From Malacoraja senta (lineage: Eukaryota), in contig CM075995.1 in assembly GCA_038087875.1 (NCBI GenBank), forward strand, positions 5,954,001 to 6,018,000: a stretch of DNA of 64,000 nucleotides, read 5' to 3'. Position numbers and translations under genes: made by a program. Positions 1-64,000 of this stretch are shown here, in pieces; positions within the stretch are counted from its first letter, which is position 1, and each line of letters begins with the position of its first letter. The notes under the pieces were generated by a model that saw only the letters and a list, made by a program, of their open reading frames with translations, ran no database searches and had not been told where the DNA came from.

Positions 1-746
1 ATCAGGGAGTGATGTTTCACCGACATTCGAGCTGCCTCCTGGTTTCGCCTTGTAGGAGGTGATTGCATTCAGGTCCCGCCACAGCTGCCGAGCATCTGTC
101 TCATCCTCCAGTTTGGAGCAGAAGTCCCTTTTGGCCTTTTTGATGGCCTTACCAAGGTCATATCTGGACTTCTTGTAGACCACTGTATCATCAGACATGA
201 ATGCCCGGTGTCTGGTCTTCAGAAAGGTGCAGATCTCAAAGTTCATCCAAGGTTTCTGATTGGGAAACACTCGGAAGGTTTTTGTGGGGATGCAGTCCTC
301 CACACATTTCTTAATGAAGTCTGTAACGACTGTGGCGTATTCGTTCAAGTTCGTTGCCGAGTCCTTGAACATTGCCCAGTCTACAGCAAACAGTCCTGGA
401 GTTGTTCCTCTGCCCCCCCCCCCCCCCCACCCCCGACCAGCTCTGTACTGTCCTCACCTCTGGGGGTGCGCTCTTTAATTGCTGCCTGTAGGCAGGAAGA
501 AGCAGCACCGCGGTATGGTCGGATTTACCGAAGTGAGGGCGAGGGATAGAGCGATAGGCATTCTTGATGGTGGTGTAGCATTGGTAGAGGGTGTTTGGTC
601 CTCTGGTGCAGCAGGAGACATGTTGATGGAAGTTAGGGAGTGATTTCTTTAGGTTTGCCTTATTGAAGTCCCCAGCAATGGTGGTAAATGCCTCAGGGTA
701 AGACGTCTGGTGTTTGTTGACCACTGCGTGCAGCTCCTCCAGTGCC
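1..746 (-). mobile_element. Rex1/Babar LINE fragment (APE endonuclease and linker)
   Basis: ORF 311-724 contains IAGDFNKANLK...CTRGPNTL...PHFGKSDH, homologous to the long ORF at 24545-27118. Confidence 0.88.
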
Positions 747-840
747 CTGATGAAGGAACTTTAATCTGAAACATTAGTTGTTTCTCTTCCCACAGATGCA
801 GCTTGACCTGCTGAATGTTTCCAGCATCTGCGTTATTTTT
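747..840 (+). mobile_element. Degenerate copy of the hammerhead-motif (Penelope-like) short repeat
   Basis: CTGATGA...GAAAC at 747-772, followed by the family body cagatgc...ctgctga...tccagca. Confidence 0.65.
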
Positions 841-946
841 AAAGTTACATTTGGAAACATTACCAATCAAAGGAAAGAAAACTTGCATTCTATATGAACA
901 TTCACCTCAGGACATCACATAGATATCCATAGCTTATGAAAACAAA

Positions 947-1095
947 TTAGTTTAGTTTAGTTTTTTAGTTTAGAGATACAGCCTGGAAACAGGCCCTTAG
1001 GCCTACCATGCCGACTAGCGATCCCTGCACACCAAAACTATCTTACACACTAGGGACAATTTACAATTTTACCCAGCCAATTAACCGACAAACCT
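947..1095 (-). mobile_element. HE1-type SINE, 3' part
   Basis: (TTTAG)n tail, gaaacaggccc, and gacaatttaca...aattaacc body shared with the copies at 2058 and 4070. Confidence 0.75.
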
Positions 1096-2057
1096 GAGAT
1101 AGACACAAAATGTGAGACAGGCAGCATCTCTAGAGAAGGAATGGGTGACCCTTCTTCAGTCTGCAAAAATGAAACACGGTTTACTTCTAAGGTTTTGATA
1201 TTCCCAAAGGTTTATTCTTAGGCCAACTGAAATTATACTTTTATCACTTGTCCTCCCCAACCCCTTTCCAACTACACAGTCGTCTGTGTCCACTTTCTCT
1301 CCTATTTTAGTTATACAATGCACTTTCAAAATTTTAACGGTGTTGCTTTACATCACAATTGTGATCTTTCATCACAATTTTTTCTGTCAAGTACCAATCA
1401 GGTCAAACATATCCTTACCTCTTCCTTTGGTACCCTGATGCAAACAAGATTCTAAAGCAGACCATTAAAGTGACTCGTCAGCATGTGTGGAGGGTGAAAC
1501 ACTTAATATTTCAAATAAGTGTGTTTTGTCACGCTTGTATTGTGCTTCATTAGACCAACGTGGGAGTCCATGGATAGAGGTGACACTTGTCGTGGAACAG
1601 AAAATCAAAGTATCCAGTATCTGTGGTTCCAGGACACTCAATTTAAAGGCATAAAGCTCATCTTTTTATACACAGTGTGACTGTCTTCTGACCTTAGCAT
1701 CAAGCTTAATAAGGATACAACAGATTGTAACCATTTACGCACCTTGTGGATCCACCTTTTTCTTTATGCCTCATTATCAGGTCGATTTGCCTGACTTCAG
1801 AGATTTTGATATTCCAGTCCTCATAGACTTTGTTCTTTACCTGAACTATTTGCTGGCTCTGCAAACGCTTTAAAGTTGCCTTTCACTTTCATCTTCCTGG
1901 AGCAAGGTCATCAACCTGAAATAGCCAACTAAATTCTTCTCTCAGCAGATATTGTTTGATCGTCCAAGTATTTTTAGCACTTTTAATTTATCCATAGTCA
2001 ACAAAACCTTATGTTTTTGCAAATCATGAGGTTGCTTATCATTAGAATGACTTTCCT

Positions 2058-2370
2058 GTTTAGTTTAGTTTAATTTTTTTAAAACAGGCCCATCGGCCCA
2101 CCGAGTCCGCACCGACCAGCGATCCCTGCACATTAACATTATCCGACACACATTACGGACAATTTACATTTATACCAAGCCAATTAATCTACAAACCTGT
2201 ATGTCTTTGGAGTGTGGGCGGAAATCGAAGGTCTCAGAGTAAACCCACACGGTCATGGGGAGAACGTAAAATCTCCGTACGGACAGTCCCTGCAGTCGGG
2301 ATCGTACCCGGGTCTCTGGTGCTGAAAGCACTGTAAGGCAGCAACTCTACCTCTGCGCCACCGTGCTGTC
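2058..2370 (-). mobile_element. HE1-type tRNA-derived V-SINE, near full length
   Basis: Minus strand begins gcacggtggcgcagaggtagagttgctgcc (A box), has a B-box-like ggtacgatcc, a central V-SINE-like domain, and a (TAAAC)n tail. Confidence 0.85.
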
Positions 2371-2570
2371 CCGTTATGCTCTTACATAACCTATCCGTAA
2401 TTAATTATCTTCCTTCTAATGCTGGTCAATAGTTCTTCACCATGTGGGTCTACTTTATATAACATACATGGATATCTACTTCACTGACCAAAACGTGCTG
2501 CCATTCATTCCCAACATTACACCAGCACTTTAGAATCGTATTGTACAGCACACAAATGGCTCCTGTCAGC

Positions 2571-2955
2571 CAATAGACAATAGATGATAGATAATAGGTC
2601 CAGGAGTAGACCATTCGGCCTTCGAGGCAGCACTGCCATTCACTGTGATCATGGCTGATCACCCACAATCAGTATCCCGTTTCTGCCTTCTCCCAAATCC
2701 CTTGACTCCGGTATCTTTAAGAGCTCTATCTAACTCTCTCTTGAAAGCATCCAGAGAATTGGCTTCCACTGCCTTCTGAGGCAGAGAATTCCACAGATTC
2801 ACAACTCTATGGGTGAAAATGTTTTCCCTCATCTCCGTTCTAACCCCTTATTCTTAAATTGTGGTCCCTGGTTCTGGACTCCCCCAACATCAGGAACATG
2901 TTTCCTGCCTCTAGTGTGTCCAATCCCTTAATAATCTTATATGTTTCAATAAGAT
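2571..2955 (-). mobile_element. CR1/HER1 LINE 3' end
   Basis: Same 3' UTR and (TCTATTG)n tail as the long copy at 4884. Confidence 0.85.
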
Positions 2956-3432
2956 GTCTGCAAGCCCAGATACAAACTAGATGTATTGTCTGCTATATCC
3001 TTGAGCAATAGCTTTCAAAATTTAAGCTCAACAACCGTGAAGTAAGTAACTGGCCATCTGCAGTTCTGCATAACAGCATTATTATTTTGATAGCAGAGTG
3101 CATTGGTAAAATGAGAGACCTTGTACTCACAATATAGCAGAAACTGTTTAATTGTAATTTGCCTTTATTCAATTGAGTCACATATTCATAAAATAAACTG
3201 CCAATTCTATGTTTGGCTTAAGCGTACGAAGGCAAATGACACAATGTGAGAATGAGCAATTCAAGCTTATTAATTCAGCTCCGCTCTATGATCTTTGGGT
3301 AGGACACCTACTGATGTGGAATAGTACCGCTTGTTCATGTGGCTGAAAGAAACAAGAATATTGACAGAATTATCAGCCAATTAGTTGGAGGCAGGGAGGG
3401 GCATGTCTAGACTTACAGCAAGCAGTTAATTG

Positions 3433-3837
3433 CAAAGATCCTATAGCGGAGCAAGATAGACCACTCCTGCTAAATGCAATGGACTGACATGTAGAACGCA
3501 ACGGAACGTCAACCTTTTATTCATCCATTTCCGTAACCGGACCCGACCCGACCCGACTCGCAGTTTAATCAACGTGGCGGGGGAATAGTTTGTGTTAATA
3601 AATTAAAATTCTGAAAATGAGGCGAAGATTTTTACCAAATAACTTTTATTTTTACGAGGATGTTTCCGGAACCGGCTTCCGTCTCCGCACTAGTTATCTT
3701 TGCTCCGCTATGGGATCTTTGGTGCGGAGACAGAAGCCGGTTACGGAAATGGGGCCTAAAATTACCCATGAATCTGCCCATGACCGTACTACGTCTTTTT
3801 CGTCGAGTGATCTATCTTGCTCGTTATAGGATCTTTG
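3433..3837. mobile_element. MITE with about 33-bp TIRs and a perfect 8-bp TSD (P-element-like or hAT)
   Basis: Ends are CAAAGATCCTATAGCGGAGCAAGATAGACCACTC and GAGTGATCTATCTTGCTCGTTATAGGATCTTTG. GTTAATTG is duplicated at 3425-3432 and 3838-3845. Confidence 0.88.
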
Positions 3838-4069
3838 GTTAATTGTACTGCAAATAAGAAAGTCAGAATGCAGAGTCTGTTCAAAGAGTGAAGGAAATGT
3901 AAATCATGACAATGACCCTTGCAACCTCTCCCAGTAAAAGCAAGTTAATTTCACCAAAAACATTCATTGTGAAACAGTTGTGTGCAGAAACCATCTCAGT
4001 GGTTTACAGCAATGCAGTCAAAAGGGTGATTGGCAGTGAAATTACCTGGTCATTCCTACTTTAGTTCAA

Positions 4070-4370
4070 TTAAGTTTAGTTTAGAGATGGAAACAGGCCC
4101 TTTGGCCCACCGAGTCTGCATCGACCAGCGTTCCCCACACACTTGCATTATCCTACACACACGAGGCACAATTTACAATTATACCAAGCCAATTAACCTA
4201 CAGACCTGTATGTCTTTGTAGTGTGGGAAGAAACCGGAGATTCCAGAGAAAACCCACGCAGGTCACGGGGAGAACGTGCAAACTCCACACTGACAAGCAC
4301 CCGTAGTAAAGATTGAACCCGGGTCTCTGGCGCTATAAGGAAGCAACTCTACCACTGTGACACCATGCTG
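4070..4370 (-). mobile_element. HE1-type SINE
   Basis: Colinear with the copy at 2058-2370. Confidence 0.85.
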
Positions 4371-4741
4371 CCCCACTTTGTCTGTGAACACTGCCCTAAC
4401 CTGATAGTATAACCTAGTTCCATTGTCAATCAATTGCACCTTGATGACCATTGATCATGGTTTACATTCCACCATTTGCTTTAATGAAAGAGTTGACATT
4501 ATAGTCATAGAAGTATACAGCACAGAAGCAGACCCACCATATCCACCATGACCATCAAGCACTCTTCTATGTGAATCCAATTTACCAGCACCAGGTCTGC
4601 GATGTCATTGCAATTTACCTGCTCATTGAGATACTTCTTAAATGTTGGAACATCTCTTGCCTCCATCTCTTCAACTTGTGCAATCCAGATTCTAACCATG
4701 CTCTGGGTGGGTCTTTTTTTCTCAGATCTTTCTCAGGTCTT

Positions 4742-4883
4742 GGTGGCGTAGCGGTAGAGCAACTGCCTTACAGTGCCAGAGACCCGGGTTCAATCCTGAT
4801 TATGTGTGCGTGTCTGTACAAAGTTTGTATGTTCCCCCCTTTGAACTACGTGGGTTTCTCCGAGCAGTTTCCTCCCACACTCC
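4742..4883 (+). mobile_element. HE1-type SINE, 5' part (truncated by the CR1 insertion)
   Basis: A box ggtggcgtagcggtagag and B box gggttcaatcc. Confidence 0.8.
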
Positions 4884-7800
4884 AATAGACAATAGACAAT
4901 AGTAGGCCATTCGGCCCTTCGAGCCAGCACAGCCATTCACTGTGATCATGGCTGATCATAGACATTCAGTACCCTGTTCCTGCCTTCTCATCATATCCCC
5001 TGACTCCGCAATCTTTAAGAGCTCTATCTAACTCTCTCTTGAAAGCATCTAGAGAATTGGCCTCCACTGCCTTCTGAGGCAGCAAATTCCACAGATTCAC
5101 AATTCTCTGGGTGAAAAAGTTTTTCCTCATCTCCGTTCTAAATGGCCTACCCCTCATTCTTTAAATGTGGGCCCTGGTTCTGTACTCCAACAATATCGGG
5201 TACATGTTTCCTGCCTCTAGCATGTCCAATCCCTTAATAATCTTATATGTTTCAATAAGATCCCTCTCATCCTTCTAAATTCCAGAGTATACAAGCCCAG
5301 CAGCCGCTCCATTCTATCCACATATGACAGTCCCGCCATCCCGGAAATTAACCTCGTGAACCTACGCTGTACTCCCTCAATAGCAAGAATGTCCTTCCTC
5401 AAATTTGGAGACCAAAACTGCACACAATACTCCAGATGTCGTCTCATTAGGGCCCTGTACAACAGCAGAAGGACCGCTTTGTTCCTATTCTCAGCTTTTT
5501 TCACTCTGCTGTACCTGCATGCTTACTTTCAGTGTGTGATGGACAAGGATACCCAGATCTGTTGTACTTCCCCTTTTCCTAACTTGACAGCATTCAGATA
5601 ATAATCTGCCTTCCAGTTCTTGCTACCAAAGTGGATAAGCTCACATGTATCCACATTAAACTGCATTTGCCATTCACGCAACCTGTCCAAGTCACCCTGC
5701 ATCCTCATAGCATCCTCCTCACAGTTCACACTGCCACCCAGCTTTGTGTCAGCTGCAAATTTGCTAATGTTACTTTTAATCCCTTCATCTAAATCATTAA
5801 TGTATATTATAAATAGCTGCGGTCCCAGCATCAAGCCTTGCGGTACCCCACTAGTCACTGCCTGCCATTCTGAAAGGGACTCGTTAATCCTTACTCTTTG
5901 TTTCCTGTCTGCCAATCCATTTTCTATCCATGTCAGTACCCTACCCCCAATACCATGTGCTCTAATTTTGCCACTAATCTCCTATGTGAAAGTCCAGGTA
6001 CACTACATCCACTGGCTCTCCCGTGTCCATTTTCCTAGTTACATCCTCAAAAAATTCCAGAAGATTAGTCAAGCATGATTTCCCCTTCTTAAATCCATGC
6101 TGACTTGAACCGATCCTGTTACTGCTATCCAAATGTGCCGCTATTTCATCTTTTATAATTGACTCCAGCATCTTCCCCACCACCAATGTCAGGCTAACTG
6201 GTCTATAATTCCCTGTTTTCTCTCTCCCTCCTTTCTTAAAAAGTGGGATAACATTAGCTACCCTCCAATCCACAGGAACTGATCCTGAATCTATAGAACA
6301 TTGGTAAATGATCACCAATGCGTCCACGATTTCTAGAGCCACTTCCTCAAGTACCCAGGGGATTTATTCAGCCTTCAGTCCCATCTGTCTACCAAACACC
6401 AATTCCTGCCTAATGTGAATTTCCTTCAGTTCCTCCGTCACCCTAGGTCCTCTGGCCACTAATACATCTGGGAGATTGTTTGTGTCTTCCTTAGTGAAGA
6501 CAGATCCAAAGTACCTGTTCAACTTATCAGCCATTTCCTTGTTCCCCCATAATAAATTCACCTGTTTCTGTCTTCAAGGGTCCAACTTTGGTCTTTACTA
6601 TTTTGTTCCTCCTTATGTACAGAAAGAAGCTTTTACTATCCTCCTTTATATTCTTGGCTAGCTTTCCTTCGTACCTCATCTTTTCTCCCCGTATTGCTTT
6701 TTTAGTTATCCTCTGTTGCTCTTTAAAAGTTTCCCAATCCTCTGTCTTCCCACTCATCTTTGCTATGTTACACTTCTTCTCTTTTATTTTTATACTGTCC
6801 TTGACTTCCCTTGTCAGCCAGGTCGCCTCTTACTCCCCTTAGAATCTTTCTTCCTCTTTGGAATGGACTGATCCTGCACCTTCTGTATTATTCCCAGAAA
6901 TACCTGCCATTGTTGTTCTACTGTCATCCCTGTTCAGGCCTCTTTCCACTCAACTTTGGCCACCTCCCTCCCTCATGGCTCCATAGTCCCCTTTGCTCAA
7001 CTGTAATACTAACACATCCGATTTTCCCTTCTCCCTCTCAAATTGTAGATTAAAACATCATATTATGGTCACTACCTCCTAATGGTTCCTTTACCTCGAG
7101 TTCCCTTATCAAATCCGGTTCAATACACAACACTAAATCCAGAATTGCCTTCTCCCTGGTAGGCTCCAGTACAAGCTGCTCTAAGAATCCATCTTGGAGG
7201 CACTCCACAAACTCCCTTTCTTGGGGTCCAGTACCAACCTGATTTTCCCAGTGTACCTGCATGTTAAAATCTCCAATAACCACCGCAGCATTACCTTTGC
7301 GATATGCCAATTTTAAGTCTTGATTCAACTTGCACCCTATATCCAGGCTACTGTTTGGGGGCCAGTAGATAGGGTCTTTTTACCCTTACAATTCCTCAGT
7401 TCTATCCATACTGACTCTACATCTCCTGATTCTATGTCACCCCTTGCAAGGGACTGAATTTCATTCCTTACCAACAGGGCTACCCCACCCCCTTTGCCCA
7501 CCTGTCTGTCTTTTCGATAGCACGTATACCCCTGAATATTCAGTTCCCAGCCCTGGCCCTCTTGCAGCCATGTCTCTGTAATTCCCACAACATCATACTT
7601 GCCTCAAGCTCATCCACTTTATTTCTAATACTTTGTGCATTCATATATAATACTTTTAATCCATTACTCACCTTGCCTTTCACATTGATTCCTATTTCAC
7701 TTGTCCATACTCTCCTTTCCCTTCGTGAGCTTTCTGCCCCATTAATTCTGGTGTCTTTCTTAACTTTTCCTATACTCTCCTTCGCTTTAACTCCATCCTT

Positions 7801-8540
7801 ATATTTCCAATTTGTCCCCTCCCCCCCCACTATTTAGTTTAAACCCACCCGTGTAGCAGTGGAAAACCTGCCTGCCAGAATGCTGGTCCCCCGCCTGTTA
7901 AGGTGCAACCTGCCCCTTTTGTTTAATTCACCCTTACCCCAAAACAGATCCCAGTGGTCTAAGAATTTAAATCCCTGCCTCCTGAACCAGCTTCTCAGCC
8001 ACACATTCAGATCCGCTATCTCCCTGTTCCTGCCCTCACCAGCACGAGGAACTGGAAGCAAACCGGAGATAACCACCCTGGAGGTCCTGCTTTTCAGCTT
8101 TCTTCCGAGTTCTCTGAGGTCACGCTGCAGAATCTCTTTCCACTTCTTCCCGACGTCATTTGTGCCGACATGCACTACCACTTCCGGCTGCTCACATTCA
8201 TTCTTGACGATGCCCATGACGTCCTGGATACTGGCACCAGGGAGGCAACACACCATCCTTGAATCCCGCCTGTTGCCGCAGAAACCCCTGTTTGTACCTC
8301 TCAAGAACAGGTCCCCGACTACCACGGCTCTGCCATGACGTCTGTCTCTTCGGCTTTGCTTCAGAGCCATGTTTTGACTCGCAGACCTGTCCCCCGCTCA
8401 GAATGGCAGTGTCTTCTGTCCCAACAGCTTCCAAGAGGGTGAACCTGTTTTCAAGAGGTACATCCCCCGGGGTCTGCTGTACTCTAAGCTTCCTTCTCTT
8501 CCTCCTCATCACCCACCTTCTCTTTTCCGGTACCTCATCC
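4884..8540 (-). mobile_element. Near full-length decayed CR1/HER1 LINE (ORF1 SGNH esterase domain plus ORF2 APE-RT)
   Basis: ORF 7834-8370 has VVVGD...CCLPGA...VVVHVGTNDVG...LHLNRRG. ORF2 fragments include ITETWL, IGDFN, GSDH, NYRPVSLT and SGVPQG, with multiple frameshifts. The 3' tail is at 4884. Confidence 0.93.
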
Positions 8541-8544
8541 ATGC

Positions 8545-9655
8545 TGGTCGTGATGCCTCTCTATCCTAACTCCATTTATCTGTATTTGGCTCAAATCCTA
8601 CTATGCCTTTCTTATCTACAAATCTGTCCAAATACCTTTTAACATTGTACTTGCATCTGTCTCTACCACCTCCTCTGGCAGCTTGTTCCTCATGACCACC
8701 ATCCTCTGTATTAAAAATTTACCTCTCATGTCTCATTTAAATTTCTCCCCTCTCACCTTAAACCTGTGTTCTATCGTTCTGGAATCCCCTGACCTGGGAA
8801 AAAGACTCTCCTATCTATGTCCCTCATAATTTAATAATCTTTTGTTAAGCCACCCCTCAACTTCTACTTTGTGATATGCTGCTGAAGCCAGGCGATTCTC
8901 TGCGTGCTGGTCCCAGATGTGGATCTGCTATCACTGTTAACGGCTTGATTGTAATCATGTATCGTCCGTTCATTGACTGGATAGCATACAACAAAAAAGC
9001 TTTTCACTGTACCTCAGTTCACGTGACAATAATAAACTAAACTATACCTGTTCCAATAAGAACAAACCTGATAAATACAGCCTTTATTCCAACATTCTGG
9101 TAATTTTCTTCATCAATGTTCCAAATGTGGTCTCACCAATGTTTTTTTGACATTGAATGTACAATGACTTCCCAATTCTTGAATGAATTGATCTACAATG
9201 GCAAGCCCAGGAAGGATTTGGTTAACATATAAGCATTTGAAGGCTCTGGAGCCTAGAAGGATGAGAGAGGATCTCATTGAAACTGAACGTATAATGAAAA
9301 GCTTAGATCAAATGGACGTGCAGTGGATGTTTTCAGTAGTGGGAGAGTCTGGGACAAGAGGGAATAGCCTCAGATTAAAAGGATGTACATTTTTGAATAG
9401 AGATGAGGAGGAATTTCTTTAGCCTGAGGGTGGTGTATCTGTGGAATTTATTGCCACAGACAGCTGTGAAGGCCAAAGAATTGGTTACTTTTAAAGCAGA
9501 GATTGATAGGTTCTTGATTAGTAAGGACGTTAAAGGTTACTGAAGAAAGCAGGAGAATTGGGTTGAGAGGGAAAAATAAATCTGCCTTGATTGAATGGTT
9601 GGGTAGACTCGTTGAGCCAAATGGCCTAATTCTGCTCCTATATCTTATGGTCTAA
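8545..9655. mobile_element. Cluster of old LINE 3' fragments: CR1 (-) about 8545-8865, Rex-type tail (+) about 8930-9045, CR1 (+) about 9243-9652
   Basis: Similarity to the 3' ends of other copies in the window. ORF 9198-9422 has LEPRRMREDLIET...GESGTRG. Confidence 0.7.
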
Positions 9656-10599
9656 GCATACAAAATGTCTTCTGCTCTATCCTATCCACCTCAGTCGCCA
9701 TTTTCAGCAACCTGTGGACTTGCACCTCAAGATCTTCTACACTAGCACTCCTGAGGTTCCTGTAATTTACTGCATATGTTCTACACTAAAGTGACTTCCT
9801 ATTAGCAACCTTCTCCTACCTTGCTCTCTTGTATGTTACAAATGCTGAATATCTGTTCATTTATATATTCACCTGTGTATTGTTGGGCTTCCTTTATTTC
9901 TCGCTCCTTTACTTGCTGAACTTCCACATTTCTGATGATGTGCAAAAAAAGGACATTGGGAAAAAAAAGCCTTTTTCAACCTGTTATTGTCAGCAGTTTC
10001 TATTTTTATTCCCAATTTCTTTAACTTCTCTCAGCATTTGTCTTCACATCATGACAACCCTGTTCCTCACTGTTCAACTCTTCAGGGATTAAAGCTCAAG
10101 TTTAATACTAGCCTGATATGGCATACTTCCTGGAAACTATTGATTTGACCAATAATACCTCACTTGTAAGTCCTAAAAGGATTATGGACTTTACTTTAAG
10201 GCCATGACTCACTTTTTTTGAAAGCTTACTAATTAATGGGCAGGCTCTGTTTTCAATAAGAGTTGGCTTTATCATTTGTGAACAGTCCTGCAGTACACAC
10301 ATCCTTTCAACTTCAAAACAGTCGTATTTCTCTTGCCAGTTGTTTGCTCTCGTTTAATTTTCCAAACAAAGGTTTGCATGTGCTTTTACTTCCTTTTCCT
10401 GACAGATTTCAGCTTTGTTTTTTTCTCACCAGCCCCTATTTTATTCTTTTGAAAATACTATTATATTTGTTGAATTCAATTTCAAATGTTTTCCATGGTG
10501 AGATTTAAATGCCTAGCCTGCTCCATGACTCTACGATGCATTTTCATTATTTATTGGCTAAAACGAGAGCAGGAGCCAAATAATCTCGACAGTATCATT

Positions 10600-11192
10600 G
10601 TCTGTTTAAAACTTGTTTTCACCTAGCTGACAATGGATTGCTTCCTTGATCATCGTTACTTTTTTGTGTATCTTTCATTTCTGTGTTCTATCTCTCTATA
10701 TCGCCGTCTATATCTCTCGTTCCCCTTTCCCCTGACTCAGTCTGAAGAAGGGTTTGATCCATTCTTCTTCCACAGATGCTGCCTGTCCCACTGAGTTACT
10801 CCAGCATTTTGTGTCCATCTTTGGTGTAAACCAACATCTGCAGTTCCTTCCTACACAGAATCTTTCTTATGTTCTATATACTATCCTGAAACTGAATTCT
10901 GAAATTCCTAAGTAAAATAATTTGACCATTTTCCAGTTGGAGAAATGTTCACAAATGCAAATTAGAGAATGGATTAAAAGATCTGAATTTTGAAAAGGGA
11001 AGAGAATGGTGTAAAAAATTACAATAGACTATTAAAGTGTAAACTCATGCACGATGTTCCTTCTGCAATGTTAAAATGGTCTTGCAGGTCCCAACCCTAA
11101 ATGTCACCTATCCTTGTTCTCCGGAGAAGCTGCCTGACCCGCTGAGTTACTCCAACACTTTGTGTTTTTTTTGTAAACCAGCATCTCCAGTT
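10600..11192 (+). mobile_element. Two copies of the hammerhead-motif short repeat (about 10600-10857 and 11085-11192)
   Basis: cagtctgaagaagggt...cagatgctgcctgtccc...gagttactccagca...gcagttccttcctacaca family sequence. Confidence 0.75.
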
Positions 11193-11670
11193 AACAATTT
11201 TCTACAATGAAATGAACTGGCTCATTCAGCTTTCCAATCTTGGACTTCTCATTGCACAGTGCAGGTGCAGAAGAGTGTAATTTACATCTGAAAACCAATC
11301 AATCCAATTGGAACCACTAGCAAAGCCAGTGTGGTCTGGTCCTCTGTGTAACTAGCATCCTGAAAAAGAATTCCAGAAAAATTACCAAAGACTCTGCTAA
11401 ATGTATAGTGCTGCGATAGCTGACTCTTTTGTGGTGCAGCCAGGTTAAAGCAGATATCCTTTATTTGTGTTTTGCTCCTCTTCTTCCTCTGCATATGGTT
11501 GATAAGTGGAATACCCATTATCACCTTATCAGTAGCTATCGTGCAATATAAATGAAAAGCTGATGGGAAAGCTATCCAATTATAATAGTTAAACAAGTTT
11601 TTAAATAACTGGAGTCACTACCTTTATATAATTAGGTCACAATTTCTAATGAAATACCTCAGGGTCCATT

Positions 11671-13000
11671 AATAGTAAGATTAAACGAGAACTTACCAGT
11701 TTGAAGTTTGATCTTTATTTTATGAGGAGTTACGTTGAGGGATTATGTGAATAGAAGGCCGTCAGCCCGCATGCGCGTCAATCTTCAAAGCAGCAGTGTG
11801 AAATCACAGATAAGTCTTTGAACTGAATATCGTAAGATTCGAGAAAACTAGAACTACCAGCTGATCTTTATGAGAGGGTTGGGAGTGGAGGGCACGTAAT
11901 CCCTCAACGTAACTCCTCATAAAATAAAGATCAAACTTCAAACTGGTAAGTTCTCGTTTAATCTTACTATTTTACTTCGGAGTCACGTGAGTGACTACGT
12001 GAAGATTTTGAAGCTCTGTGATTTCATGCCGTGGAACGAGTCCATGCATCACTCACTGCATCAATTGACCAAAGATGAGTGAACATTAATAATGCATTCA
12101 GACATGACATAGATTTAGACATGCCGATGCTTTTTAATGAACAAATGACAATAGAGTTGGCAAATCTAATTTGAGACCTGATGCCCCTGGTCTGCTCCAC
12201 TTGACTAAGCCATGAACATAAATAGTTGTTTTGCCTGCAGATGTAACCATCCTGTCTAGTCGCAGCTTATGCAATGACTGGACCCATTGCGCTGAACCAG
12301 CACCATGAACATAACTACTTTGTGAGTGAGTTTGACCAAGGACAGGGATGTAGCTGGAGCTCTCCGACGAAGCGGCGTCAGCACAATGTTAACCTCCCGT
12401 ATCTCTGCGTACCTGGGCCTGGAAGGTTTGAGTTGAAGATACCCTTCATGAATCTGGATATCAGAGGGTGAGACCCGCCAGAGTGGGTCCCGCTCCCTGC
12501 AGAAAATATGGAGAGAAGGCACGTTTGGCACAGTTAATGGTACTATAACTAATTTTTGTCAAAGACCCATTCGAAAATGAACTCCCAGATGTCAGTTATT
12601 CATGCCGTATATATGTAAATTAGCATTTAAACAAAATACTTCCCATCTCCTGATGACAAAATGTACTGCTTATCTGGTGTTATCCCTGCAATCTGCAGTG
12701 AGCACGTCCATGGTTCGGCCTAACAATCCGAGCTGCAGGAACAGAAGGAAATAGGCAACGTTTCGGGCCGAAACCCTTCTTCAGACTGATGTAGGGTGGG
12801 GAGAAGAAAGGAAAAAGGAATAGGAGGAGCCCGAGGGCTGAGGGAGAGCTGAGAGGGGGAGGAGACAACAAGGGCTACTGGAAATTGGAGAAGCTGTTCC
12901 TTCTTAAGCCTTTTAGCATAATTATTTTGACTATACTTCCAAATGAACTTCTTTATGTACTTCACACCCTCCAGGGTTCCAATCCCTCCTTCAGGCCATA
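11671..13000 (-). mobile_element. DIRS-type tyrosine-recombinase retrotransposon remnant (3' terminus/ICR plus decayed YR)
   Basis: A 79-bp near-perfect inverted repeat (11671-11749 / 11893-11971) contains ggtaag, as at DIRS 3' ends. Minus-strand fragments RFMKGIFNS, RPRYAEI, SLSLVKLTHKVVM and SAQWVQSLHKLRLD...LVKWSRPG resemble DIRS recombinase. Confidence 0.75.
12743..12893 (-). mobile_element. Hammerhead-motif short repeat inserted in the DIRS remnant
   Basis: Minus strand reads CTGAAGAAGGGTTTCGGCCCGAAACGTT at 12757-12784. Confidence 0.8.
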
Positions 13001-13488
13001 GTCACACCCTAACTTCTTATTCAAGGTTCCAGATAAATGCTTTAATCATTCGGCCTCTTCTGGAAATTTAACACACAATATCTGTAATGGGTTCTCGGTG
13101 TCAGTAGCACTATTTAGGTAATTACCCATTTCAGCCGACAATCACACAAAAGATCAATCTACACACCAACACAATGCAGCGTACTTCACACACTCGTATC
13201 TCCAGTCAGACGAGGCCCACACCATTCACACACAGTTCTCAAAGCTTCTTAAAACAGTAAATTAAAGCGGTAAACACACATCTTAAAGCAGTACCACAGT
13301 AGCACAATCACCCGAAGTTAAACACACAAGTATAAAGTATACAGCTATAACACAAGAACAAATTCACACTTAAGCAAGAGAATCTTAAACAATAGCATAT
13401 ACAGGTAGAATACAAGTGCAAAATCACACTTAAGCAAGCACATATAAGAACTAGCAACTATAATGCAAAATCAAACTAGAATATAATA

Positions 13489-13921
13489 TCAAGTCAAGTC
13501 AAGTGAGTTTATTGTCATGTGTCCCTGATAGGACAATGAAATTCTTGCTTTGCTTCAGCACAACAGAACATAGTAGGCATTGACTACAAGGCATTCTATA
13601 AATATATACACACATGAATCAATATACTGATAAAGTGCAAATAACAGTATTGGCTAATAAAGTTCAGTGTTATGTCCGAGCCAGGTTTAATAGCCTGATG
13701 GCTGTGGGGAAGTAGCTGTTCCTGAACCTGGTCGTTGCAGTCTTCAGGCTCCTGTACCTTCTACCTGAAGGTAGTAGGGAGATGTGTGGGCAGGATGGTG
13801 TGGGTCCTTGATGATACTGCCAGCCTTTTTGAGGCAGCGACTGTGATAGATCCCCTCGATGGAACGGATGTCAGAGCCGATGATGGACTGGGCAGTGTTT
13901 ACTACTTTTTGTAGTCTTTTG
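13489..13921 (-). mobile_element. Rex1/Babar LINE 3' end
   Basis: ORF 13744-13926 has LQKVVNTAQSIIG...RCLKKAGSIIKDPHHP, followed by a (GACTT)n tail. Confidence 0.85.
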
Positions 13922-14095
13922 AGCATACAATTACAGTACAGTTACAGTACAAGAGTTACAGTACAATATGAGCATACAATTACAGTGTAGTTACAGTACA
14001 AGAGTTACAGTTCAAGAGTAAATCACACAGCTATAATACAAGAGTAAATCACACAGCTATAATACAAGAGTAAATTACAATTACAGTACAAGCAT
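13921..14095. repeat. Imperfect tandem repeats (tacaattacagtacagttacagtacaagag; caagagtaaatcacacagctataata)
   Basis: Directly visible tandem units. Confidence 0.75.
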
Positions 14096-14228
14096 AAGCA
14101 AAAGCATTCAATATATACACTTCAAATTTAGCAGAATTTAGAATTAAAAAATTTGGATCGCACAGTCCTAGAAAATCACAAACGCGTCCTCTCAATTTCA
14201 GCCCATCTACGATTACATCCAAGTAGTT

Positions 14229-14408
14229 TAGAACATAGAAAATAGGTGCAGGAGGCCATTCGGCCCTTCGAGCCAGCACCGCCATTCATTGTGATCATGG
14301 CTGATCATCCCCAATCAATAACCCTTGCCTGCCTTCTCCCCATATCCCTCGATTCCACTAGCTCCTAGAGCTCTATCTAACTCTCTCTTAAATCCATCCA
14401 GAGAAATC
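14229..14408 (-). mobile_element. CR1/HER1 3' end running into the gap
   Basis: Encodes LDGFKRELDRALGASGIEGYGEKAG followed by the conserved 3' UTR. Confidence 0.85.
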
Positions 14409-14410
14409 GG

Positions 14411-14610
14411 NNNNNNNNNNNNNNNNNNNNNNNNNNNNNNNNNNNNNNNNNNNNNNNNNNNNNNNNNNNNNNNNNNNNNNNNNNNNNNNNNNNNNNNNNN
14501 NNNNNNNNNNNNNNNNNNNNNNNNNNNNNNNNNNNNNNNNNNNNNNNNNNNNNNNNNNNNNNNNNNNNNNNNNNNNNNNNNNNNNNNNNNNNNNNNNNNN
14601 NNNNNNNNNN
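14411..14610. other. Assembly gap (200 N)
   Basis: Run of n characters. Confidence 1.
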
Positions 14611-15100
14611 AGATGGCGGAGCGATGCGGCGCTGGAGACGAGGAGCCTGGTGTCACACCCGGCCGGCTGGCAGTCCCTCCTGTCCTTCACTGTCCTCTTC
14701 CTGGCCTGGCTGGCCGGCTTCAGCTCCAGACTATTCGCCGTCATCCGCTTCGAGAAGCATCATCCACGAGTTTGACCCGTGGTGAGGACACGCGTCAGCG
14801 GCTCCCATTTTTTTCTGCCAGGGACTGGGTGCGGGAGAGTGGGCGACAAGGCCGGGAGTGGGATGAGGGTCGATAGGTGTCGGACGGGGACAGTGGGGGA
14901 TCGGGGGGGGGGTGGGGGATACGGACCGGGTGTCGGGGTGGGGGGAAGTGAGCGCCAAGGTAGTGGAGTCGGGAGGATAGGAGTCGGCGGTAGACAAGGG
15001 GGTAGGAGAAGGGGATAGAGGTCGGAGGGTACAGGGGGTAGGAGCCGGGGTTGAGCGGTGGGAGACGGGGGGGGGGGGGTGTCAGTGTTAGGCGTGTGGG
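14611..15100. promoter_or_regulatory. CpG-rich/G-rich region over STT3B exon 1 and the start of intron 1
   Basis: High GC and many CpGs relative to the AT-rich background, with many G-runs on +. The promoter and 5'UTR probably fall in the adjacent gap. Confidence 0.65.
14613..14781 (+). CDS. STT3B: STT3B (oligosaccharyltransferase catalytic subunit B), coding exon 1, with two apparent 1-nt frameshifts in this assembly
   Basis: ATG at 14613 gives MAE. From 14653 the frame reads [34 protein letters not shown], then an extra A at 14755, then [16 protein letters not shown]. This closely matches vertebrate STT3B [43 protein letters not shown] as recalled, with a phase-2 donor in the Trp codon at 14782. 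Confidence 0.93.
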
Positions 15101-17649
15101 TGTCGGATAATGTGAGAAAGGGTCTGACGTAGGAAGTCTATGAGGGGGTGCCGACAGAGCGGTTGGTGGTGGACGGTTTTGACAAGGCGGGATGGGGAAA
15201 GAAAGAGTCTGAGTTCAAATCTGGTGAGTGCTCTGGAAAGATTGGGGCTGGGGGAAGGGATGAGTGGTATATGGAAGGGGCAAGTTAATGGCAAACTGGA
15301 AGAACCACAATCTTAATTGGAGAGGAATCTGGCAAGGGTCAGAGGGTGGGGAATTGGAGGGGGGAGAGAGAATCTGGTAGAGCACATGGAGGTAATGACG
15401 GAATGGAGTATGAGGTTATGGAAGTGGCCGTGGGGGCGGAAAGAGGAGGATGATCGACAGGTGATGGGTGGAGGAGGGAGGTACAGGGGAATATACTTGG
15501 GGATGGTGGGGTGAGGGAAACAAGGTGTTCGAGAGTGTTTGAGAGAAAAAGAGTGGAATAGAGACTTTCACAAAGTATGTGGGAATTCAGGGAAGTACGT
15601 GATGTGGAGTTTGAAATGGAAGGGTGCAGTTGTGCTGGGAATGAATGGATTGGGAGGAGCAGGATAGACAAGCAGAACTCCTGAGGCATAAATTTTCTCA
15701 TGGAGGTGAACTGGGAAGGGAACATGAACGGTGGTGGAAGCAGAGGATAAGCGGCGAAGAGGAATCAAAATATAGATGGGAGCGTATGAACATACTGAGA
15801 TGCCTAATAGTTTGGATCTGATAAGAAGCAGGTTATCAGCAAATAGATATCAAATTAAAGACATATCAATTTAAATATGAGAAGCAGAAATTGAGTAGGG
15901 TCACAGGTCAGATGATAAGTTTTGGTGTGAACAACCATGGAGTGCAGAAGCTGGGGGTACATTGTAAACCCACGACCATGATCCTTTTGACACTCCTCCG
16001 TATATCCGATACAAAGCACTTGCTAAAAATCTGTGTACTGTACAATCATTGTTATTGCATGAGTGTGTTATTGCAAGTTATTATTAAGGGGTCAAATTCA
16101 CTTGGGATCCTGTGAATGGGAGTATGTTTTTTGCTACAAACAAGTGCATGTTAAGAAAATACGGCATGGAGTCGAAACAGAAAATCTGTCTTAAGCATGT
16201 GGCTTAATGCGTGTTGCCCATTTTTTTAAAATGTAGCTAAATGCATGAGCCCTGTCCAGCTCTTTCGATAAATCTTTTCCGATTTAGTTGATAATGTCAT
16301 TCTGCAGAGGGCAAAGCTTTTTTATAATTGAGAAAATGGACAATATTTGTTTGCAGTTGATTGGATTAGATCTAATAGGTGTGTTGAATGTATGGCATGT
16401 TAATTATTTTTTATGACTTCCATCTTCAAAATTAAATATTGCAGAAAGTGTTGATGTCCAAGTCTTGCATAACAATATGGATGTATAAAAGTTTTGTACT
16501 TGTAAAACCTGTGGTTGTGTTGAAGGTTGTTCATGGCGTGCTGTTCATTACTTTAGCATATGGCAACAAATTAGTTAACAAATGATACATTATGAAAAGC
16601 AGCACAACTGAAAGATTGTAAGGAAAGGGTTGGGATAAGTATACCCATATTTGGTTGTGATACGCTCAATGACAGCTTAAGATTCCAAAGAATAGTGTGG
16701 AGAAGATCCAAAGTGTCTAATGTGAATGATCTGTTAAAGATAATGGCATGAATAACTAAGAGATAATTAAATTAAATGCATCAACTGAGAATCATATCAT
16801 TGTCAGGTGTTTGCAAAACATGCTCATTGCACTACCATCTCTTTGCCAGCATTTACCACCAATATTTGAAAATTGAAGACTGGACTTTAAAAAGACCTTG
16901 CTCTATCAGCAATGCTTGGGGAAAAAAAAAAAACCTTGCAGTGTTTCTTTAAAATTTTTGACAGAAAAATTGGCAAAGGGTTGCAACTGAAATAGGTTAG
17001 TGACACTTCACTGTAGCAGATCAACAACTTGGAATATATTACTGAAATGTTGACGGGTTTTTGTTTAATGGTGCAATGGCATAGTTTTATCATTTTGAGA
17101 GTTGATTATTGAACGTTATGTGATGGGGGAATAGTCTCTATATCCTATGATTACTTCAGCTATTGAACCCTTAGTACAGCACCAATAAAAGTACAAATAC
17201 AGCCCACATCATTCATGTTTTGTACCCCAAACCCTTCCTCTATGGCATAACAATAGTTGGGACACATATATGCTTAAGTTCCAATGACTTTGTTTTGGAT
17301 GTGAAGAATTGCAGCCTTGTTATATATTCGAGAATGTCCAGAGGCTGGCATCTGGGGGCCATAACTCAGTCTCCAACTTTTCTGCTGGTGTTATAAAGCA
17401 CAGTTTCTTTGTTGTTTATTGTATTGCAAGCATTTCACTGAATTATACTTAGTGATCATTCCGTATAATGTTTCCCTCCACACGGGGCGATAACTTGCTA
17501 TCACTCTGATCAAAAATGCTTACATTTTAAAATGTATTGCTTCTGGTTCTATTTATCTGGAGTTCCATTTCAATTGTATATATATTAACGTTCTTTGCAT
17601 GTTAAGATAAAATTTGTCCAAAGCTTTTTGCCTATAAATACGGAGATTC

Positions 17650-19925
17650 TTGGGCAGTTTGAGTTTGAGGAGGAGGTGTTGGGGCCCTGGAAGAGCATTA
17701 AGAAGGATAAATCACCAGGGCCTGATGGGATTTATCCCACATTATTGAGAGGGGGCAAGAGGGGATTGTGGGAAGCTTGATGAAGATCTTTGGATCTTCT
17801 CTAGCTACAGGCGAGGTCCCAGAGGACTGGAGAAAAGCTAAAGTTGTTCCTTTGTTTAAGAAATGAAGTAGAGAGAATCCAGGGAACTATAGACCAGTGA
17901 GCCCCACGTCAGTGGTAGGGAAGGTATTGGAGATGCTTCTTTAATAGGATTTACTCCCATTTGAAGAAAATAGATTAATTAGGGACAGTCAGCATGGCTT
18001 TATACACAGCACGTTGTATCTTACTAACTCCTCAATTTGAGGTGACAGGTGATCAATGAGTGGTAGGATGGTAGGATGTTGTCTACTCGGTTTTTAGTAA
18101 GGCATTTGATAAAGTCTTCCATGGTTGGCTGAACCAGAAGATTAAGATGCATGGAATTAACAATGACTCGGTTGTATAGAATCAGAACTGGTTTACTGAT
18201 AGAAAACGGAGGGTTGTGGTGGAAGGACAATATTCAGCCTGGAGGTCTTTGACCAGTGGCGTTCCGCAGGGATCTGTGATTGGACCTCTGCTGTTTTTGA
18301 TTAAAATGTATGTATATGAATGATTTGGCTGTAAACATAGACAGGTTGGTTAATAAGTTTGTAGATGACAGCAGGATTGCTGAGGTGGCGGGCTGTGAGG
18401 AAGGCTGTCAAAGTCCAAGTTCATAACTCTATGAAAGTGGCAACGCAAGTGTATGGTGGTAAAGAGTGCATACGGTATGCTTGGCTTCATTGGTCGATGT
18501 ATTTAGTAAAAGAGTCAGGCAGTCATGATGCCGCTTTGTAGGACTTTCGCTATGCCACATTTCGTGCAGTTCTGGCCGCCCCATTAAAGGAAGAATGTGA
18601 AGGTTTTGGAAACGGTGAAGAGGAGGATTAACTGGACTGATGCATAGGGCCTATTAACTAAAGGGAGAGATTGGACAGACTTGGACAATTTTCTCGAGAA
18701 CGTCGAGCTTGCAGAGAGACCCGATAGAGGTATATAAAGTTATGAGAGGTTTAGATAGGTTAGTCAGAATCTATTTCCCAGGACAGAAATATCAAATACT
18801 GGAGGGCATAGGTTTAAGGTAAGAGGGGAAAAGTTTAAAGGAGACTAGACCAAGTGCAGACCTGTTGGGTCTGTTCCCACAACGCGCGGTTGCGAGGGGA
18901 GGGGGATGCCTGAGGCGTCACACACACACTAACCAACCACACACACACACACTCTAACCACCCCTCACACACACACACACTCTCTAACCACCCCTCACAC
19001 ACACACACACACTCTAACCACCCCTCACACACACACACACACACTAACCACCCCCATTGATATTATATTAAGGAGGGAGGAGAGGGGTAGGGCCGCCCAG
19101 CAAACGTCGGCCTCAGAGTGAGCCTCAGCTCCATGGCCTCGCATCCTCGGCGCTTCAGACCCCGAGTACGGGGAGGGTGGAGCGGGCGGGCGTGATCCCG
19201 AGTGAGCCTGCGGGCCGCCTGCGAGGACGGCGAAAAGCAGCGGGGGGGAGCAGCCGATCTGTGGCTTCCGCCAGCGTGACAGAGCCGGGGGGGGGGGGGG
19301 TGGAGAGCCGTGCGGCAGCAGCTGTTATGGTCGCGCGGGGCATGCGATGAGAAGGTGGCCAGCGGGAGGCGAAAAAATGACTGAGTGGGGGGGGGTGAAG
19401 GATTTTATTAAAAATGTGTACAGTAAAATGACTAACTTTAATGAGGAGTGGATTTGCGAATGTAAAAGTAAAATCGCTAGGGGCACGCGATGGGAAGGTG
19501 GCCAGCGGGTCGAAAAAATGACTGGGGGTGGGGGGGTGAAGGATTTTATTAAAAATGTGTACAGAAGTGGATTTGCGAATGTAAAAGTAAAATCGCTAGC
19601 GAAGTGGTAAAAATCTCGGCGTTTTTGCGTCTGGTTTTCGCGGCGTAACGAATCAAAGGCAAAATCAAAATGACATACACCCACACACACACACACACAG
19701 AGTTTTAAAAGTATATAGATAGATGTGTGGGGAAAGTTTTTTTTACACAGAGGTGGTGATGTCTGGAATGTGTTGCTGGGGATGGTGATGTCATAATGGC
19801 ATTTAAGAGACTTTTGGATAGGCATAAGAAGGAATATGAATTATGTGCAGGCAAATAAAAGTTCATCTTGGCATCATATTCGGTATAGATGTTGTGGGCT
19901 GAAGGGCCTATTCTAGTGTTCCCTG
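17650..19925 (+). mobile_element. Old CR1 LINE ORF2 and 3' end, split by the Helitron at 18845-19723
   Basis: Decayed DKSPGPDGIYP, NYRPVS and SGVPQGS motifs. The sequence tttaaaggaga|tgtgtgggg rejoins across the insertion. Confidence 0.85.
18845..19723 (-). mobile_element. Non-autonomous Helitron 1
   Basis: Minus strand starts TCTATCTATATACTTTT and ends with hairpin CAGACC-caaca-GGTCTG then CACTTGGTCTAG. It is inserted exactly between A and T with no TSD, and the host CR1 rejoins cleanly. Confidence 0.9.
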
Positions 19926-20196
19926 TTCTAATGTTACCTGTATTGAATTCAGTTATCATGATTTTATCGGTTCTTTAGATTACCCAAATTTTAATCAGTT
20001 TTGCTAAATAGAATTGACCAACTTGCATCTGCAACATCATTCCTGTTCTTATTACTTGAATTATTTTATTAGGAAGGCATTGTGTGATTACAATATTGTT
20101 TCCCTGCAGTTGTACCTGCCAAGTTGTAAGTTTTCAGACAAAGCAGTCTTTTGTTACCATTTTGAAAACTCAAAACCAGGGCTCTATTGTAATTAG

Positions 20197-21416
20197 TAAC
20201 TGACTGGGACAGGCAGCATCTCTGGAGAGATGCTCTGGGTGATGTTTCGGGTTGAGACCCTTCTTCAGACTGATGTCAGGGGAGTGGGCGGTACAGAGAT
20301 AGAATGTAGTCGCAAAATGTAAAACTGGTGAGAGAATTGGGAAGGGGGAGGGGAATGGAGAGAGAGGGAAAGCAAGGGCTACTTGAAGAAGTTGTTCTCT
20401 CTCCGACGAGAGTTCAGCAACATCCTCTCTCACTGCTCCCCCTCTGTGATTCCTCCTGCGTGGAGCTGATTGTGGACTTTAGAAGGGCACAACAACCAAG
20501 GATGTACACGCCACTGGGGATCAATGGGACTACTGTAGATAGGGTGAGCAGCTTTAAATACCTGGGAGTCCACATCACAGAGAATCTGACATGGACAACA
20601 CACTGCCACACTGGTGAGAAAGGCAAGGCAGCGCCTTTACCACCTCAGGTAGGTGACGAAATTCAGAGTCTCTCTGAGGACCGTTCAATCCTTCTACTCT
20701 GGTGCTGTAGAAAGCATCCTGACCGGAAACATCTCTATCTGGTATGGCAACAGCTCTGCCCAGGACAGGAAGTCTCTGCAGAGAGTAGTGCGTTTGGCCA
20801 AAAGCATCACGGGAACTACACTTTCCCCCCCACCCCCTCCTGCAGGACCTATACACCAGGAGGTGCAGATCCAGAGGCTGCAGGATCATGAAGGACCCCT
20901 ACCAGCCCAGCAACGGACTGTTCCAGCTGCTGCGGTCAGGCAAACGCCTCCGCTGTCACATAGCAAAAACAGAAAGGCTGAGACGGAGTTTCTTCCCACA
21001 GGCCATCAGGACTGTAAACTCTAATCTCACCAGGGCGTAAATACTGTTGCGTCTTTTTTTAATGTAAATGCTGATTCTGTTCTGTTCCGTTGTTTTGCAC
21101 AATCCCGCAAGCATTGCCACTTTCATTTCACTGTACATCTTGTTTGTGTATATGACAAATAAAGTTGACTTGACGGGCCTTCGACTCTGCGACCACGTCC
21201 CCCCCTCCCCCCTCCAGTTCTTCCACCAGTTTTACTGTCTCCGACTACATTTTATCTCTGTACCGCCCACTCCCCTGACATCAGTCTGAAGAAGGGTCTC
21301 GACCTGAAACGTCACGCATTCCTTCTCTCCGGAGATGCTGCCTGTCCCGCTGAGTTACTCCAGTATTTTGTGTCTACCTTCGATTTAAACCAGCATCTGC
21401 AGTTCTTTCCTACACA
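20197..21416. mobile_element. Penelope-like hammerhead-motif element with inverted ends and a 15-bp TSD, containing a nested Rex fragment
   Basis: Minus copy at about 20197-20392 and plus copy at about 21205-21416. CTCTATTGTAATTAG is duplicated at 20182-20196 and 21417-21431. Confidence 0.85.
20460..21173 (+). mobile_element. Rex1/Babar LINE 3' fragment
   Basis: ELIVDFRR...VSSFKYLGVHITENLTW and FYSGAVESILTG, ending in an aataaagttgacttgac tail. Confidence 0.88.
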
Positions 21417-22042
21417 CTCTATTGTAATTAGATTGCTGTTGAAAAATTTAGCATTGTGAAGCGGGAATTTTTAAAGTTAGCTGTCTTAGGGACGAAGCAA
21501 AATTGATGTTTTCCATTGGTCAAGGAAATAACTAATTGAACGAATGTTGTGTACAAAACAACATTTATGTTGACCAAATACCATTTTGCTGCAGAAAATT
21601 ATCTATTTTGTCAGAAATATTGAACATGAAGTAGGTGGAATGATGTGGGCAGCTTGTCAGGTTTTCTCATTCTAATATATAAAATACTCACCATCCCCAT
21701 TAAAATTTAAGTTATCAATTAATTGTTCTTTTGTGTTTATTCGCTATAAAGCATTGTATGCAAGACAGTTCTGTACCTTTATCCATCGATGTCAAACTTG
21801 CCAAGATCCAAGATCTTAGCAAAATCACTCTACGTTGACAAGAAGCAGCCTTATAATCGGAGGTGTTTTATTGGTTGGTATTAATGTTCTCTATCTCAGT
21901 TTCGTGTTTTTGTTAACTGACCAGTAAAATCTTATCATGGAATGAAGTGAATTTATTAACAGATGGAAATTTATAGGCTATCACTATTTATCACAATGAA
22001 TAACTTTTGCCATATGATGCCTATTAACTCTTTTTTGCAATC

Positions 22043-22497
22043 ATTGAGTCATACAGCGTGGAAACAGGCCCTTCGGCCCAACTTGCCGACGTCGACCAAC
22101 TTGCCGCATCTGCAGTAGTCCCACCTGCCTGCGTTTGTCGCACATCCCTCCAAATCTTTCCTATCCATGTACTTGTCCAATATTTCTTAAACGTTGTGAT
22201 AGTACCTTCCGCAACTTCCTCCTCTGGCAGCCCGTTCCATACACTTACCACTGTTTGTGTAAAAAAAAGTTGCTCCTCTGGTTCCTATTAAATCTTTATA
22301 CCCTCACCTTAAACCTATGTCCTCAGGTTCTTGATTCCCTTACTGTGGGTAAAATACTCCATCTAATCCTCTCATGATCTTGTACACCTATGTAAAATCA
22401 TCCCTCATCCTTCTGCACTCCAAGGGATAAAGTGCTAGCCTGCCCAAACTCGCCCTATACCTCAGGCTCTTGAGTCCTGGCAGCTTTCTCGTAAAAT
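22043..22497 (-). mobile_element. CR1/HER1 3' fragment
   Basis: VWNGLPEEEVAEGTITTFKK followed by the 3' UTR. Confidence 0.8.
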
Positions 22498-23359
22498 ATC
22501 TTACCTGTGTTATTAAATAAGTGCTTTTTTTTTTCCCTTATTGACTTGATTGCTGCTCGCGCTTTTAAAAAAAAAACTTTGACTCATAAACAAAACATTT
22601 CAATAATCATTTGAGTATGTTATTTGTAAAATATTGCTATTATTTACATCTGACGACTGGAGAAGCTATTGGTATTGAATTTAAATAATTTAAAACTTGA
22701 TTACACTGTTAAAATCTATGTAAATGCATTGTTTCTGGTTAACAGTTAAAGATTTATGTATGTTTATTATCACACATGAAATTAGGATTGCAGTCATTAC
22801 ATTCTGAGAGTCAGGTTTTGTTATGTACCATGCTTTTTTAAATGGGAACCAGACATTTGTACAGAATGTTCAGTTGCAAACTGACTGGTAATGTTTTTGC
22901 AAGAAAGGCAGCTAAAAGAATTGTCGTAACGTGCAGCAAAAATACTGGTTGGTGCCGGTGAGAGAAATCAAATTGAACCCACATGGAACATCAGAAATTA
23001 CATGCCTTTGGATAAGGCCTTTGATGAGGTAAAAAGTGTATTCTCTTTAGGAGCATGATGCATAAGGAAGGAATTTCAAAAGTTGTGGCCTGGATATCTG
23101 AAGGTGACCAAAGATGGAACAAAGGGAAATCAATGTTTCAGAGCACTTTGACATTCTTGTTTTTTTGGAGGAACCTCTTGCATTTTGTTTACATTTTTGT
23201 ATAGTGTAGGAAAATTTGAATCCAATTTATCTTTCTGATTTGCATGGCTTTGAATTGGGCAAGTCCAATCTTTCAAACCACCTTCACCACGTCCTCACTA
23301 TTCAAGTGGTGTGCGAGTAGACGTCTCAAAGTGCAGCGCTGCTGAGCTCTTCATCCGTA

Positions 23360-23486
23360 GGCAAAAATGCTGGAGAAACTCAGCGGGTGAGGCAGCATCT
23401 ATGGAGTGAAGGAAATAGGCGATGTTTCGGGTCGAGACCATTCTTTGCTTCGATTTTCCAGCACCTGCACTTCCTTCTTAAATAAC
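23360..23486. mobile_element. Hammerhead-motif short element with inversion and 13-bp TSD
   Basis: Flanked by CTCTTCATCCGTA (23347-23359) and CTCTTCATCTGTA (23487-23499). Confidence 0.8.
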
Positions 23487-23554
23487 TCTTCATCTGTATG
23501 GTATTTTTGCTGACTAGCTGTACTGTGGGGGGGGGGGGGGCGCAGAAGCCTTAA

Positions 23555-24054
23555 GGGCCTGTCCCACCAGCATGCGATTGCATGCGTCTAGCACGACCAA
23601 ACGTGGTCGCTTGAGGCGTACGGCCGCGCGGGGCCAGTCCCACTTCGAACCGCGGAGGCGTATGGAGTTGTGCGGGGCTGGTCCCGACATCGCGCGGGGC
23701 TCCGAAAATCCTGCACTGTCCGAAAATTCCGCACGCCAACGGCCTGTCAGCCCGCAGGCGCATTGAGGGCGTTCGCAGCATCTTGACGGCGTACACAGCG
23801 TCTTGACGGCGTACGCCTAGCGCGTGGCGTTGGGCTATGACGTCACCACCCGGCGTGCCGTTGCGTGATGACGTCACTGCCCGACGCCGTGCAACGTCCA
23901 AATTCAGTCGGCCCGCCTTCTGCCCAGCTGATTGGTGTGTATGATGTCGGGACCAGCCCCGCACAACTCCATACGCCTCCGCGGTTGGAAGTGGGACCGG
24001 CACCGCGCGGCCGTACGCCTCAAGCGACCAATCGCATGCTGGTGGGACAGGCCC
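23555..24054. mobile_element. Palindromic CpG-rich MITE, probably PIF/Harbinger
   Basis: Long TIRs GGGCCTGTCCCACCAGCATGCGATTG..., flanked by TTAA on both sides. It shares the CTGTCCCAC terminal motif with the Harbinger derivative at 54553-57370. Confidence 0.88.
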
Positions 24055-24335
24055 TTAAGTCAACTCGTTAAGGTAATCCTTGGCTTTTAATTCACCTTCA
24101 CTAAATTGTTGTGTTTTAACCCATTACCACCCCTCTTAAATTCCTGCACCATCTTTTTCCCATAAACCTTGACCTGAATCCCATCTTTTCCCCTGATATC
24201 CCACATCCTAAACTCTGACCCAATACATTAACCTTACCTGTCGGCGAAGATGCCTGGAAGATGTAGAGTACGACAGCGCTGCACACTGGGGCATCTTTTC
24301 ATGTGTCCTTGGATTGTGGCAAAGGAGGAACTGGC

Positions 24336-27300
24336 AATGAATGAATGAATGAATGAATACTTTATTGTCATTATAACATGTAAACATGTACAACGAAATT
24401 AGAAATGCCAACCAGTCAGTGCACCATTCACACATTTTCTTAGAGCAAAAGTCTAAGATAAACAACTAAAATAAATAACATGAAAAAAAACAACACATTC
24501 TTCTGTCTATTTCACAGTCCCTTTGGTGTGTAGCGCACCTGTACTCATTTGGTGGCTACATTAAGTGTATTTATTGCTGTTGGATAAAAACTGTTTTTGA
24601 GTCTGTTTGTCCTTGTCCTCATTGATCTGTACCGTCTGCCTGACGGCAGCAGTACAAACAGGGAGTGACCGGGGTGGAAAATGTCCTTTATGATCTTCTT
24701 GGATTTTTTGAGACAGTGGGAACTGTGTTGGTCCTTCAAGGTGAGGAGAGGGCAGCCGATAATCTTCTGGGCGTTGTCAATTGCCCTCTGGAGCGCTTTC
24801 CTCTTAGCCGCTGTGCAGCTGGTGTACCATACGCATACACAGTATGTTAAGATGCTCTCAATTGAGCATCGATAAAAGGACAGCAGCAGTCTCTGGGTGA
24901 TGTTGTTCTTCCTGAGCACCCTCAGGAAGTACAGTCTCTGCTGGACCTTTTTCAGCAGCGCAGAGGTGTTCACGCTCCAAGTCAGGTCCTCCTCAATGTG
25001 GATTCCCAGGAAGCGGAAATCCGCCACCCTTTCCACACAGTCCCCATTGATGATTAGTGGTGTAATGTCCGTTTTCTTCTTCCTGTAGTCAATTATGAGC
25101 TCCTTGGTCTTTGAGGTGTTGAGGAGCAGGTTATTTTCTCCACACCACCCTGTCAGCTGCTCCACCTCATCCCTGTAGGCGTACTCATCCCCCCCAGAGA
25201 TGAGCCCCACCACCGTGGTGTCATCCACGAATTTGACAATGGTGTTACTGTGGTGGGCGGGGGTGCAGTCATATGTGTAGATGGTGTAAAACAGGGGGCT
25301 CAGCACGCAGCCCTGTGGAGAGCCAGTACTGAGGCTGAGGGCCGTAGATGTGTGACGGCCCACTCTGACTCTCTGACTGCGACCTGACAGGAAGCTCTTT
25401 ATCCACATGTAGGTGGAGTGTGGAAGTCCCAGGTCCCCCAGTTTGTCCACCAGTTTGTGGGGAAGGATGGTGTTAAAAGCAGAGCTGTAGTCCACAAAGA
25501 GCATCCGCACGTAGCTCCCCCGCTGCTCCAGATGTGACAGTGCAGCATGGAGGGCTGTGACTACAGCATCCTCTGTGGATCTATTCGCTCTATACGCAAA
25601 CTGGTGGGGGTCAAAGCTTCGGGGCAGGAGTGATGTGATGTGACCCCGGACCAGTTTTTCAAAACACTTCATCACCACTGGTGTGAGTGCGACTGGCCGG
25701 TAGACGTTGAGACTGGAAATGTGGGGGTTTTTGGGCAAGGGGACTATGGTGGAGGACTTCAGACAGGATGGGACAGTGGACTGGGCCAGAGACTGGTTGA
25801 AAATCCTCGTAAAGACTCCAGCCAGCTGGTCTGCGCAGTCCTTCAGCACGCGTCCAGAAACGCCGTCGGGTCCAGCAGCCTTCCTCGGATTAATGGCCCG
25901 CAGCGTGCGCCTCACCTCATGCTCCTCTATTTTGAAGGATAAGCTGCTGTGGACCATGTGGTGTGATATGGCTGTCTCTGGTGGCTCCACTTCAAAGCGA
26001 GCAAAGAAGAGGTTCAGCTCCTCTGCCAGCGAGGCGTCACCTTCAGCAGCTCCAAGGTTGGTTTTGTAGTTGGTGAGATACTGGATCCCCTGCCACACCT
26101 GCCTGCTGTTGTTACTGTCCAGGTGGTCCTCTAACCTCCTTCTGTAGTCTGATTTGGCCTCTCTGATGCCTCTCTTCAGGTTAGCTCGGGCCGTGCTGTA
26201 TAAAGCCCTATCGCCAGACCTAAAAACGGTGTTTCTCTCTTTTAACAGCCGCTGGACCTCCCTGGTCATCCAGGGCTTCTGGTTGGGGTAGACCTGGATG
26301 CGTTTGTCCACTGTGACAGTGTCCATGCAGTTTTTAATGTAACATAGTACACTGTCTGTGAACACCTCCAGGTCCTGGTGTTCAAACACATCACAGTTGG
26401 TCCTGTCGAAGCAGTCCTGCAGCTGCTGAGAGGCGCCATCAGGCCAAGTTGTGATGGTAGGCGCAGTTTTCCGGAGGGGGGCATATGCAGGAATTAAAAG
26501 CAGGGACATATGGTCAGACTGGCCCAGGTGTGGTAGTGGTCTAGCCCTGTAGCCCAGCTTGATGTTGGAGTAGACCTTGTCCAATGTGTTAGCTCCTCTT
26601 GTAGCACATTTAACATGCTGATAGAATTTGGGGAGCATTGCCTTCAAGTCCGCGTGATTAAAGTCCCCTGCTATGATGTGAACAGCGTCAGGATATGTGC
26701 TCTGATGGCTGCTAGTGCTACCATACAATTGTCCGATAGCCGAGTTCGCATTAGCATCCGGTGGTATGTATATCACAGTTATCATGACGACAGTAAACTC
26801 TCTAGGGAGATAAATGGTCCTGCATTTATCAGTCACATACTCCAGGTCCGGGGAGCAGTGACTGTCTACAATCATTGTGTTAGTACACCAGTTGTTGTTC
26901 ACGTACACACAGAGCCCTCCTCCTCTGCTCTTACCAGAGTCTCTTGTCCTGTCATGACGCTGTGCGGTGTAGCCTGTTAGCTCGATAGCAGAGTCCGGAA
27001 TGAGTGAATGAAGCCATGTCTCCGTGATCAACAGAATGCAGCTGTCCTTCACGGCGTTGTTAGCTGCAGTTTGTAGCCTCAGTTCATCCATCTTGTTAGC
27101 GAGGGATCTGGCGTTCATGAGAAACAGGCTGGGAAGCGGTGATTTGAGTGGCTGCCTCCGTAGCCTGGCTAGCGCGCCGGCCCTGCAGCCTCGCTTTTTC
27201 CTTCTCTCTGCGCCGCCTTCGCCTCCTCCCCGCTGGGATGGTAATCCACGGAGAGCCGGGACTCCTCGCTATGTCCACCGGGATCCTATGTAAACTGACA

Positions 27301-27474
27301 AACTCGGCTGTCACACTCCGCTCGCGACCAGCTCCAATCCTAAGGAGATCATGCTTGCTATAGACGTTGTTCGCCCAACAGTAAGTATGCAGGACAACAT
27401 TTGCGAACACAAAAAACACAAAACACCGACCGGGAGAACATTTAGCCGCTGCAACTGTGTGCGCCGCCATCTTG
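24336..27474 (-). mobile_element. Full-length Rex1/Babar LINE
   Basis: 5' CAAGATGGCGGC, an 857-aa open APE+RT ORF, AATAAA, and a (CATT)n tail. Confidence 0.95.
24545..27118 (-). CDS. Rex1/Babar APE endonuclease-reverse transcriptase (857 aa uninterrupted; N-terminal extension offset by a frameshift near 27200)
   Basis: Motifs [55 protein letters not shown] and FLGI. Confidence 0.93.
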   Translation of the reverse strand: MNARSLANKMDELRLQTAANNAVKDSCILLITETWLHSLIPDSAIELTGYTAQRHDRTRDSGKSRGGGLCVYVNNNWCTNTMIVDSHCSPDLEYVTDKCRTIYLPREFTVVMITVIYIPPDANANSAIGQLYGSTSSHQSTYPDAVHIIAGDFNHADLKAMLPKFYQHVKCATRGANTLDKVYSNIKLGYRARPLPHLGQSDHMSLLLIPAYAPLRKTAPTITTWPDGASQQLQDCFDRTNCDVFEHQDLEVFTDSVLCYIKNCMDTVTVDKRIQVYPNQKPWMTREVQRLLKERNTVFRSGDRALYSTARANLKRGIREAKSDYRRRLEDHLDSNNSRQVWQGIQYLTNYKTNLGAAEGDASLAEELNLFFARFEVEPPETAISHHMVHSSLSFKIEEHEVRRTLRAINPRKAAGPDGVSGRVLKDCADQLAGVFTRIFNQSLAQSTVPSCLKSSTIVPLPKNPHISSLNVYRPVALTPVVMKCFEKLVRGHITSLLPRSFDPHQFAYRANRSTEDAVVTALHAALSHLEQRGSYVRMLFVDYSSAFNTILPHKLVDKLGDLGLPHSTYMWIKSFLSGRSQRVRVGRHTSTALSLSTGSPQGCVLSPLFYTIYTYDCTPAHHSNTIVKFVDDTTVVGLISGGDEYAYRDEVEQLTGWCGENNLLLNTSKTKELIIDYRKKKTDITPLIINGDCVERVADFRFLGIHIEEDLTWSVNTSALLKKVQQRLYFLRVLRKNNITQRLLLSFYRCSIESILTYCVCVWYTSCTAAKRKALQRAIDNAQKIIGCPLLTLKDQHSSHCLKKSKKIIKDIFHPGHSLFVLLPSGRRYRSMRTRTNRLKNSFYPTAINTLNVATK

Positions 27475-27576
27475 TAATGCAGTAGATGCAGTGACATTGG
27501 ATCAAAATCTTATTGGTCCACAGTATTGAATGACATTTAAAATGATAATTGTCAACATTTGTTGTTTCTTTCATGT

Positions 27577-27800
27577 GACCCTCGTCCTGTGAGGGGGGAG
27601 AGAACAAAGGAGAACACAGCAGGAGGGGCCCGCCATGAGGGGAGGGGGGGGGTGAGAACAAAGGAGGACCCGGCACGGGGGAGGGCGGAGAACAAAGGAG
27701 GACACTGCTTGGCGACTTTGCATACCTTGGGTATGCAAGCAAAGAACTTCACTGTGACTTGTCACGTGACAATAAAGTATTCATTCATTTATTCATTCAA
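27577..27800 (+). mobile_element. Short retroposed 3' fragment with a Rex-type tail
   Basis: Three agaacaaaggag units, a ttgcatacc/ggtatgcaa hairpin, gtgacaataaag, and a (CATT)n tail. Confidence 0.6.
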
Positions 27801-29139
27801 TTCCCTGAGTCTAATACTGGCCTCAGCTGTTAAGTAATGGCAGTGGATTTCCTCACCAATGGCTCAATAGGAGAGAAAAATAGTCTGGAGGAACGGATCT
27901 CTGCATTAAAGAAAAACGCAACATGGATAGTTTTCAAGGAAAGCAACTCTTCCATAACACGGGGGTCATCTGAAGAAGGGTCCCAAACTGAAATGTGATC
28001 GGTCCAGTTCCCCTCAATGGATATGTTTCGTCATTAGTTAGTTTTTTACTCAAGATTATGCTATTTGTGGTCTTTTGGGGAATGGGATTGCTCTGTGATC
28101 TGGTGTCAGAATTTGCGATGAGTTTTTATGGAGACATAAGGAGCTGCAGAGGCTCATTACAGGAAAAGACATAAAGGTCATAGATAGGCCAGATTTAGAG
28201 TCTATCCATATCCTCTAGAGATGCTGCGTGACTCGCTGACTTACTCTGCTACTTTGTGTGCGATTTTTTTTATTAGCGTTTGTACTCTTGTCTTGATTGC
28301 TTTATCAATTGTTTTGGAACATCAGGATCTTTTCTAAACTGGAGAAAAAATAACAATGTTCTTGCATCTTGCTCAGTAAATGATTGAAATGCTTGATTTG
28401 TATGAAACCACTTTTTGTATTAATTACTTGTTCCTTCAATCAGCCGATTAGCATGTTTTTCGGAAGAATGTTGCTCGGTGCATTGCCAGGATGTTGCCTG
28501 GAACGGAAGGCTTTAGTTATAAGGAGAGAGTTTAGGAGCTGAGGAGTGACCTTACAGAAAGAGGCAAATTTATGAGGAACAGCTCCATCCAAGACCACAA
28601 GATATTGTGGTCTTGAATGGATAGCTTGTAAAAAAAAACTGTACCTTGCTCTATGTGACAATAATAAATCTAAACTTTATCCGTCCTTTTCATAGTGATT
28701 TTATTTTACAGCCCGCATTTTTACTAATGCCACAGATGTTAGCTGTGGTCAAAGAGAATATAAAAGTTGCACAACAGGCACTTCACATCATTCTTATTTG
28801 TTTTACCAGGAAGTTCTTTGCAGTCATTGTCTTGGTTGATCGGCAAATTGTATTGACAAGATGTTCTCTTGCAGTACTGTTTTGTTCTAAGATTTTCTGC
28901 TCTTAATAAAAGGCTTGGTGTTCCTCAGTACTTCAACTAATTGTCTGGCAAAAAGCAAGTGCAACTCGCATGGGAAGAGGGTGAGTTTGATTGGCAGCCA
29001 AGGCTCTATTTTGATTTGGTTCTCTGAGTCTATTGTAACATGAAGGACTCTGATATTCACTTTTAAGCACATCCTGCTCCACAAAAGGCTATGTGAACCA
29101 CAGGATAGTGTTAGTAAAGTTTAAACACATGAGTTATAT

Positions 29140-29630
29140 TGGAGCTATTATAGCTTTATAGAACTTTGATGAGTCTGCATTTGGAGTATAGTGCAATTCT
29201 GATGGTCAGAATCAATGTTGAGGCTTTGGAGAGGGTGCAGACGAGGTTTAATGGAATGCTGCCCTGGTTAGAAGGTGTTAGCTATAAGGAGAGCTTGGAC
29301 AAATTTGGATTGTTTTCTCTAGAGCATTGGAGGCTGGGGAGACCTGAAAGAGCCATTAAAAAATAATGTGAGGCATCGGGTAGACGGTCCTTTTCCCCCA
29401 GAGTGGAAATGTCAAAGACTAGAGGGCATGGTTTTAAGGTGAGAGGGGCAACTTTTAAAGGAGGTGTGGAGAGTTGTAGGTGCCCGGAATGTGCTGCCAG
29501 GGGTGGTGGTGGAGGGAGATACAATCGTGGTGTTTGAGCAGCTTTTGGATGAGCATATGGGTATGCAGGGATGGGAAGAATCTTGATCACATGTAGAGGA
29601 AATTAGTTTAATTTGGTATCGTGTTTAGCA
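29140..29630 (+). mobile_element. Old CR1 3' fragment
   Basis: HLEYS...ALERVQTRF...LEGVSYKESLDKFGLFSLE. Confidence 0.8.
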
Positions 29631-29768
29631 TTGCAGGAAGTGACATCGAATCATCTCCCATAATGCATTATACACATGCTTCGAAAGGGACTAGACTGGT
29701 GCCTTCAATAACTACTGGCCAATGGCATTAATGTCTGTGGTGAAGTAGTTCTTTAAGAAGTCCTGGAC

Positions 29769-30160
29769 ATGCTTAATGCTTTCTATGCAAACTTTGAAAG
29801 GGAGAGCTTCAGTATACCTTCTTGGACCCCCACATCCTCAAGCGATACTGTAGTCTCCTTCACCAAGGCTGATGTCAGAAGATCATTCATGAGGGTGAAC
29901 CCTGAGAAAGCGGCTGCCCTGATGCTGTACCTGGCTGCGTTCTTAAGACCTGCATGGAGTTTTTGCGAGCATCTTCAACCTCTCTTTACTACGTTCCGAT
30001 GTTCCCACCTGGACATCAATAATGCCGATCAAAGGACATTAATAATGTCAGTACTCAAGAAGAGTAAGGTGATATGCTTACTGACTACTTAATGACTCCT
30101 GACTGTTTGCCATTAACGTCCATGATGATGAAGTGTTTTGAGAGGTTAGTTATGACGCAA
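29769..30160 (+). mobile_element. Old Rex1/Babar RT fragment
   Basis: LNAFYANFE...ADVRRSFMRVNPEKAA and a downstream MKCFERL motif. Confidence 0.75.
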
Positions 30161-30161
30161 T

Positions 30162-30285
30162 TTGAAGAAGGATCCCATCCCAAAATGTCACCTGAAGAAG
30201 GGTCTTGACCAGAAACGTTGCCTATCCATTCCCCATACAGATGCTGCCTGACCTGCTGAGTTACTCCAATGCCTAGTTTTGCCCA
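30162..30285 (+). mobile_element. Hammerhead-motif repeat with a tandemly duplicated core
   Basis: ttgaagaaggatcccatcccaaaatgtcac is immediately followed by ctgaagaagggtcttgaccagaaacgttgcc. Confidence 0.7.
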
Positions 30286-31854
30286 AGGAGGTGATTGTTT
30301 ACTTCAATAATTAATCAACTCGCTATCCCCAATTAAAAGTTGTTTTAAGCTATATAGCTAATTATGCAAATCCGAAATAACACTGCAAAGGCGATCGTTA
30401 AATTCTTGATGCTCCATCAGCTCAGGAAATAAAAAAGTAGATTTCATTATTCTGTCACAGATACCTTTTAATTGAGTTGGCAGAATGTTTCATAAGTGAA
30501 AACAGCAATTTGATGGTATAGTGTGTCTTGTGGCAGTTGCAGCAAAAATCCATCGATCCTGGTAAATCGAGAGTATAGGTTTGTGCACTTTTATTCATGG
30601 ACTCAAACTTTATGGATTAGCAATGCATGTGTGTGTGTGCCGGTTATGTAATGGAATGGAAATTCACCTGTCACAAATTGTTACCCAAAAAGTTGACATA
30701 TGGAATAAAATTCAATCTCATAGAAATTGTTGAGGAGAGGGGGGATGAAATTTATTTTTTAACTCATTTCTTGATGCCTGCAAAATGATGCGGCTTGGTG
30801 TTACTGAAAATCGCAATAGAGTGTTTTCCAGGAACACAACCTGCCCTTCCCCGTACCACTTAATGGAAAATGACATCTTGAGATGTGGGTAAAAACAGTC
30901 AAGTTGAATTTATGTTCTCTCTCAGCACTTCGGCTTGCAAAGAGAATCATAATGAGCATAAATTAAGTAGATTCACAAATTAGGGATGTGATGAATTAGT
31001 TTTATTTGAAGCGTTTGCAGGTGCAGAATAGGAAAACACAGTTTGTTCTGGGAGCCATAGACATTCTCAAATCTGGAAAATCATGTTGTACAGGATTAAT
31101 TTCAGAAGATAAATCTGATTCTTGCAGAGCCACTACACTGCATTTTTTATTAAATGTTATGCCTCAGGGTTTTGATGAAGGTACAGATTGCTAGATGGAA
31201 AAAAATATGCTTGAAAGAAAAAATATGTGAAGACTTGGAGAAAAAGTTTGTGAAATCTGAGTAAACCTAGATCTTGGTTGTTACTCATGTTAATGAATGT
31301 CTCCAAAATAACTGTTCAAATTGTTTTGGTTTTTTTTCCTATAGGTTAAACCTGGTGTAAATTACATCTAGGACACATCATTCCCAGCTGCCATGACAGC
31401 TTTTCTTTTAATAATACTCCATTCTACAGAGATTTGTTAGTTATGTCACGGTCCTGCACCTAGCTTTTTAATCATTTTGGAAATCCCATGAAAATGTTTT
31501 GTCACACTTTAAACCCATGAGGTAACAGTCCAATTATCTTTCCCACTTTTATGAGAAGAGACATTGTGAGGCATTGTGTCACTTTTGGAAATGGTGCCTG
31601 TGTCTAATTTGCATTTACAATAGCTTTGAAATATTGATTTATATGTTGCTTTACAAACTCTCCAACTCTTCATTTTTTGGGTTCTCCGGGTATGCTTAAT
31701 ATTTTCGTTTATGTGTTTATTCTGTTTTGTAAATGAACCCTGCTCTGCGAATCTTAAACATTGAGCATAATGTTAACTCAACAACAGGTTGCAGTTGGGT
31801 GGGATGTCTTCTCAAGCCCTTTTCAATCTCATCCGCTTATAGCTTTAATAGAGT

Positions 31855-33504
31855 CTAGACTAAGTGGGACCTGTTGGTCCCCCAACGCAACCCGTTTCCC
31901 AATGCAATATTCCACCACTCACCCGTTCCCCAATGCAACCCGTCCCCCCAACGCAATATTGCACCACTCACGCATAGACCCCAACTATGCAGGCACGGCT
32001 CATTTTCCCATATCCCCCAGTATTCCCTCCCCCTCCTCTTTGCCCTCCCTCTTCTTTCCCCTCACCTCCCTCACCTCTCCCTCCCTCTCCCCTACCCTCA
32101 GTCACTCCCTCCCCCCCCCATAACTCCTCTCTCCTCCCTAGCCCCCTCCTATCCCTATATCCCCCGCACCTCAACTCCCCCTATCCCTCCTGATCTCCCC
32201 CACTGCCCTCTCCCTCTATTCCCCACTCCCTACCTCTCCCACTCCCCTCTCCTCTTCCTCTATTCCCCCTCCTCCCCCACTCTCCTCCCCTCCCCACTTT
32301 CCCACTCTCCCTCCCTACCCGTTCCTCTCCCTCAATCCCCCCACTCTCCCTCCTCACCTCCCCAGGATTCTTCCCCTCTCCTCCCCAATCCCTCTCTCCC
32401 TCTCCTTTCCCCTGCTCTCAGTCACTCCCTCCCTCCCTCCCTCCATAAAAATCAGCATCTGCAGTTCCTTCCTCCACAGGACATTCATTGTTAGCTGCGG
32501 TTTAGGTCCCGTTGACTTGACGATTGGACCAGTTTGCATTGTGTGTGTGTGTGTGTGTGTGTGTGTGAGTTACTCAAACTCCACGCAAACTGCTCGGCCA
32601 CCCTGCAAGCCAACTCTCCCTCCCTCCCTCTGCCCACTCTGGCTCAGCCGCCGCTTGGCCCATCTCTGCCCGACCGCCCGCTGCTGCCGCTCGGCCCGTC
32701 CCCGCCCTGCCCCCTCACCTGCCTGCTCGCTGCCGCCGCCGGGCCACAGGGGGAGGGGGGGGGTGGGAGATGGAGTCTGTGATTGTCACTGTGGGCACCA
32801 CGAGTTTCGATGAGCTGGTGGAGAAGATCTCCAAGAAGGTCATGAGGGTGAGTTACCACAACGGCGGTGGAGGAGATGGACCCGGGGCGACAGGTAGATG
32901 GGGAGAGGAGTGACTGAAAAGGGAGAGAGAGATTGAACCAGGGTCTCCACTGGGTCCCCACTGGACACCCCCCCCCAAGGCCGCCACCAGTGGTGGGGGA
33001 GACGATAAACAAGTTACAGTCAGTGCGTGGCGCTGACTGAAGGAATCTGCATATGTGCGTGTTTACGAAAGATCCACAGCAACTCGCACATGGTAAAAAT
33101 CAATCTTTATTACATAGGCAAACAGGAACATATCAACTGCCAGCTACTAGCATCTGGCTCCGCTGGCCTGTGTGTGAGAGAGAGACAGTAACTGACCTTG
33201 TGTAGTACTGTAATACCATGTAGAGGGTGGCATGCACATATGTGTGGTGACGGTTATAACTGGCATGAATTAATAAGGGTTAATCTACAGCGCGGTTTTT
33301 AAGATATTTAAATCTCGATAACTTTTACAATATACCACTGATTGGACCAAAACGTGTTGCACTCGCAGCACAGGAGAACGGTGAGTAACCTGGCAAAAAA
33401 TCGTAGTGCTATCGCATGCCGTTTTTGCACAAATAGAAAGACCGTGCAAACCGGTAGAGCACAAGATCAGAGTTTTAGTTATGTATAGATAGATAGTAGA
33501 TAGA
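31855..33504 (-). mobile_element. Non-autonomous Helitron 2 with captured cargo
   Basis: Minus-strand 3' end is hairpin GGGACC-aaca-GGTCCC then ACTTAGTCTAG. The 5' end (plus strand cagagttttagttatgtatagataga...) parallels Helitron 1 (cagagttttaaaagtatatagataga). The exact 5' boundary is uncertain within 33489-33504, and the base after CTAG is not the canonical T. Confidence 0.82.
32770..32853 (+). pseudogene. ALG13: ALG13 exon-1-like fragment with splice donor, inside a Helitron
   Basis: Translates to MESVIVTVGTTSFDELVEKISKKVMR followed by GTGAGT. Compare the ALG13 N-terminus MKCVFVTVGTTSFDDL (glycosyltransferase 28 C-terminal family). No further ALG13 exon was seen. Confidence 0.85.
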
Positions 33505-33589
33505 TGGAGTGGTCCCAGATAGAAGGTTTGCAATTTAAATATGTTGTGATCTTCAGGGCTGCTGTGTCCCTACCCCACAATCAGACTTT

Positions 33590-33870
33590 CATCCCACTTC
33601 CTCACCTAGTGTGCAGTCCTGATCTCCCATTACGGGAAAGATATGGAGGCTTTCGAGAGATTGACAAAGAGGTTTACCATAATGTTACATGGACTAGAGG
33701 GCATTAGCTATGAGGAGAGGTTGGACAAACTTGCATTGTTTTCTCTGGAACGTCGGAAGTTGAAGGGAAACCTGAAAGAAGTATATGAGAGGCATAATTA
33801 TCAGAATATATTTTTCCCTCATGTCTAGAGGGCATGACTGAGGTGAAAGAGGGAAAGTTTAAAGGAGATT
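33590..33870 (+). mobile_element. Old CR1 3' fragment (tail resumes at about 36121-36163 and 38762-38840)
   Basis: LEGISYEERLDKLALFSLERRKLKG. Confidence 0.75.
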
Positions 33871-36100
33871 AGGATGGAGAGTGACATTGTTAATTCAGAA
33901 ACAAGGGTTCTGAACTTAAAGAAAGGTAACTTTGAGGGTATGAGCCGTGAATTGGCCAAGATAGGCTGGCAAGTGATTCTTAAAGGGTTGACGGTGGATA
34001 TGCAATGGAAGGCATTTAAAGACTGCATGGATGAACTACAACAATTGTTCATCCCAGTTTGGCAAAAGAATAAATCAGGGAAGGTAGTGAATCCGTGGAT
34101 AACAAGGGAAATCAGGGATAGTATCAAAACAAAAGATGAAGTGTACAAATTAGCCAGAAAAAGCAGCCTACCAGAGGACTGGGAGAAATTCAGAGTCCAG
34201 CAGAGGAGGACAAAGGGCTTAATTAGGAAAGGGAAAATAGATTATGAAAGAAAAGTGGCAGGGAGCATAAAAACTGACTGCAAAAGCTTTTATAGATATG
34301 TGAAGAGAAAATGATTAGTTAAAACAAATGTAGGTCCCTTGCAGTCAGAAACAGGTAAATTGATGATAGGGAACAAGGACATGGCAGACCAATTGAATAA
34401 CTACTTTGGTTCTGTCGTCACTAAGGAAGACATAAATAATCTGCCGGAAATAGCAGGGGACCGCGGGTCAAATGAGATGGAGGAACTGAGTGAAATCCAG
34501 GTTAGCCGGGAAGTGGTGTTAGGTAAATTGAATGGATTAAAGGCCGATAAATCCACAGGGCCAGATAGGCTCGATCCCAGAGTACTTAAGGAAGTAGCCC
34601 CAGAAATAGTGGATGCATTAGTGATAATTTTTCAAAACTCCTTAGATTCTGGAGTAGTTCCTGAGGATTGGAGGATAGCTAATGTAACCCCACTTTTTAA
34701 AAAGGGAGGGAGAGAGAAAACAGGGAATTACAGACCAGTTAGTCGAACATTGGTAGTGGGGAAACTGCTGGTCAGTTATTAAAGATGGGATAGCAGCACA
34801 TTTGGAAAGTGGTGAAATCATTGGACAAAGTCAGCATGGATTTACGAAAGGTAAATCATGTCTGACGAATCTTATAGAATTTTTCGAGGATGTAACTAGT
34901 AGAGTGGATAAGGGAGAACCAGTGGATGTGTTATATCTGGACTTTCAGAAGGCTTTTGACAAGGTCCCACATAAGAGATTAGTATACAAACTTAAAGCAC
35001 ACAGTATTGGGGGTTCAGTATTGATGTGGTTAGAGAACTGGCTGGCAAACAGGAAGCAAAGAGTAGGAGTAAACGGATCCTTTTCAGAATGGCAGGCAGT
35101 GACTAGTGGGGTACCGCAAGGCTCAGTGCTGGGACCCCAGCTATTTACAATATATATTAATGATTTGGACAAGGGAATTGAATGCAACATCTCCAAGTTT
35201 GCGGATGACACGAAGCTGGGGGGCAGTGTTAGCTGTGAGGAGGATGCTAGGAAGCTGCAAGGTGACTTGGATAGGCTGGGTGAGTGGGCAAATGCATGGC
35301 AGATGCAGTATAATGTGGATACATATGAGGTTATCCACTTTGGTGGCAAAAACAGGAAAGTAGACTATCATCTGAATGGTGGCAGATTAGGAAAAGGGTA
35401 GATGCAACGAGACCTGGGTGTCATGGTACACCAGTCATTGAAAGTAGGCATGCAGGTGCAGCAGGCAGTGAAGAAAGCGAATGGTATGTTAGCATTCATA
35501 GCAAAAGGATTTGAGTATAGGAGCAGGGAGGTTCTACTGCAGTTGTACAGGGTCTTAGTGAGACCACACCTGGAGTATTGCGTACAGTTTTGGTCTCCAA
35601 ATCTGAGGAAAGACATTCTTGCCATAGAGGGAGTACAGAGAAGGTTCACCAGACTGATTACTGGGATGTCAGGACTTTCATATGAAGAAAGACTGGATAG
35701 ACTCGGCTTGTACTCGCTAGAATTTAGAAGATTGAGAGGGGATCTTATAGAAACTTACAAAATTCTTAAGGGGTTGGACAGGCTAGATGCAGGAAGATTG
35801 TTCCCGATGTTGGGGAAGTCCAGGACAAGGGGTCACAGTTTAAGGATAAAGGGGAAATCTTTTAGGACCGAGATGAGAAAAACATTTTTCACACAGAGAT
35901 TGGTGAATCTCTGGAATTCTATGCCACAGAAGGTAGTTGAGGCCAGTTCATTGGCTATATTTAAGATGGAGTTAGACGTGGCCCTTGTGGCTAAAGGGAT
36001 CAGGGGGTATGGAGAGAAGGCAGGTACAGGATACTGAGTTGGATGATCAGCCATGATCATATTGAATTGCGGTGCAGGCGCGAAGGGCCTAATGGCCTAG
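33871..36100 (+). mobile_element. Young 5'-truncated CR1/HER1 LINE (ORF2 RT)
   Basis: Four consecutive ORF pieces across 33874-36037 with LDFQKAFDKVPH, SGVPQGSVLGP and KFADD, and few disruptions. Confidence 0.95.
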
Positions 36101-36163
36101 CCAATGGTGGCTACACAGGCTCTCATATAGGCACATGATAATCACGTGTAGGCAGAGAAGATT

Positions 36164-36957
36164 ATAGTGTCATACAGTGATACAATGTCGAAACAGGCCC
36201 TTCGGCTCAACTTGCCCACACTGGCCAACATGTCCCAGCTACACTAGTCGTACCTACCTGTGTTTGGTCCATATCCCTCCAATCCTGTCCTATCAATGTA
36301 CCTGTCTAAATGTTTCTTAAATGTTGGGATGGTCCCTGCCTGCACTACCACCTCTGGCAGCTTGTTCCATAAACCCACCACCCTTTGTGTGAAAAAGGTT
36401 ACTACTCAGATTCCTATTAAATCTTTTCCCCTTCACCGTAAACCTATGTCCTCTGGTCCTCGATTCGCCTACTCTGGGCAAGCGATTCTGTGCATCTACC
36501 CGATCTATTCCTCTCATGATTTTATACACCTTTATAAGATCACCCCACATCCTTCTGCGCTCCAAGAAATAGAATCCCAGCCTACTCAACCACTCCCTAT
36601 AGCACAGACCCTCTAGTCCTGCCTACATCCTTGTAAATCTTCTCTGTACCCTTTCCAGCTTGACAATATATTTCCTATAACACGGTGCCCAGAACTGAAC
36701 ATTATACTCTAAATGAAGCCTCACCAACGTCTTTTACAACTACAACATGACCTCCCAATTTCTATATTCAATACTCTGATTGATGAAGGCCAATGTGCCA
36801 AAAGTATTTTTGACCACCCTATCTACCTGTGACTCCACCTTCAAGAAACCATGCACCTGTACTCCTAGATTCCTCTGCTCTACAACACTCCCCAGAGCCC
36901 TACCATTCACTGTGTAGGTCCTGCCCATGTTAGACCTCCCAAAATGCAGCATCTCAC
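36164..36957 (-). mobile_element. CR1 3' fragment
   Basis: LHFGRSN...LKVESQVDRVVK and LERRRMWGDLIKVYKIMRG. Confidence 0.88.
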
Positions 36958-36969
36958 TGCAACATTAGT

Positions 36970-38755
36970 GATAGAAACATAGAAAATAGGTGCAGGAGTA
37001 GGCCATTTGGCCCTTCGAGCCTGCACCGCCATTCAATATGATCATGGCTGATCATCCAACTCAGTATCCCGTACCTGCCTTCTCTCCATACCCCCTGATC
37101 CCTTTAGCCACAAGGGCCACATCTAACTCCCTCTTAAATATAGCCAATGAACTGGCCTCAACTACCCTCTGTGGCAGAGAGTTCCAGAGATTCACCACTC
37201 TCTGTGTGAAAAGGTTTTTCCTCATCTCGGTCTTAAAGGATTTCCCCCTTATCCTTCAGCTGTGACCCCTTGTCCTGGACTTCCCCAACATCGGGAACAA
37301 TCTTCCTGCATCTAGCCTGTCCAACCCCATAAGAATTTTGTACGTTTCTATAAGATCCCCTCTCAATCTCCTAAATTCTAGCGAGTATAAGCCAAGTCTA
37401 TCCAGTCTTTCTTCATATGAAAGTCCTGACATCCCAGGAATCAGTCTGGTGAACCTTGTCTGCACTCCCTCTATGGCTATAATGTCCTTCCTCAGATTTG
37501 GAGACCAAAACTGTACGCAATACTCCAGGTGTGGTCTCACCAAGACCCTGTACAACTGCAGTAGAACCTCCCTGCTCCTATACTCAAATCCTCTTGCTAT
37601 GAAGGCCAACATACCATTCGCTTTCCTCACTGCCTGCTGCACCTGCATGCCTACTTTCAATGACTGGTGTACCATGACACCCAGGTCTCGCTGCATCTCC
37701 CCATTTCCTAATCGGCCACCATTTAGATAATAGTCTGCCTTCTCGTTTTTGCCACCAAAGTGGATAACCTCACATTTATCCACATTATACTGCATCTGCC
37801 AAACATTTGCCCACTCACCCAGCCTATCCAAGTCACCTTGCAGTCTCCTAGCATCCTCCTCACAGCTAACACTGCCCCCCAGCTTAGTGTCATCCGCAAA
37901 CCTGGAGATGTTGCTTTCAATTCCCTCGTCCAGATCATTAATATAAATTGTAAATAGCTGGGGTCCCAGCACTGAGCCTTGCGGTACCCCACTAGTCACT
38001 GCCTGCCATTGTGAAAAGGACCCGTTTACTCCTACTCTTTGCTTCCTGTTTGCCAGCCAGTTCTCTATCCACATCAATACTGAACCCCCAATACCGTGTG
38101 ATTTAAGTTTGTATCCTAATCTCTTATGTGGTACCTTGTCGAAAGCCTTCTGAAAGTCCAGATACAACACATCCACTGGTTCTCCCCTATCCACTCTACT
38201 AGTTACATCCTCGAAAAATTCTATAAGAGTCGTCAGACACGATTTACCTTTCGTAAATCCATGCTGACTTTGTCCAATGATTTCACCACTTTCCAAATGT
38301 GCTGCTATCCCATCTTTAATAACTGATTCTAGCAGTTTCCCCACTACCGATGTTAGACTAACTGGTCTGTAATTCCCCGTTTTCTCTCTCCCTCCCTTCT
38401 TAAAAAGTGGGGTTACGTTTGCTACCCTCCAATCCTCAGGAACTACTCCAGAATCTAAAGAGTTTTGAAAAATTATCATTAATGCATCCACTATTTCTGG
38501 AGCTACTTCCTTAAGTACTCTGGGATGCAGCCTATCTGGCCCTGGTGATTTATCGGCCTTTAATCCATTCAATTTACCCAACACCACTTCCCGACTAACC
38601 TGGATTTCACTCAGTTCCTCCATCTCCTTTGACCCGCGGCCCCCTGCTATTTCCGGCAGATTATTTATGTCTTCCTTAGTGAAGACGGAACCAAAGTAGT
38701 TATTCAATTGGTCCGCCATATCCTTGTTCCCCATGATCATTTCACCTGTTTCTGA
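36970..38755 (-). mobile_element. Young 5'-truncated CR1/HER1 LINE with a 12-bp flanking duplication
   Basis: 494-aa open RT ORF at 37256-38740. TGCAACATTAGT occurs at 36958-36969 and 38756-38767. Confidence 0.95.
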
Positions 38756-38988
38756 TGCAACATTAGTTTAACTTGGCATTGTTGTTTGTAACAGATAATG
38801 TGGTTTGAAAGGCTTGCTGCTGTGCACTACTATGTTCTATGTTCCCGCAGCAAAATGAGCACTGTTACGGGCTCTCAATCTGCCGTTGGAGACGAGTCCT
38901 CCAAAGAATTCCCCATTCAATGGCGCCATCCCGATCATTCATTGAGTTTAATTTTAAACTACTTTGCTGTCTGTACCCACCTGGTAAA

Positions 38989-39227
38989 TGTGTAGGAAAG
39001 AACTTCAGATGCTTGTTTAAATCAAAGGTTGACACAAAATGCTGGAGTAACTTAGCGGGACAGGCAGCATCTCTGGAGAGAAGGAATAGATGACGTTTCA
39101 GGTCGAGACCCTTCCTTAATTTGCTGATGGGGTTGAAGGTGAGGACAAGGGGAAGAAGGGTCTCAACCCAAAACTTCACCCATTCCTTCTCTCCAGAGAT
39201 GCTGCCTGTCCTGCTGATTTTGTGTCT
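38989..39227. mobile_element. Hammerhead-motif element with inverted arms and an imperfect 14-bp TSD
   Basis: ACCCACCTGGTAAA (38975-38988) versus ACCCTCATGGTAAA (39228-39241). Confidence 0.75.
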
Positions 39228-40271
39228 ACCCTCATGGTAAAGCATCATATAGCCAATATGCTGATGATAAAGGTATGGCTTTCGCTTTCTAGATTTTTTT
39301 TTTTTTTTTTTAAACATATTGCTCTTTGGAACGAGTAATTGAATCTGTCTGGTGACATCACAAAGCATGCTCTCTTTTGAAAGGCAAAGGTCATCTTGAC
39401 ATTGGACCTTGATTTAGTTTTAACTGCCATGCAAATATTTAAAAAAGGCAAATAGCCGCAGTACTACAATGTAGAATTGTTTTTTTTTTTTTTTAAGTTT
39501 GTTTAGTAAAGCTGCGGGCTCTAAAATTCATTACTTAAATCCAAGATTTTTTTCAATTATGATTCATGAATTCTTTCCGAGCTAACAATGGCAGGGTTTG
39601 GTGCTTTTGTTAATTTTCTTCAACAGATGATTCATATAATAATAATAATCATATCTTTTATTGTCATTGAACATATGTGCAATGAGATTTGGTATGCAGC
39701 TTCCATCCGATGTCATAACTTAAACAACTAATAACATTTAGATTTAGATACCCCAAAAAACATGATTTATAAAAAGAACAGTAAAACAGTCAAAACAGTC
39801 TAAAGTGCAAATGTGTCTGTGCGACGTGACCATCCGAGGGAGACAGTTCATGGGGGTGGGGGGCACTCAGCAGGGCCGGTTCAGAGCAGCTATAGCTCTG
39901 GGGATGAAGCTGTTACTGAGTCTGGAGGTGCGGGCATAGAAGGCCTTGTAACGTCTGCCGGAAGGTAGGAGTTCGAACAGTCCATTACAAGGGTGTGAGG
40001 AGTATTTGTGGATGCTGACGGCCTTCCTGAGGCACCGTGTGTAGTAGATGCCCTCCAAGGCTGGTAGCTGTGTCCCAATAATCTTCTGCGCTCTGTGGAC
40101 GACGCGCTGAAGAGCTCTCCTCTCCGCCTCCGTGCAGCTGAGATACCACACAGAGATGCCATACGTTAGTATGCTCTCTGTGGTGCAGCGGTAGAAGGTT
40201 GTCAGCAGCTGTTGGGGCAGACCAGTCTTTTTCAATGTTCTCAGGAAGAACAGTCGTTGCTGTGCCTTCTT

Positions 40272-41231
40272 AGAAGAATAGAATAGAATGCTATTGTCAT
40301 TCAAACCTAGGCTTGAACGAAATATCATTACTACAGTTTTTTTTTACATTACAAAAAAAACCAAGACCCACACTTAACACAGTTTACATAAACATCCATC
40401 ACAGTGAGTCTCCAACACCTCCTCACTGTGATGGAAGGCAAAGTCTTATCTCTTCCCTGTATTCTTCACCCGCGGTCCAGCAGTCCAACTGCAGCGTCTA
40501 GGCGAACTGGGGCTCCGGTGTTAAAGCCCCCGGCGGACGATGGTAAGTCCTGTGGCCATTTAGCCACGCCGGGCGATGCCAGGCCCCGGCTCCGTGTCCT
40601 TCAAACCCTGCGGTTCAAGCAGTCCAACCCGCAGTCCAACTGCAGCGTCTAGGCGAACTGGGGCTCCGATGTTAGAGCCCCCGGCAGACGATGGTAAGTC
40701 CCGTGGCCGCCAACCCGCGCGGGGCGATGTTAGGCCTTGCTCCGTGTCCTCCAAACCTCGCGATTCCAGCAGGAGAAGTTGCCGTTGCGGGAGCTCCGAA
40801 AAGCCGTCTCCCACCAGGGACCTGGAGCTCCCGATGTTCCTGTCCACCGGGCCCGCAGCCGGAGCTTCCGAAACTCTAAAGTCGGGTCGCAGCCGAGCGC
40901 CACCACAGCCCTCCCCGCTCCAAAGCTGGCCAGCTCCGCGATGTCAGGTCCCAGGCTCCGCGACTGGAGCCCTCAGGTCGGTCCCGGCCGGAGGCTGCCG
41001 CCGGCTCCGCAATGTTAGGCCCAACGACATCGGAGATCCGACAGGGAAAAAGTCAGGTCCCCATACAGGGAAGAGATTAACGGTTTCCCCAACACCCCCC
41101 CCCCCTCCACCCCCCACATATACACAGCTAAAAAATAATAAAAACTAAGCTCAAGACATACATTTAACAAGACACAAATTTAAAAAAAAGACGGACGACT
41201 GTAGTTGAGCCGCTGCCGTTAGGCGCCGCCA
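40272..41231 (-). mobile_element. Non-coding retroelement with Rex-like 5' and 3' ends (non-autonomous)
   Basis: Minus strand starts (aag)tggcggcgc and ends gaatgacaata-(ATTCT)n. The core is GC-rich with an internal duplication. A related 3' part occurs at 49241-49493. Confidence 0.65.
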
Positions 41232-41407
41232 CTTGACCAGCGCAGCGGTGTTGGTGGACCATGTGAGGTCCTCTGAGATGTGTGTGCCCAGAAACCTAAA
41301 GCTGGACACTCTCTCCACACTGTCCCCATAGATGGAGATTGGGGCGTATTCCCCATTATGTGTCCTCCTGAAGTCGATAATCAGCTCCTTGGTCTTGGAG
41401 GTGTTTA

Positions 41408-41942
41408 ACCATATAACCATATAACAATTACAGCACGGAAACAGGCCTTCTCGTCCCTTCTAGTCCGTGCCGAACACGTATTCTCCCCTAGTCCCATATA
41501 CCTGCGCTCAGACCATAACCCTCCATTCCTTTCCCGTCCATATAACTATCCAATTTATTTTTAAATGATAAAAACGAACCTGCCTCCACCACCTTCACTG
41601 GAAGCTCATTCCACACAGCCACGACTCTCTGAGTAAAGAAGTTCCCCCTCGTGTTACCCCACTGAACCTCTGTCCCTTAATTCTCAAGTCATGTCCCCTT
41701 GTTTGAATCTTCCCTACTCTCAGTGGGAAAAGCTTATCCACGTCAACTCTCTATCCCTCTCATCATTTTAAAGACCTCTATCAAGTCCCCCCTTAACCTT
41801 CTGCGCTCCAAAGAATAAAGCCCTAACTTGTTCAACCTTTCTCTGTAACTTAGTTGCTGAAACCCAGGCAACATTCTAGTAAATCTCCTCTGTACTCTCT
41901 CTATTTTGTTGACATCCTTCCTATAATTAGGCGACCAAAATT
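41408..41942 (-). mobile_element. CR1 3' fragment ((ATATGGTT)n-tail subfamily)
   Basis: QFWSPNYRKDVNKIERVQRRFTRMLPG, near-identical to the copies at 43190 and 60951. Confidence 0.9.
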
Positions 41943-42596
41943 GGGACAAGTTGTTACGTGAGCACCAGTCCGCCAGGTTCTGCACCTCCGCTCTAGTTTG
42001 TTTCATCACCGTTGGTGATCAGCCCGATCACCGTTGTGTAGTCTGCAAACTTGACGATGGTGTTGGTGTCGAATGCAGGAACACAGTCGTGTGTGAAGAG
42101 GGAGTAGAGCATGGGGCTCAGTACACAGCCCTGTGGTGTGCCGGTGCTCAGGGTGATAGTGGAGGACAGGTGCGGGCCCAGTCTCACTGCCTGCGGTCGC
42201 TCCGTCAGAAATTTCAGGATCCAGTCGCATATCGGCGAGCTGAGGCCTAGCTGGTGGAGATTGGTGGTGAGCTTGGTCATATGCTCATAGTTCAGGATTT
42301 GAACAGATTCTGTTCCTTTTTGCAGCCTCATTTCATATCTTTGTCATTGCACTACTAAACTCTGTGTCTCTGGGCACTAGCCAACTTGGCAAAAATATCT
42401 CCCACAACAATTTCAAGTAACCTACACCCCTGGTATTCTCCCACACGCACTCACCTGTCCACCTAGTTTTTCCTCCCTTTGTACAACTCTCCCACCCCAC
42501 CTCCCTCCACCCAACTCCATCTGCCCATCATCTCCAAGTCAGTTTCCATCTATCACCTTTCAGCTGCCGTCTATCCACACCTACACACCCCATATA

Positions 42597-45500
42597 CAGT
42601 GGCTTGCAAAAGTTTTCATACCCCTTGAACTTTTCCACATTTTGTCACGTTACAACCACGAACGTAAATGTATTTTATTGGGATTTTATGTGATAGACCA
42701 ACACAAAGTGGTGCATAATTGTGAAGTGCAAGGAAAATGATACATGGTTTTCAAATTTTTTTACAAATAAAAAACTGAAAAGTGTCGCGTGCAAAAGTAT
42801 TCAGCCCCCCTGAGTCAATACTTTGTAGAACCACCTTTCGCTGCAATTACAGCTGCAAGTCTTTTGGGGTATGTCTCTACCAGCTTTGCACATCTAGAGA
42901 CTGAAATTTTTGCCCATTCTTCTTTGCAAAATAGCTCAAGCTCAGTCAGATTGGATGGAGAGCGTTTGTGAACAGCAATTTTCAAGTCTTGCCAGAGATT
43001 CTCAATTGGATTTAGGTCTGGACTTTGACTGGGCCATTCTAACACATGAATATGCTTTGATCTAAACTATTCCATTGTAGCTCTGGCTGTATGTTTAGGG
43101 TCGTTGTCCTGCTGGAAGGTGAACCTCCGCCCCAGTCTCAAGTCTTTTGCAGACTCTAACAGGTTTTCTTCCAAGATTGCCCTGTATTTATCCAGGTCCT
43201 GACAGGATATTCTCGAGGACATTGAGGGAAGTTAGTGTAGAAATAGCAGGGGCTATGACAGAAATATTTCAAATGTCATTAGAAACGGGAATAGTGCTGG
43301 AGGATTGGCGTACTGCGCAGGTTCTTCCGTTGTTTAAAAAGGGTTCAAAGAGTAAACCTAGCAATTATAGACCTGTTAGTTTGACGTCAGTGGTGGGCAA
43401 ATTAATGGAAAGGATACTTAAAGATAATATATATAAGCATCTGGATAAGCTGGGTCTGATTAGGAACAGTCAACATGGATTTGTGCCTGGAAGGTCATGT
43501 TTGACTAATCTAGAATTTTTCAAAGAGGTTACTAGGGAAATTGATGAGGGTAAAGCAGTGGATGTTGTCTATATGGACTTCAGTAAGGCCTTTGACAAGG
43601 TTCCTCATGTAAGGTTGGTTAAGAAGATTAAATTGTTGGGTATTAATGGTGGAGTAGGAAGATGGATTCAACAGTGGCTGAATGGGAGATGGCAGAGAGT
43701 AATGGTGGATGGCTGTTTGTCAGGTTGGAGGCCGGTGACTAGTGGGGTGCCTCAGGGGTCTGTGTTGGGTCCACTGTTGTTTGTCATGTACATCAATGAT
43801 CTGGATGATGATGTGGAAAATTGGATTAGTAAGTATGCAGATGATACTAAGATAGGTGGTGTGGTGGATAATGAAGAAGATTTTCAAAGTCTACAGAGAG
43901 ATTTAGGCCATTTGGAAGAGTGGGCTGAAAGATGGCAGATGGAGTTTAATGCTGATAAATGTGAGGTACTACATCTCGGCAGGACAAATCAAAATAGGAC
44001 GTACATGGTAAATGGTAGAGAATTGAGGAATGCAGTTGAACAGAGGGATCTAGGAATAACGGTGCATAGTTCCCTGAAGGTGGAATCTCATGTAGATAGG
44101 GTGGTAAAGAAAGCTTTTGGGGTGCTGGCCTTTATAAATCAGAGCATTGTAATTGGATGTAATGTTAAAATTGTACAAGGCATTGGTGAGGCCAATTCTG
44201 GAGTATGGAGTACAATTTTGGTCGCCTAATTATAGGAAGGATGTCAACAAAATAGAGAGAGTACAGAGGAGATTTACTAGAATGTTGCCTGGGTTTCAGC
44301 AACTAAGTTACAGAGAAAGGTTGAACAAGTTAGGTCTTTATTCTTTGGAGCGCAGAATGTTAAGAGGGGACTTGATAGACGTCTTTAAAATTATGAGCGG
44401 GTTAGACAGAGTTGACGTGGATAAGCTTTTTCCATTGAGAGTAGGAAAGATTCAAACAAGGGGACATGACTTGAGAATTAAGGGACAGAAGTTTAGGGGT
44501 AACATTAGGGGGAACTTCTTTACTCGGAGAGTGGTAGCTGTGTGGAATGAGCTTCCAGTGGAAGTGGTGGAGGCTGGTTCGATTTTATCCTTTAAAAATA
44601 GATTGGATGGGTATATGGACGGGAAAGGAATGGAGGGTTATGGCCTGAGTGCAGGTAGATGGGACTAGGGGGAAGTATTTATTTATAAAAAAATAAAAAA
44701 TAAAAATTTAAAAAAAAATGTTCGGCACGGACTTGAAGGGCCGAGATGGCCTGTTTCCGTGCTGTAATGGTTATATGGTTATTTGGCTCCATCCATCTTC
44801 CCATCAACTCTGACCAGCTTCCCTGTCCCTGCTGAAGAAAAGCATCCCCACAGCATGATGCTGCCACCACCATGTTTCACAGTGGGGATGGTGTGTTCAG
44901 GGTGATGTGCAGTGTTAGGTTTCCGCCACACATAGCGTTTTGCATTTAGGCCAAAAACTTCAATTTTGGTCTCATCTGACCAGAGCACCTTCCTCCACAT
45001 GTTTGCTGTGTCCCCCACATGGCTTGTGGCAAACTGCAAACGGGACTTCTTATGGCTTTTTTTCAACAATGGCTTTCTTCTTGGCACTCTTCCATAAAGG
45101 CCCGATTTGTGGAGTGCACGACTAATAGTTGTCCTGTGGACAGATTCTCCCACCTGAGCTATGGATCTCTGCAGCTCCTCCAGAGTTACCATGGGCCTCT
45201 TGGCTGCTTCTCTGATCAATGCTCTCCTTGCCCGGCCTGTCAGTTTAGGTGGACGGCCATGTCTTGGTAGGTTTGCAGTTGTGCCATACTCTTTCCATTT
45301 TCGGATGATGGATTGAACAGTGCTCCGTGAGATGTTCAAAGCTTGGGATATTTTTTTATAACCTAACCCTTCTTTAAACTTCTCCACAACTTTATCCCTG
45401 ACCTGTCTGGTGTGTTCCTTGGGCTTCATGATGCTGTTTGTTCACTAATGTTCTCTAACAAACCTATGAGGCCTTCACAGAACAGCTGTATTTATACTGT

Positions 45501-45808
45501 GATTAGATTACACACAAGTGGACTCTATTTACTAATTAGGTGACTTCTGAAGGCAATTGGTTGCACAGGATTTTATTTAGGGGTATCAGAGTGAAGGGGG
45601 CTGAATACTTTTGCACGCGACACTTTTCAATTTTTTATTTGTAAAAAAATTTGAAAACCATGTATCATTTTCCTTCCACTTCACAATTATGCGCCACTTG
45701 GTGTTGGTCTATCACATAAAATCCCAATAAAATACATTTACGTTTGTGGTTGTAACGTGACAAAATGTGGAAAAGTTCAAGGGGTATGAATACTTTTGCA
45801 AGCCACTG
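42597..45808 (-). mobile_element. Tc1/mariner DD34E transposon, Passport-like, complete but interrupted by CR1
   Basis: TA-CAGTGGCTTGCAAAAG...CTTTTGCAAGCCACTG-TA with TIRs of about 210 bp. The transposase spans about 45429-44780 plus 43184-42815, with WSDETK, QQDND and SPDLNPIE, and has one TAG stop near 43067. Confidence 0.96.
43190..44779 (+). mobile_element. CR1 LINE (5' truncated) inserted in the Tc1 transposase, 5-bp TSD
   Basis: RT ORFs at 43147-44229 and 44153-44668 (KYADD). TATTT occurs at 43185-43189 and 44780-44784. Confidence 0.95.
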
Positions 45809-45847
45809 TAGCTATATACTGGCAATCATTCTTCTTCCCTCAGAACT

Positions 45848-46245
45848 CTGTCTGTACGGAATTTGTACGTTCTCCCCATGACGGCATGGGTTTTTTCCAG
45901 GTGCTCCGGTTTCCAAAGATGTACAGGTTTGTAGGTTAATGGATTTCGATAAAGATTGTAAATTGTTCGTAGACAAAAGTACTGGAGAAACTCAGCAGGT
46001 GCGGCAGCATCTATGGAGCGAAGGAAATAGGCAACGTTTCGGGCTGAAACCCTTCTTCTCATTTCCTTCGCTCCATAGATGCTGCCGCACCCGCTGAGTT
46101 TTTCCAGCACTTTTGTCTACCATTGTAAATTGTTCCTAGTGTGTAGGATAGTGCTAATATTCAGGGATTGCTGGTCAGCGTGGACTCGGTGGGCCGAAGG
46201 GCCTGATTCCATGCTGCATCTCTAAACTAAACTAAAAAACTAAAC
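45848..46245 (+). mobile_element. HE1-type SINE (5' truncated) hosting an insertion
   Basis: tgtacggaatttgtacgttctcccc central domain and a (TAAAC)n tail. Confidence 0.8.
45969..46121. mobile_element. Fold-back hammerhead-motif element with a perfect 14-bp TSD
   Basis: ATTGTAAATTGTTC occurs at 45955-45968 and 46122-46135, and the arms are inverted copies. Confidence 0.88.
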
Positions 46246-48569
46246 TCATGCAGGGTCTTGACCCAAAACATCGACCATCCATTTGCCTCCACAGATACCG
46301 CTAGAATTTTGCTTGTATTCTGGCTTTTAATTCATCCCACCATTAAGTGGTTTAATTCCTTTCCCTTGATCATTTAGGGCTTGTGTTATGGCTGAGAATG
46401 CTGTAGTAAGTTGTGTATGCTATGCATGACTATATCTGCCATTGTAAAACCATTCACTTTGCTAATAATTTTGCATCCAATGTGACCTTCCCTGCAGAAA
46501 ATGAATAAGATTGCAAATGCCCAAATTTGTGGCGGTGGAGGTGGCCACAGGCAGATAAATCATAAATGGAATGGGATTGAGAATTATTAATAAGTCCCTT
46601 CCACCACCATCAAATTGTCCTTTTGAATGGTGCCTCCTTTATTTCCAGTGACTACCTCCGGATAAAAGGTTTCTCTCTCACATGGTCAATCTCTAAAACC
46701 TTTCTTAAATTCTCTATTGACAAAAATGGAGGTAACAACCCAGAGCCATTCAGAGTTCACGGGCTCCATTTTTACCTCGATTGCTCTTCACACCCAACCT
46801 TTCATTAAAGACTACATTCCATTCTCCCAGTTTCTCTGGTTATGTCATCGCTAGTAGTTAGGCCACTTTTTACACCAGTATTTCCAAAATGTCTTTTATC
46901 CCAACCACGATTTCTCCATCACTGTAGTTCCATCTCCAGCAATTCTGCTGCATCCTTCCTTCCCATAACAGTGGGATGGGACTTACTTGGTCTCACCTTC
47001 CACATCACCTGCTTCTGCATGCAATGAATCATCCTCTGCAATTTCTGGTATATGATGCTCACACCTGACTCACCTTTCCCTCCTCTTCCATTTCAGAGGG
47101 ACAATTTCCTCAGCTCTGGGCCATTCTTTCATTTCTTCTAATATCCATTCCATTTCTTGGGGCACATTCCCATTTTATGTCAGGATTGGTTATTAGCCGA
47201 AATGAAAGAATGAACATAGCAGAAGGAGTGACAACACCTGCCTCTTTTCCCCCTCCTTCCTGCTGTTAAAATGCTGGAACATACTTCTCCATTCAGTCAG
47301 AGACAACCAAGCTTCTGCTTTGGTTCTCTATCATATTCTCACTCCAACCTCTGCCTGTGTTCTAAAAAAGCTCTATTCCAGCGTTGAGTCTTCCACATTT
47401 GCAATTATTTTTGTTCTCATGCTGGAAATGTTATAGTTAATACATCTCCAACTACAGCCTCCTTGCCCACACCAAGGCAACGTTTGTTATTTACCTTACT
47501 TTATTGGCGTCTTTCAGCCAGCTCCAACAATCATTCAAACGCTCCTGTTTTCCCTTTCATTAATCTTTAGTTTTGATGTCTCCAATCCTCTGTTTGAAAG
47601 TAGACAAAAGTGCTGGAGAAACTCAGCGGATGCAGCATCATCTATGGAGCCCTTCCAGGGCTCGAAATTAGCGGTTGCCCGGGTGCCATTGACCACCCAA
47701 AGTGCCGCCGGGAAACCTAAACACCGAGTCATTTTGTCAGGCTTGGCAATCAAATACTCGTTTATACCGATAGCCACAAAAAACTGGAGTAACTCCGCGG
47801 GTCAGGCAGCATCTCTGGAGAATAGCGGCTGTGCGGGGGCGGCTGTCGGTTGCGGCTGTGCGGGGCAAAGGTACTAGGTGCGCGGAGACGAAGGGTCGGA
47901 GCGAATGATGGGCCCCGCACAGCGGCAGCAGCGGCTCCACCGCCTCCTCCTGCACCCCGCCCGGCGGAAGGAGGCCTCCCTCTCTCTCTCCCTCCCTCCC
48001 TCCTCCCGGCCTCGGCATGCGGGAGGGGTTGTTTTGAAAGCGCCGTTAGTGGATTTGCAAGCTGCCGCCGCTATCGCCCGGTTAACGGCCGGTCTGCAAA
48101 TCCGTTAACGGCGCTTTCAAAATAACCCCTCTCGCACGCCGAGGAGGGAGGGAGGGGGGAGGCCTCCTTCCACCATCTGAAGCAGCTGCACGACAGATCC
48201 TATAGCTATAGGACCTTTGAGCTGCACCGCTCGGCCCCGCACCTTCCTGTCGGCTGGCGGAGGAGGGGAGGCGGCGGCACTTTGGCGTTGGACAGGGACG
48301 GCCAAGGCAGCGGGCGATGTTGTCCGAGGAGTGCTGACCTTCCTTCCTCCCCACCTCCTCTGCCCTTTCCCCCCCCCCCTCTCTCTCTCTCTCTCTCTTG
48401 TACGCCCCCCTCCACCCCTCTTATCCTGGGACCCCTCCTCTCCATCACGCACTGACCCCCATTCTCTCCTCTATTCAATCCTCACTGACATCCCGTGCTC
48501 CCCTACCCATCTACCCCCCCCCCCCAATCTATTCATCACCCTACCCACCTCGCATTGATTCTCCTGCCA

Positions 48570-49830
48570 CCCCCCCCCCCCATCCATCCTACACTGGTCC
48601 CCCAATTCATCCTATTCTGACCCCCCTTCCCATCCATCCTGCATTTCTCCCCCCATTCATACTGCACTGATCCTCCCATTCATCCCGTACTGACCCACCC
48701 TCCATTTACCCAGCAGCAATCCCCCCATCCATCCTGTAGTGATCTCTCCATTCATCTTTTACTGATCCCCCATTTATCCCGTACTGATCCCCTATTCATC
48801 CTATACTGATCCCCTCATTCATCCTGTAGTGATCCCCTCATTCATCCTGTAGTGATTCACCTTTCATCCTGCACAGACCCTCCGATCCACACTGTCCTGA
48901 CCCCCCCCATTCATCCTGTACTGATTCCCCCATTCATCCTGTGCTGATCTCCCCCCCATCCATCCTGTACTGAACCCCCCATTCAAGAAGATGGGGGGAA
49001 CAGTCTGAAGAAGGGTCTCAACCCGAAACGTTGCGTATTTCCTTAGCTCCATAGATGCTGCCTCACTCGCTGAATTTCTCCAGCATTTTTGTCTACTCCC
49101 ATTCATCCTGCATTTCCCCCCCCATTCATCCTGCACTGATCCCCCCATTCATCCCGTACTGACCCACCCTCCATTTACCCTGCAGCAATCCCCCCATCGA
49201 TCCTGTAGTGATATTCCCATTCATCTTTTAATGATCTCCCGCGGGACTTACCATCGCCCGCCGAGGGCTTTGACTTTGACATCGGGAGGAGAATGGGGAG
49301 TGCAGGGGAGAGATAAGACTTTGCCTTCCATCACAGCGAGGAGGAGATTCGCTGTGATGGATGTTTGTGTAAATTGTGTTGTGTCTTGGTTCTTTTACTT
49401 GTTTGTATGACTGCAGAAACCAAATTTCGTTTGAATCTCAATGAGGTTCAAATGACAACAAATAAATTGTATCATTGTATCATTGTATCATTCATCCTGT
49501 ACTGATCCCCTCAAGCATCCTGTACTGATCCCCCATTCATCCTGCACAGACAGTCCGATCCATACTGTCCTGACCCCCACCCATTCATCCTGTACTGATC
49601 CCCCCCCCCCCATTCATCCTGTACTGATGCCCCCATTCAAGAAGACTGAGGGGGAACAGTTTGAAGAAGGGTCTCGACCCAAAACGTTGCCTATTTCCTT
49701 CGCTCCATAGATGCTGCCTCACCCGCTGAGTTTCTCCAGCATTTTTGTCTACCCCTATTCATCCTGTACTGACCCCCCATTCAGCCTGTACTGACCCCCC
49801 CCCCATCCATCCCGTACTGAACCCACCATT
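48570..49830. repeat. Minisatellite with a unit of about 20-22 bp (cccccattcatcctgtactgat), interrupted by retroposon insertions
   Basis: Dozens of visible imperfect tandem units. Hammerhead-motif copies lie at about 49001-49096 and 49657-49752. Confidence 0.9.
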
Positions 49831-50605
49831 CAACACCACTGACATCCCCCGTGCTCTCCCCTCACAATGTTACATACTCCAACCAACACGTACTAATTTG
49901 TCCATCCATTCCGCACCGATTGCCTTCTCAACCCCCCTCCCCCCCCGCCATCTATCCACCCCGCATTGATTCACACCCTCCCCCCCTCCCTGACCCTATT
50001 GTGCTTCATGGTCTTCAGAGCGAACATTGACTATGTTTGATAACGGAATGCAATGAAGTGTGCTTTAATTCCCAATGTTATTATTTGTTTAGACACCTTT
50101 AAACATATTACCAAAAGAACATTTGCTGCAGTTATGTACTTTGGCCATCTCTTGTCAGTTAGTGTAATGTTTAACCTGTCAGATGGGTATAAATTCCTTT
50201 AGAAATTTCCTTGCAACCTGTATATTTTGTTATGGATAGATTATGTGGGAAGCGAGAGTGTTTCTGTACCAATAGCAATAACGACCCATGCTAAGGCCAT
50301 GTCATGATAATTTTCGGTCTTTCACAGAGAACATGCTTGCATCAATCTGTAGTGTGCATGTTTAAGCATATATGTTACCATGGTCCAGGATTTATTGACA
50401 CTGGTTGATCCTATGCTGAATAATCCAACCCCATTTTTGTTTGGAAGTGGAAAGAACTAATAGAAATTGCATTAATTGCAATGTGTAAAAAGAGTTGAGA
50501 TATTGTATTATAATTTTGCTGCATGTCATTGTGGTATATATCATGTCTTGATTGGTGAATATGTTTAGTTTGTGAGTTATTTGAAGCAGAAATAATATCT
50601 GAATG

Positions 50606-50822
50606 TAGACAAAAGTGCTGGAGAAACTCAGCGGATGCGGCAGCATCTATGGAGCGAAGGAAATAGGCAACGTTTTGGGCCGAAACCCTTCTTCAGACTG
50701 ATGGGTTTCAGCCTGAAACGTTGCCTATTTCCTTCGCTCCATAGATGCTGCTGCACCCGCTGAGTTTCTCCAGCACTTTTGTCTACCTTCGATTTTCCAG
50801 CATCTGCAGTTCCTCCTTGAAC
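50606..50822. mobile_element. Fold-back hammerhead-motif element with a 14-bp TSD
   Basis: ATAATATCTGAATG (50592-50605) versus ATAATATGTGAATG (50823-50836), with inverted arms. Confidence 0.85.
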
Positions 50823-51559
50823 ATAATATGTGAATGCTTCATTGAGCATAATTCCGACTGGTAACTACGCACTTCGTCCGAGCACATTATCGCACGCGTC
50901 ATGCAAACCGTCTTAAATGACCACCTAAACTGTCATTTGGCAACCTAAAAAGCTGTCAAGGTTGCCCGGCTGGCAACAGGGAAAAAAAGTTAAGTGAGGG
51001 CCCTGCCTTCCCTCCTACTCTGCTTGAAGGTTTTGTCTAGGTCTGACTAAAGTTTGTTGATTGAAACTTTTACCATATTTCTCTCTCCTTAGATGCTATC
51101 TGATCTAACATCCAACACTTTTTTCCAAAAATATTCCATTCTATGTTTCCTTTAAATGGCATAACCTTTGTGAATGTTCTTGCTGCGATGTTTCCATTTG
51201 ACCCCACCTATGGCGGTACATTTCCTCACTCTTCCTTGATCAACACCCAATTTCTTAACCCAAGTTTCTTAACACCCACGTAAAAATCCATGTTTATTAA
51301 GCATTAAGGATGTTGAATAAGCGCTCTTCTCTGATTTTCAAAAGACATGGTACATTCTTCCACTGTCTTCAGTAATGGTCTGACATTTAACTTCCCTTTT
51401 CTCTTGAAGATCCATGCATGGTCATTGCTGCTTGAATGCATTATCATTTACAACTTATGTGCTATTTTATCCCCATCATGACCTTAATTCACTTTTGGCC
51501 ACCCAGCTGCTACCCAGCTTTTACAAATAGCAGCTTCACTCAAAATAGAGACTGATTTG

Positions 51560-52270
51560 CATGAAGTACTGGGCTGATTCTACACTCTCTGTAAATTGTG
51601 GTCATGGTCTGAACACTTGCCAAACCAAGCTGTGCTGCGTCTTGAATGGATGGTTTCTATGATGCATCTGTAGAAATTGGCGAATCATTGGAAACATGTC
51701 AAATTTTCTTTGCCTTCTGAGAAAATGAAGGCATTGATGTGCTTTCTTGGCTGTGGCTTCAATGTGGTTGGACCAGGACAAATTGGTGGCGATATTTTTG
51801 CCAAGGAACTTGAAACTTCTAACCATGTTGCCTTCAGCCATTGATACAGACTGGGGTGCGTACACCATCTGAGACTTTGGTTTACCGACACTGAGGGAGA
51901 GATCATTGTCTTGACATCGTGTTACTAAACTTTCTATCTCCTTCCCGGACTCCATTTCATAATTCTTTGGGATTCGACCCACTGCCTGTATCAACTGCAA
52001 ACTTGTAAATGGAGTTTAAGCTGAATTTGGCTGCACAGTTGCGAGTGAAAAAGGAGTACAGTAAGGGGCTGAGAGCACAGCTTTGTGGGGAAATTATCGT
52101 TGACAATTATCATGGAGGACGTTTTATCACATCCTACTGATTGCCGTCCATGGGCTAGGAAGTCAGGGATCCAATTTCAAAGGGGATGCTGAATCCCAGG
52201 TCCAAGAGTTTGGAGAGGAGTTTGGTTGGAATTATGTTGAAAGTGGAGTTTAAGTGAATGAATAGGAGTC
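51560..52270 (-). mobile_element. Old Rex1/Babar RT fragment
   Basis: VRSFKFLG...NLSWSNHIEATAKKAHQCLHFLRR. Confidence 0.8.
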
Positions 52271-53208
52271 TAGAAATGACGTAAATGGAGGAAGATGCTT
52301 CGCATGTGAATTCTATAGCTGTTAGATTTTTGCAGCAGCCTGAAGAAGGGACCCAACCTGAAAAGTGGCCTGTGTTTTCCTGTGATGCTGCTTAACCCGC
52401 ACTTACATCAGCTCTGTTGTCTTTTTTCTGCAGATCCTTGTTTCGAGATTTTTGCATTCTTCAGTTTGATCAAATGATGCGAATTAGTTAAGGAATCTAG
52501 CTTGTGTTGACCGAATGAATGCATTAATTCAATCTACAAGTTGCTCCAAAACCTCTCTAAGTTCCATCTTCAGCAATTTACCTTGTCCCTAATTCAGGGT
52601 TATGTCAAGTTCTATTCATTTATGGTTAGGATGCTAACTCTCATTTTCAAATCCCTTCACTGTTACCTCCATGTGTCTTCAAACATCTCCCCTATGTAAC
52701 CTTCCAAATCCATTTCTATTCATCTATATTTCATTATTACAAAGGGTTGTGCCACTTTTCATGCATAAGAATTTGTGTGAGTTATTGAAATGGAATACAG
52801 CAATGCGTTGATTTATGACCTCACAGTTTAGCAACTTTTACTACATCACCTACCCTTTGGGGTATACATCTTCAATTTGCAAAGCTATTTTTCATTATTA
52901 CAAAGGGTTTGCGCCATTTTCCATGCATAGGAATAGACTACATCAAAATACCCAAGAGCACATCCATTTTGTAAATCAAAGGTGGCTGTAAATTATACTG
53001 CAAACGTCCAACAAAAAAGTAGCTAAACCATTTTGGAAGAACATTTGAAAATGTTCAATAATTTAAAGTTCAAAGTTTCTCCAACAATGACTTGAGACAG
53101 CATTTACAAGAGGTCTCCTTTATTTCTGGCTTAAAGTTTTCATCAGGAAAAAAAAAGAAAATGCTTATCCTTTGACTCTTTTTCGAAAAACTTTGAAATG
53201 CCTTACTG

Positions 53209-54247
53209 TAGCAATGTTACAAAATTTTGAGATTTAAAAAATAAAGTCTGCAATTTATCCCATCAGATAAAGCATAAAAAGAAGTTTAATTTGACACTTA
53301 ATTCACTTTCATATCTTCAGTATTAAAGAAGTTATGGCCATTATCATACTCAGAAATTAGCATCTAGTTCCCTATTGCTTTTCCATTGACTTAACACAAA
53401 AGCTGTGATCGAGGACAGTTAAAAGCCCATAACTTTCTTAAAAATTATGGTAACTGAAAGAGTTTTTCAGGTATTATAGATTGAAGCATTCTGAAACAAA
53501 TATGAAACAATCTTACTTCGAAGACATGAAAGTAAAGCATATAATTAGTTAGTTACCTAATTGTAGCTAATTACAAAATTCAATTACTAGATCTAAACAT
53601 CTATCAATTTCTTAAGAATAGATTAACATTTTTAAATAGCCTAAGTGTCCAAATAACATTCACACAATAATTCACAATATAACATAATTTTTAAATCTAA
53701 TTTTCATGAATTTACAGGCCAAATGGAAGGAATTGAATGTTTAATACCTGTAAATTAATGGGCATTTAATTCATCTTGCGAGTGAGAATTTCTGGAACGC
53801 GATCTTTTGGAACGTTGATTTGCGGTGAATTTAACCCCGTATTGGCATGAAAAATACTGCCGTTAATTCGGGGAATAAAATCACCGTGTCGCATGACAAA
53901 ATGTGAATTAAAGGCTTCTTAAGAAGCACTTTTATACATTTAAAGAAAGCACTCGTTTACCTGTCCATTGTGTGAAATCCGTCCCCGTTATTGGCGTTGA
54001 CGCTTCAGGAGCTGCTTTTAAAACTACTGTAGCGCTGACATTGACGATTTAATAAATTAAAAAAATGCACAAAAAGCCGGTAGGAACGATTTTGTCAGCG
54101 AAGGTTTGTACTCCAACAAAATATTTCCAGGACAAGGGAGGAGAAACCGCGTTTTAACCCCGCCCCCCCCTTAAAGGCGCCAAAACCGCGCACACGGCCA
54201 GTGGCAGAATTACAGCGCGACTGAAGGTAAGTTTTGTAACATACCTA
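53209..54247. mobile_element. Non-autonomous DNA transposon with TAG termini and a 7-bp TSD (hAT-like)
   Basis: Ends TAGCAATGTTACAAAA and TTTTGTAACATACCTA. CTTACTG occurs at 53202-53208 and 54248-54254. Confidence 0.75.
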
Positions 54248-54552
54248 CTTACTGTGTAAAGTATTGGAAGCATGAATATGCCAGTTCGAGCAACCTTAAA
54301 AGTAGAATCTATGCCAATAATTTCATTTAAAAAAAAGGCTTTACTGTGAGATTAAAAATAAAATATTTCAGACTGGGCTGGGCTTTGTTAGGAATAGTAG
54401 TCCTAAAATTTAGAAAGATCTCAAAGTTCAAATTTAAGCCCTGTCAGGTTGCCACATAAAAGATATGAGAACGAAGAGAAGCGAAGTCCTCATTCTATTA
54501 ATCATTCCCATGAATCCCTTCTGCATCCTCTGCAAGACTTTCACATCTTTAA

Positions 54553-57370
54553 GCTCTTGTCCCACTTTCACGACCTAATTCACGACCTATGCCAAGTTTG
54601 CCCTTGACTCATACTCGCAGCATGGTCGCCATGAGGTCGTAGGAGGTCGTACGTAGGTCGTAGTAGGTCGTGATGCTAGTTGTAGGTAGTCATGGCATCA
54701 AGTTGGTCTCGCCGATTTTCTAGCCTGATAAAAACCGTCCACGAGTTTTTTAAAAAAAAGGTCGGCATGGAATTTTTAAAATAATTTTTACTTGTAGGTA
54801 GGTCGTAGTAGGTCGTGATGCTAGTCGTAGGTGGTCGGAGGCAGTCGCAGGTAATAGCTCTGGGGTGAAAAAAAGGTCAGTAGGGAAAAAAAATGTTATT
54901 TAAACAGCAGAAGAATGTCAGCTCTGTCACTCCAAGGCATGTTCATTCATAGCTGGAGAGTTTTTTGGAGAGAAGACGTGTTTTAGAGATGGCACCAAAA
55001 AGGCAGCAGCGCAGGGGGAGGGCACATCCCTAAAAAAAACCTGCCATGCAGGTGTTGCCCGCCCAAGAGGAGGAGTGGCAGGAGGTGATGCCACAGGAGG
55101 TGATAGTGCCGGAGGAGGTAGCCCTGCATGAGAGACCCCTGGAGGAGGAGACCAGGGTGGTAGTATGTGTCCCCACCACCACCCCATCCTTCACTGCCTC
55201 ATTTGAAGGCAGCAAATCATCCCTTTCTACTGTGTCTGACACAGCATCAGAGGCAGATGCCCCATTGGTGGTGAGGGAGGGCTGGAGGAAGGTTATGCCC
55301 TACACCTTCACCAGGCAGCAGGAGGGGGACCTTGAGGAATGGTTCCAGCAGAATGCAATCCTGTACGAAAAGGGAAATGAGGGGTACAGGGACAAGAATG
55401 GCATGCTTGCCATCCACTGCCCCACATGTGTGCTTAAACAATAGACAATAGGTGCAGGAGTAGGCCATTCGGCCCTTCGAGCCAGCACCGCCATTCAATG
55501 TGATCATGGCTAATCATCCCCAATCAGTACCCCGTTCCTGCCTTATCCCCATATTCCCTGAATCTGCTATTTTTCAGAGCCCTATCTAGCTCACTCTTGA
55601 AAGCATCCAGAGAACCTGCCTCCACCGCCCTCTGAGGCAGAGAATTCCACAGACTCACCACTCTCTGTGAGAAAAAGTGTTTCCTCGTATCCGTTCATAT
55701 TCTTAAACTGCAGCCCCTGGTTCTGGACTCCCCTAACATCGGGAACATGTTTCCTGCTCCTAGCGTGTCCAAACCCTTAACAATCTTATATGTTTCAATG
55801 AGATATCCTCTCATCCTTCTAAACTCCAGAGTGTACAAGCCCAGCTGCTCCATTCTCTCAGCATATGACAGTCCCGACATCCCGGGAATTAACCTTGTAA
55901 ACCTACGCTGCACTCCAGGTGTGGTCTCACTAGGGCTCTGTACAACTGCAGAAGGACCTCTTTGCTCCTATATTTGATTCCTCATGTTATAAAGGCCAAC
56001 ATGCCATTCGCTTTCTTCAATGCCTGCTGTACCTGCATGCTTACTTTCATAGACTGGTGTACAAGGACCCCCAGATCCCGTTGTACTTCCCCTTTTCCCA
56101 ACTTGACGCCATTTAGATAGTAATCTGCCTTCCTGTTTTTGCTACCAAAGTGGATAACCTCACATTTATCCGCATTAAACTTCATCTGCCCACTCCCCCA
56201 ACCTGTCCAAGTCACCCTGCATTCTCATAGGATCCTCCCCCCAGTTCACACTGCCACCCAGCTTTGTGTCATCTGCAAACTTGCTAATGTTACTTTGAAT
56301 CCCTTCATCCAAATCATTGATGTATATTGTAAATAGCTGCATTCCCAGCACCGAGCCTTGCGTTACCCCACTAGTCACTGCCTGCCATTCTGAAAGGGAC
56401 CCGTTAACCCCTACTCTTTGTTTCCTGTCTGCCAACCACTTCTCTATCCATGTCAGCACTCTACCCCCAATACCATGTGCCCTAATTTTGCCCACTAATC
56501 TCCTATGTGGGACCTTATCAAATGCTTTCTGAAAGTCCAGGTACACTACATCCACTGGCTCTTCCTTGTCCATTTTCCTAGTTACATCTTCAAAATATTC
56601 CAGAAGATTAGTCAAGCATGATTTCCCCTTCGTAAATCCATGCGGACTCGGACCGATCCTGTTACTGCTATCCAAATGTTCGGCTATCTCATCTTTTATA
56701 ATTGACTCCAGCATCTTCCCCACCACCGATGTCAGGCTAACTGGTCTATAATTCCCTGTTTTCTCTCTCCTGCCTTTCTTAAAAAGTGGGATAATATTAG
56801 CTACCCTCCAATCCACAGGAACTGATCCTGAGTCTATAGAACATTGGAAAATTATCACCAATGCATCCACGATTTCTAGAGCCACTTCCTTAAGTACCCT
56901 GGGATGCAGACCATTAGGCCCTGGGGATTTATCAGCCTTCAGTCCCATCAGTCTACCCAACACCATTTCCTGCCTAAAGTTCCATCTTTTGTCAAAGCCC
57001 AGCGCCACTCTCTTCTAGTCATCTGTTTTACTGGGACAGTCCATCACATAATCGCCATTCACCCATTGAGACCTCTTCTTGTGCTTCCTCTTCACCCTGG
57101 CTCTTTCCCCTTCTGCCTTCCTTAAAAGGCTGCTAAAGCAAAAGGGCTACTGCAAACAGCAGTAAAACGTACATGGTCGAAGCCAGTCTTCAACATAGTC
57201 GTGGGAGGTCTTCAACATAGTCGTGGGAGGTCTTCAACATAGTCGTGGAGGTCTTCAACATAGTCGTAGATTTAGTCGTAGGAGGTCGTAGGTTACCGCG
57301 ACCTTGACTTTTTTAGGTCGTTTAAGGTCATCAGAGGTCGCAAATTACGTCGTGAAAGTGGGACAGGGGC
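54553..57370. mobile_element. Internally deleted PIF/Harbinger transposon (Myb/MADF gene remnant on +, transposase remnant on -), interrupted by CR1
   Basis: TIR G(C)..TGTCCCACTTTCACGAC flanked by TTAA, with subterminal GGTCGT repeats. The + strand encodes FTRQQEGDLEEWFQQNAILYEKGNEGYRDK. The - strand encodes VALGFDKRWNF|KHTCGAVDGKH across the LINE. Confidence 0.88.
55439..56976 (-). mobile_element. CR1/HER1 LINE (5' truncated) nested in the Harbinger element
   Basis: RT ORF at 56175-57008 (LDFQKAFDKVPH, KFADD) and a (TCTATTG)n tail. Confidence 0.93.
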
Positions 57371-58201
57371 TTAACTAAGAATGGTGTCCATAACTGGATA
57401 CAGTAATCAATTGTGGCAGAACCAGTGTTTTATAAATATTTGCCATGAGTTCCTAGTTGTGCCTCTATGCCTCAATTTATAAATCCTAGGATCATGTATC
57501 TTTTTTTTAATCAGTTTCTCAGTCTGTGCTGACTTCCAATGAACTATGTACATGTACACACAGATCTCTGTTCCTGTACCCATTATAGAATTAGCTTACA
57601 ATGCCTCTCATTCTTCCTGCACATTTTTGTGCATTAAATTTCAACTGCCAATTCTGCCAGCCTCTCCACATCTGTTGTAGCCTATTAACATCTTCCTTTC
57701 AGCTTACGATGTATGCTTCCAGGTTTTGTGGGGACTGCATTATATTTTAGGTAAAACAACGGTTCTGGTTCCAGTGTCTGGTGAACACCACAAAATGGAC
57801 CTTCCCCAGATCAGGCCCACAACAGCTACCTTCCTCCAGCTTTGATATAACCAGGGTTTTGCAATGATGCATCATATTTTCTAAGCCTAATGTTAGTTCT
57901 TGTCTGTGCATTTATACTGCATGATTTAAGTAGTTAACCCTGTCTGCTCTTCTGTTTCATTTTAATGCTTGTTCATTCCCTATTCCTTTTGATTTTATCA
58001 CTTTATAACTTATAGTACCCCCCTCTCCTGTAGACTTTCTGATAAATATTTTGTCATTCTCTTTTGTTTTATAGCTCCTACTTATATTTCCTGTTCCATG
58101 CTTGCCCCCCAACCCCAATTTAACAGCTCTTTTGACAGAATTAAATAGTTCATATTTACACTTTCATGTGATTACTTTTTATTGCAGCCTGTTCTTCCCT
58201 T

Positions 58202-58572
58202 CAATAGACAATAGCCATTCGGCCCTTCAAGCCATTCAATGTGATCATGGCTGGACATCCCCAATCAGTACCCAGTTCCTGCCTTCTCCCCATATTCCCT
58301 GAATCCGCTATTTTTCAGAGCCCAATCTAGCTCTCTCTTGAAAGCATCCAGAGAACCTGCCTTCAGTTCCTCTGTCACCCCAGATCCTCTGGCCACTACT
58401 ATATCAGGGAGATTGTTTGTGTCCTCCTTAGTGAAGACAGATCCAAAGTACCTGTTCAACTTATCTGCCATTTCCTTGGTCCCCATAATAAATTCACCTT
58501 TTTCGGTCTTCAAAGGTCCAACTTTGGTCTTAACTAATTTTTTCCTCTTCACCTACCTAAAGAAGCTTTTCC
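58202..58572 (-). mobile_element. CR1 fragment with a large internal deletion (linker region fused to the 3' end)
   Basis: ORF 58265-58552 jumps from ...VTEELK to AGSLDAFKRELD. Confidence 0.85.
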
Positions 58573-59069
58573 CAACAACTGTCATTTCATTCACCCATTT
58601 GATATCATCCTGCACTATGCCAAAAGATTCTTCAGTCACTCTTGAAGAATTCAGCTGATTTCCTGTGTACACATAGCTCTGTGAATACTTGCCATATGTG
58701 TCTCAACCATTTCAATTTCTTATGAAAATTCCAACATTTGCCTTGAGAGTAATACATTGGTGATTTTCATAACATTTTGCAATTACTGCTTTCAACTGCA
58801 AGATGGATAGATGGAATGAGATAAGCACTGTTCATTAAAATTGACCCATGTGACCGATAAATTATCTAAAGATCTGCTAAAGCAATTGCCTCTGATTTAC
58901 TGTCACAAAGCAGCACAATCGTGTCTCGTGGCCCCGATGCAACATGTTAAATCGTCCACATCTGGATGTGTAGCAGAAGCAACATACGATGGTTAAATTA
59001 TATAATGACCCTTATTTCTTTTTATGAATCATTCATCACACCTATCAATCCCATTACCCCACATATATC

Positions 59070-60650
59070 CCTGTGGGCTGTAGGGAGGCTGCTGGTTTAC
59101 GGTGCCAGAAACTGGTTCGAATCTGACCTCGTGCTGTTTGTGTGGAGTTTGCATATTCTCCTTGCTACCATGTGTTTGAGCCCGTTTCTTTCCATTTCCC
59201 AATTTCATACTGATTGGTAAATGAATTTCCCACCATAAATTCCCTTTAGTGTGTAGGTGGTGGGATCTGGGAGTAGTAGTGGGAATGTGGGAGAAAAAGG
59301 GATCGCTATAGGATTAGTGTAAATGGATGGTTGCTGGTCAGTGTAGACTCAAGGGGCCAAAAAGCCTGTTTCTGTGCAGTATCACTCTATGACTGAAATC
59401 CTGCGTAACGATGCATCTCTCTGAAAGTGGCAACAAAAAAAGACAGAGTAGTAAAGGTGGCATATGTTATGCTTGTCTTTATAGGTCGGGCCACTGAGTA
59501 TGAGAGTCAGGAAGTCATGATGCAGCTTTACAGGCCAGCGACAAAATGTATTACTTCAGGGATCGGTGCTGGGCCCATTGCTGTTTGTGGTTTTTATCAA
59601 TTATTTGGATGAGAACGTAGAAGGCATGATTAGCAAGTTTGCAGATAACACTAAAGTGGGTGGTATGGTAGATAGCGAAGTCGGGTATCAAAAATTACTG
59701 CAGGATCTTGATCAGTTGGGCAAGTGGACAGTTATACAAGAAATTGGTGACACCACATTAGGAATATTGTCTTCAGTTTCAGCCACCCTATTACAGGAAG
59801 AATGTTGTTAAGCTGCAAAAAGTGCAGAGAAGATATACAAGGATGTTGCCAGGAAATGTGCTACTGGAGAGGCTGAGCAGGCTAAGACTTTATTCTGTGG
59901 AGCTCAGGGGGCAGAGGGGAGATCTTATAGGGGTGCAGTGAAAACCTTTACAGAGGTGTACAAAGTCATAATGAGAATAGGTAGGGTGAATGAAGAGAGT
60001 ATTTTACCCAGAGTAGGGAATCAAGAACCAGAGGTCATAGATTTAAGGTGAGGGGCAAGATTTAATAGGAATCTGAGAGGCAACTTTTTCATACAGAGGT
60101 TAGTGGGTATATGGAACAAGCTGCCCGAGGAGGTAGTTGTGGCAGGTATAGAAACAACATTTAAAAGACATTCTAAGAGGTATATGGATAGGAAAGATTT
60201 TGAGGAATATGGGCCAAACATGAGCAGATGAGACTAGTGTAGATGGGACATCTTGGTTGGCATGGGAAAGTTGGGCCAAAGGGCCTGTGTCCATGCTGTA
60301 TAACTCTGGTTAGGCCACATCTGGAGTACTGCATACAGTTCTTGTCTCTCCAATAGAGGAATGGTATGGAGGCTTTGGAAAGGGTACAGAGGAGGTTTAT
60401 CAGAATGATGCCTGATTTAGGAGGTATTAGCTGCAAGGAGAGGTTGGGCAGACTTGGATTTTTTTCTCTGGAATGCCAGAGATTGAGGGGAGACCTGATA
60501 GAAGTATATAAAGTTATAGGGGGCATAGATAGGGTATACAGACAGAACCTTTTTTCCCAGGTTGGAAATGCCTTTTAGATAGATACATATGCAGGAAATG
60601 GAGGGATATGGATTATGTGCATGCAGATAAGGGTTGGTCTCAGCATCACG
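59070..60650 (+). mobile_element. Old SINE (about 59070-59390) followed by old CR1 fragments
   Basis: Degenerate V-SINE domain tgtgtggagtttgcatattctc, then VLGPLLF...SKFADNTK and LERVQRRFIRMMP. Confidence 0.75.
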
Positions 60651-60950
60651 GACAAACTGTGCAGTTCTAGGTTTTGCTTTAGAAGCCATATCGCTCTTTT
60701 TTTCAGGAATTGCAATCAACTTAAAGATACTTATTTGGCAAATATATAATAATAACAATTGAGAGTCTTAATACATTTGCTGAGTGTTTCCAGCACTTGA
60801 AAATACAATTCATATGGGAACTTGCAACACTAATAAATGTTTTCAAACTATTTTAAGCCTTAAAAATATAGGCAACACTATAAACTTTATTTTCCAGAAT
60901 TTATTGCTTCAAGGAAGCATGTCATGATTATATTTCCATAAAAGCAGAAT

Positions 60951-62769
60951 CCATATAACCATATAACCATATAACAATTACAGCACGGAAACAGGCCATC
61001 TCGGCCCTTCTAGTCCGTGCCGAACACTTATTCTCACCTAGTCCCATGTGCCTGCACTCAGACCATAACCCTCCATTCCTTTCCCGTCCATATACCTATC
61101 CAATTTATTTTTAAATGGTAAAATCGAACCTGCCTCCACCACTTCCACTGGAAGCTCATTCCACACAGCTACCACTCTTTGAGTAAAGAAGTTCCCCCTC
61201 ATGTTACCCCTAAACTTCTGTCCCTTAATTCTCAAATCATGTCCTCTTGTTTGAATCTTCCCTACTCTCAATGGAAAAAGCTTATCCACGTCAACTCTGT
61301 CTATCCCTCTCATCATTTTAAAGACCTCTATCAAATCCCCCCCTTAACCTTCTGCGCTCCAAAGAATAAAGACCTAACTTGTTCAACCTTTCTCTGTAAC
61401 TTAGTTGCTGAAACCCAGGCAACATTCTAGTAAATCTCCTCTGTACTCTCTCTATTTTGTTGACATCCTTCCTATAATTAGGCGACCAAAATTGTACACC
61501 ATACTCCAGAATTGGCCTCACCAATGCCTTGTACAATTTTAACATTACATCCCAACTTCTATACTCAATGCTCTGATTTATAAAAGCCAGCACACCAAAA
61601 GCTTTCTTTACCACCCTATCTACATGAGATTCCACTTTCAGGGAACTGTGCACAGTTATTCCAAGATCCCTCTGTTCACCTGCATTCTTCAATTCCCTAC
61701 CATTTACCATGTACGTCCTATTTTGATTTATCCTGCCAAGATGTAGCACCTCACACTTATCAGCATTAAACTCCATCTGCCATCTTTCAGCCCACTCTTC
61801 CAACCGGCATAAATCTCTCTGTAGACTTTGAAAATCTACTTCATTATCCACAGCCCCACCTATCTTAGTATCATCTGCATACTTACTAATCCAATTTACC
61901 ACACCATCATCCAGATCATTGATGTACATGACAAACAACAGTGGACCCACCACAGATCCCTGTGGCACCCCACTAGTCACTGGCCTCCAACCTGACAAAC
62001 AACCATCCACCATTACTCTCTGGCATCTCCCATTCAGCCACTGTTGAATCCATCTTGCTACTCCACCATTAATATCAACCATTGAACCTTCTTATCCAAC
62101 CTTCCGTGAGGAACCTTGTCAAAGGCCTTACTGAAGTCCATATATACAACATCCACGGCTTTACCCTCATCAATTTCCCGAGTAACCTCTTCAAAAAATT
62201 CAAGAAGATTAGTCAAACATGACCTTCCAGGCACAAATCCATGTTGACTGTTCCTAATCAGCCCCTGTTTATCCAGATGCTTATATATATTATCTCTAAG
62301 TATCCTTTCCATTAATTTGCCCACCACTGACGTCAAACTAACAGGTCTATAATTGCTAGGTTTACTCTTAGACCCCTTTTTAAACAATGGAACAACATGC
62401 GCAGTACGCCAATCCTCCGGCACTATTGCCGTTTCCAATGATATTTGAAATATTTCTGTCATAGCCCCTGCTATTTCTACACTAACTTCCCTCAATGTCC
62501 TAGGGAATATCCTGTCCGGACCTGGAGACTTATCCACTTTTATATTTCTCAAAAGTGTCAGTACTTCCTCTTCTTTGAATCTCATAGTTTCCATAGCTAC
62601 TCTACTTGTTTCCCTTACCTCACATAATTCAATATCCTTCTCCTTGGTGAATACCGAAGAAAAGAAATTTATCAATATCTCCCCCATCTCTTTTGGCTCT
62701 GCAGATAGCTGTCCACTCTGACTCTCTAATGGACCAATTTTATTCCTTGTTATCCTTTTGCTATTAATA
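60951..62769 (-). mobile_element. Young CR1 LINE, 5' truncated
   Basis: RT ORF pieces across 61038-62769 (KYADD) and an (ATATGGTT)n tail. Confidence 0.93.
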
Positions 62770-64000
62770 GCCCATTTGATGTTTTCCTGGAGTTTATCCA
62801 GCAGGCCTTTGGTGCATGCTTCTGTTGTTGTTATTGTGGTCAAGTCATCCATGTACGCCCTGATTGGAGGAAGACGCAGCCCACCCTTCAAGCGTTCGCC
62901 TCCGACCACCCATCGTGATGCTCGAATGATGAGCTCCATTGCCATGGTGAAAACCAGAGGAGAAATGGTACAGCCAGCCATTATGCCTACCTCAAGGTGG
63001 TGTTGTCCTGTGTTGTGACGCAGTACTGGAGGTCCTGGAAGTAAGCGATTACCAGCTTTGTGATGACCTCTGGGACCTACAAGAAATTAAAAGCTGCCCA
63101 AAGAGTCTCATGGGGCACCGAACCAAACGCATTGGCAAGATCTAAGAAAACCACATTCAGATCTCTCTTTTCCTTCTTGGCAGTTTGTATCTGGTGCCAG
63201 ATGACGTTTGCATGTTCCAGACATCCTGAGAAACCACGTACCCCTGCTTTCTGCACTGATGTGTCAATTAAGTTGTTGCTCTGCAAAAAAGCTGAGAGTC
63301 TTTGGGTCACAACACCAAAGAAGATATTTCCTTCCATGTTCAGATTGGCTAATGGTTGAGGAGTTCTTTTCTTTGGGAATTAAGATCCCCCCTGCCCTTC
63401 GCCATGCCTTAGGTATGATTCCTTTCCCCCATGCCACTTTCATTAACTTCCAAAGGTATTTCAGGGCACCAGGGGTGTTCTTATAGAGCCTGTATGGAAT
63501 CCCATTGGGCCCTGGGGCTGATGCTGTTGTGCCCGTTTGACTGTGTTCTCCACCTCCTTCAATGTAGGAGGCCTTATGTCCATCTGGTGCTCAGGTGGGT
63601 GGATAGGTGGCATGTCATCTGGAATGGTGACTGGCTCATGCCTCCGGTTGTCAGAGTACGTCTTCCTCAGGTGCTCCTCCAGTTCCTTTACAGGTACTCT
63701 CAGGATCCCGCTCTTCTCCTTGACAAAGCGGCTTTTGCCAAACTTATACGGATCTCTGTAGAAACTTGTCCTCGCCCGTTCTTTCTTCTTGTGTTGCTTT
63801 CTCAGGCATTCTGCTCTTCGCAGGATTGCCAGGTGCTGCTTTATTTCTGCCTGCAGTGCCTCGAGTCCTTTCCTTTCTGCCTTGTGGCCTTCCTCCACTG
63901 TTTTCTCGGCTCCTTTCTTTCACCAGTCTTTTGATCTCGTGCTGCCTCCTGGACCTGTACTGGAGTGCTGGTTCCTTCTGTGTCCACTGTTTCATGACCT
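62770..64000 (-). mobile_element. HERO-like (R2/NeSL group) non-LTR retrotransposon RT fragment
   Basis: IDTSVQKAGV.GFSGCLEH...FLDLANAFGSVPH and MAGCTISPLVFTMAME...PPIRAYMDDLT. These motifs are distinct from CR1 and Rex and match HERO-clade RTs as recalled. Confidence 0.8.

Follow-up and report, generated by a model that had tools for sequence, protein, structure and literature searches.

Short hammerhead-motif repeats of Malacoraja senta: most probably the truncated ends of a Neptune-type Penelope-like element

The short repeats with a hammerhead-like core which are scattered through the genome of Malacoraja senta are almost certainly truncated ends of a Neptune-type Penelope-like element of ~3.5 kb. 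They were studied in a stretch of 64,000 nucleotides of contig CM075995.1 (in the following "the window"), where the original prediction had taken them for a non-autonomous Penelope-type or retrozyme-like family, as well as in a genome sample of 120 evenly spaced 10-kb stretches (1,198,400 bases), and were followed upstream by four successive DNA searches of the 1.94-Gb genome. The genomic copies have a fixed 3' end in common and stop at different positions upstream. Upstream of the motif the longer ones reach a GIY-YIG endonuclease with a CxxC between its motifs, a CX4CXXC linker, a thumb and an RT core, by which the link to Penelope reading frames, proposed as a check, is established. RVT_1 matches the copy L032 with E 3e-7, while the Pfam GIY-YIG matches stay below the cut-off (E 0.008-0.09). 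L039 harbours a stop-free frame of 511 aa extending from the RT to the endonuclease; this frame sits 110-130 nt before the motif (L039 and L141). Its closest named relatives stem from sharks, rays and skates (57-71%), with coral or mollusc sequences at ~42-50%, and its homologues carry PF00078 and PF01541. An RT followed by a C-terminal GIY-YIG with CCHH in a single frame is the arrangement by which an endonuclease-bearing Penelope-like element is recognised. The assignment to the Neptune type is made because of the CX4CXXC linker motif and not from an RT tree; a CX2-5CxxC linker is described as the mark of Neptune and Nematis, reduced in the latter (PMC8557442).

In L138 a hammerhead is present at each end, ~3.5 kb apart, and in both L138 and L145 the pseudo-LTRs form partial tandems. 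The element has a long proline-rich 5' region, and the likely start codon of the frame lies ~40 nt behind the tail. None of the loci read contains a fully intact element, the window itself contains no RT-endonuclease frame of it, and a search of PDB sequences with this frame gave no match at E<=1. We would like to note that several annotated host-gene isoforms of sharks, rays and skates include the element's frame, which likely reflects annotation artefacts or exonised copies. In the 1.198-Mb sample 25 of 39 matches to the endonuclease C-terminus have an arm of the repeat within 350 nt (14 have none), and 9, 9 and 3 arms of subfamilies A, B and C, respectively, are linked to the frame's end. 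An older subfamily had been considered a frame-less SINE since 0/50 of its arms are linked within 350 nt, yet this was rejected: 11 of 20 loci, fetched by their 3' UTR and including two duplicates, show remnants of the frame further up, beyond a longer 3' UTR. Thus, the young subfamilies and the older one tested all run upstream into the RT-endonuclease frame, and the notion of a non-autonomous family is not supported. Just 27 of the 499 arms in the sample still include the end of the frame, and short master copies are a possible additional source of stubs.

The motif itself is real. The exact pattern CTGANGA-N4..30-GAAAC occurs seven times in the window, compared with 1.14 expected, and none of 100 shuffles reaches seven; one of these matches, at 52440, lies outside the repeat family. 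With a profile iterated on genomic copies, 27 arms are detected in the window, which cover all 14 positions originally named; the reversed window, used as control, yields none. Both window and sample contain one arm per 2.4 kb; the proposed frequency of about one copy per 4 kb is correct since the sampled loci amount to one per 3.7 kb. The four copies initially called clear are not equivalent, however. The ones at 12784 (minus strand) and 49005 (plus strand) are the only window copies to pass a strict descriptor requiring both helices to be paired, whereas at 21286 a G-U replaces the pair G10.1-C11.1 and at 20241 (minus strand), where the sequence reads GAAACATC, the ACGT palindrome is lost.

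The region 20182-21431, to which the prediction referred, extends exactly from one target site duplication (TSD) to the other, the 15 bp at 20182-20196 and 21417-21431 (both plus strand) being identical. It represents a single insertion made up of an inverted arm, ~100 nt of 5' body and a direct arm with tail, whose body was later split by a LINE. The inverted arm (20197-20388, minus strand) comprises the last codons of the endonuclease, the 3' UTR and the hammerhead, is 84-86% identical to the 3' ends of the near-full genomic copies L138 and L149 and shares 134 of 159 nt with the direct arm; its core runs from 20268 to 20241, shows a G to A exchange in helix III, and the arm ends before the tail. 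At a short shared motif it meets a piece of the 5' body (20383-20457, plus strand; 83-98% to the body of L137, L138 and L149) which starts ~45 nt behind the tail. This piece had been considered an inverted part of the LINE, which was rejected as it matches the element body. Beyond the LINE, the body resumes at 21180-21201 (plus strand), a stretch too short for BLAST and recognised by eye from comparison with the body of L137 and L149. The interrupting LINE 3' fragment (20462-21176, plus strand), identified by genomic matches and protein likeness, is presumably Rex1/Babar-like. Its C-terminal part shows 41-46% likeness to that of a 907-aa LINE frame elsewhere in the window. As 40 genomic matches span about 20462-21174 and the left arm is present in none of them (0/40 scored), an arm-LINE-arm composite was rejected as a mobile unit. 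The direct arm (21202-21416, plus strand; 92-95% to GIY-YIG-linked loci) consists of 3' UTR, hammerhead, a conserved downstream hairpin and the tail of ~36 nt (21380-21416, plus strand), the latter delimited by bimodal 3' ends and by loose ends 35-36 nt apart. Its minimal hammerhead (21284-21315, plus strand), assigned from the sequence and the consensus in Fig. S3 of PMC4209133, is composed of a helix I of 2 bp, CUGAAGA, an extra A, a helix II of 4 bp with tetraloop, GAAA and the palindrome. The cut predicted after 21313 agrees in register with this sequence. Synthesis of the insertion probably began at the tail, then jumped to the body zone and was finally joined to the opposite-strand product at a shared 10-nt motif.

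All other copies in the window were found with the profile. On the plus strand they comprise old diverged arms at 746-835 (CUGAUGA; E 6e-12) and 52334-52442, a weak, strongly diverged arm at 1896-1983 (E 0.005), an arm with tail and native upstream sequence whose core is partly deleted (10736-10857), an arm of an older subfamily which begins in helix II (11087-11192), an old arm at 27968-28261 in two pieces (27968-28011 and 28202-28261), two hammerhead starts in partial tandem (30158-30272), a fragment consisting of the tail only (32445-32477) and an old arm at 46244-46304. The minus strand carries an arm with an internal deletion which was absent from the original prediction (1090-1164), two 5'-truncated arms at 47594-47825 (47594-47649 and 47751-47825) and a subfamily B arm at 12743-12892. 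The hammerhead of the last is intact by the strict descriptor, its 3' part is missing and its upstream sequence includes the 3' UTR and extends as far as the last codons of the frame, this end having been read by eye. A fold-back copy at 23340-23482 is formed by a minus arm and a short tail piece. Head-to-head pairs are present at 38990-39248, with the tail on the minus arm, at 45961-46125 (subfamily B, flanked by a 14-bp TSD at 45955-45968 and 46122-46135) and at 50597-50822 (subfamily B, with the tail on the plus arm), the last joined at the near-palindrome TCAG-T-CTGA. Two plus-strand arms, one with an intact hammerhead which also passes the strict descriptor (48995-49112) and one with a mutated core (49652-49754), are contained in a 23-bp minisatellite (48570-49850). 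They share 40 nt of hairpin-like upstream sequence not native to the element and were probably duplicated along with the satellite. A tandem array of hammerhead units is not present in the window.

Besides these repeats, the window contains a stop-free LINE frame of 907 aa (24545-27268, minus strand) encoding an endonuclease, an RT and an ALKBH8_N-like C-terminal piece; it is a young copy, which we take to be Rex1/Babar-like. A Tc1/mariner element at 42595-45810, with 222-bp inverted repeats of 96% and the transposase N-terminus at 44779-45441 (minus strand), is broken by a CR1-like LINE at about 43123-44670. Two inverted CR1-like LINE copies (1328 nt at 95%) occupy 34345-38767, and many further CR1-like pieces are found throughout the window. 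A frame for a GDSL/SGNH esterase (7834-8397, minus strand) is likely a LINE ORF1, and the bases 14411-14610 are a run of 200 N.

The genome sample contains 499 arms at 326 loci, compared with none in the reversed control. Arms make up ~4% of the sampled bases and, if the sample is typical, the genome is estimated to contain ~8x10^5 arms at ~5x10^5 loci. The strict descriptor is passed by 31 sampled arms and by none in reversed sequence, corresponding to an estimated ~5x10^4 intact motifs genome-wide (95% range 34,000-71,000). A mixture model of the 258 motif-spanning arms, the 241 shorter ones being left out, resolves subfamilies ranging from 94% down to ~75% identity to their own majority.

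Both ends of the copies are informative. The 3' ends are bimodal, with 121 of 299 at columns 101-115 and 114 of 299 at columns 136-141, ~36 nt apart; longer copies continue through this tail of ~36 nt into the element body. Where two arms are separated by no more than 60 nt they are arranged head-to-head in 92 cases and tail-to-tail in 8, and in 71 of the 92 head-to-head pairs exactly one arm bears the tail (p 3e-8). Inverted truncated copies with a tail at one end have been described for Penelope-like elements (PMC8557442, PMC3846280). The TSDs are variable in length (15 and 14 bp in the window), and 28 of 151 solo arms possess an exact flanking repeat of at least 9 nt, some of these by chance.

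At the 5' side, ends are not enriched at the predicted cut, where columns 37-41 contain 13 of 491 compared with 11-19 in neighbouring windows, and the ribozyme does not define the copy ends. Instead, 126 of the 491 ends fall in columns 3-7 and 53 in columns 8-12, where C3 is column 11 and the columns near the start include alignment noise. In an anchored test, 119 of 192 copies with a whole core end within 10 nt upstream of C3, at a rate of ~0.1 per nt compared with ~0.01 further up; solo copies show this pile-up as well (89 of 154), and a comparable spread is displayed by controls whose true end lies 1-3 nt upstream. Among 97 short solo copies the native base is retained at a fraction of 0.88 at -1 and 0.38 at -5, approaching background at -6, so that the edge is staggered over -1 to -5 rather than sharp. 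Ten short TSD-bounded copies start at columns 7-12, and L138 begins at -2. In sequencing runs of related organisms, loose ends at -2 and -3 are among the commonest, as are those at the 3' tail sites; an entry at -5 represents the end of the reference's native sequence. PolyA reads of a related organism exhibit no peak of molecule begins or ends, although fragmented libraries show such peaks poorly. Reads of this run originate from copies inside host transcripts, 96% of them running on into unlike sequence with both strands about equally represented. At loci retrieved by tail and body together, the majority of body pieces break off 131-177 nt behind the tail and are in many cases followed by a new arm starting at the ribozyme edge, an arrangement suggestive of additional start sites and of template jumps. 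We would like to add that at eight places (L226-L229, L235-L238) the same tail-plus-body fragment occurs with the same flanks, nested in another repeated sequence.

These repeats are very probably 5'-truncated pseudo-LTR ends of the Neptune-type element, with or without the 36-nt tail, the stubs likely resulting from internal initiation at the tail and subsequent run-off. The element's own enzyme would start reverse transcription internally, at the tail, and the short copies would arise where synthesis runs off the RNA 5' end just upstream of the ribozyme. The RNA of the element would begin in TCAGT directly before the core and would therefore carry two copies of the initiation site. Starting at the 5' copy would give stubs of ~95 or 135 nt, and starting at the 3' copy longer copies truncated at random. 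Priming may occur on both strands of the cut target, which would lead to the fold-back pairs. In an element of the anole, synthesis has been reported to start internally at the tail and cleavage to be assisted by protein (PMC11167929). In D. virilis the promoter is located inside the pseudo-LTR, with the start site 46 nt upstream of an intron ending at helix I and not at the ribozyme (PMC2377424), while for a rotifer element an initiator-like TCACT has been proposed (PMC3846280). That the 5' pile-up is caused by the RNA 5' end we hold to be about evenly balanced. For the wider proposal, that the RNA starts at the front edge of the ribozyme and that priming at the 5' tail copy yields SINE-sized stubs from uncleaved RNA without any non-autonomous master, we see slightly less than an even chance.

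The 5' edge coincides, however, with the edge of the near-palindrome TCAG-T-CTGA at -5. This favours a different cause of the pile-up: the cDNA of this palindrome, or of the self-complementary helix II, might pair with opposite cDNA or with the target, whereupon synthesis stops or switches. In line with this, the pile-up reaches its maximum in head-to-head pairs, with a hazard of 0.23-0.24 at 5-7 nt, the junctions of subfamily B pairs can also lie within helix II (13 of 63, at columns 16-20), and palindromes have been reported at inverted junctions (PMC3846280). The pile-up of the solo copies argues against it, as do the body-to-arm junctions, in which second arms start at several places of TCAGT without an inverted partner. 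Pairing of the palindrome is possible but rather unlikely as the cause, and a cause other than either the RNA end or the palindrome appears unlikely.

As to the ribozyme itself, the subfamily majorities display the core elements CUGANGAH, GAAA and UH, the extra nucleotide, the G10.1-C11.1 pair, a palindromic helix III and a helix II of 4 bp closed by a YNCG tetraloop. The extra nucleotide, G10.1-C11.1 and the palindrome are listed as features of minimal hammerheads (PMC4209133). The prediction of a Penelope-type minimal type I hammerhead, in which a palindrome is all that is left of helix III, is thereby supported by the consensus in Fig. S3 of that paper, and the extra A before helix II, originally regarded as a weakness, is instead a hallmark of the motif. 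As anticipated, helix I comprises only 2 bp, position 2.3-1.3 being A-C, instead of the usual 3-5 bp; cases of 2 bp have been published (PMC4209133). The helix II variation between subfamilies preserves pairing, as proposed, but is one-sided: the helices show no covariation beyond U-A to U-G at 10.4-11.4 and 2.1-1.1. A scan with Rfam models gave no hammerhead at E<=1, just miRNA-like hairpins on fold-back copies. In the default predicted fold the core is buried, its purine run pairing with a downstream pyrimidine tract. An active-like fold is calculated to cost ~6 kcal/mol in four of five folded copies and 1.9 in the fifth, and the computed probability of helix II is <0.1 in most intact copies. 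The ribozyme is predicted to be weak on its own. Published minimal hammerheads do not cleave as monomers and do so weakly as dimers (PMC4209133), and the anole motif requires protein for cleavage and is dispensable for insertion (PMC11167929). An AUC before the core was rejected as a second cut site by reasoning, its geometry fitting neither helix I nor helix III.

All 11 core bases are kept in 91 of 258 arms; G12, which is part of a CpG, is replaced by A in 82 of the 248 copies that carry either purine at this position. Divergence at the C, G and T positions of the core equals that of base-matched downstream positions, while core A positions diverge less than downstream A (5.4% vs 9.1%). Inserted copies decay neutrally, with no selection on them for the ribozyme. 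Among five subfamily majorities, in contrast, none of the 11 core positions varies compared with 18 of 64 downstream columns (one-sided p 0.04), which is modest evidence for selection on the core in source elements. As a separate observation, decay of the ribozyme CpGs is lopsided, G to A exceeding C to T by 82:53 at columns 30/31 (p 0.016) and 83:46 at columns 35/36 (p 0.0014), while it is not at the CpGs of columns 25/26 and 73/74. The commoner change is the one predicted to kill the ribozyme, which might be due to source elements whose ribozymes are inactive, or to selection by the host.

The short helix I, the low helix II probability and the lack of both two-sided covariation and an Rfam match would suit a motif which only resembles a hammerhead and acts as a protein-binding or structural signal without catalysis. 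This we consider doubtful given the invariant core of the majorities, the location of the changes within the motif (at N7, loop II, H17, or preserving a pair) and the protein-assisted cleavage of the related anole motif (PMC11167929).

Less probable still is a true non-autonomous SINE-like or retrozyme family, in which dimeric hammerheads would cut and circularise short RNAs that are then copied in trans. Most copies do measure 95-135 nt with both ends defined, related DNA contains some head-to-tail joints of 132-136 nt, and according to a 2026 preprint (bioRxiv 10.64898/2026.07.22.740005), which includes a chondrichthyan family, animal retrozymes originated from pseudo-LTRs. However, the copies are dispersed: same-strand runs of arms in 1.2 Mb amount to 383 single arms, 47 pairs and 7 longer runs (6 triples and 1 of four), and long arrays are absent from this sample. 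No class of copies begins at the cut site, all subfamilies tested are linked to the RT-endonuclease frame, and the hammerhead is minimal whereas that of retrozymes is described as canonical (PMC7229834). Among the joints listed for the polyA run of a related organism, none is a circle joint at the cut. Splicing, by which short copies would derive from RNA joined at the ribozyme front edge as acceptor, was rejected as highly improbable: upstream sequence is pyrimidine-rich and ends in CAG in all subfamilies, a strong donor-like site lies 33 nt behind the tail, a D. virilis intron ends at helix I (PMC4209133) and one fold-back (L243, 1380-1870) is joined exactly from donor-like site to CAG on both arms, as expected of a spliced or back-spliced RNA, a single case, yet a join from the frame-end donor has 0 genome matches, that from the donor behind the tail is found in 2 of 12 junction matches, at one locus, the remainder being imprecise, and the ends spread over -1 to -5 instead of being fixed at -1.

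This kind of element is already published, and the family of this genome is a further case. A description of the family or of its 5'-edge pile-up was not found in the open-access literature searched. With the minimal hammerheads of 2014 (PMC4209133) the motif shares CUGANGAH, the extra nucleotide, G10.1-C11.1, the palindromic 15.2-16.2, the location in a flanking repeat and the occurrence as thousands of dispersed single copies, and with the Acropora Neptune motif of the same paper the 4-bp GGG helix II with a 4-nt loop. Its helices I (2 bp) and II (4 bp) are, however, shorter than most listed there, and the portions of table and alignment examined contain no cartilaginous fish. The 34,000-71,000 intact copies compare with ~4,000-9,000 in coelacanth and Xenopus (PMC4209133), a rough comparison as the descriptors differ; with ~4% of the sampled bases being arms, the hammerhead-motif load is among the largest reported for this size class. 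The Neptune clade as described (PMC8557442) has the same RT, CX2-5CxxC linker and GIY-YIG with CCHH as well as partial tandems, inverted 5'-truncated copies and a one-end tail of 30-40 bp. The present element, assigned to this clade by its linker and not by a tree, differs in its long proline-rich 5' region and in the extreme excess of stubs of 95-135 nt.

PAc, a Poseidon element of the green anole (PMC11167929), likewise has two internal start sites which define the tail and no reads ending at the cut; its hammerhead is dispensable for insertion. It differs in being described without a zinc motif in the linker and in its frame starting in helix II. The copy ends studied here, located at the two tail sites and the ribozyme front edge rather than at the cut, amount to an in vivo test of this in vitro result. 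Animal non-LTR retrozymes (PMC7229834; bioRxiv 10.64898/2026.07.22.740005) are, like the present repeats, short, non-coding, equipped with a type I hammerhead and tied to Penelope-like elements, and the family which the preprint reports from one chondrichthyan may be related to them. In contrast to retrozymes, which are described as tandem arrays with mostly canonical hammerheads and circular RNA (PMC7229834), the copies of this genome are dispersed or fold-back, carry a minimal hammerhead and are continuous with a coding element. If its RNA indeed starts at the ribozyme edge and internal priming yields the stubs, this would account directly for the origin of solo pseudo-LTRs and open a route to animal retrozymes.

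Follow-up and report, generated by a model that had tools for sequence, protein, structure and literature searches.

A Helitron1-type element carrying the 5' end of ALG13, amplified to several hundred copies in the skate Malacoraja senta

The closest described counterpart of the element reported here is HelibatN3 of the bat Myotis lucifugus, in which the NUBPL promoter and 5'UTR travel with the first exon and part of an intron, in about a thousand copies (PMC4224331). According to the sections of that report and of a second one on which we draw, HelibatN3 traps exons in cells (PMC4778049), captures are found in 110 of 645 bat Helitron families and involve 54 genes, the captured pieces come preferentially from promoters, from first exons and from first introns, and captures of gene 5' ends reach higher copy numbers (PMC4224331). 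Heli1Xen1 of Xenopus laevis, as presented in the available part of its description, is a Helitron1 with CDS fragments, 17 of 19 of which come from gene 5' ends (PMC12001565). A model of how such pieces are acquired, 3' read-through, has been demonstrated for Helraiser, again according to the portion of the source consulted (PMC4778049).

Here we describe a Helitron1-type element that carries the 5' end of ALG13 and lies in a 64,000-nucleotide stretch of the genome of the skate Malacoraja senta (C19:5954001-6018000; hereafter the window). Like HelibatN3, as far as the parts of the two bat reports at hand describe it, the skate element is non-autonomous, reaches high copy number and carries the start of a housekeeping gene, namely a putative promoter with the 5'UTR, the first coding exon with its donor, and a portion of intron 1; unlike HelibatN3, it holds ALG13, contributes 27 codons rather than 6, and includes the tail of a host SINE with an acceptor-like end (PMC4224331, PMC4778049). 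Promoter and trap activity have been demonstrated for HelibatN3 in these same parts; in the skate element they would be hypothetical. The cargo runs in reverse to the Helitron, as in the part of the bat report that deals with HelibatN217.1, whose TMBIM4 fragment represents another gene and another lineage (PMC4224331). With Heli1Xen1 the skate element shares its class, a 5'-skewed capture and a non-mammalian vertebrate host, but the available description of the frog system gives at most 17 copies per capture and 64 insertions in all, against roughly 300-420 for the skate capture (PMC12001565).

The architecture is already described for HelibatN3; what is new is the skate lineage and the gene. 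A first, sequence-only reading of the window was not aware of such a capture having been described in cartilaginous fish, and in the open-access literature covered we likewise found no report of a Helitron capture of ALG13 or of any such capture in these animals. ALG13 is absent from the bat captures in the main text and four of five supplementary files of the relevant report (PMC4224331), and the HELIANO text mentions no shark or skate. Our preferred reading, to which we assign a probability of about 0.9, is that a non-autonomous Helitron1 captured the ALG13 5' end once and was amplified in trans, that its copies decayed neutrally, and that the copy in the window is a passenger.

The element and its cargo in the window

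The element occupies 31855..33489 on the minus strand (1635 bp) and has ends common to other copies; lengths range from 924 to 1668 bp in the 21 copies with both canonical ends. It shows the canonical features of a Helitron1, namely a 5' TC start, a CTRR 3' end, here CTAG (31855..31858, minus strand), and a GC-rich subterminal hairpin shortly before that end (31866..31881, minus strand; 6-bp stem, 7 nt from CTAG). A hairpin-CTAG terminus occurs once in the window and in none of 100 shuffles, while the hairpin of the window copy has a z of -2.4 (5 of 200 shuffles were as stable) and that of another copy, L010, a z of only -0.9. Upstream of the hairpin, about 22 nt of the 3' terminus are deleted in the window copy relative to other copies. 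The 3' backbone module (31882..32447, minus strand) consists of subterminal repeats and a low-complexity tract that is purine-rich on the element strand; it is common to cargo-less and other-cargo relatives, and 28 of 40 sampled relatives match it over the terminal 176 nt. All 40 match the 5' backbone module (33290..33489, minus strand), which starts with TC preceded by A. The sequence-only reading had recognized the CTAG at 31855 and the 3' hairpin, but the 5' TC end lies at 33489 and not, as it proposed, at 33504, which falls in a TCTA-type microsatellite outside the element (33490-33505). Next to the 5' module is a solo-LTR-like repeat of 230 bp (33060..33289, minus strand) with TG...CA ends, a poly(A) signal and a 5-bp target duplication with one CpG change, a later insertion that among the aligned copies is present only in the window copy. 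A genome search for its relatives gave 713 candidates, 40 of which were scored; they have sharp ends, and some are paired 3.5-8.4 kb apart.

Between the two backbone modules, antisense to the element, lies the captured ALG13 fragment (32448..33017, plus strand), which is homologous to C7:5532230-5532837 and extends to 5532858 in other copies. The full cargo amounts to about 630 bp, of which the SINE tail accounts for 30 nt, upstream DNA for 305 nt, the coding exon for 81 nt and intron 1 for about 210 nt; in the window it reaches from 320 nt upstream of the ATG to about 170 nt past the donor. It begins with the final ~30 nt of a host repeat that the capture breakpoint has severed (32448..32479, plus strand); this repeat runs on upstream at the parent locus, and we take it to be a SINE from its many dispersed copies. 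The SINE tail ends in a pyrimidine tract plus AG (32478-32479) that resembles a splice acceptor, and the acceptor-like CAG/G is retained in 66 of 75 copies. The following stretch, a putative ALG13 promoter with 5'UTR (32480..32769, plus strand), is homologous to all of the parent DNA between SINE and ATG. It holds a CCAAT box in reverse orientation (32522), retained in 47 of 61 copies, and a GC box (32700-32707), retained in 51 of 61.

The coding part of ALG13 exon 1 (32770..32847, plus strand) is followed by the phase-0 donor of intron 1, GTGAGT, which is identical in the parent (32848..32853, plus strand), and by a remnant of intron 1 with internal deletions (32854..33017, plus strand). ATG, frame and donor are as the sequence-only reading had described them. 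Its exon length of 26 codons also stands for the window copy but is not native, since the parent has 27 codons and the 26-codon form is a 3-nt deletion variant; among the 45 copies that hold the exon, it measures 81 nt in 20 and 78 nt in 7. The window peptide is 83% identical over 23 residues to ALG13 of Leucoraja erinacea (tblastn on the window, E 7e-6), and a Pfam search with the 26-codon exon alone gave no ALG13 family match. The proposed ALG13 N-terminal identity is confirmed at the parent, whose exon is 96% identical to residues 1-28 of L. erinacea ALG13, with its first intron at the ALG13 position, and 79-82% identical to the ALG13 of three sharks.

The intact ATG, frame and donor might suggest a genuine ALG13 gene, nested here or duplicated, or else a retrocopy inserted into the element. 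Such an origin is refuted, as tblastn of the window with four ALG13 proteins detected exon 1 and no other ALG13 exon, and a spliced RNA template is excluded because upstream DNA and intron 1 are present and exon 2 is absent. The joined, intron-free exons of a processed pseudogene inside a Helitron were likewise not found. The retained donor had been taken to imply capture at the DNA level rather than retroposition, and the upstream DNA and intron 1 carried by the fragment bear this out. In a search of 1.84 billion protein representatives with the exon plus its read-through, the one match was to a bacterial repeat protein and was rejected as false; no annotated protein with the read-through tail was present among four matches.

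The parent gene and the direction of transfer

We located the parent in the 1.94-Gb genome by a Pfam PF04101 profile search, which returned 14 matches, one of them short and reading as an ALG13 exon; the others, in long frames, are presumably UDP-glucuronosyltransferases. The parent ALG13 lies on C7, a different chromosome from that of the window, with exon 1 at 5532565 (27 codons, then GTGAGT, the intron following codon 27) and exons 2, 3 and 4 at about 5535748, 5539990 and 5543430. Eleven further matches past exon 4 follow the long isoform in order and, like exons 2-4, are collinear with L. erinacea ALG13. The one true multi-exon ALG13 that had been predicted is this locus, which has no Helitron ends, and the match of the fragment to C7 provides the anticipated similarity to the species' own gene. 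At the parent, the cargo limits are C7:5532230-5532858, the intron-side breakpoint being uncertain by about 20 nt. A GC-rich ~30-nt minisatellite is located in ALG13 intron 1 just past the capture breakpoint (L052:2920-3200, on C7).

The SINE, truncated in the element, is complete at the parent, and a search of 120 kb around the parent revealed no Helitron ends or remnants beside it at E<0.01. Because the parent SINE continues across the breakpoint and no Helitron end lies near the parent, the transfer went from gene to element. The nearest Helitron of the same clade, at C7:5461711-5462789, carries no cargo and lies 70 kb upstream of ALG13. The reverse direction, in which the present ALG13 exon-1 region would derive from, or have been converted by, a Helitron copy, might be read from the unrooted tree of copies, where the parent nests inside the copies beside L179 (88/80). 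However, that tree is a star drawn by midpoint, in which the parent and L179 are both long branches. The shark-like parent peptide, the absence of Helitron ends and the whole SINE also speak against it, as do both non-synonymous differences, at which the parent agrees with L. erinacea ALG13 and not with the majority of the copies. We consider a transfer in this direction very unlikely and largely refuted.

For the transfer from gene to element, two routes were weighed. At the promoter-side junction, three bases, TTA, are common to the parent and to cargo-less elements, and the alignments showed no internal hairpin-CTAG at the cargo junctions. Since such an internal terminus was not seen and the parent has no Helitron end, the balance tips slightly towards capture by repair or template switch at the 3-nt TTA microhomology and away from 3' read-through.

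Copy number, termini and neutral decay

A 29-mer from the exon had 301 genome matches at up to 3 mismatches, the parent included, and an upstream 29-mer had 362; the reversed control gave 0 in both cases. DNA searches produced 418 and 421 first-look candidates, 40 of which were scored in each. The ALG13-cargo subfamily therefore numbers roughly 300-420 copies, and the suspicion that the exon had been amplified genome-wide proved right. We examined 81 copies, the window copy included, after removing 9 of 90 loci that were the same locus or near-identical duplicates. The promoter-side breakpoint is shared, with 75 of 81 copies starting within 2 nt, and on the intron side 59 of 81 extend as far as position 604-629 of 629. 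The same Helitron ends had been expected on other copies: at least one end is present in 74 of 81, with a 3' end in 63, a 5' end in 56 and both in 45, although terminus calls tolerated up to 4-5 edits, so that a small number of these 3' and 5' assignments are loose. None of the three outcomes named in the sequence-only reading as counting against it was observed.

An exact CTAG end was found in 47 of 81 copies, and the next base is T in 44 of these 47; the window copy, one of the 47, has A. The TC start is preceded by A in 36 of 44. A target duplication is absent from 14 of the 21 copies with both canonical ends; six have 1-2 nt and one has 4, giving at most 2 nt in 20 of 21, with the proviso that the copies share ancestry and such counts are not independent. 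Insertion between A and T without target-site duplication thus appears to hold for the family, while the window copy itself has A after CTAG. In six of the 81 copies (L132, L147, L164, L165, L167 and L173), the opening bases of the 5' terminus hold, at one and the same position, the 3' end of another Helitron. Upstream sequence is shared by a single pair of these six, so that the insertions seem to have occurred independently at a hot spot.

At non-CpG sites, the copies diverge from their majority by 4.2% on average and the parent by 3.6%, and the window copy differs from the parent by 7.2%. The tree, built from 67 rows after 14 shorter or split ones were set aside, has the shape of a star, support being obtained for 5 of its 64 inner branches; it is unrooted and drawn by midpoint, and its bootstrap is unsettled. 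We read the copies as the outcome of one capture and one main burst. Selection was assessed in 52 copies picked regardless of the exon, 45 of which hold it. Change rates at the three codon positions are 0.060, 0.076 and 0.068, pN/pS is 0.78 (Fisher p 0.14), and the exon as a whole changes at 0.068 and the donor at 0.053, which is the neutral rate. Among the 45 exon-bearing copies, the ATG is retained in 32 and the GT in 38; ATG, frame, absence of a stop and donor are all intact in 12, and the window copy is of this type. The captured exon decays neutrally, and a few selected copies would be invisible in the pooled rate.

The course of events that we propose would begin with a Helitron1 acquiring a ~630-bp ALG13 5' piece once, antisense, between its 5' and 3' backbone modules. 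A RepHel transposase acting in trans would then have copied the element by rolling-circle copy-out and inserted it between A and T. One main burst would have taken it to roughly 300-420 sites, with neutral decay thereafter, and the copy in STT3B intron 1 would be a passenger in which the deletions and the solo LTR came later.

The copy within STT3B, related elements and their significance

The host of the window copy is an STT3 gene, which we take to be STT3B; a second STT3 gene is located on C2344. Exon 1, with a phase-2 donor, lies at 14613..14781 on the plus strand, and exon 2 starts at C19:6021123, so that intron 1, which contains the element, spans 52,341 nt. STT3 exon 1 reads in three frames and adjoins an assembly gap (14411-14611); its two frameshifts are probably an assembly error. 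Orientation and phase are as the sequence-only reading had stated: the captured exon runs in the sense direction of STT3B, and its phase-0 donor is out of frame with the phase-2 STT3 intron 1. Other features of the window include a 907-aa open frame resembling an endonuclease and reverse transcriptase (24545-27268, minus strand), presumably a LINE; two LINE copies in inverted orientation (34345-38755), whose arms of 1328 and 425 nt are 94-95% complementary; and a transposon interrupted by a LINE (42595-45810), with 222-nt inverted ends (96%) and transposase pieces, which we take to be Tc1-like.

With the same origin, the window copy or a notable share of the copies might instead act as a mobile promoter or exon trap, the promoter firing and the donor splicing to the next host exon, or a 368-nt poison exon lowering STT3B output. 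The window copy is sense to STT3B with CCAAT box, GC box, ATG, frame and donor intact, and the widely retained acceptor-like CAG/G favours an exon trap; a cassette from the acceptor-like site to the donor (32480-32847, 368 nt) is conceivable as an included exon. The available part of the report on HelibatN3, which has the same anatomy, describes exon trapping in cells and a position near start sites in bats (PMC4778049). Either product would run into a stop, at 32811 on inclusion of the cassette and after one codon when the ATG exon is spliced to STT3 exon 2. We nonetheless regard such activity as improbable. CpG observed/expected is 0.49 in the window copy versus 0.83 at the parent, a decay that suggests long methylation or silencing, and exon and donor change at the neutral rate given above. 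The chance of a random copy in the 52-kb intron is about 0.01, and over many genes a copy there is no surprise. Three probable RNA runs from related organisms and one probable DNA run were compared with 8.2 kb of the parent; repeats dominated the alignments, which gave no usable splice joint or start site and speak neither for nor against transcription.

The passenger reading accommodates the location as well. That cargo and host gene both act in N-glycosylation had been noted as a possible coincidence; coincidence suffices and the location needs no further explanation, because a chance of about 0.01 per intron sums over a pathway of a few dozen genes, an assumed number. Nothing beyond neutral insertion is in evidence at STT3B, and the element probably has no effect on the gene.

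The genome also holds candidates for the partner that would have acted in trans. RepHel genes are present, with 112 PF14214 matches in frames of up to 1766 aa, and related hairpin-CTAG/T ends were found in 6 of 8 RepHel regions read. These ends have the same loop and last bases as the ALG13 subfamily and a different stem, and are set in nested arrays. Young RepHel Helitrons (L069-L084) are 90-99% alike and lie in nested head-to-tail arrays of Helitron ends.

The clade itself is large, the 5' terminal 28-mer having 1,566 genome matches and the 3' terminal 28-mer 12,245 (control 0). A sample of 40 elements was drawn from the first 100 exact matches to the 5' 28-mer on C1. The ALG13 cargo is full in one of the 40 and represented by 91 nt in another, and a second cargo, an exon with a SAC3_GANP domain, occurs in four. 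The three genome matches to PF03399 (SAC3_GANP) above the cut-off all sit behind the same Helitron 5' end, with the 3' end visible in two; they correspond to this second cargo and end at a GT donor-like site, the exon being sense to the element. Together with the four sampled elements they form a sister subfamily with the same ends (L193:852-2105, L194, L195, L088, L090, L108 and L125), the captured gene being presumably SAC3D1. No parent of this cargo was found, as all three PF03399 matches in the genome are inside Helitrons. A third, CpG-rich and exon-like piece ending in GTGAGT is present in 24 of the 40 sampled relatives (L099:612-737, L106 and 22 more of L087-L126) and may be ordinary backbone. 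Pfam searches of 13 sister-cargo frames from 7 loci gave no match, nor did protein searches with the second and third cargo, and a PDB search with the sister cargo gave weak yeast Sac3 matches only (E 0.7).

The skate clade holds at least two, and probably three, first-exon-like cargos, a likeness to the capture bias of bats as set out in the parts of that work cited above. A tentative and rather doubtful extension is that the cargo of successful subfamilies is mostly a captured CpG-island first exon with its donor, that captured promoters raise the copying of their own elements, and that some copies seed start sites or poison exons. If true, skates would repeat the bat pattern independently, in a vertebrate that evolves slowly and in which parents and breakpoints can still be read, and the cause of the 5' bias would become testable.

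Taken on its own, the ALG13 element adds cartilaginous fish to the lineages with high-copy Helitron capture of a promoter and first exon, which was known from bats and has low-copy counterparts in Xenopus; here the parent locus and the breakpoints are placed to within a few bases. Its copies are a pitfall for gene annotation and for read mapping at ALG13. Several hundred dispersed promoter-exon-donor cassettes are material from which new start sites and exon traps could arise. The sister cargos make skates a second system in which to ask why Helitrons favour gene 5' ends.
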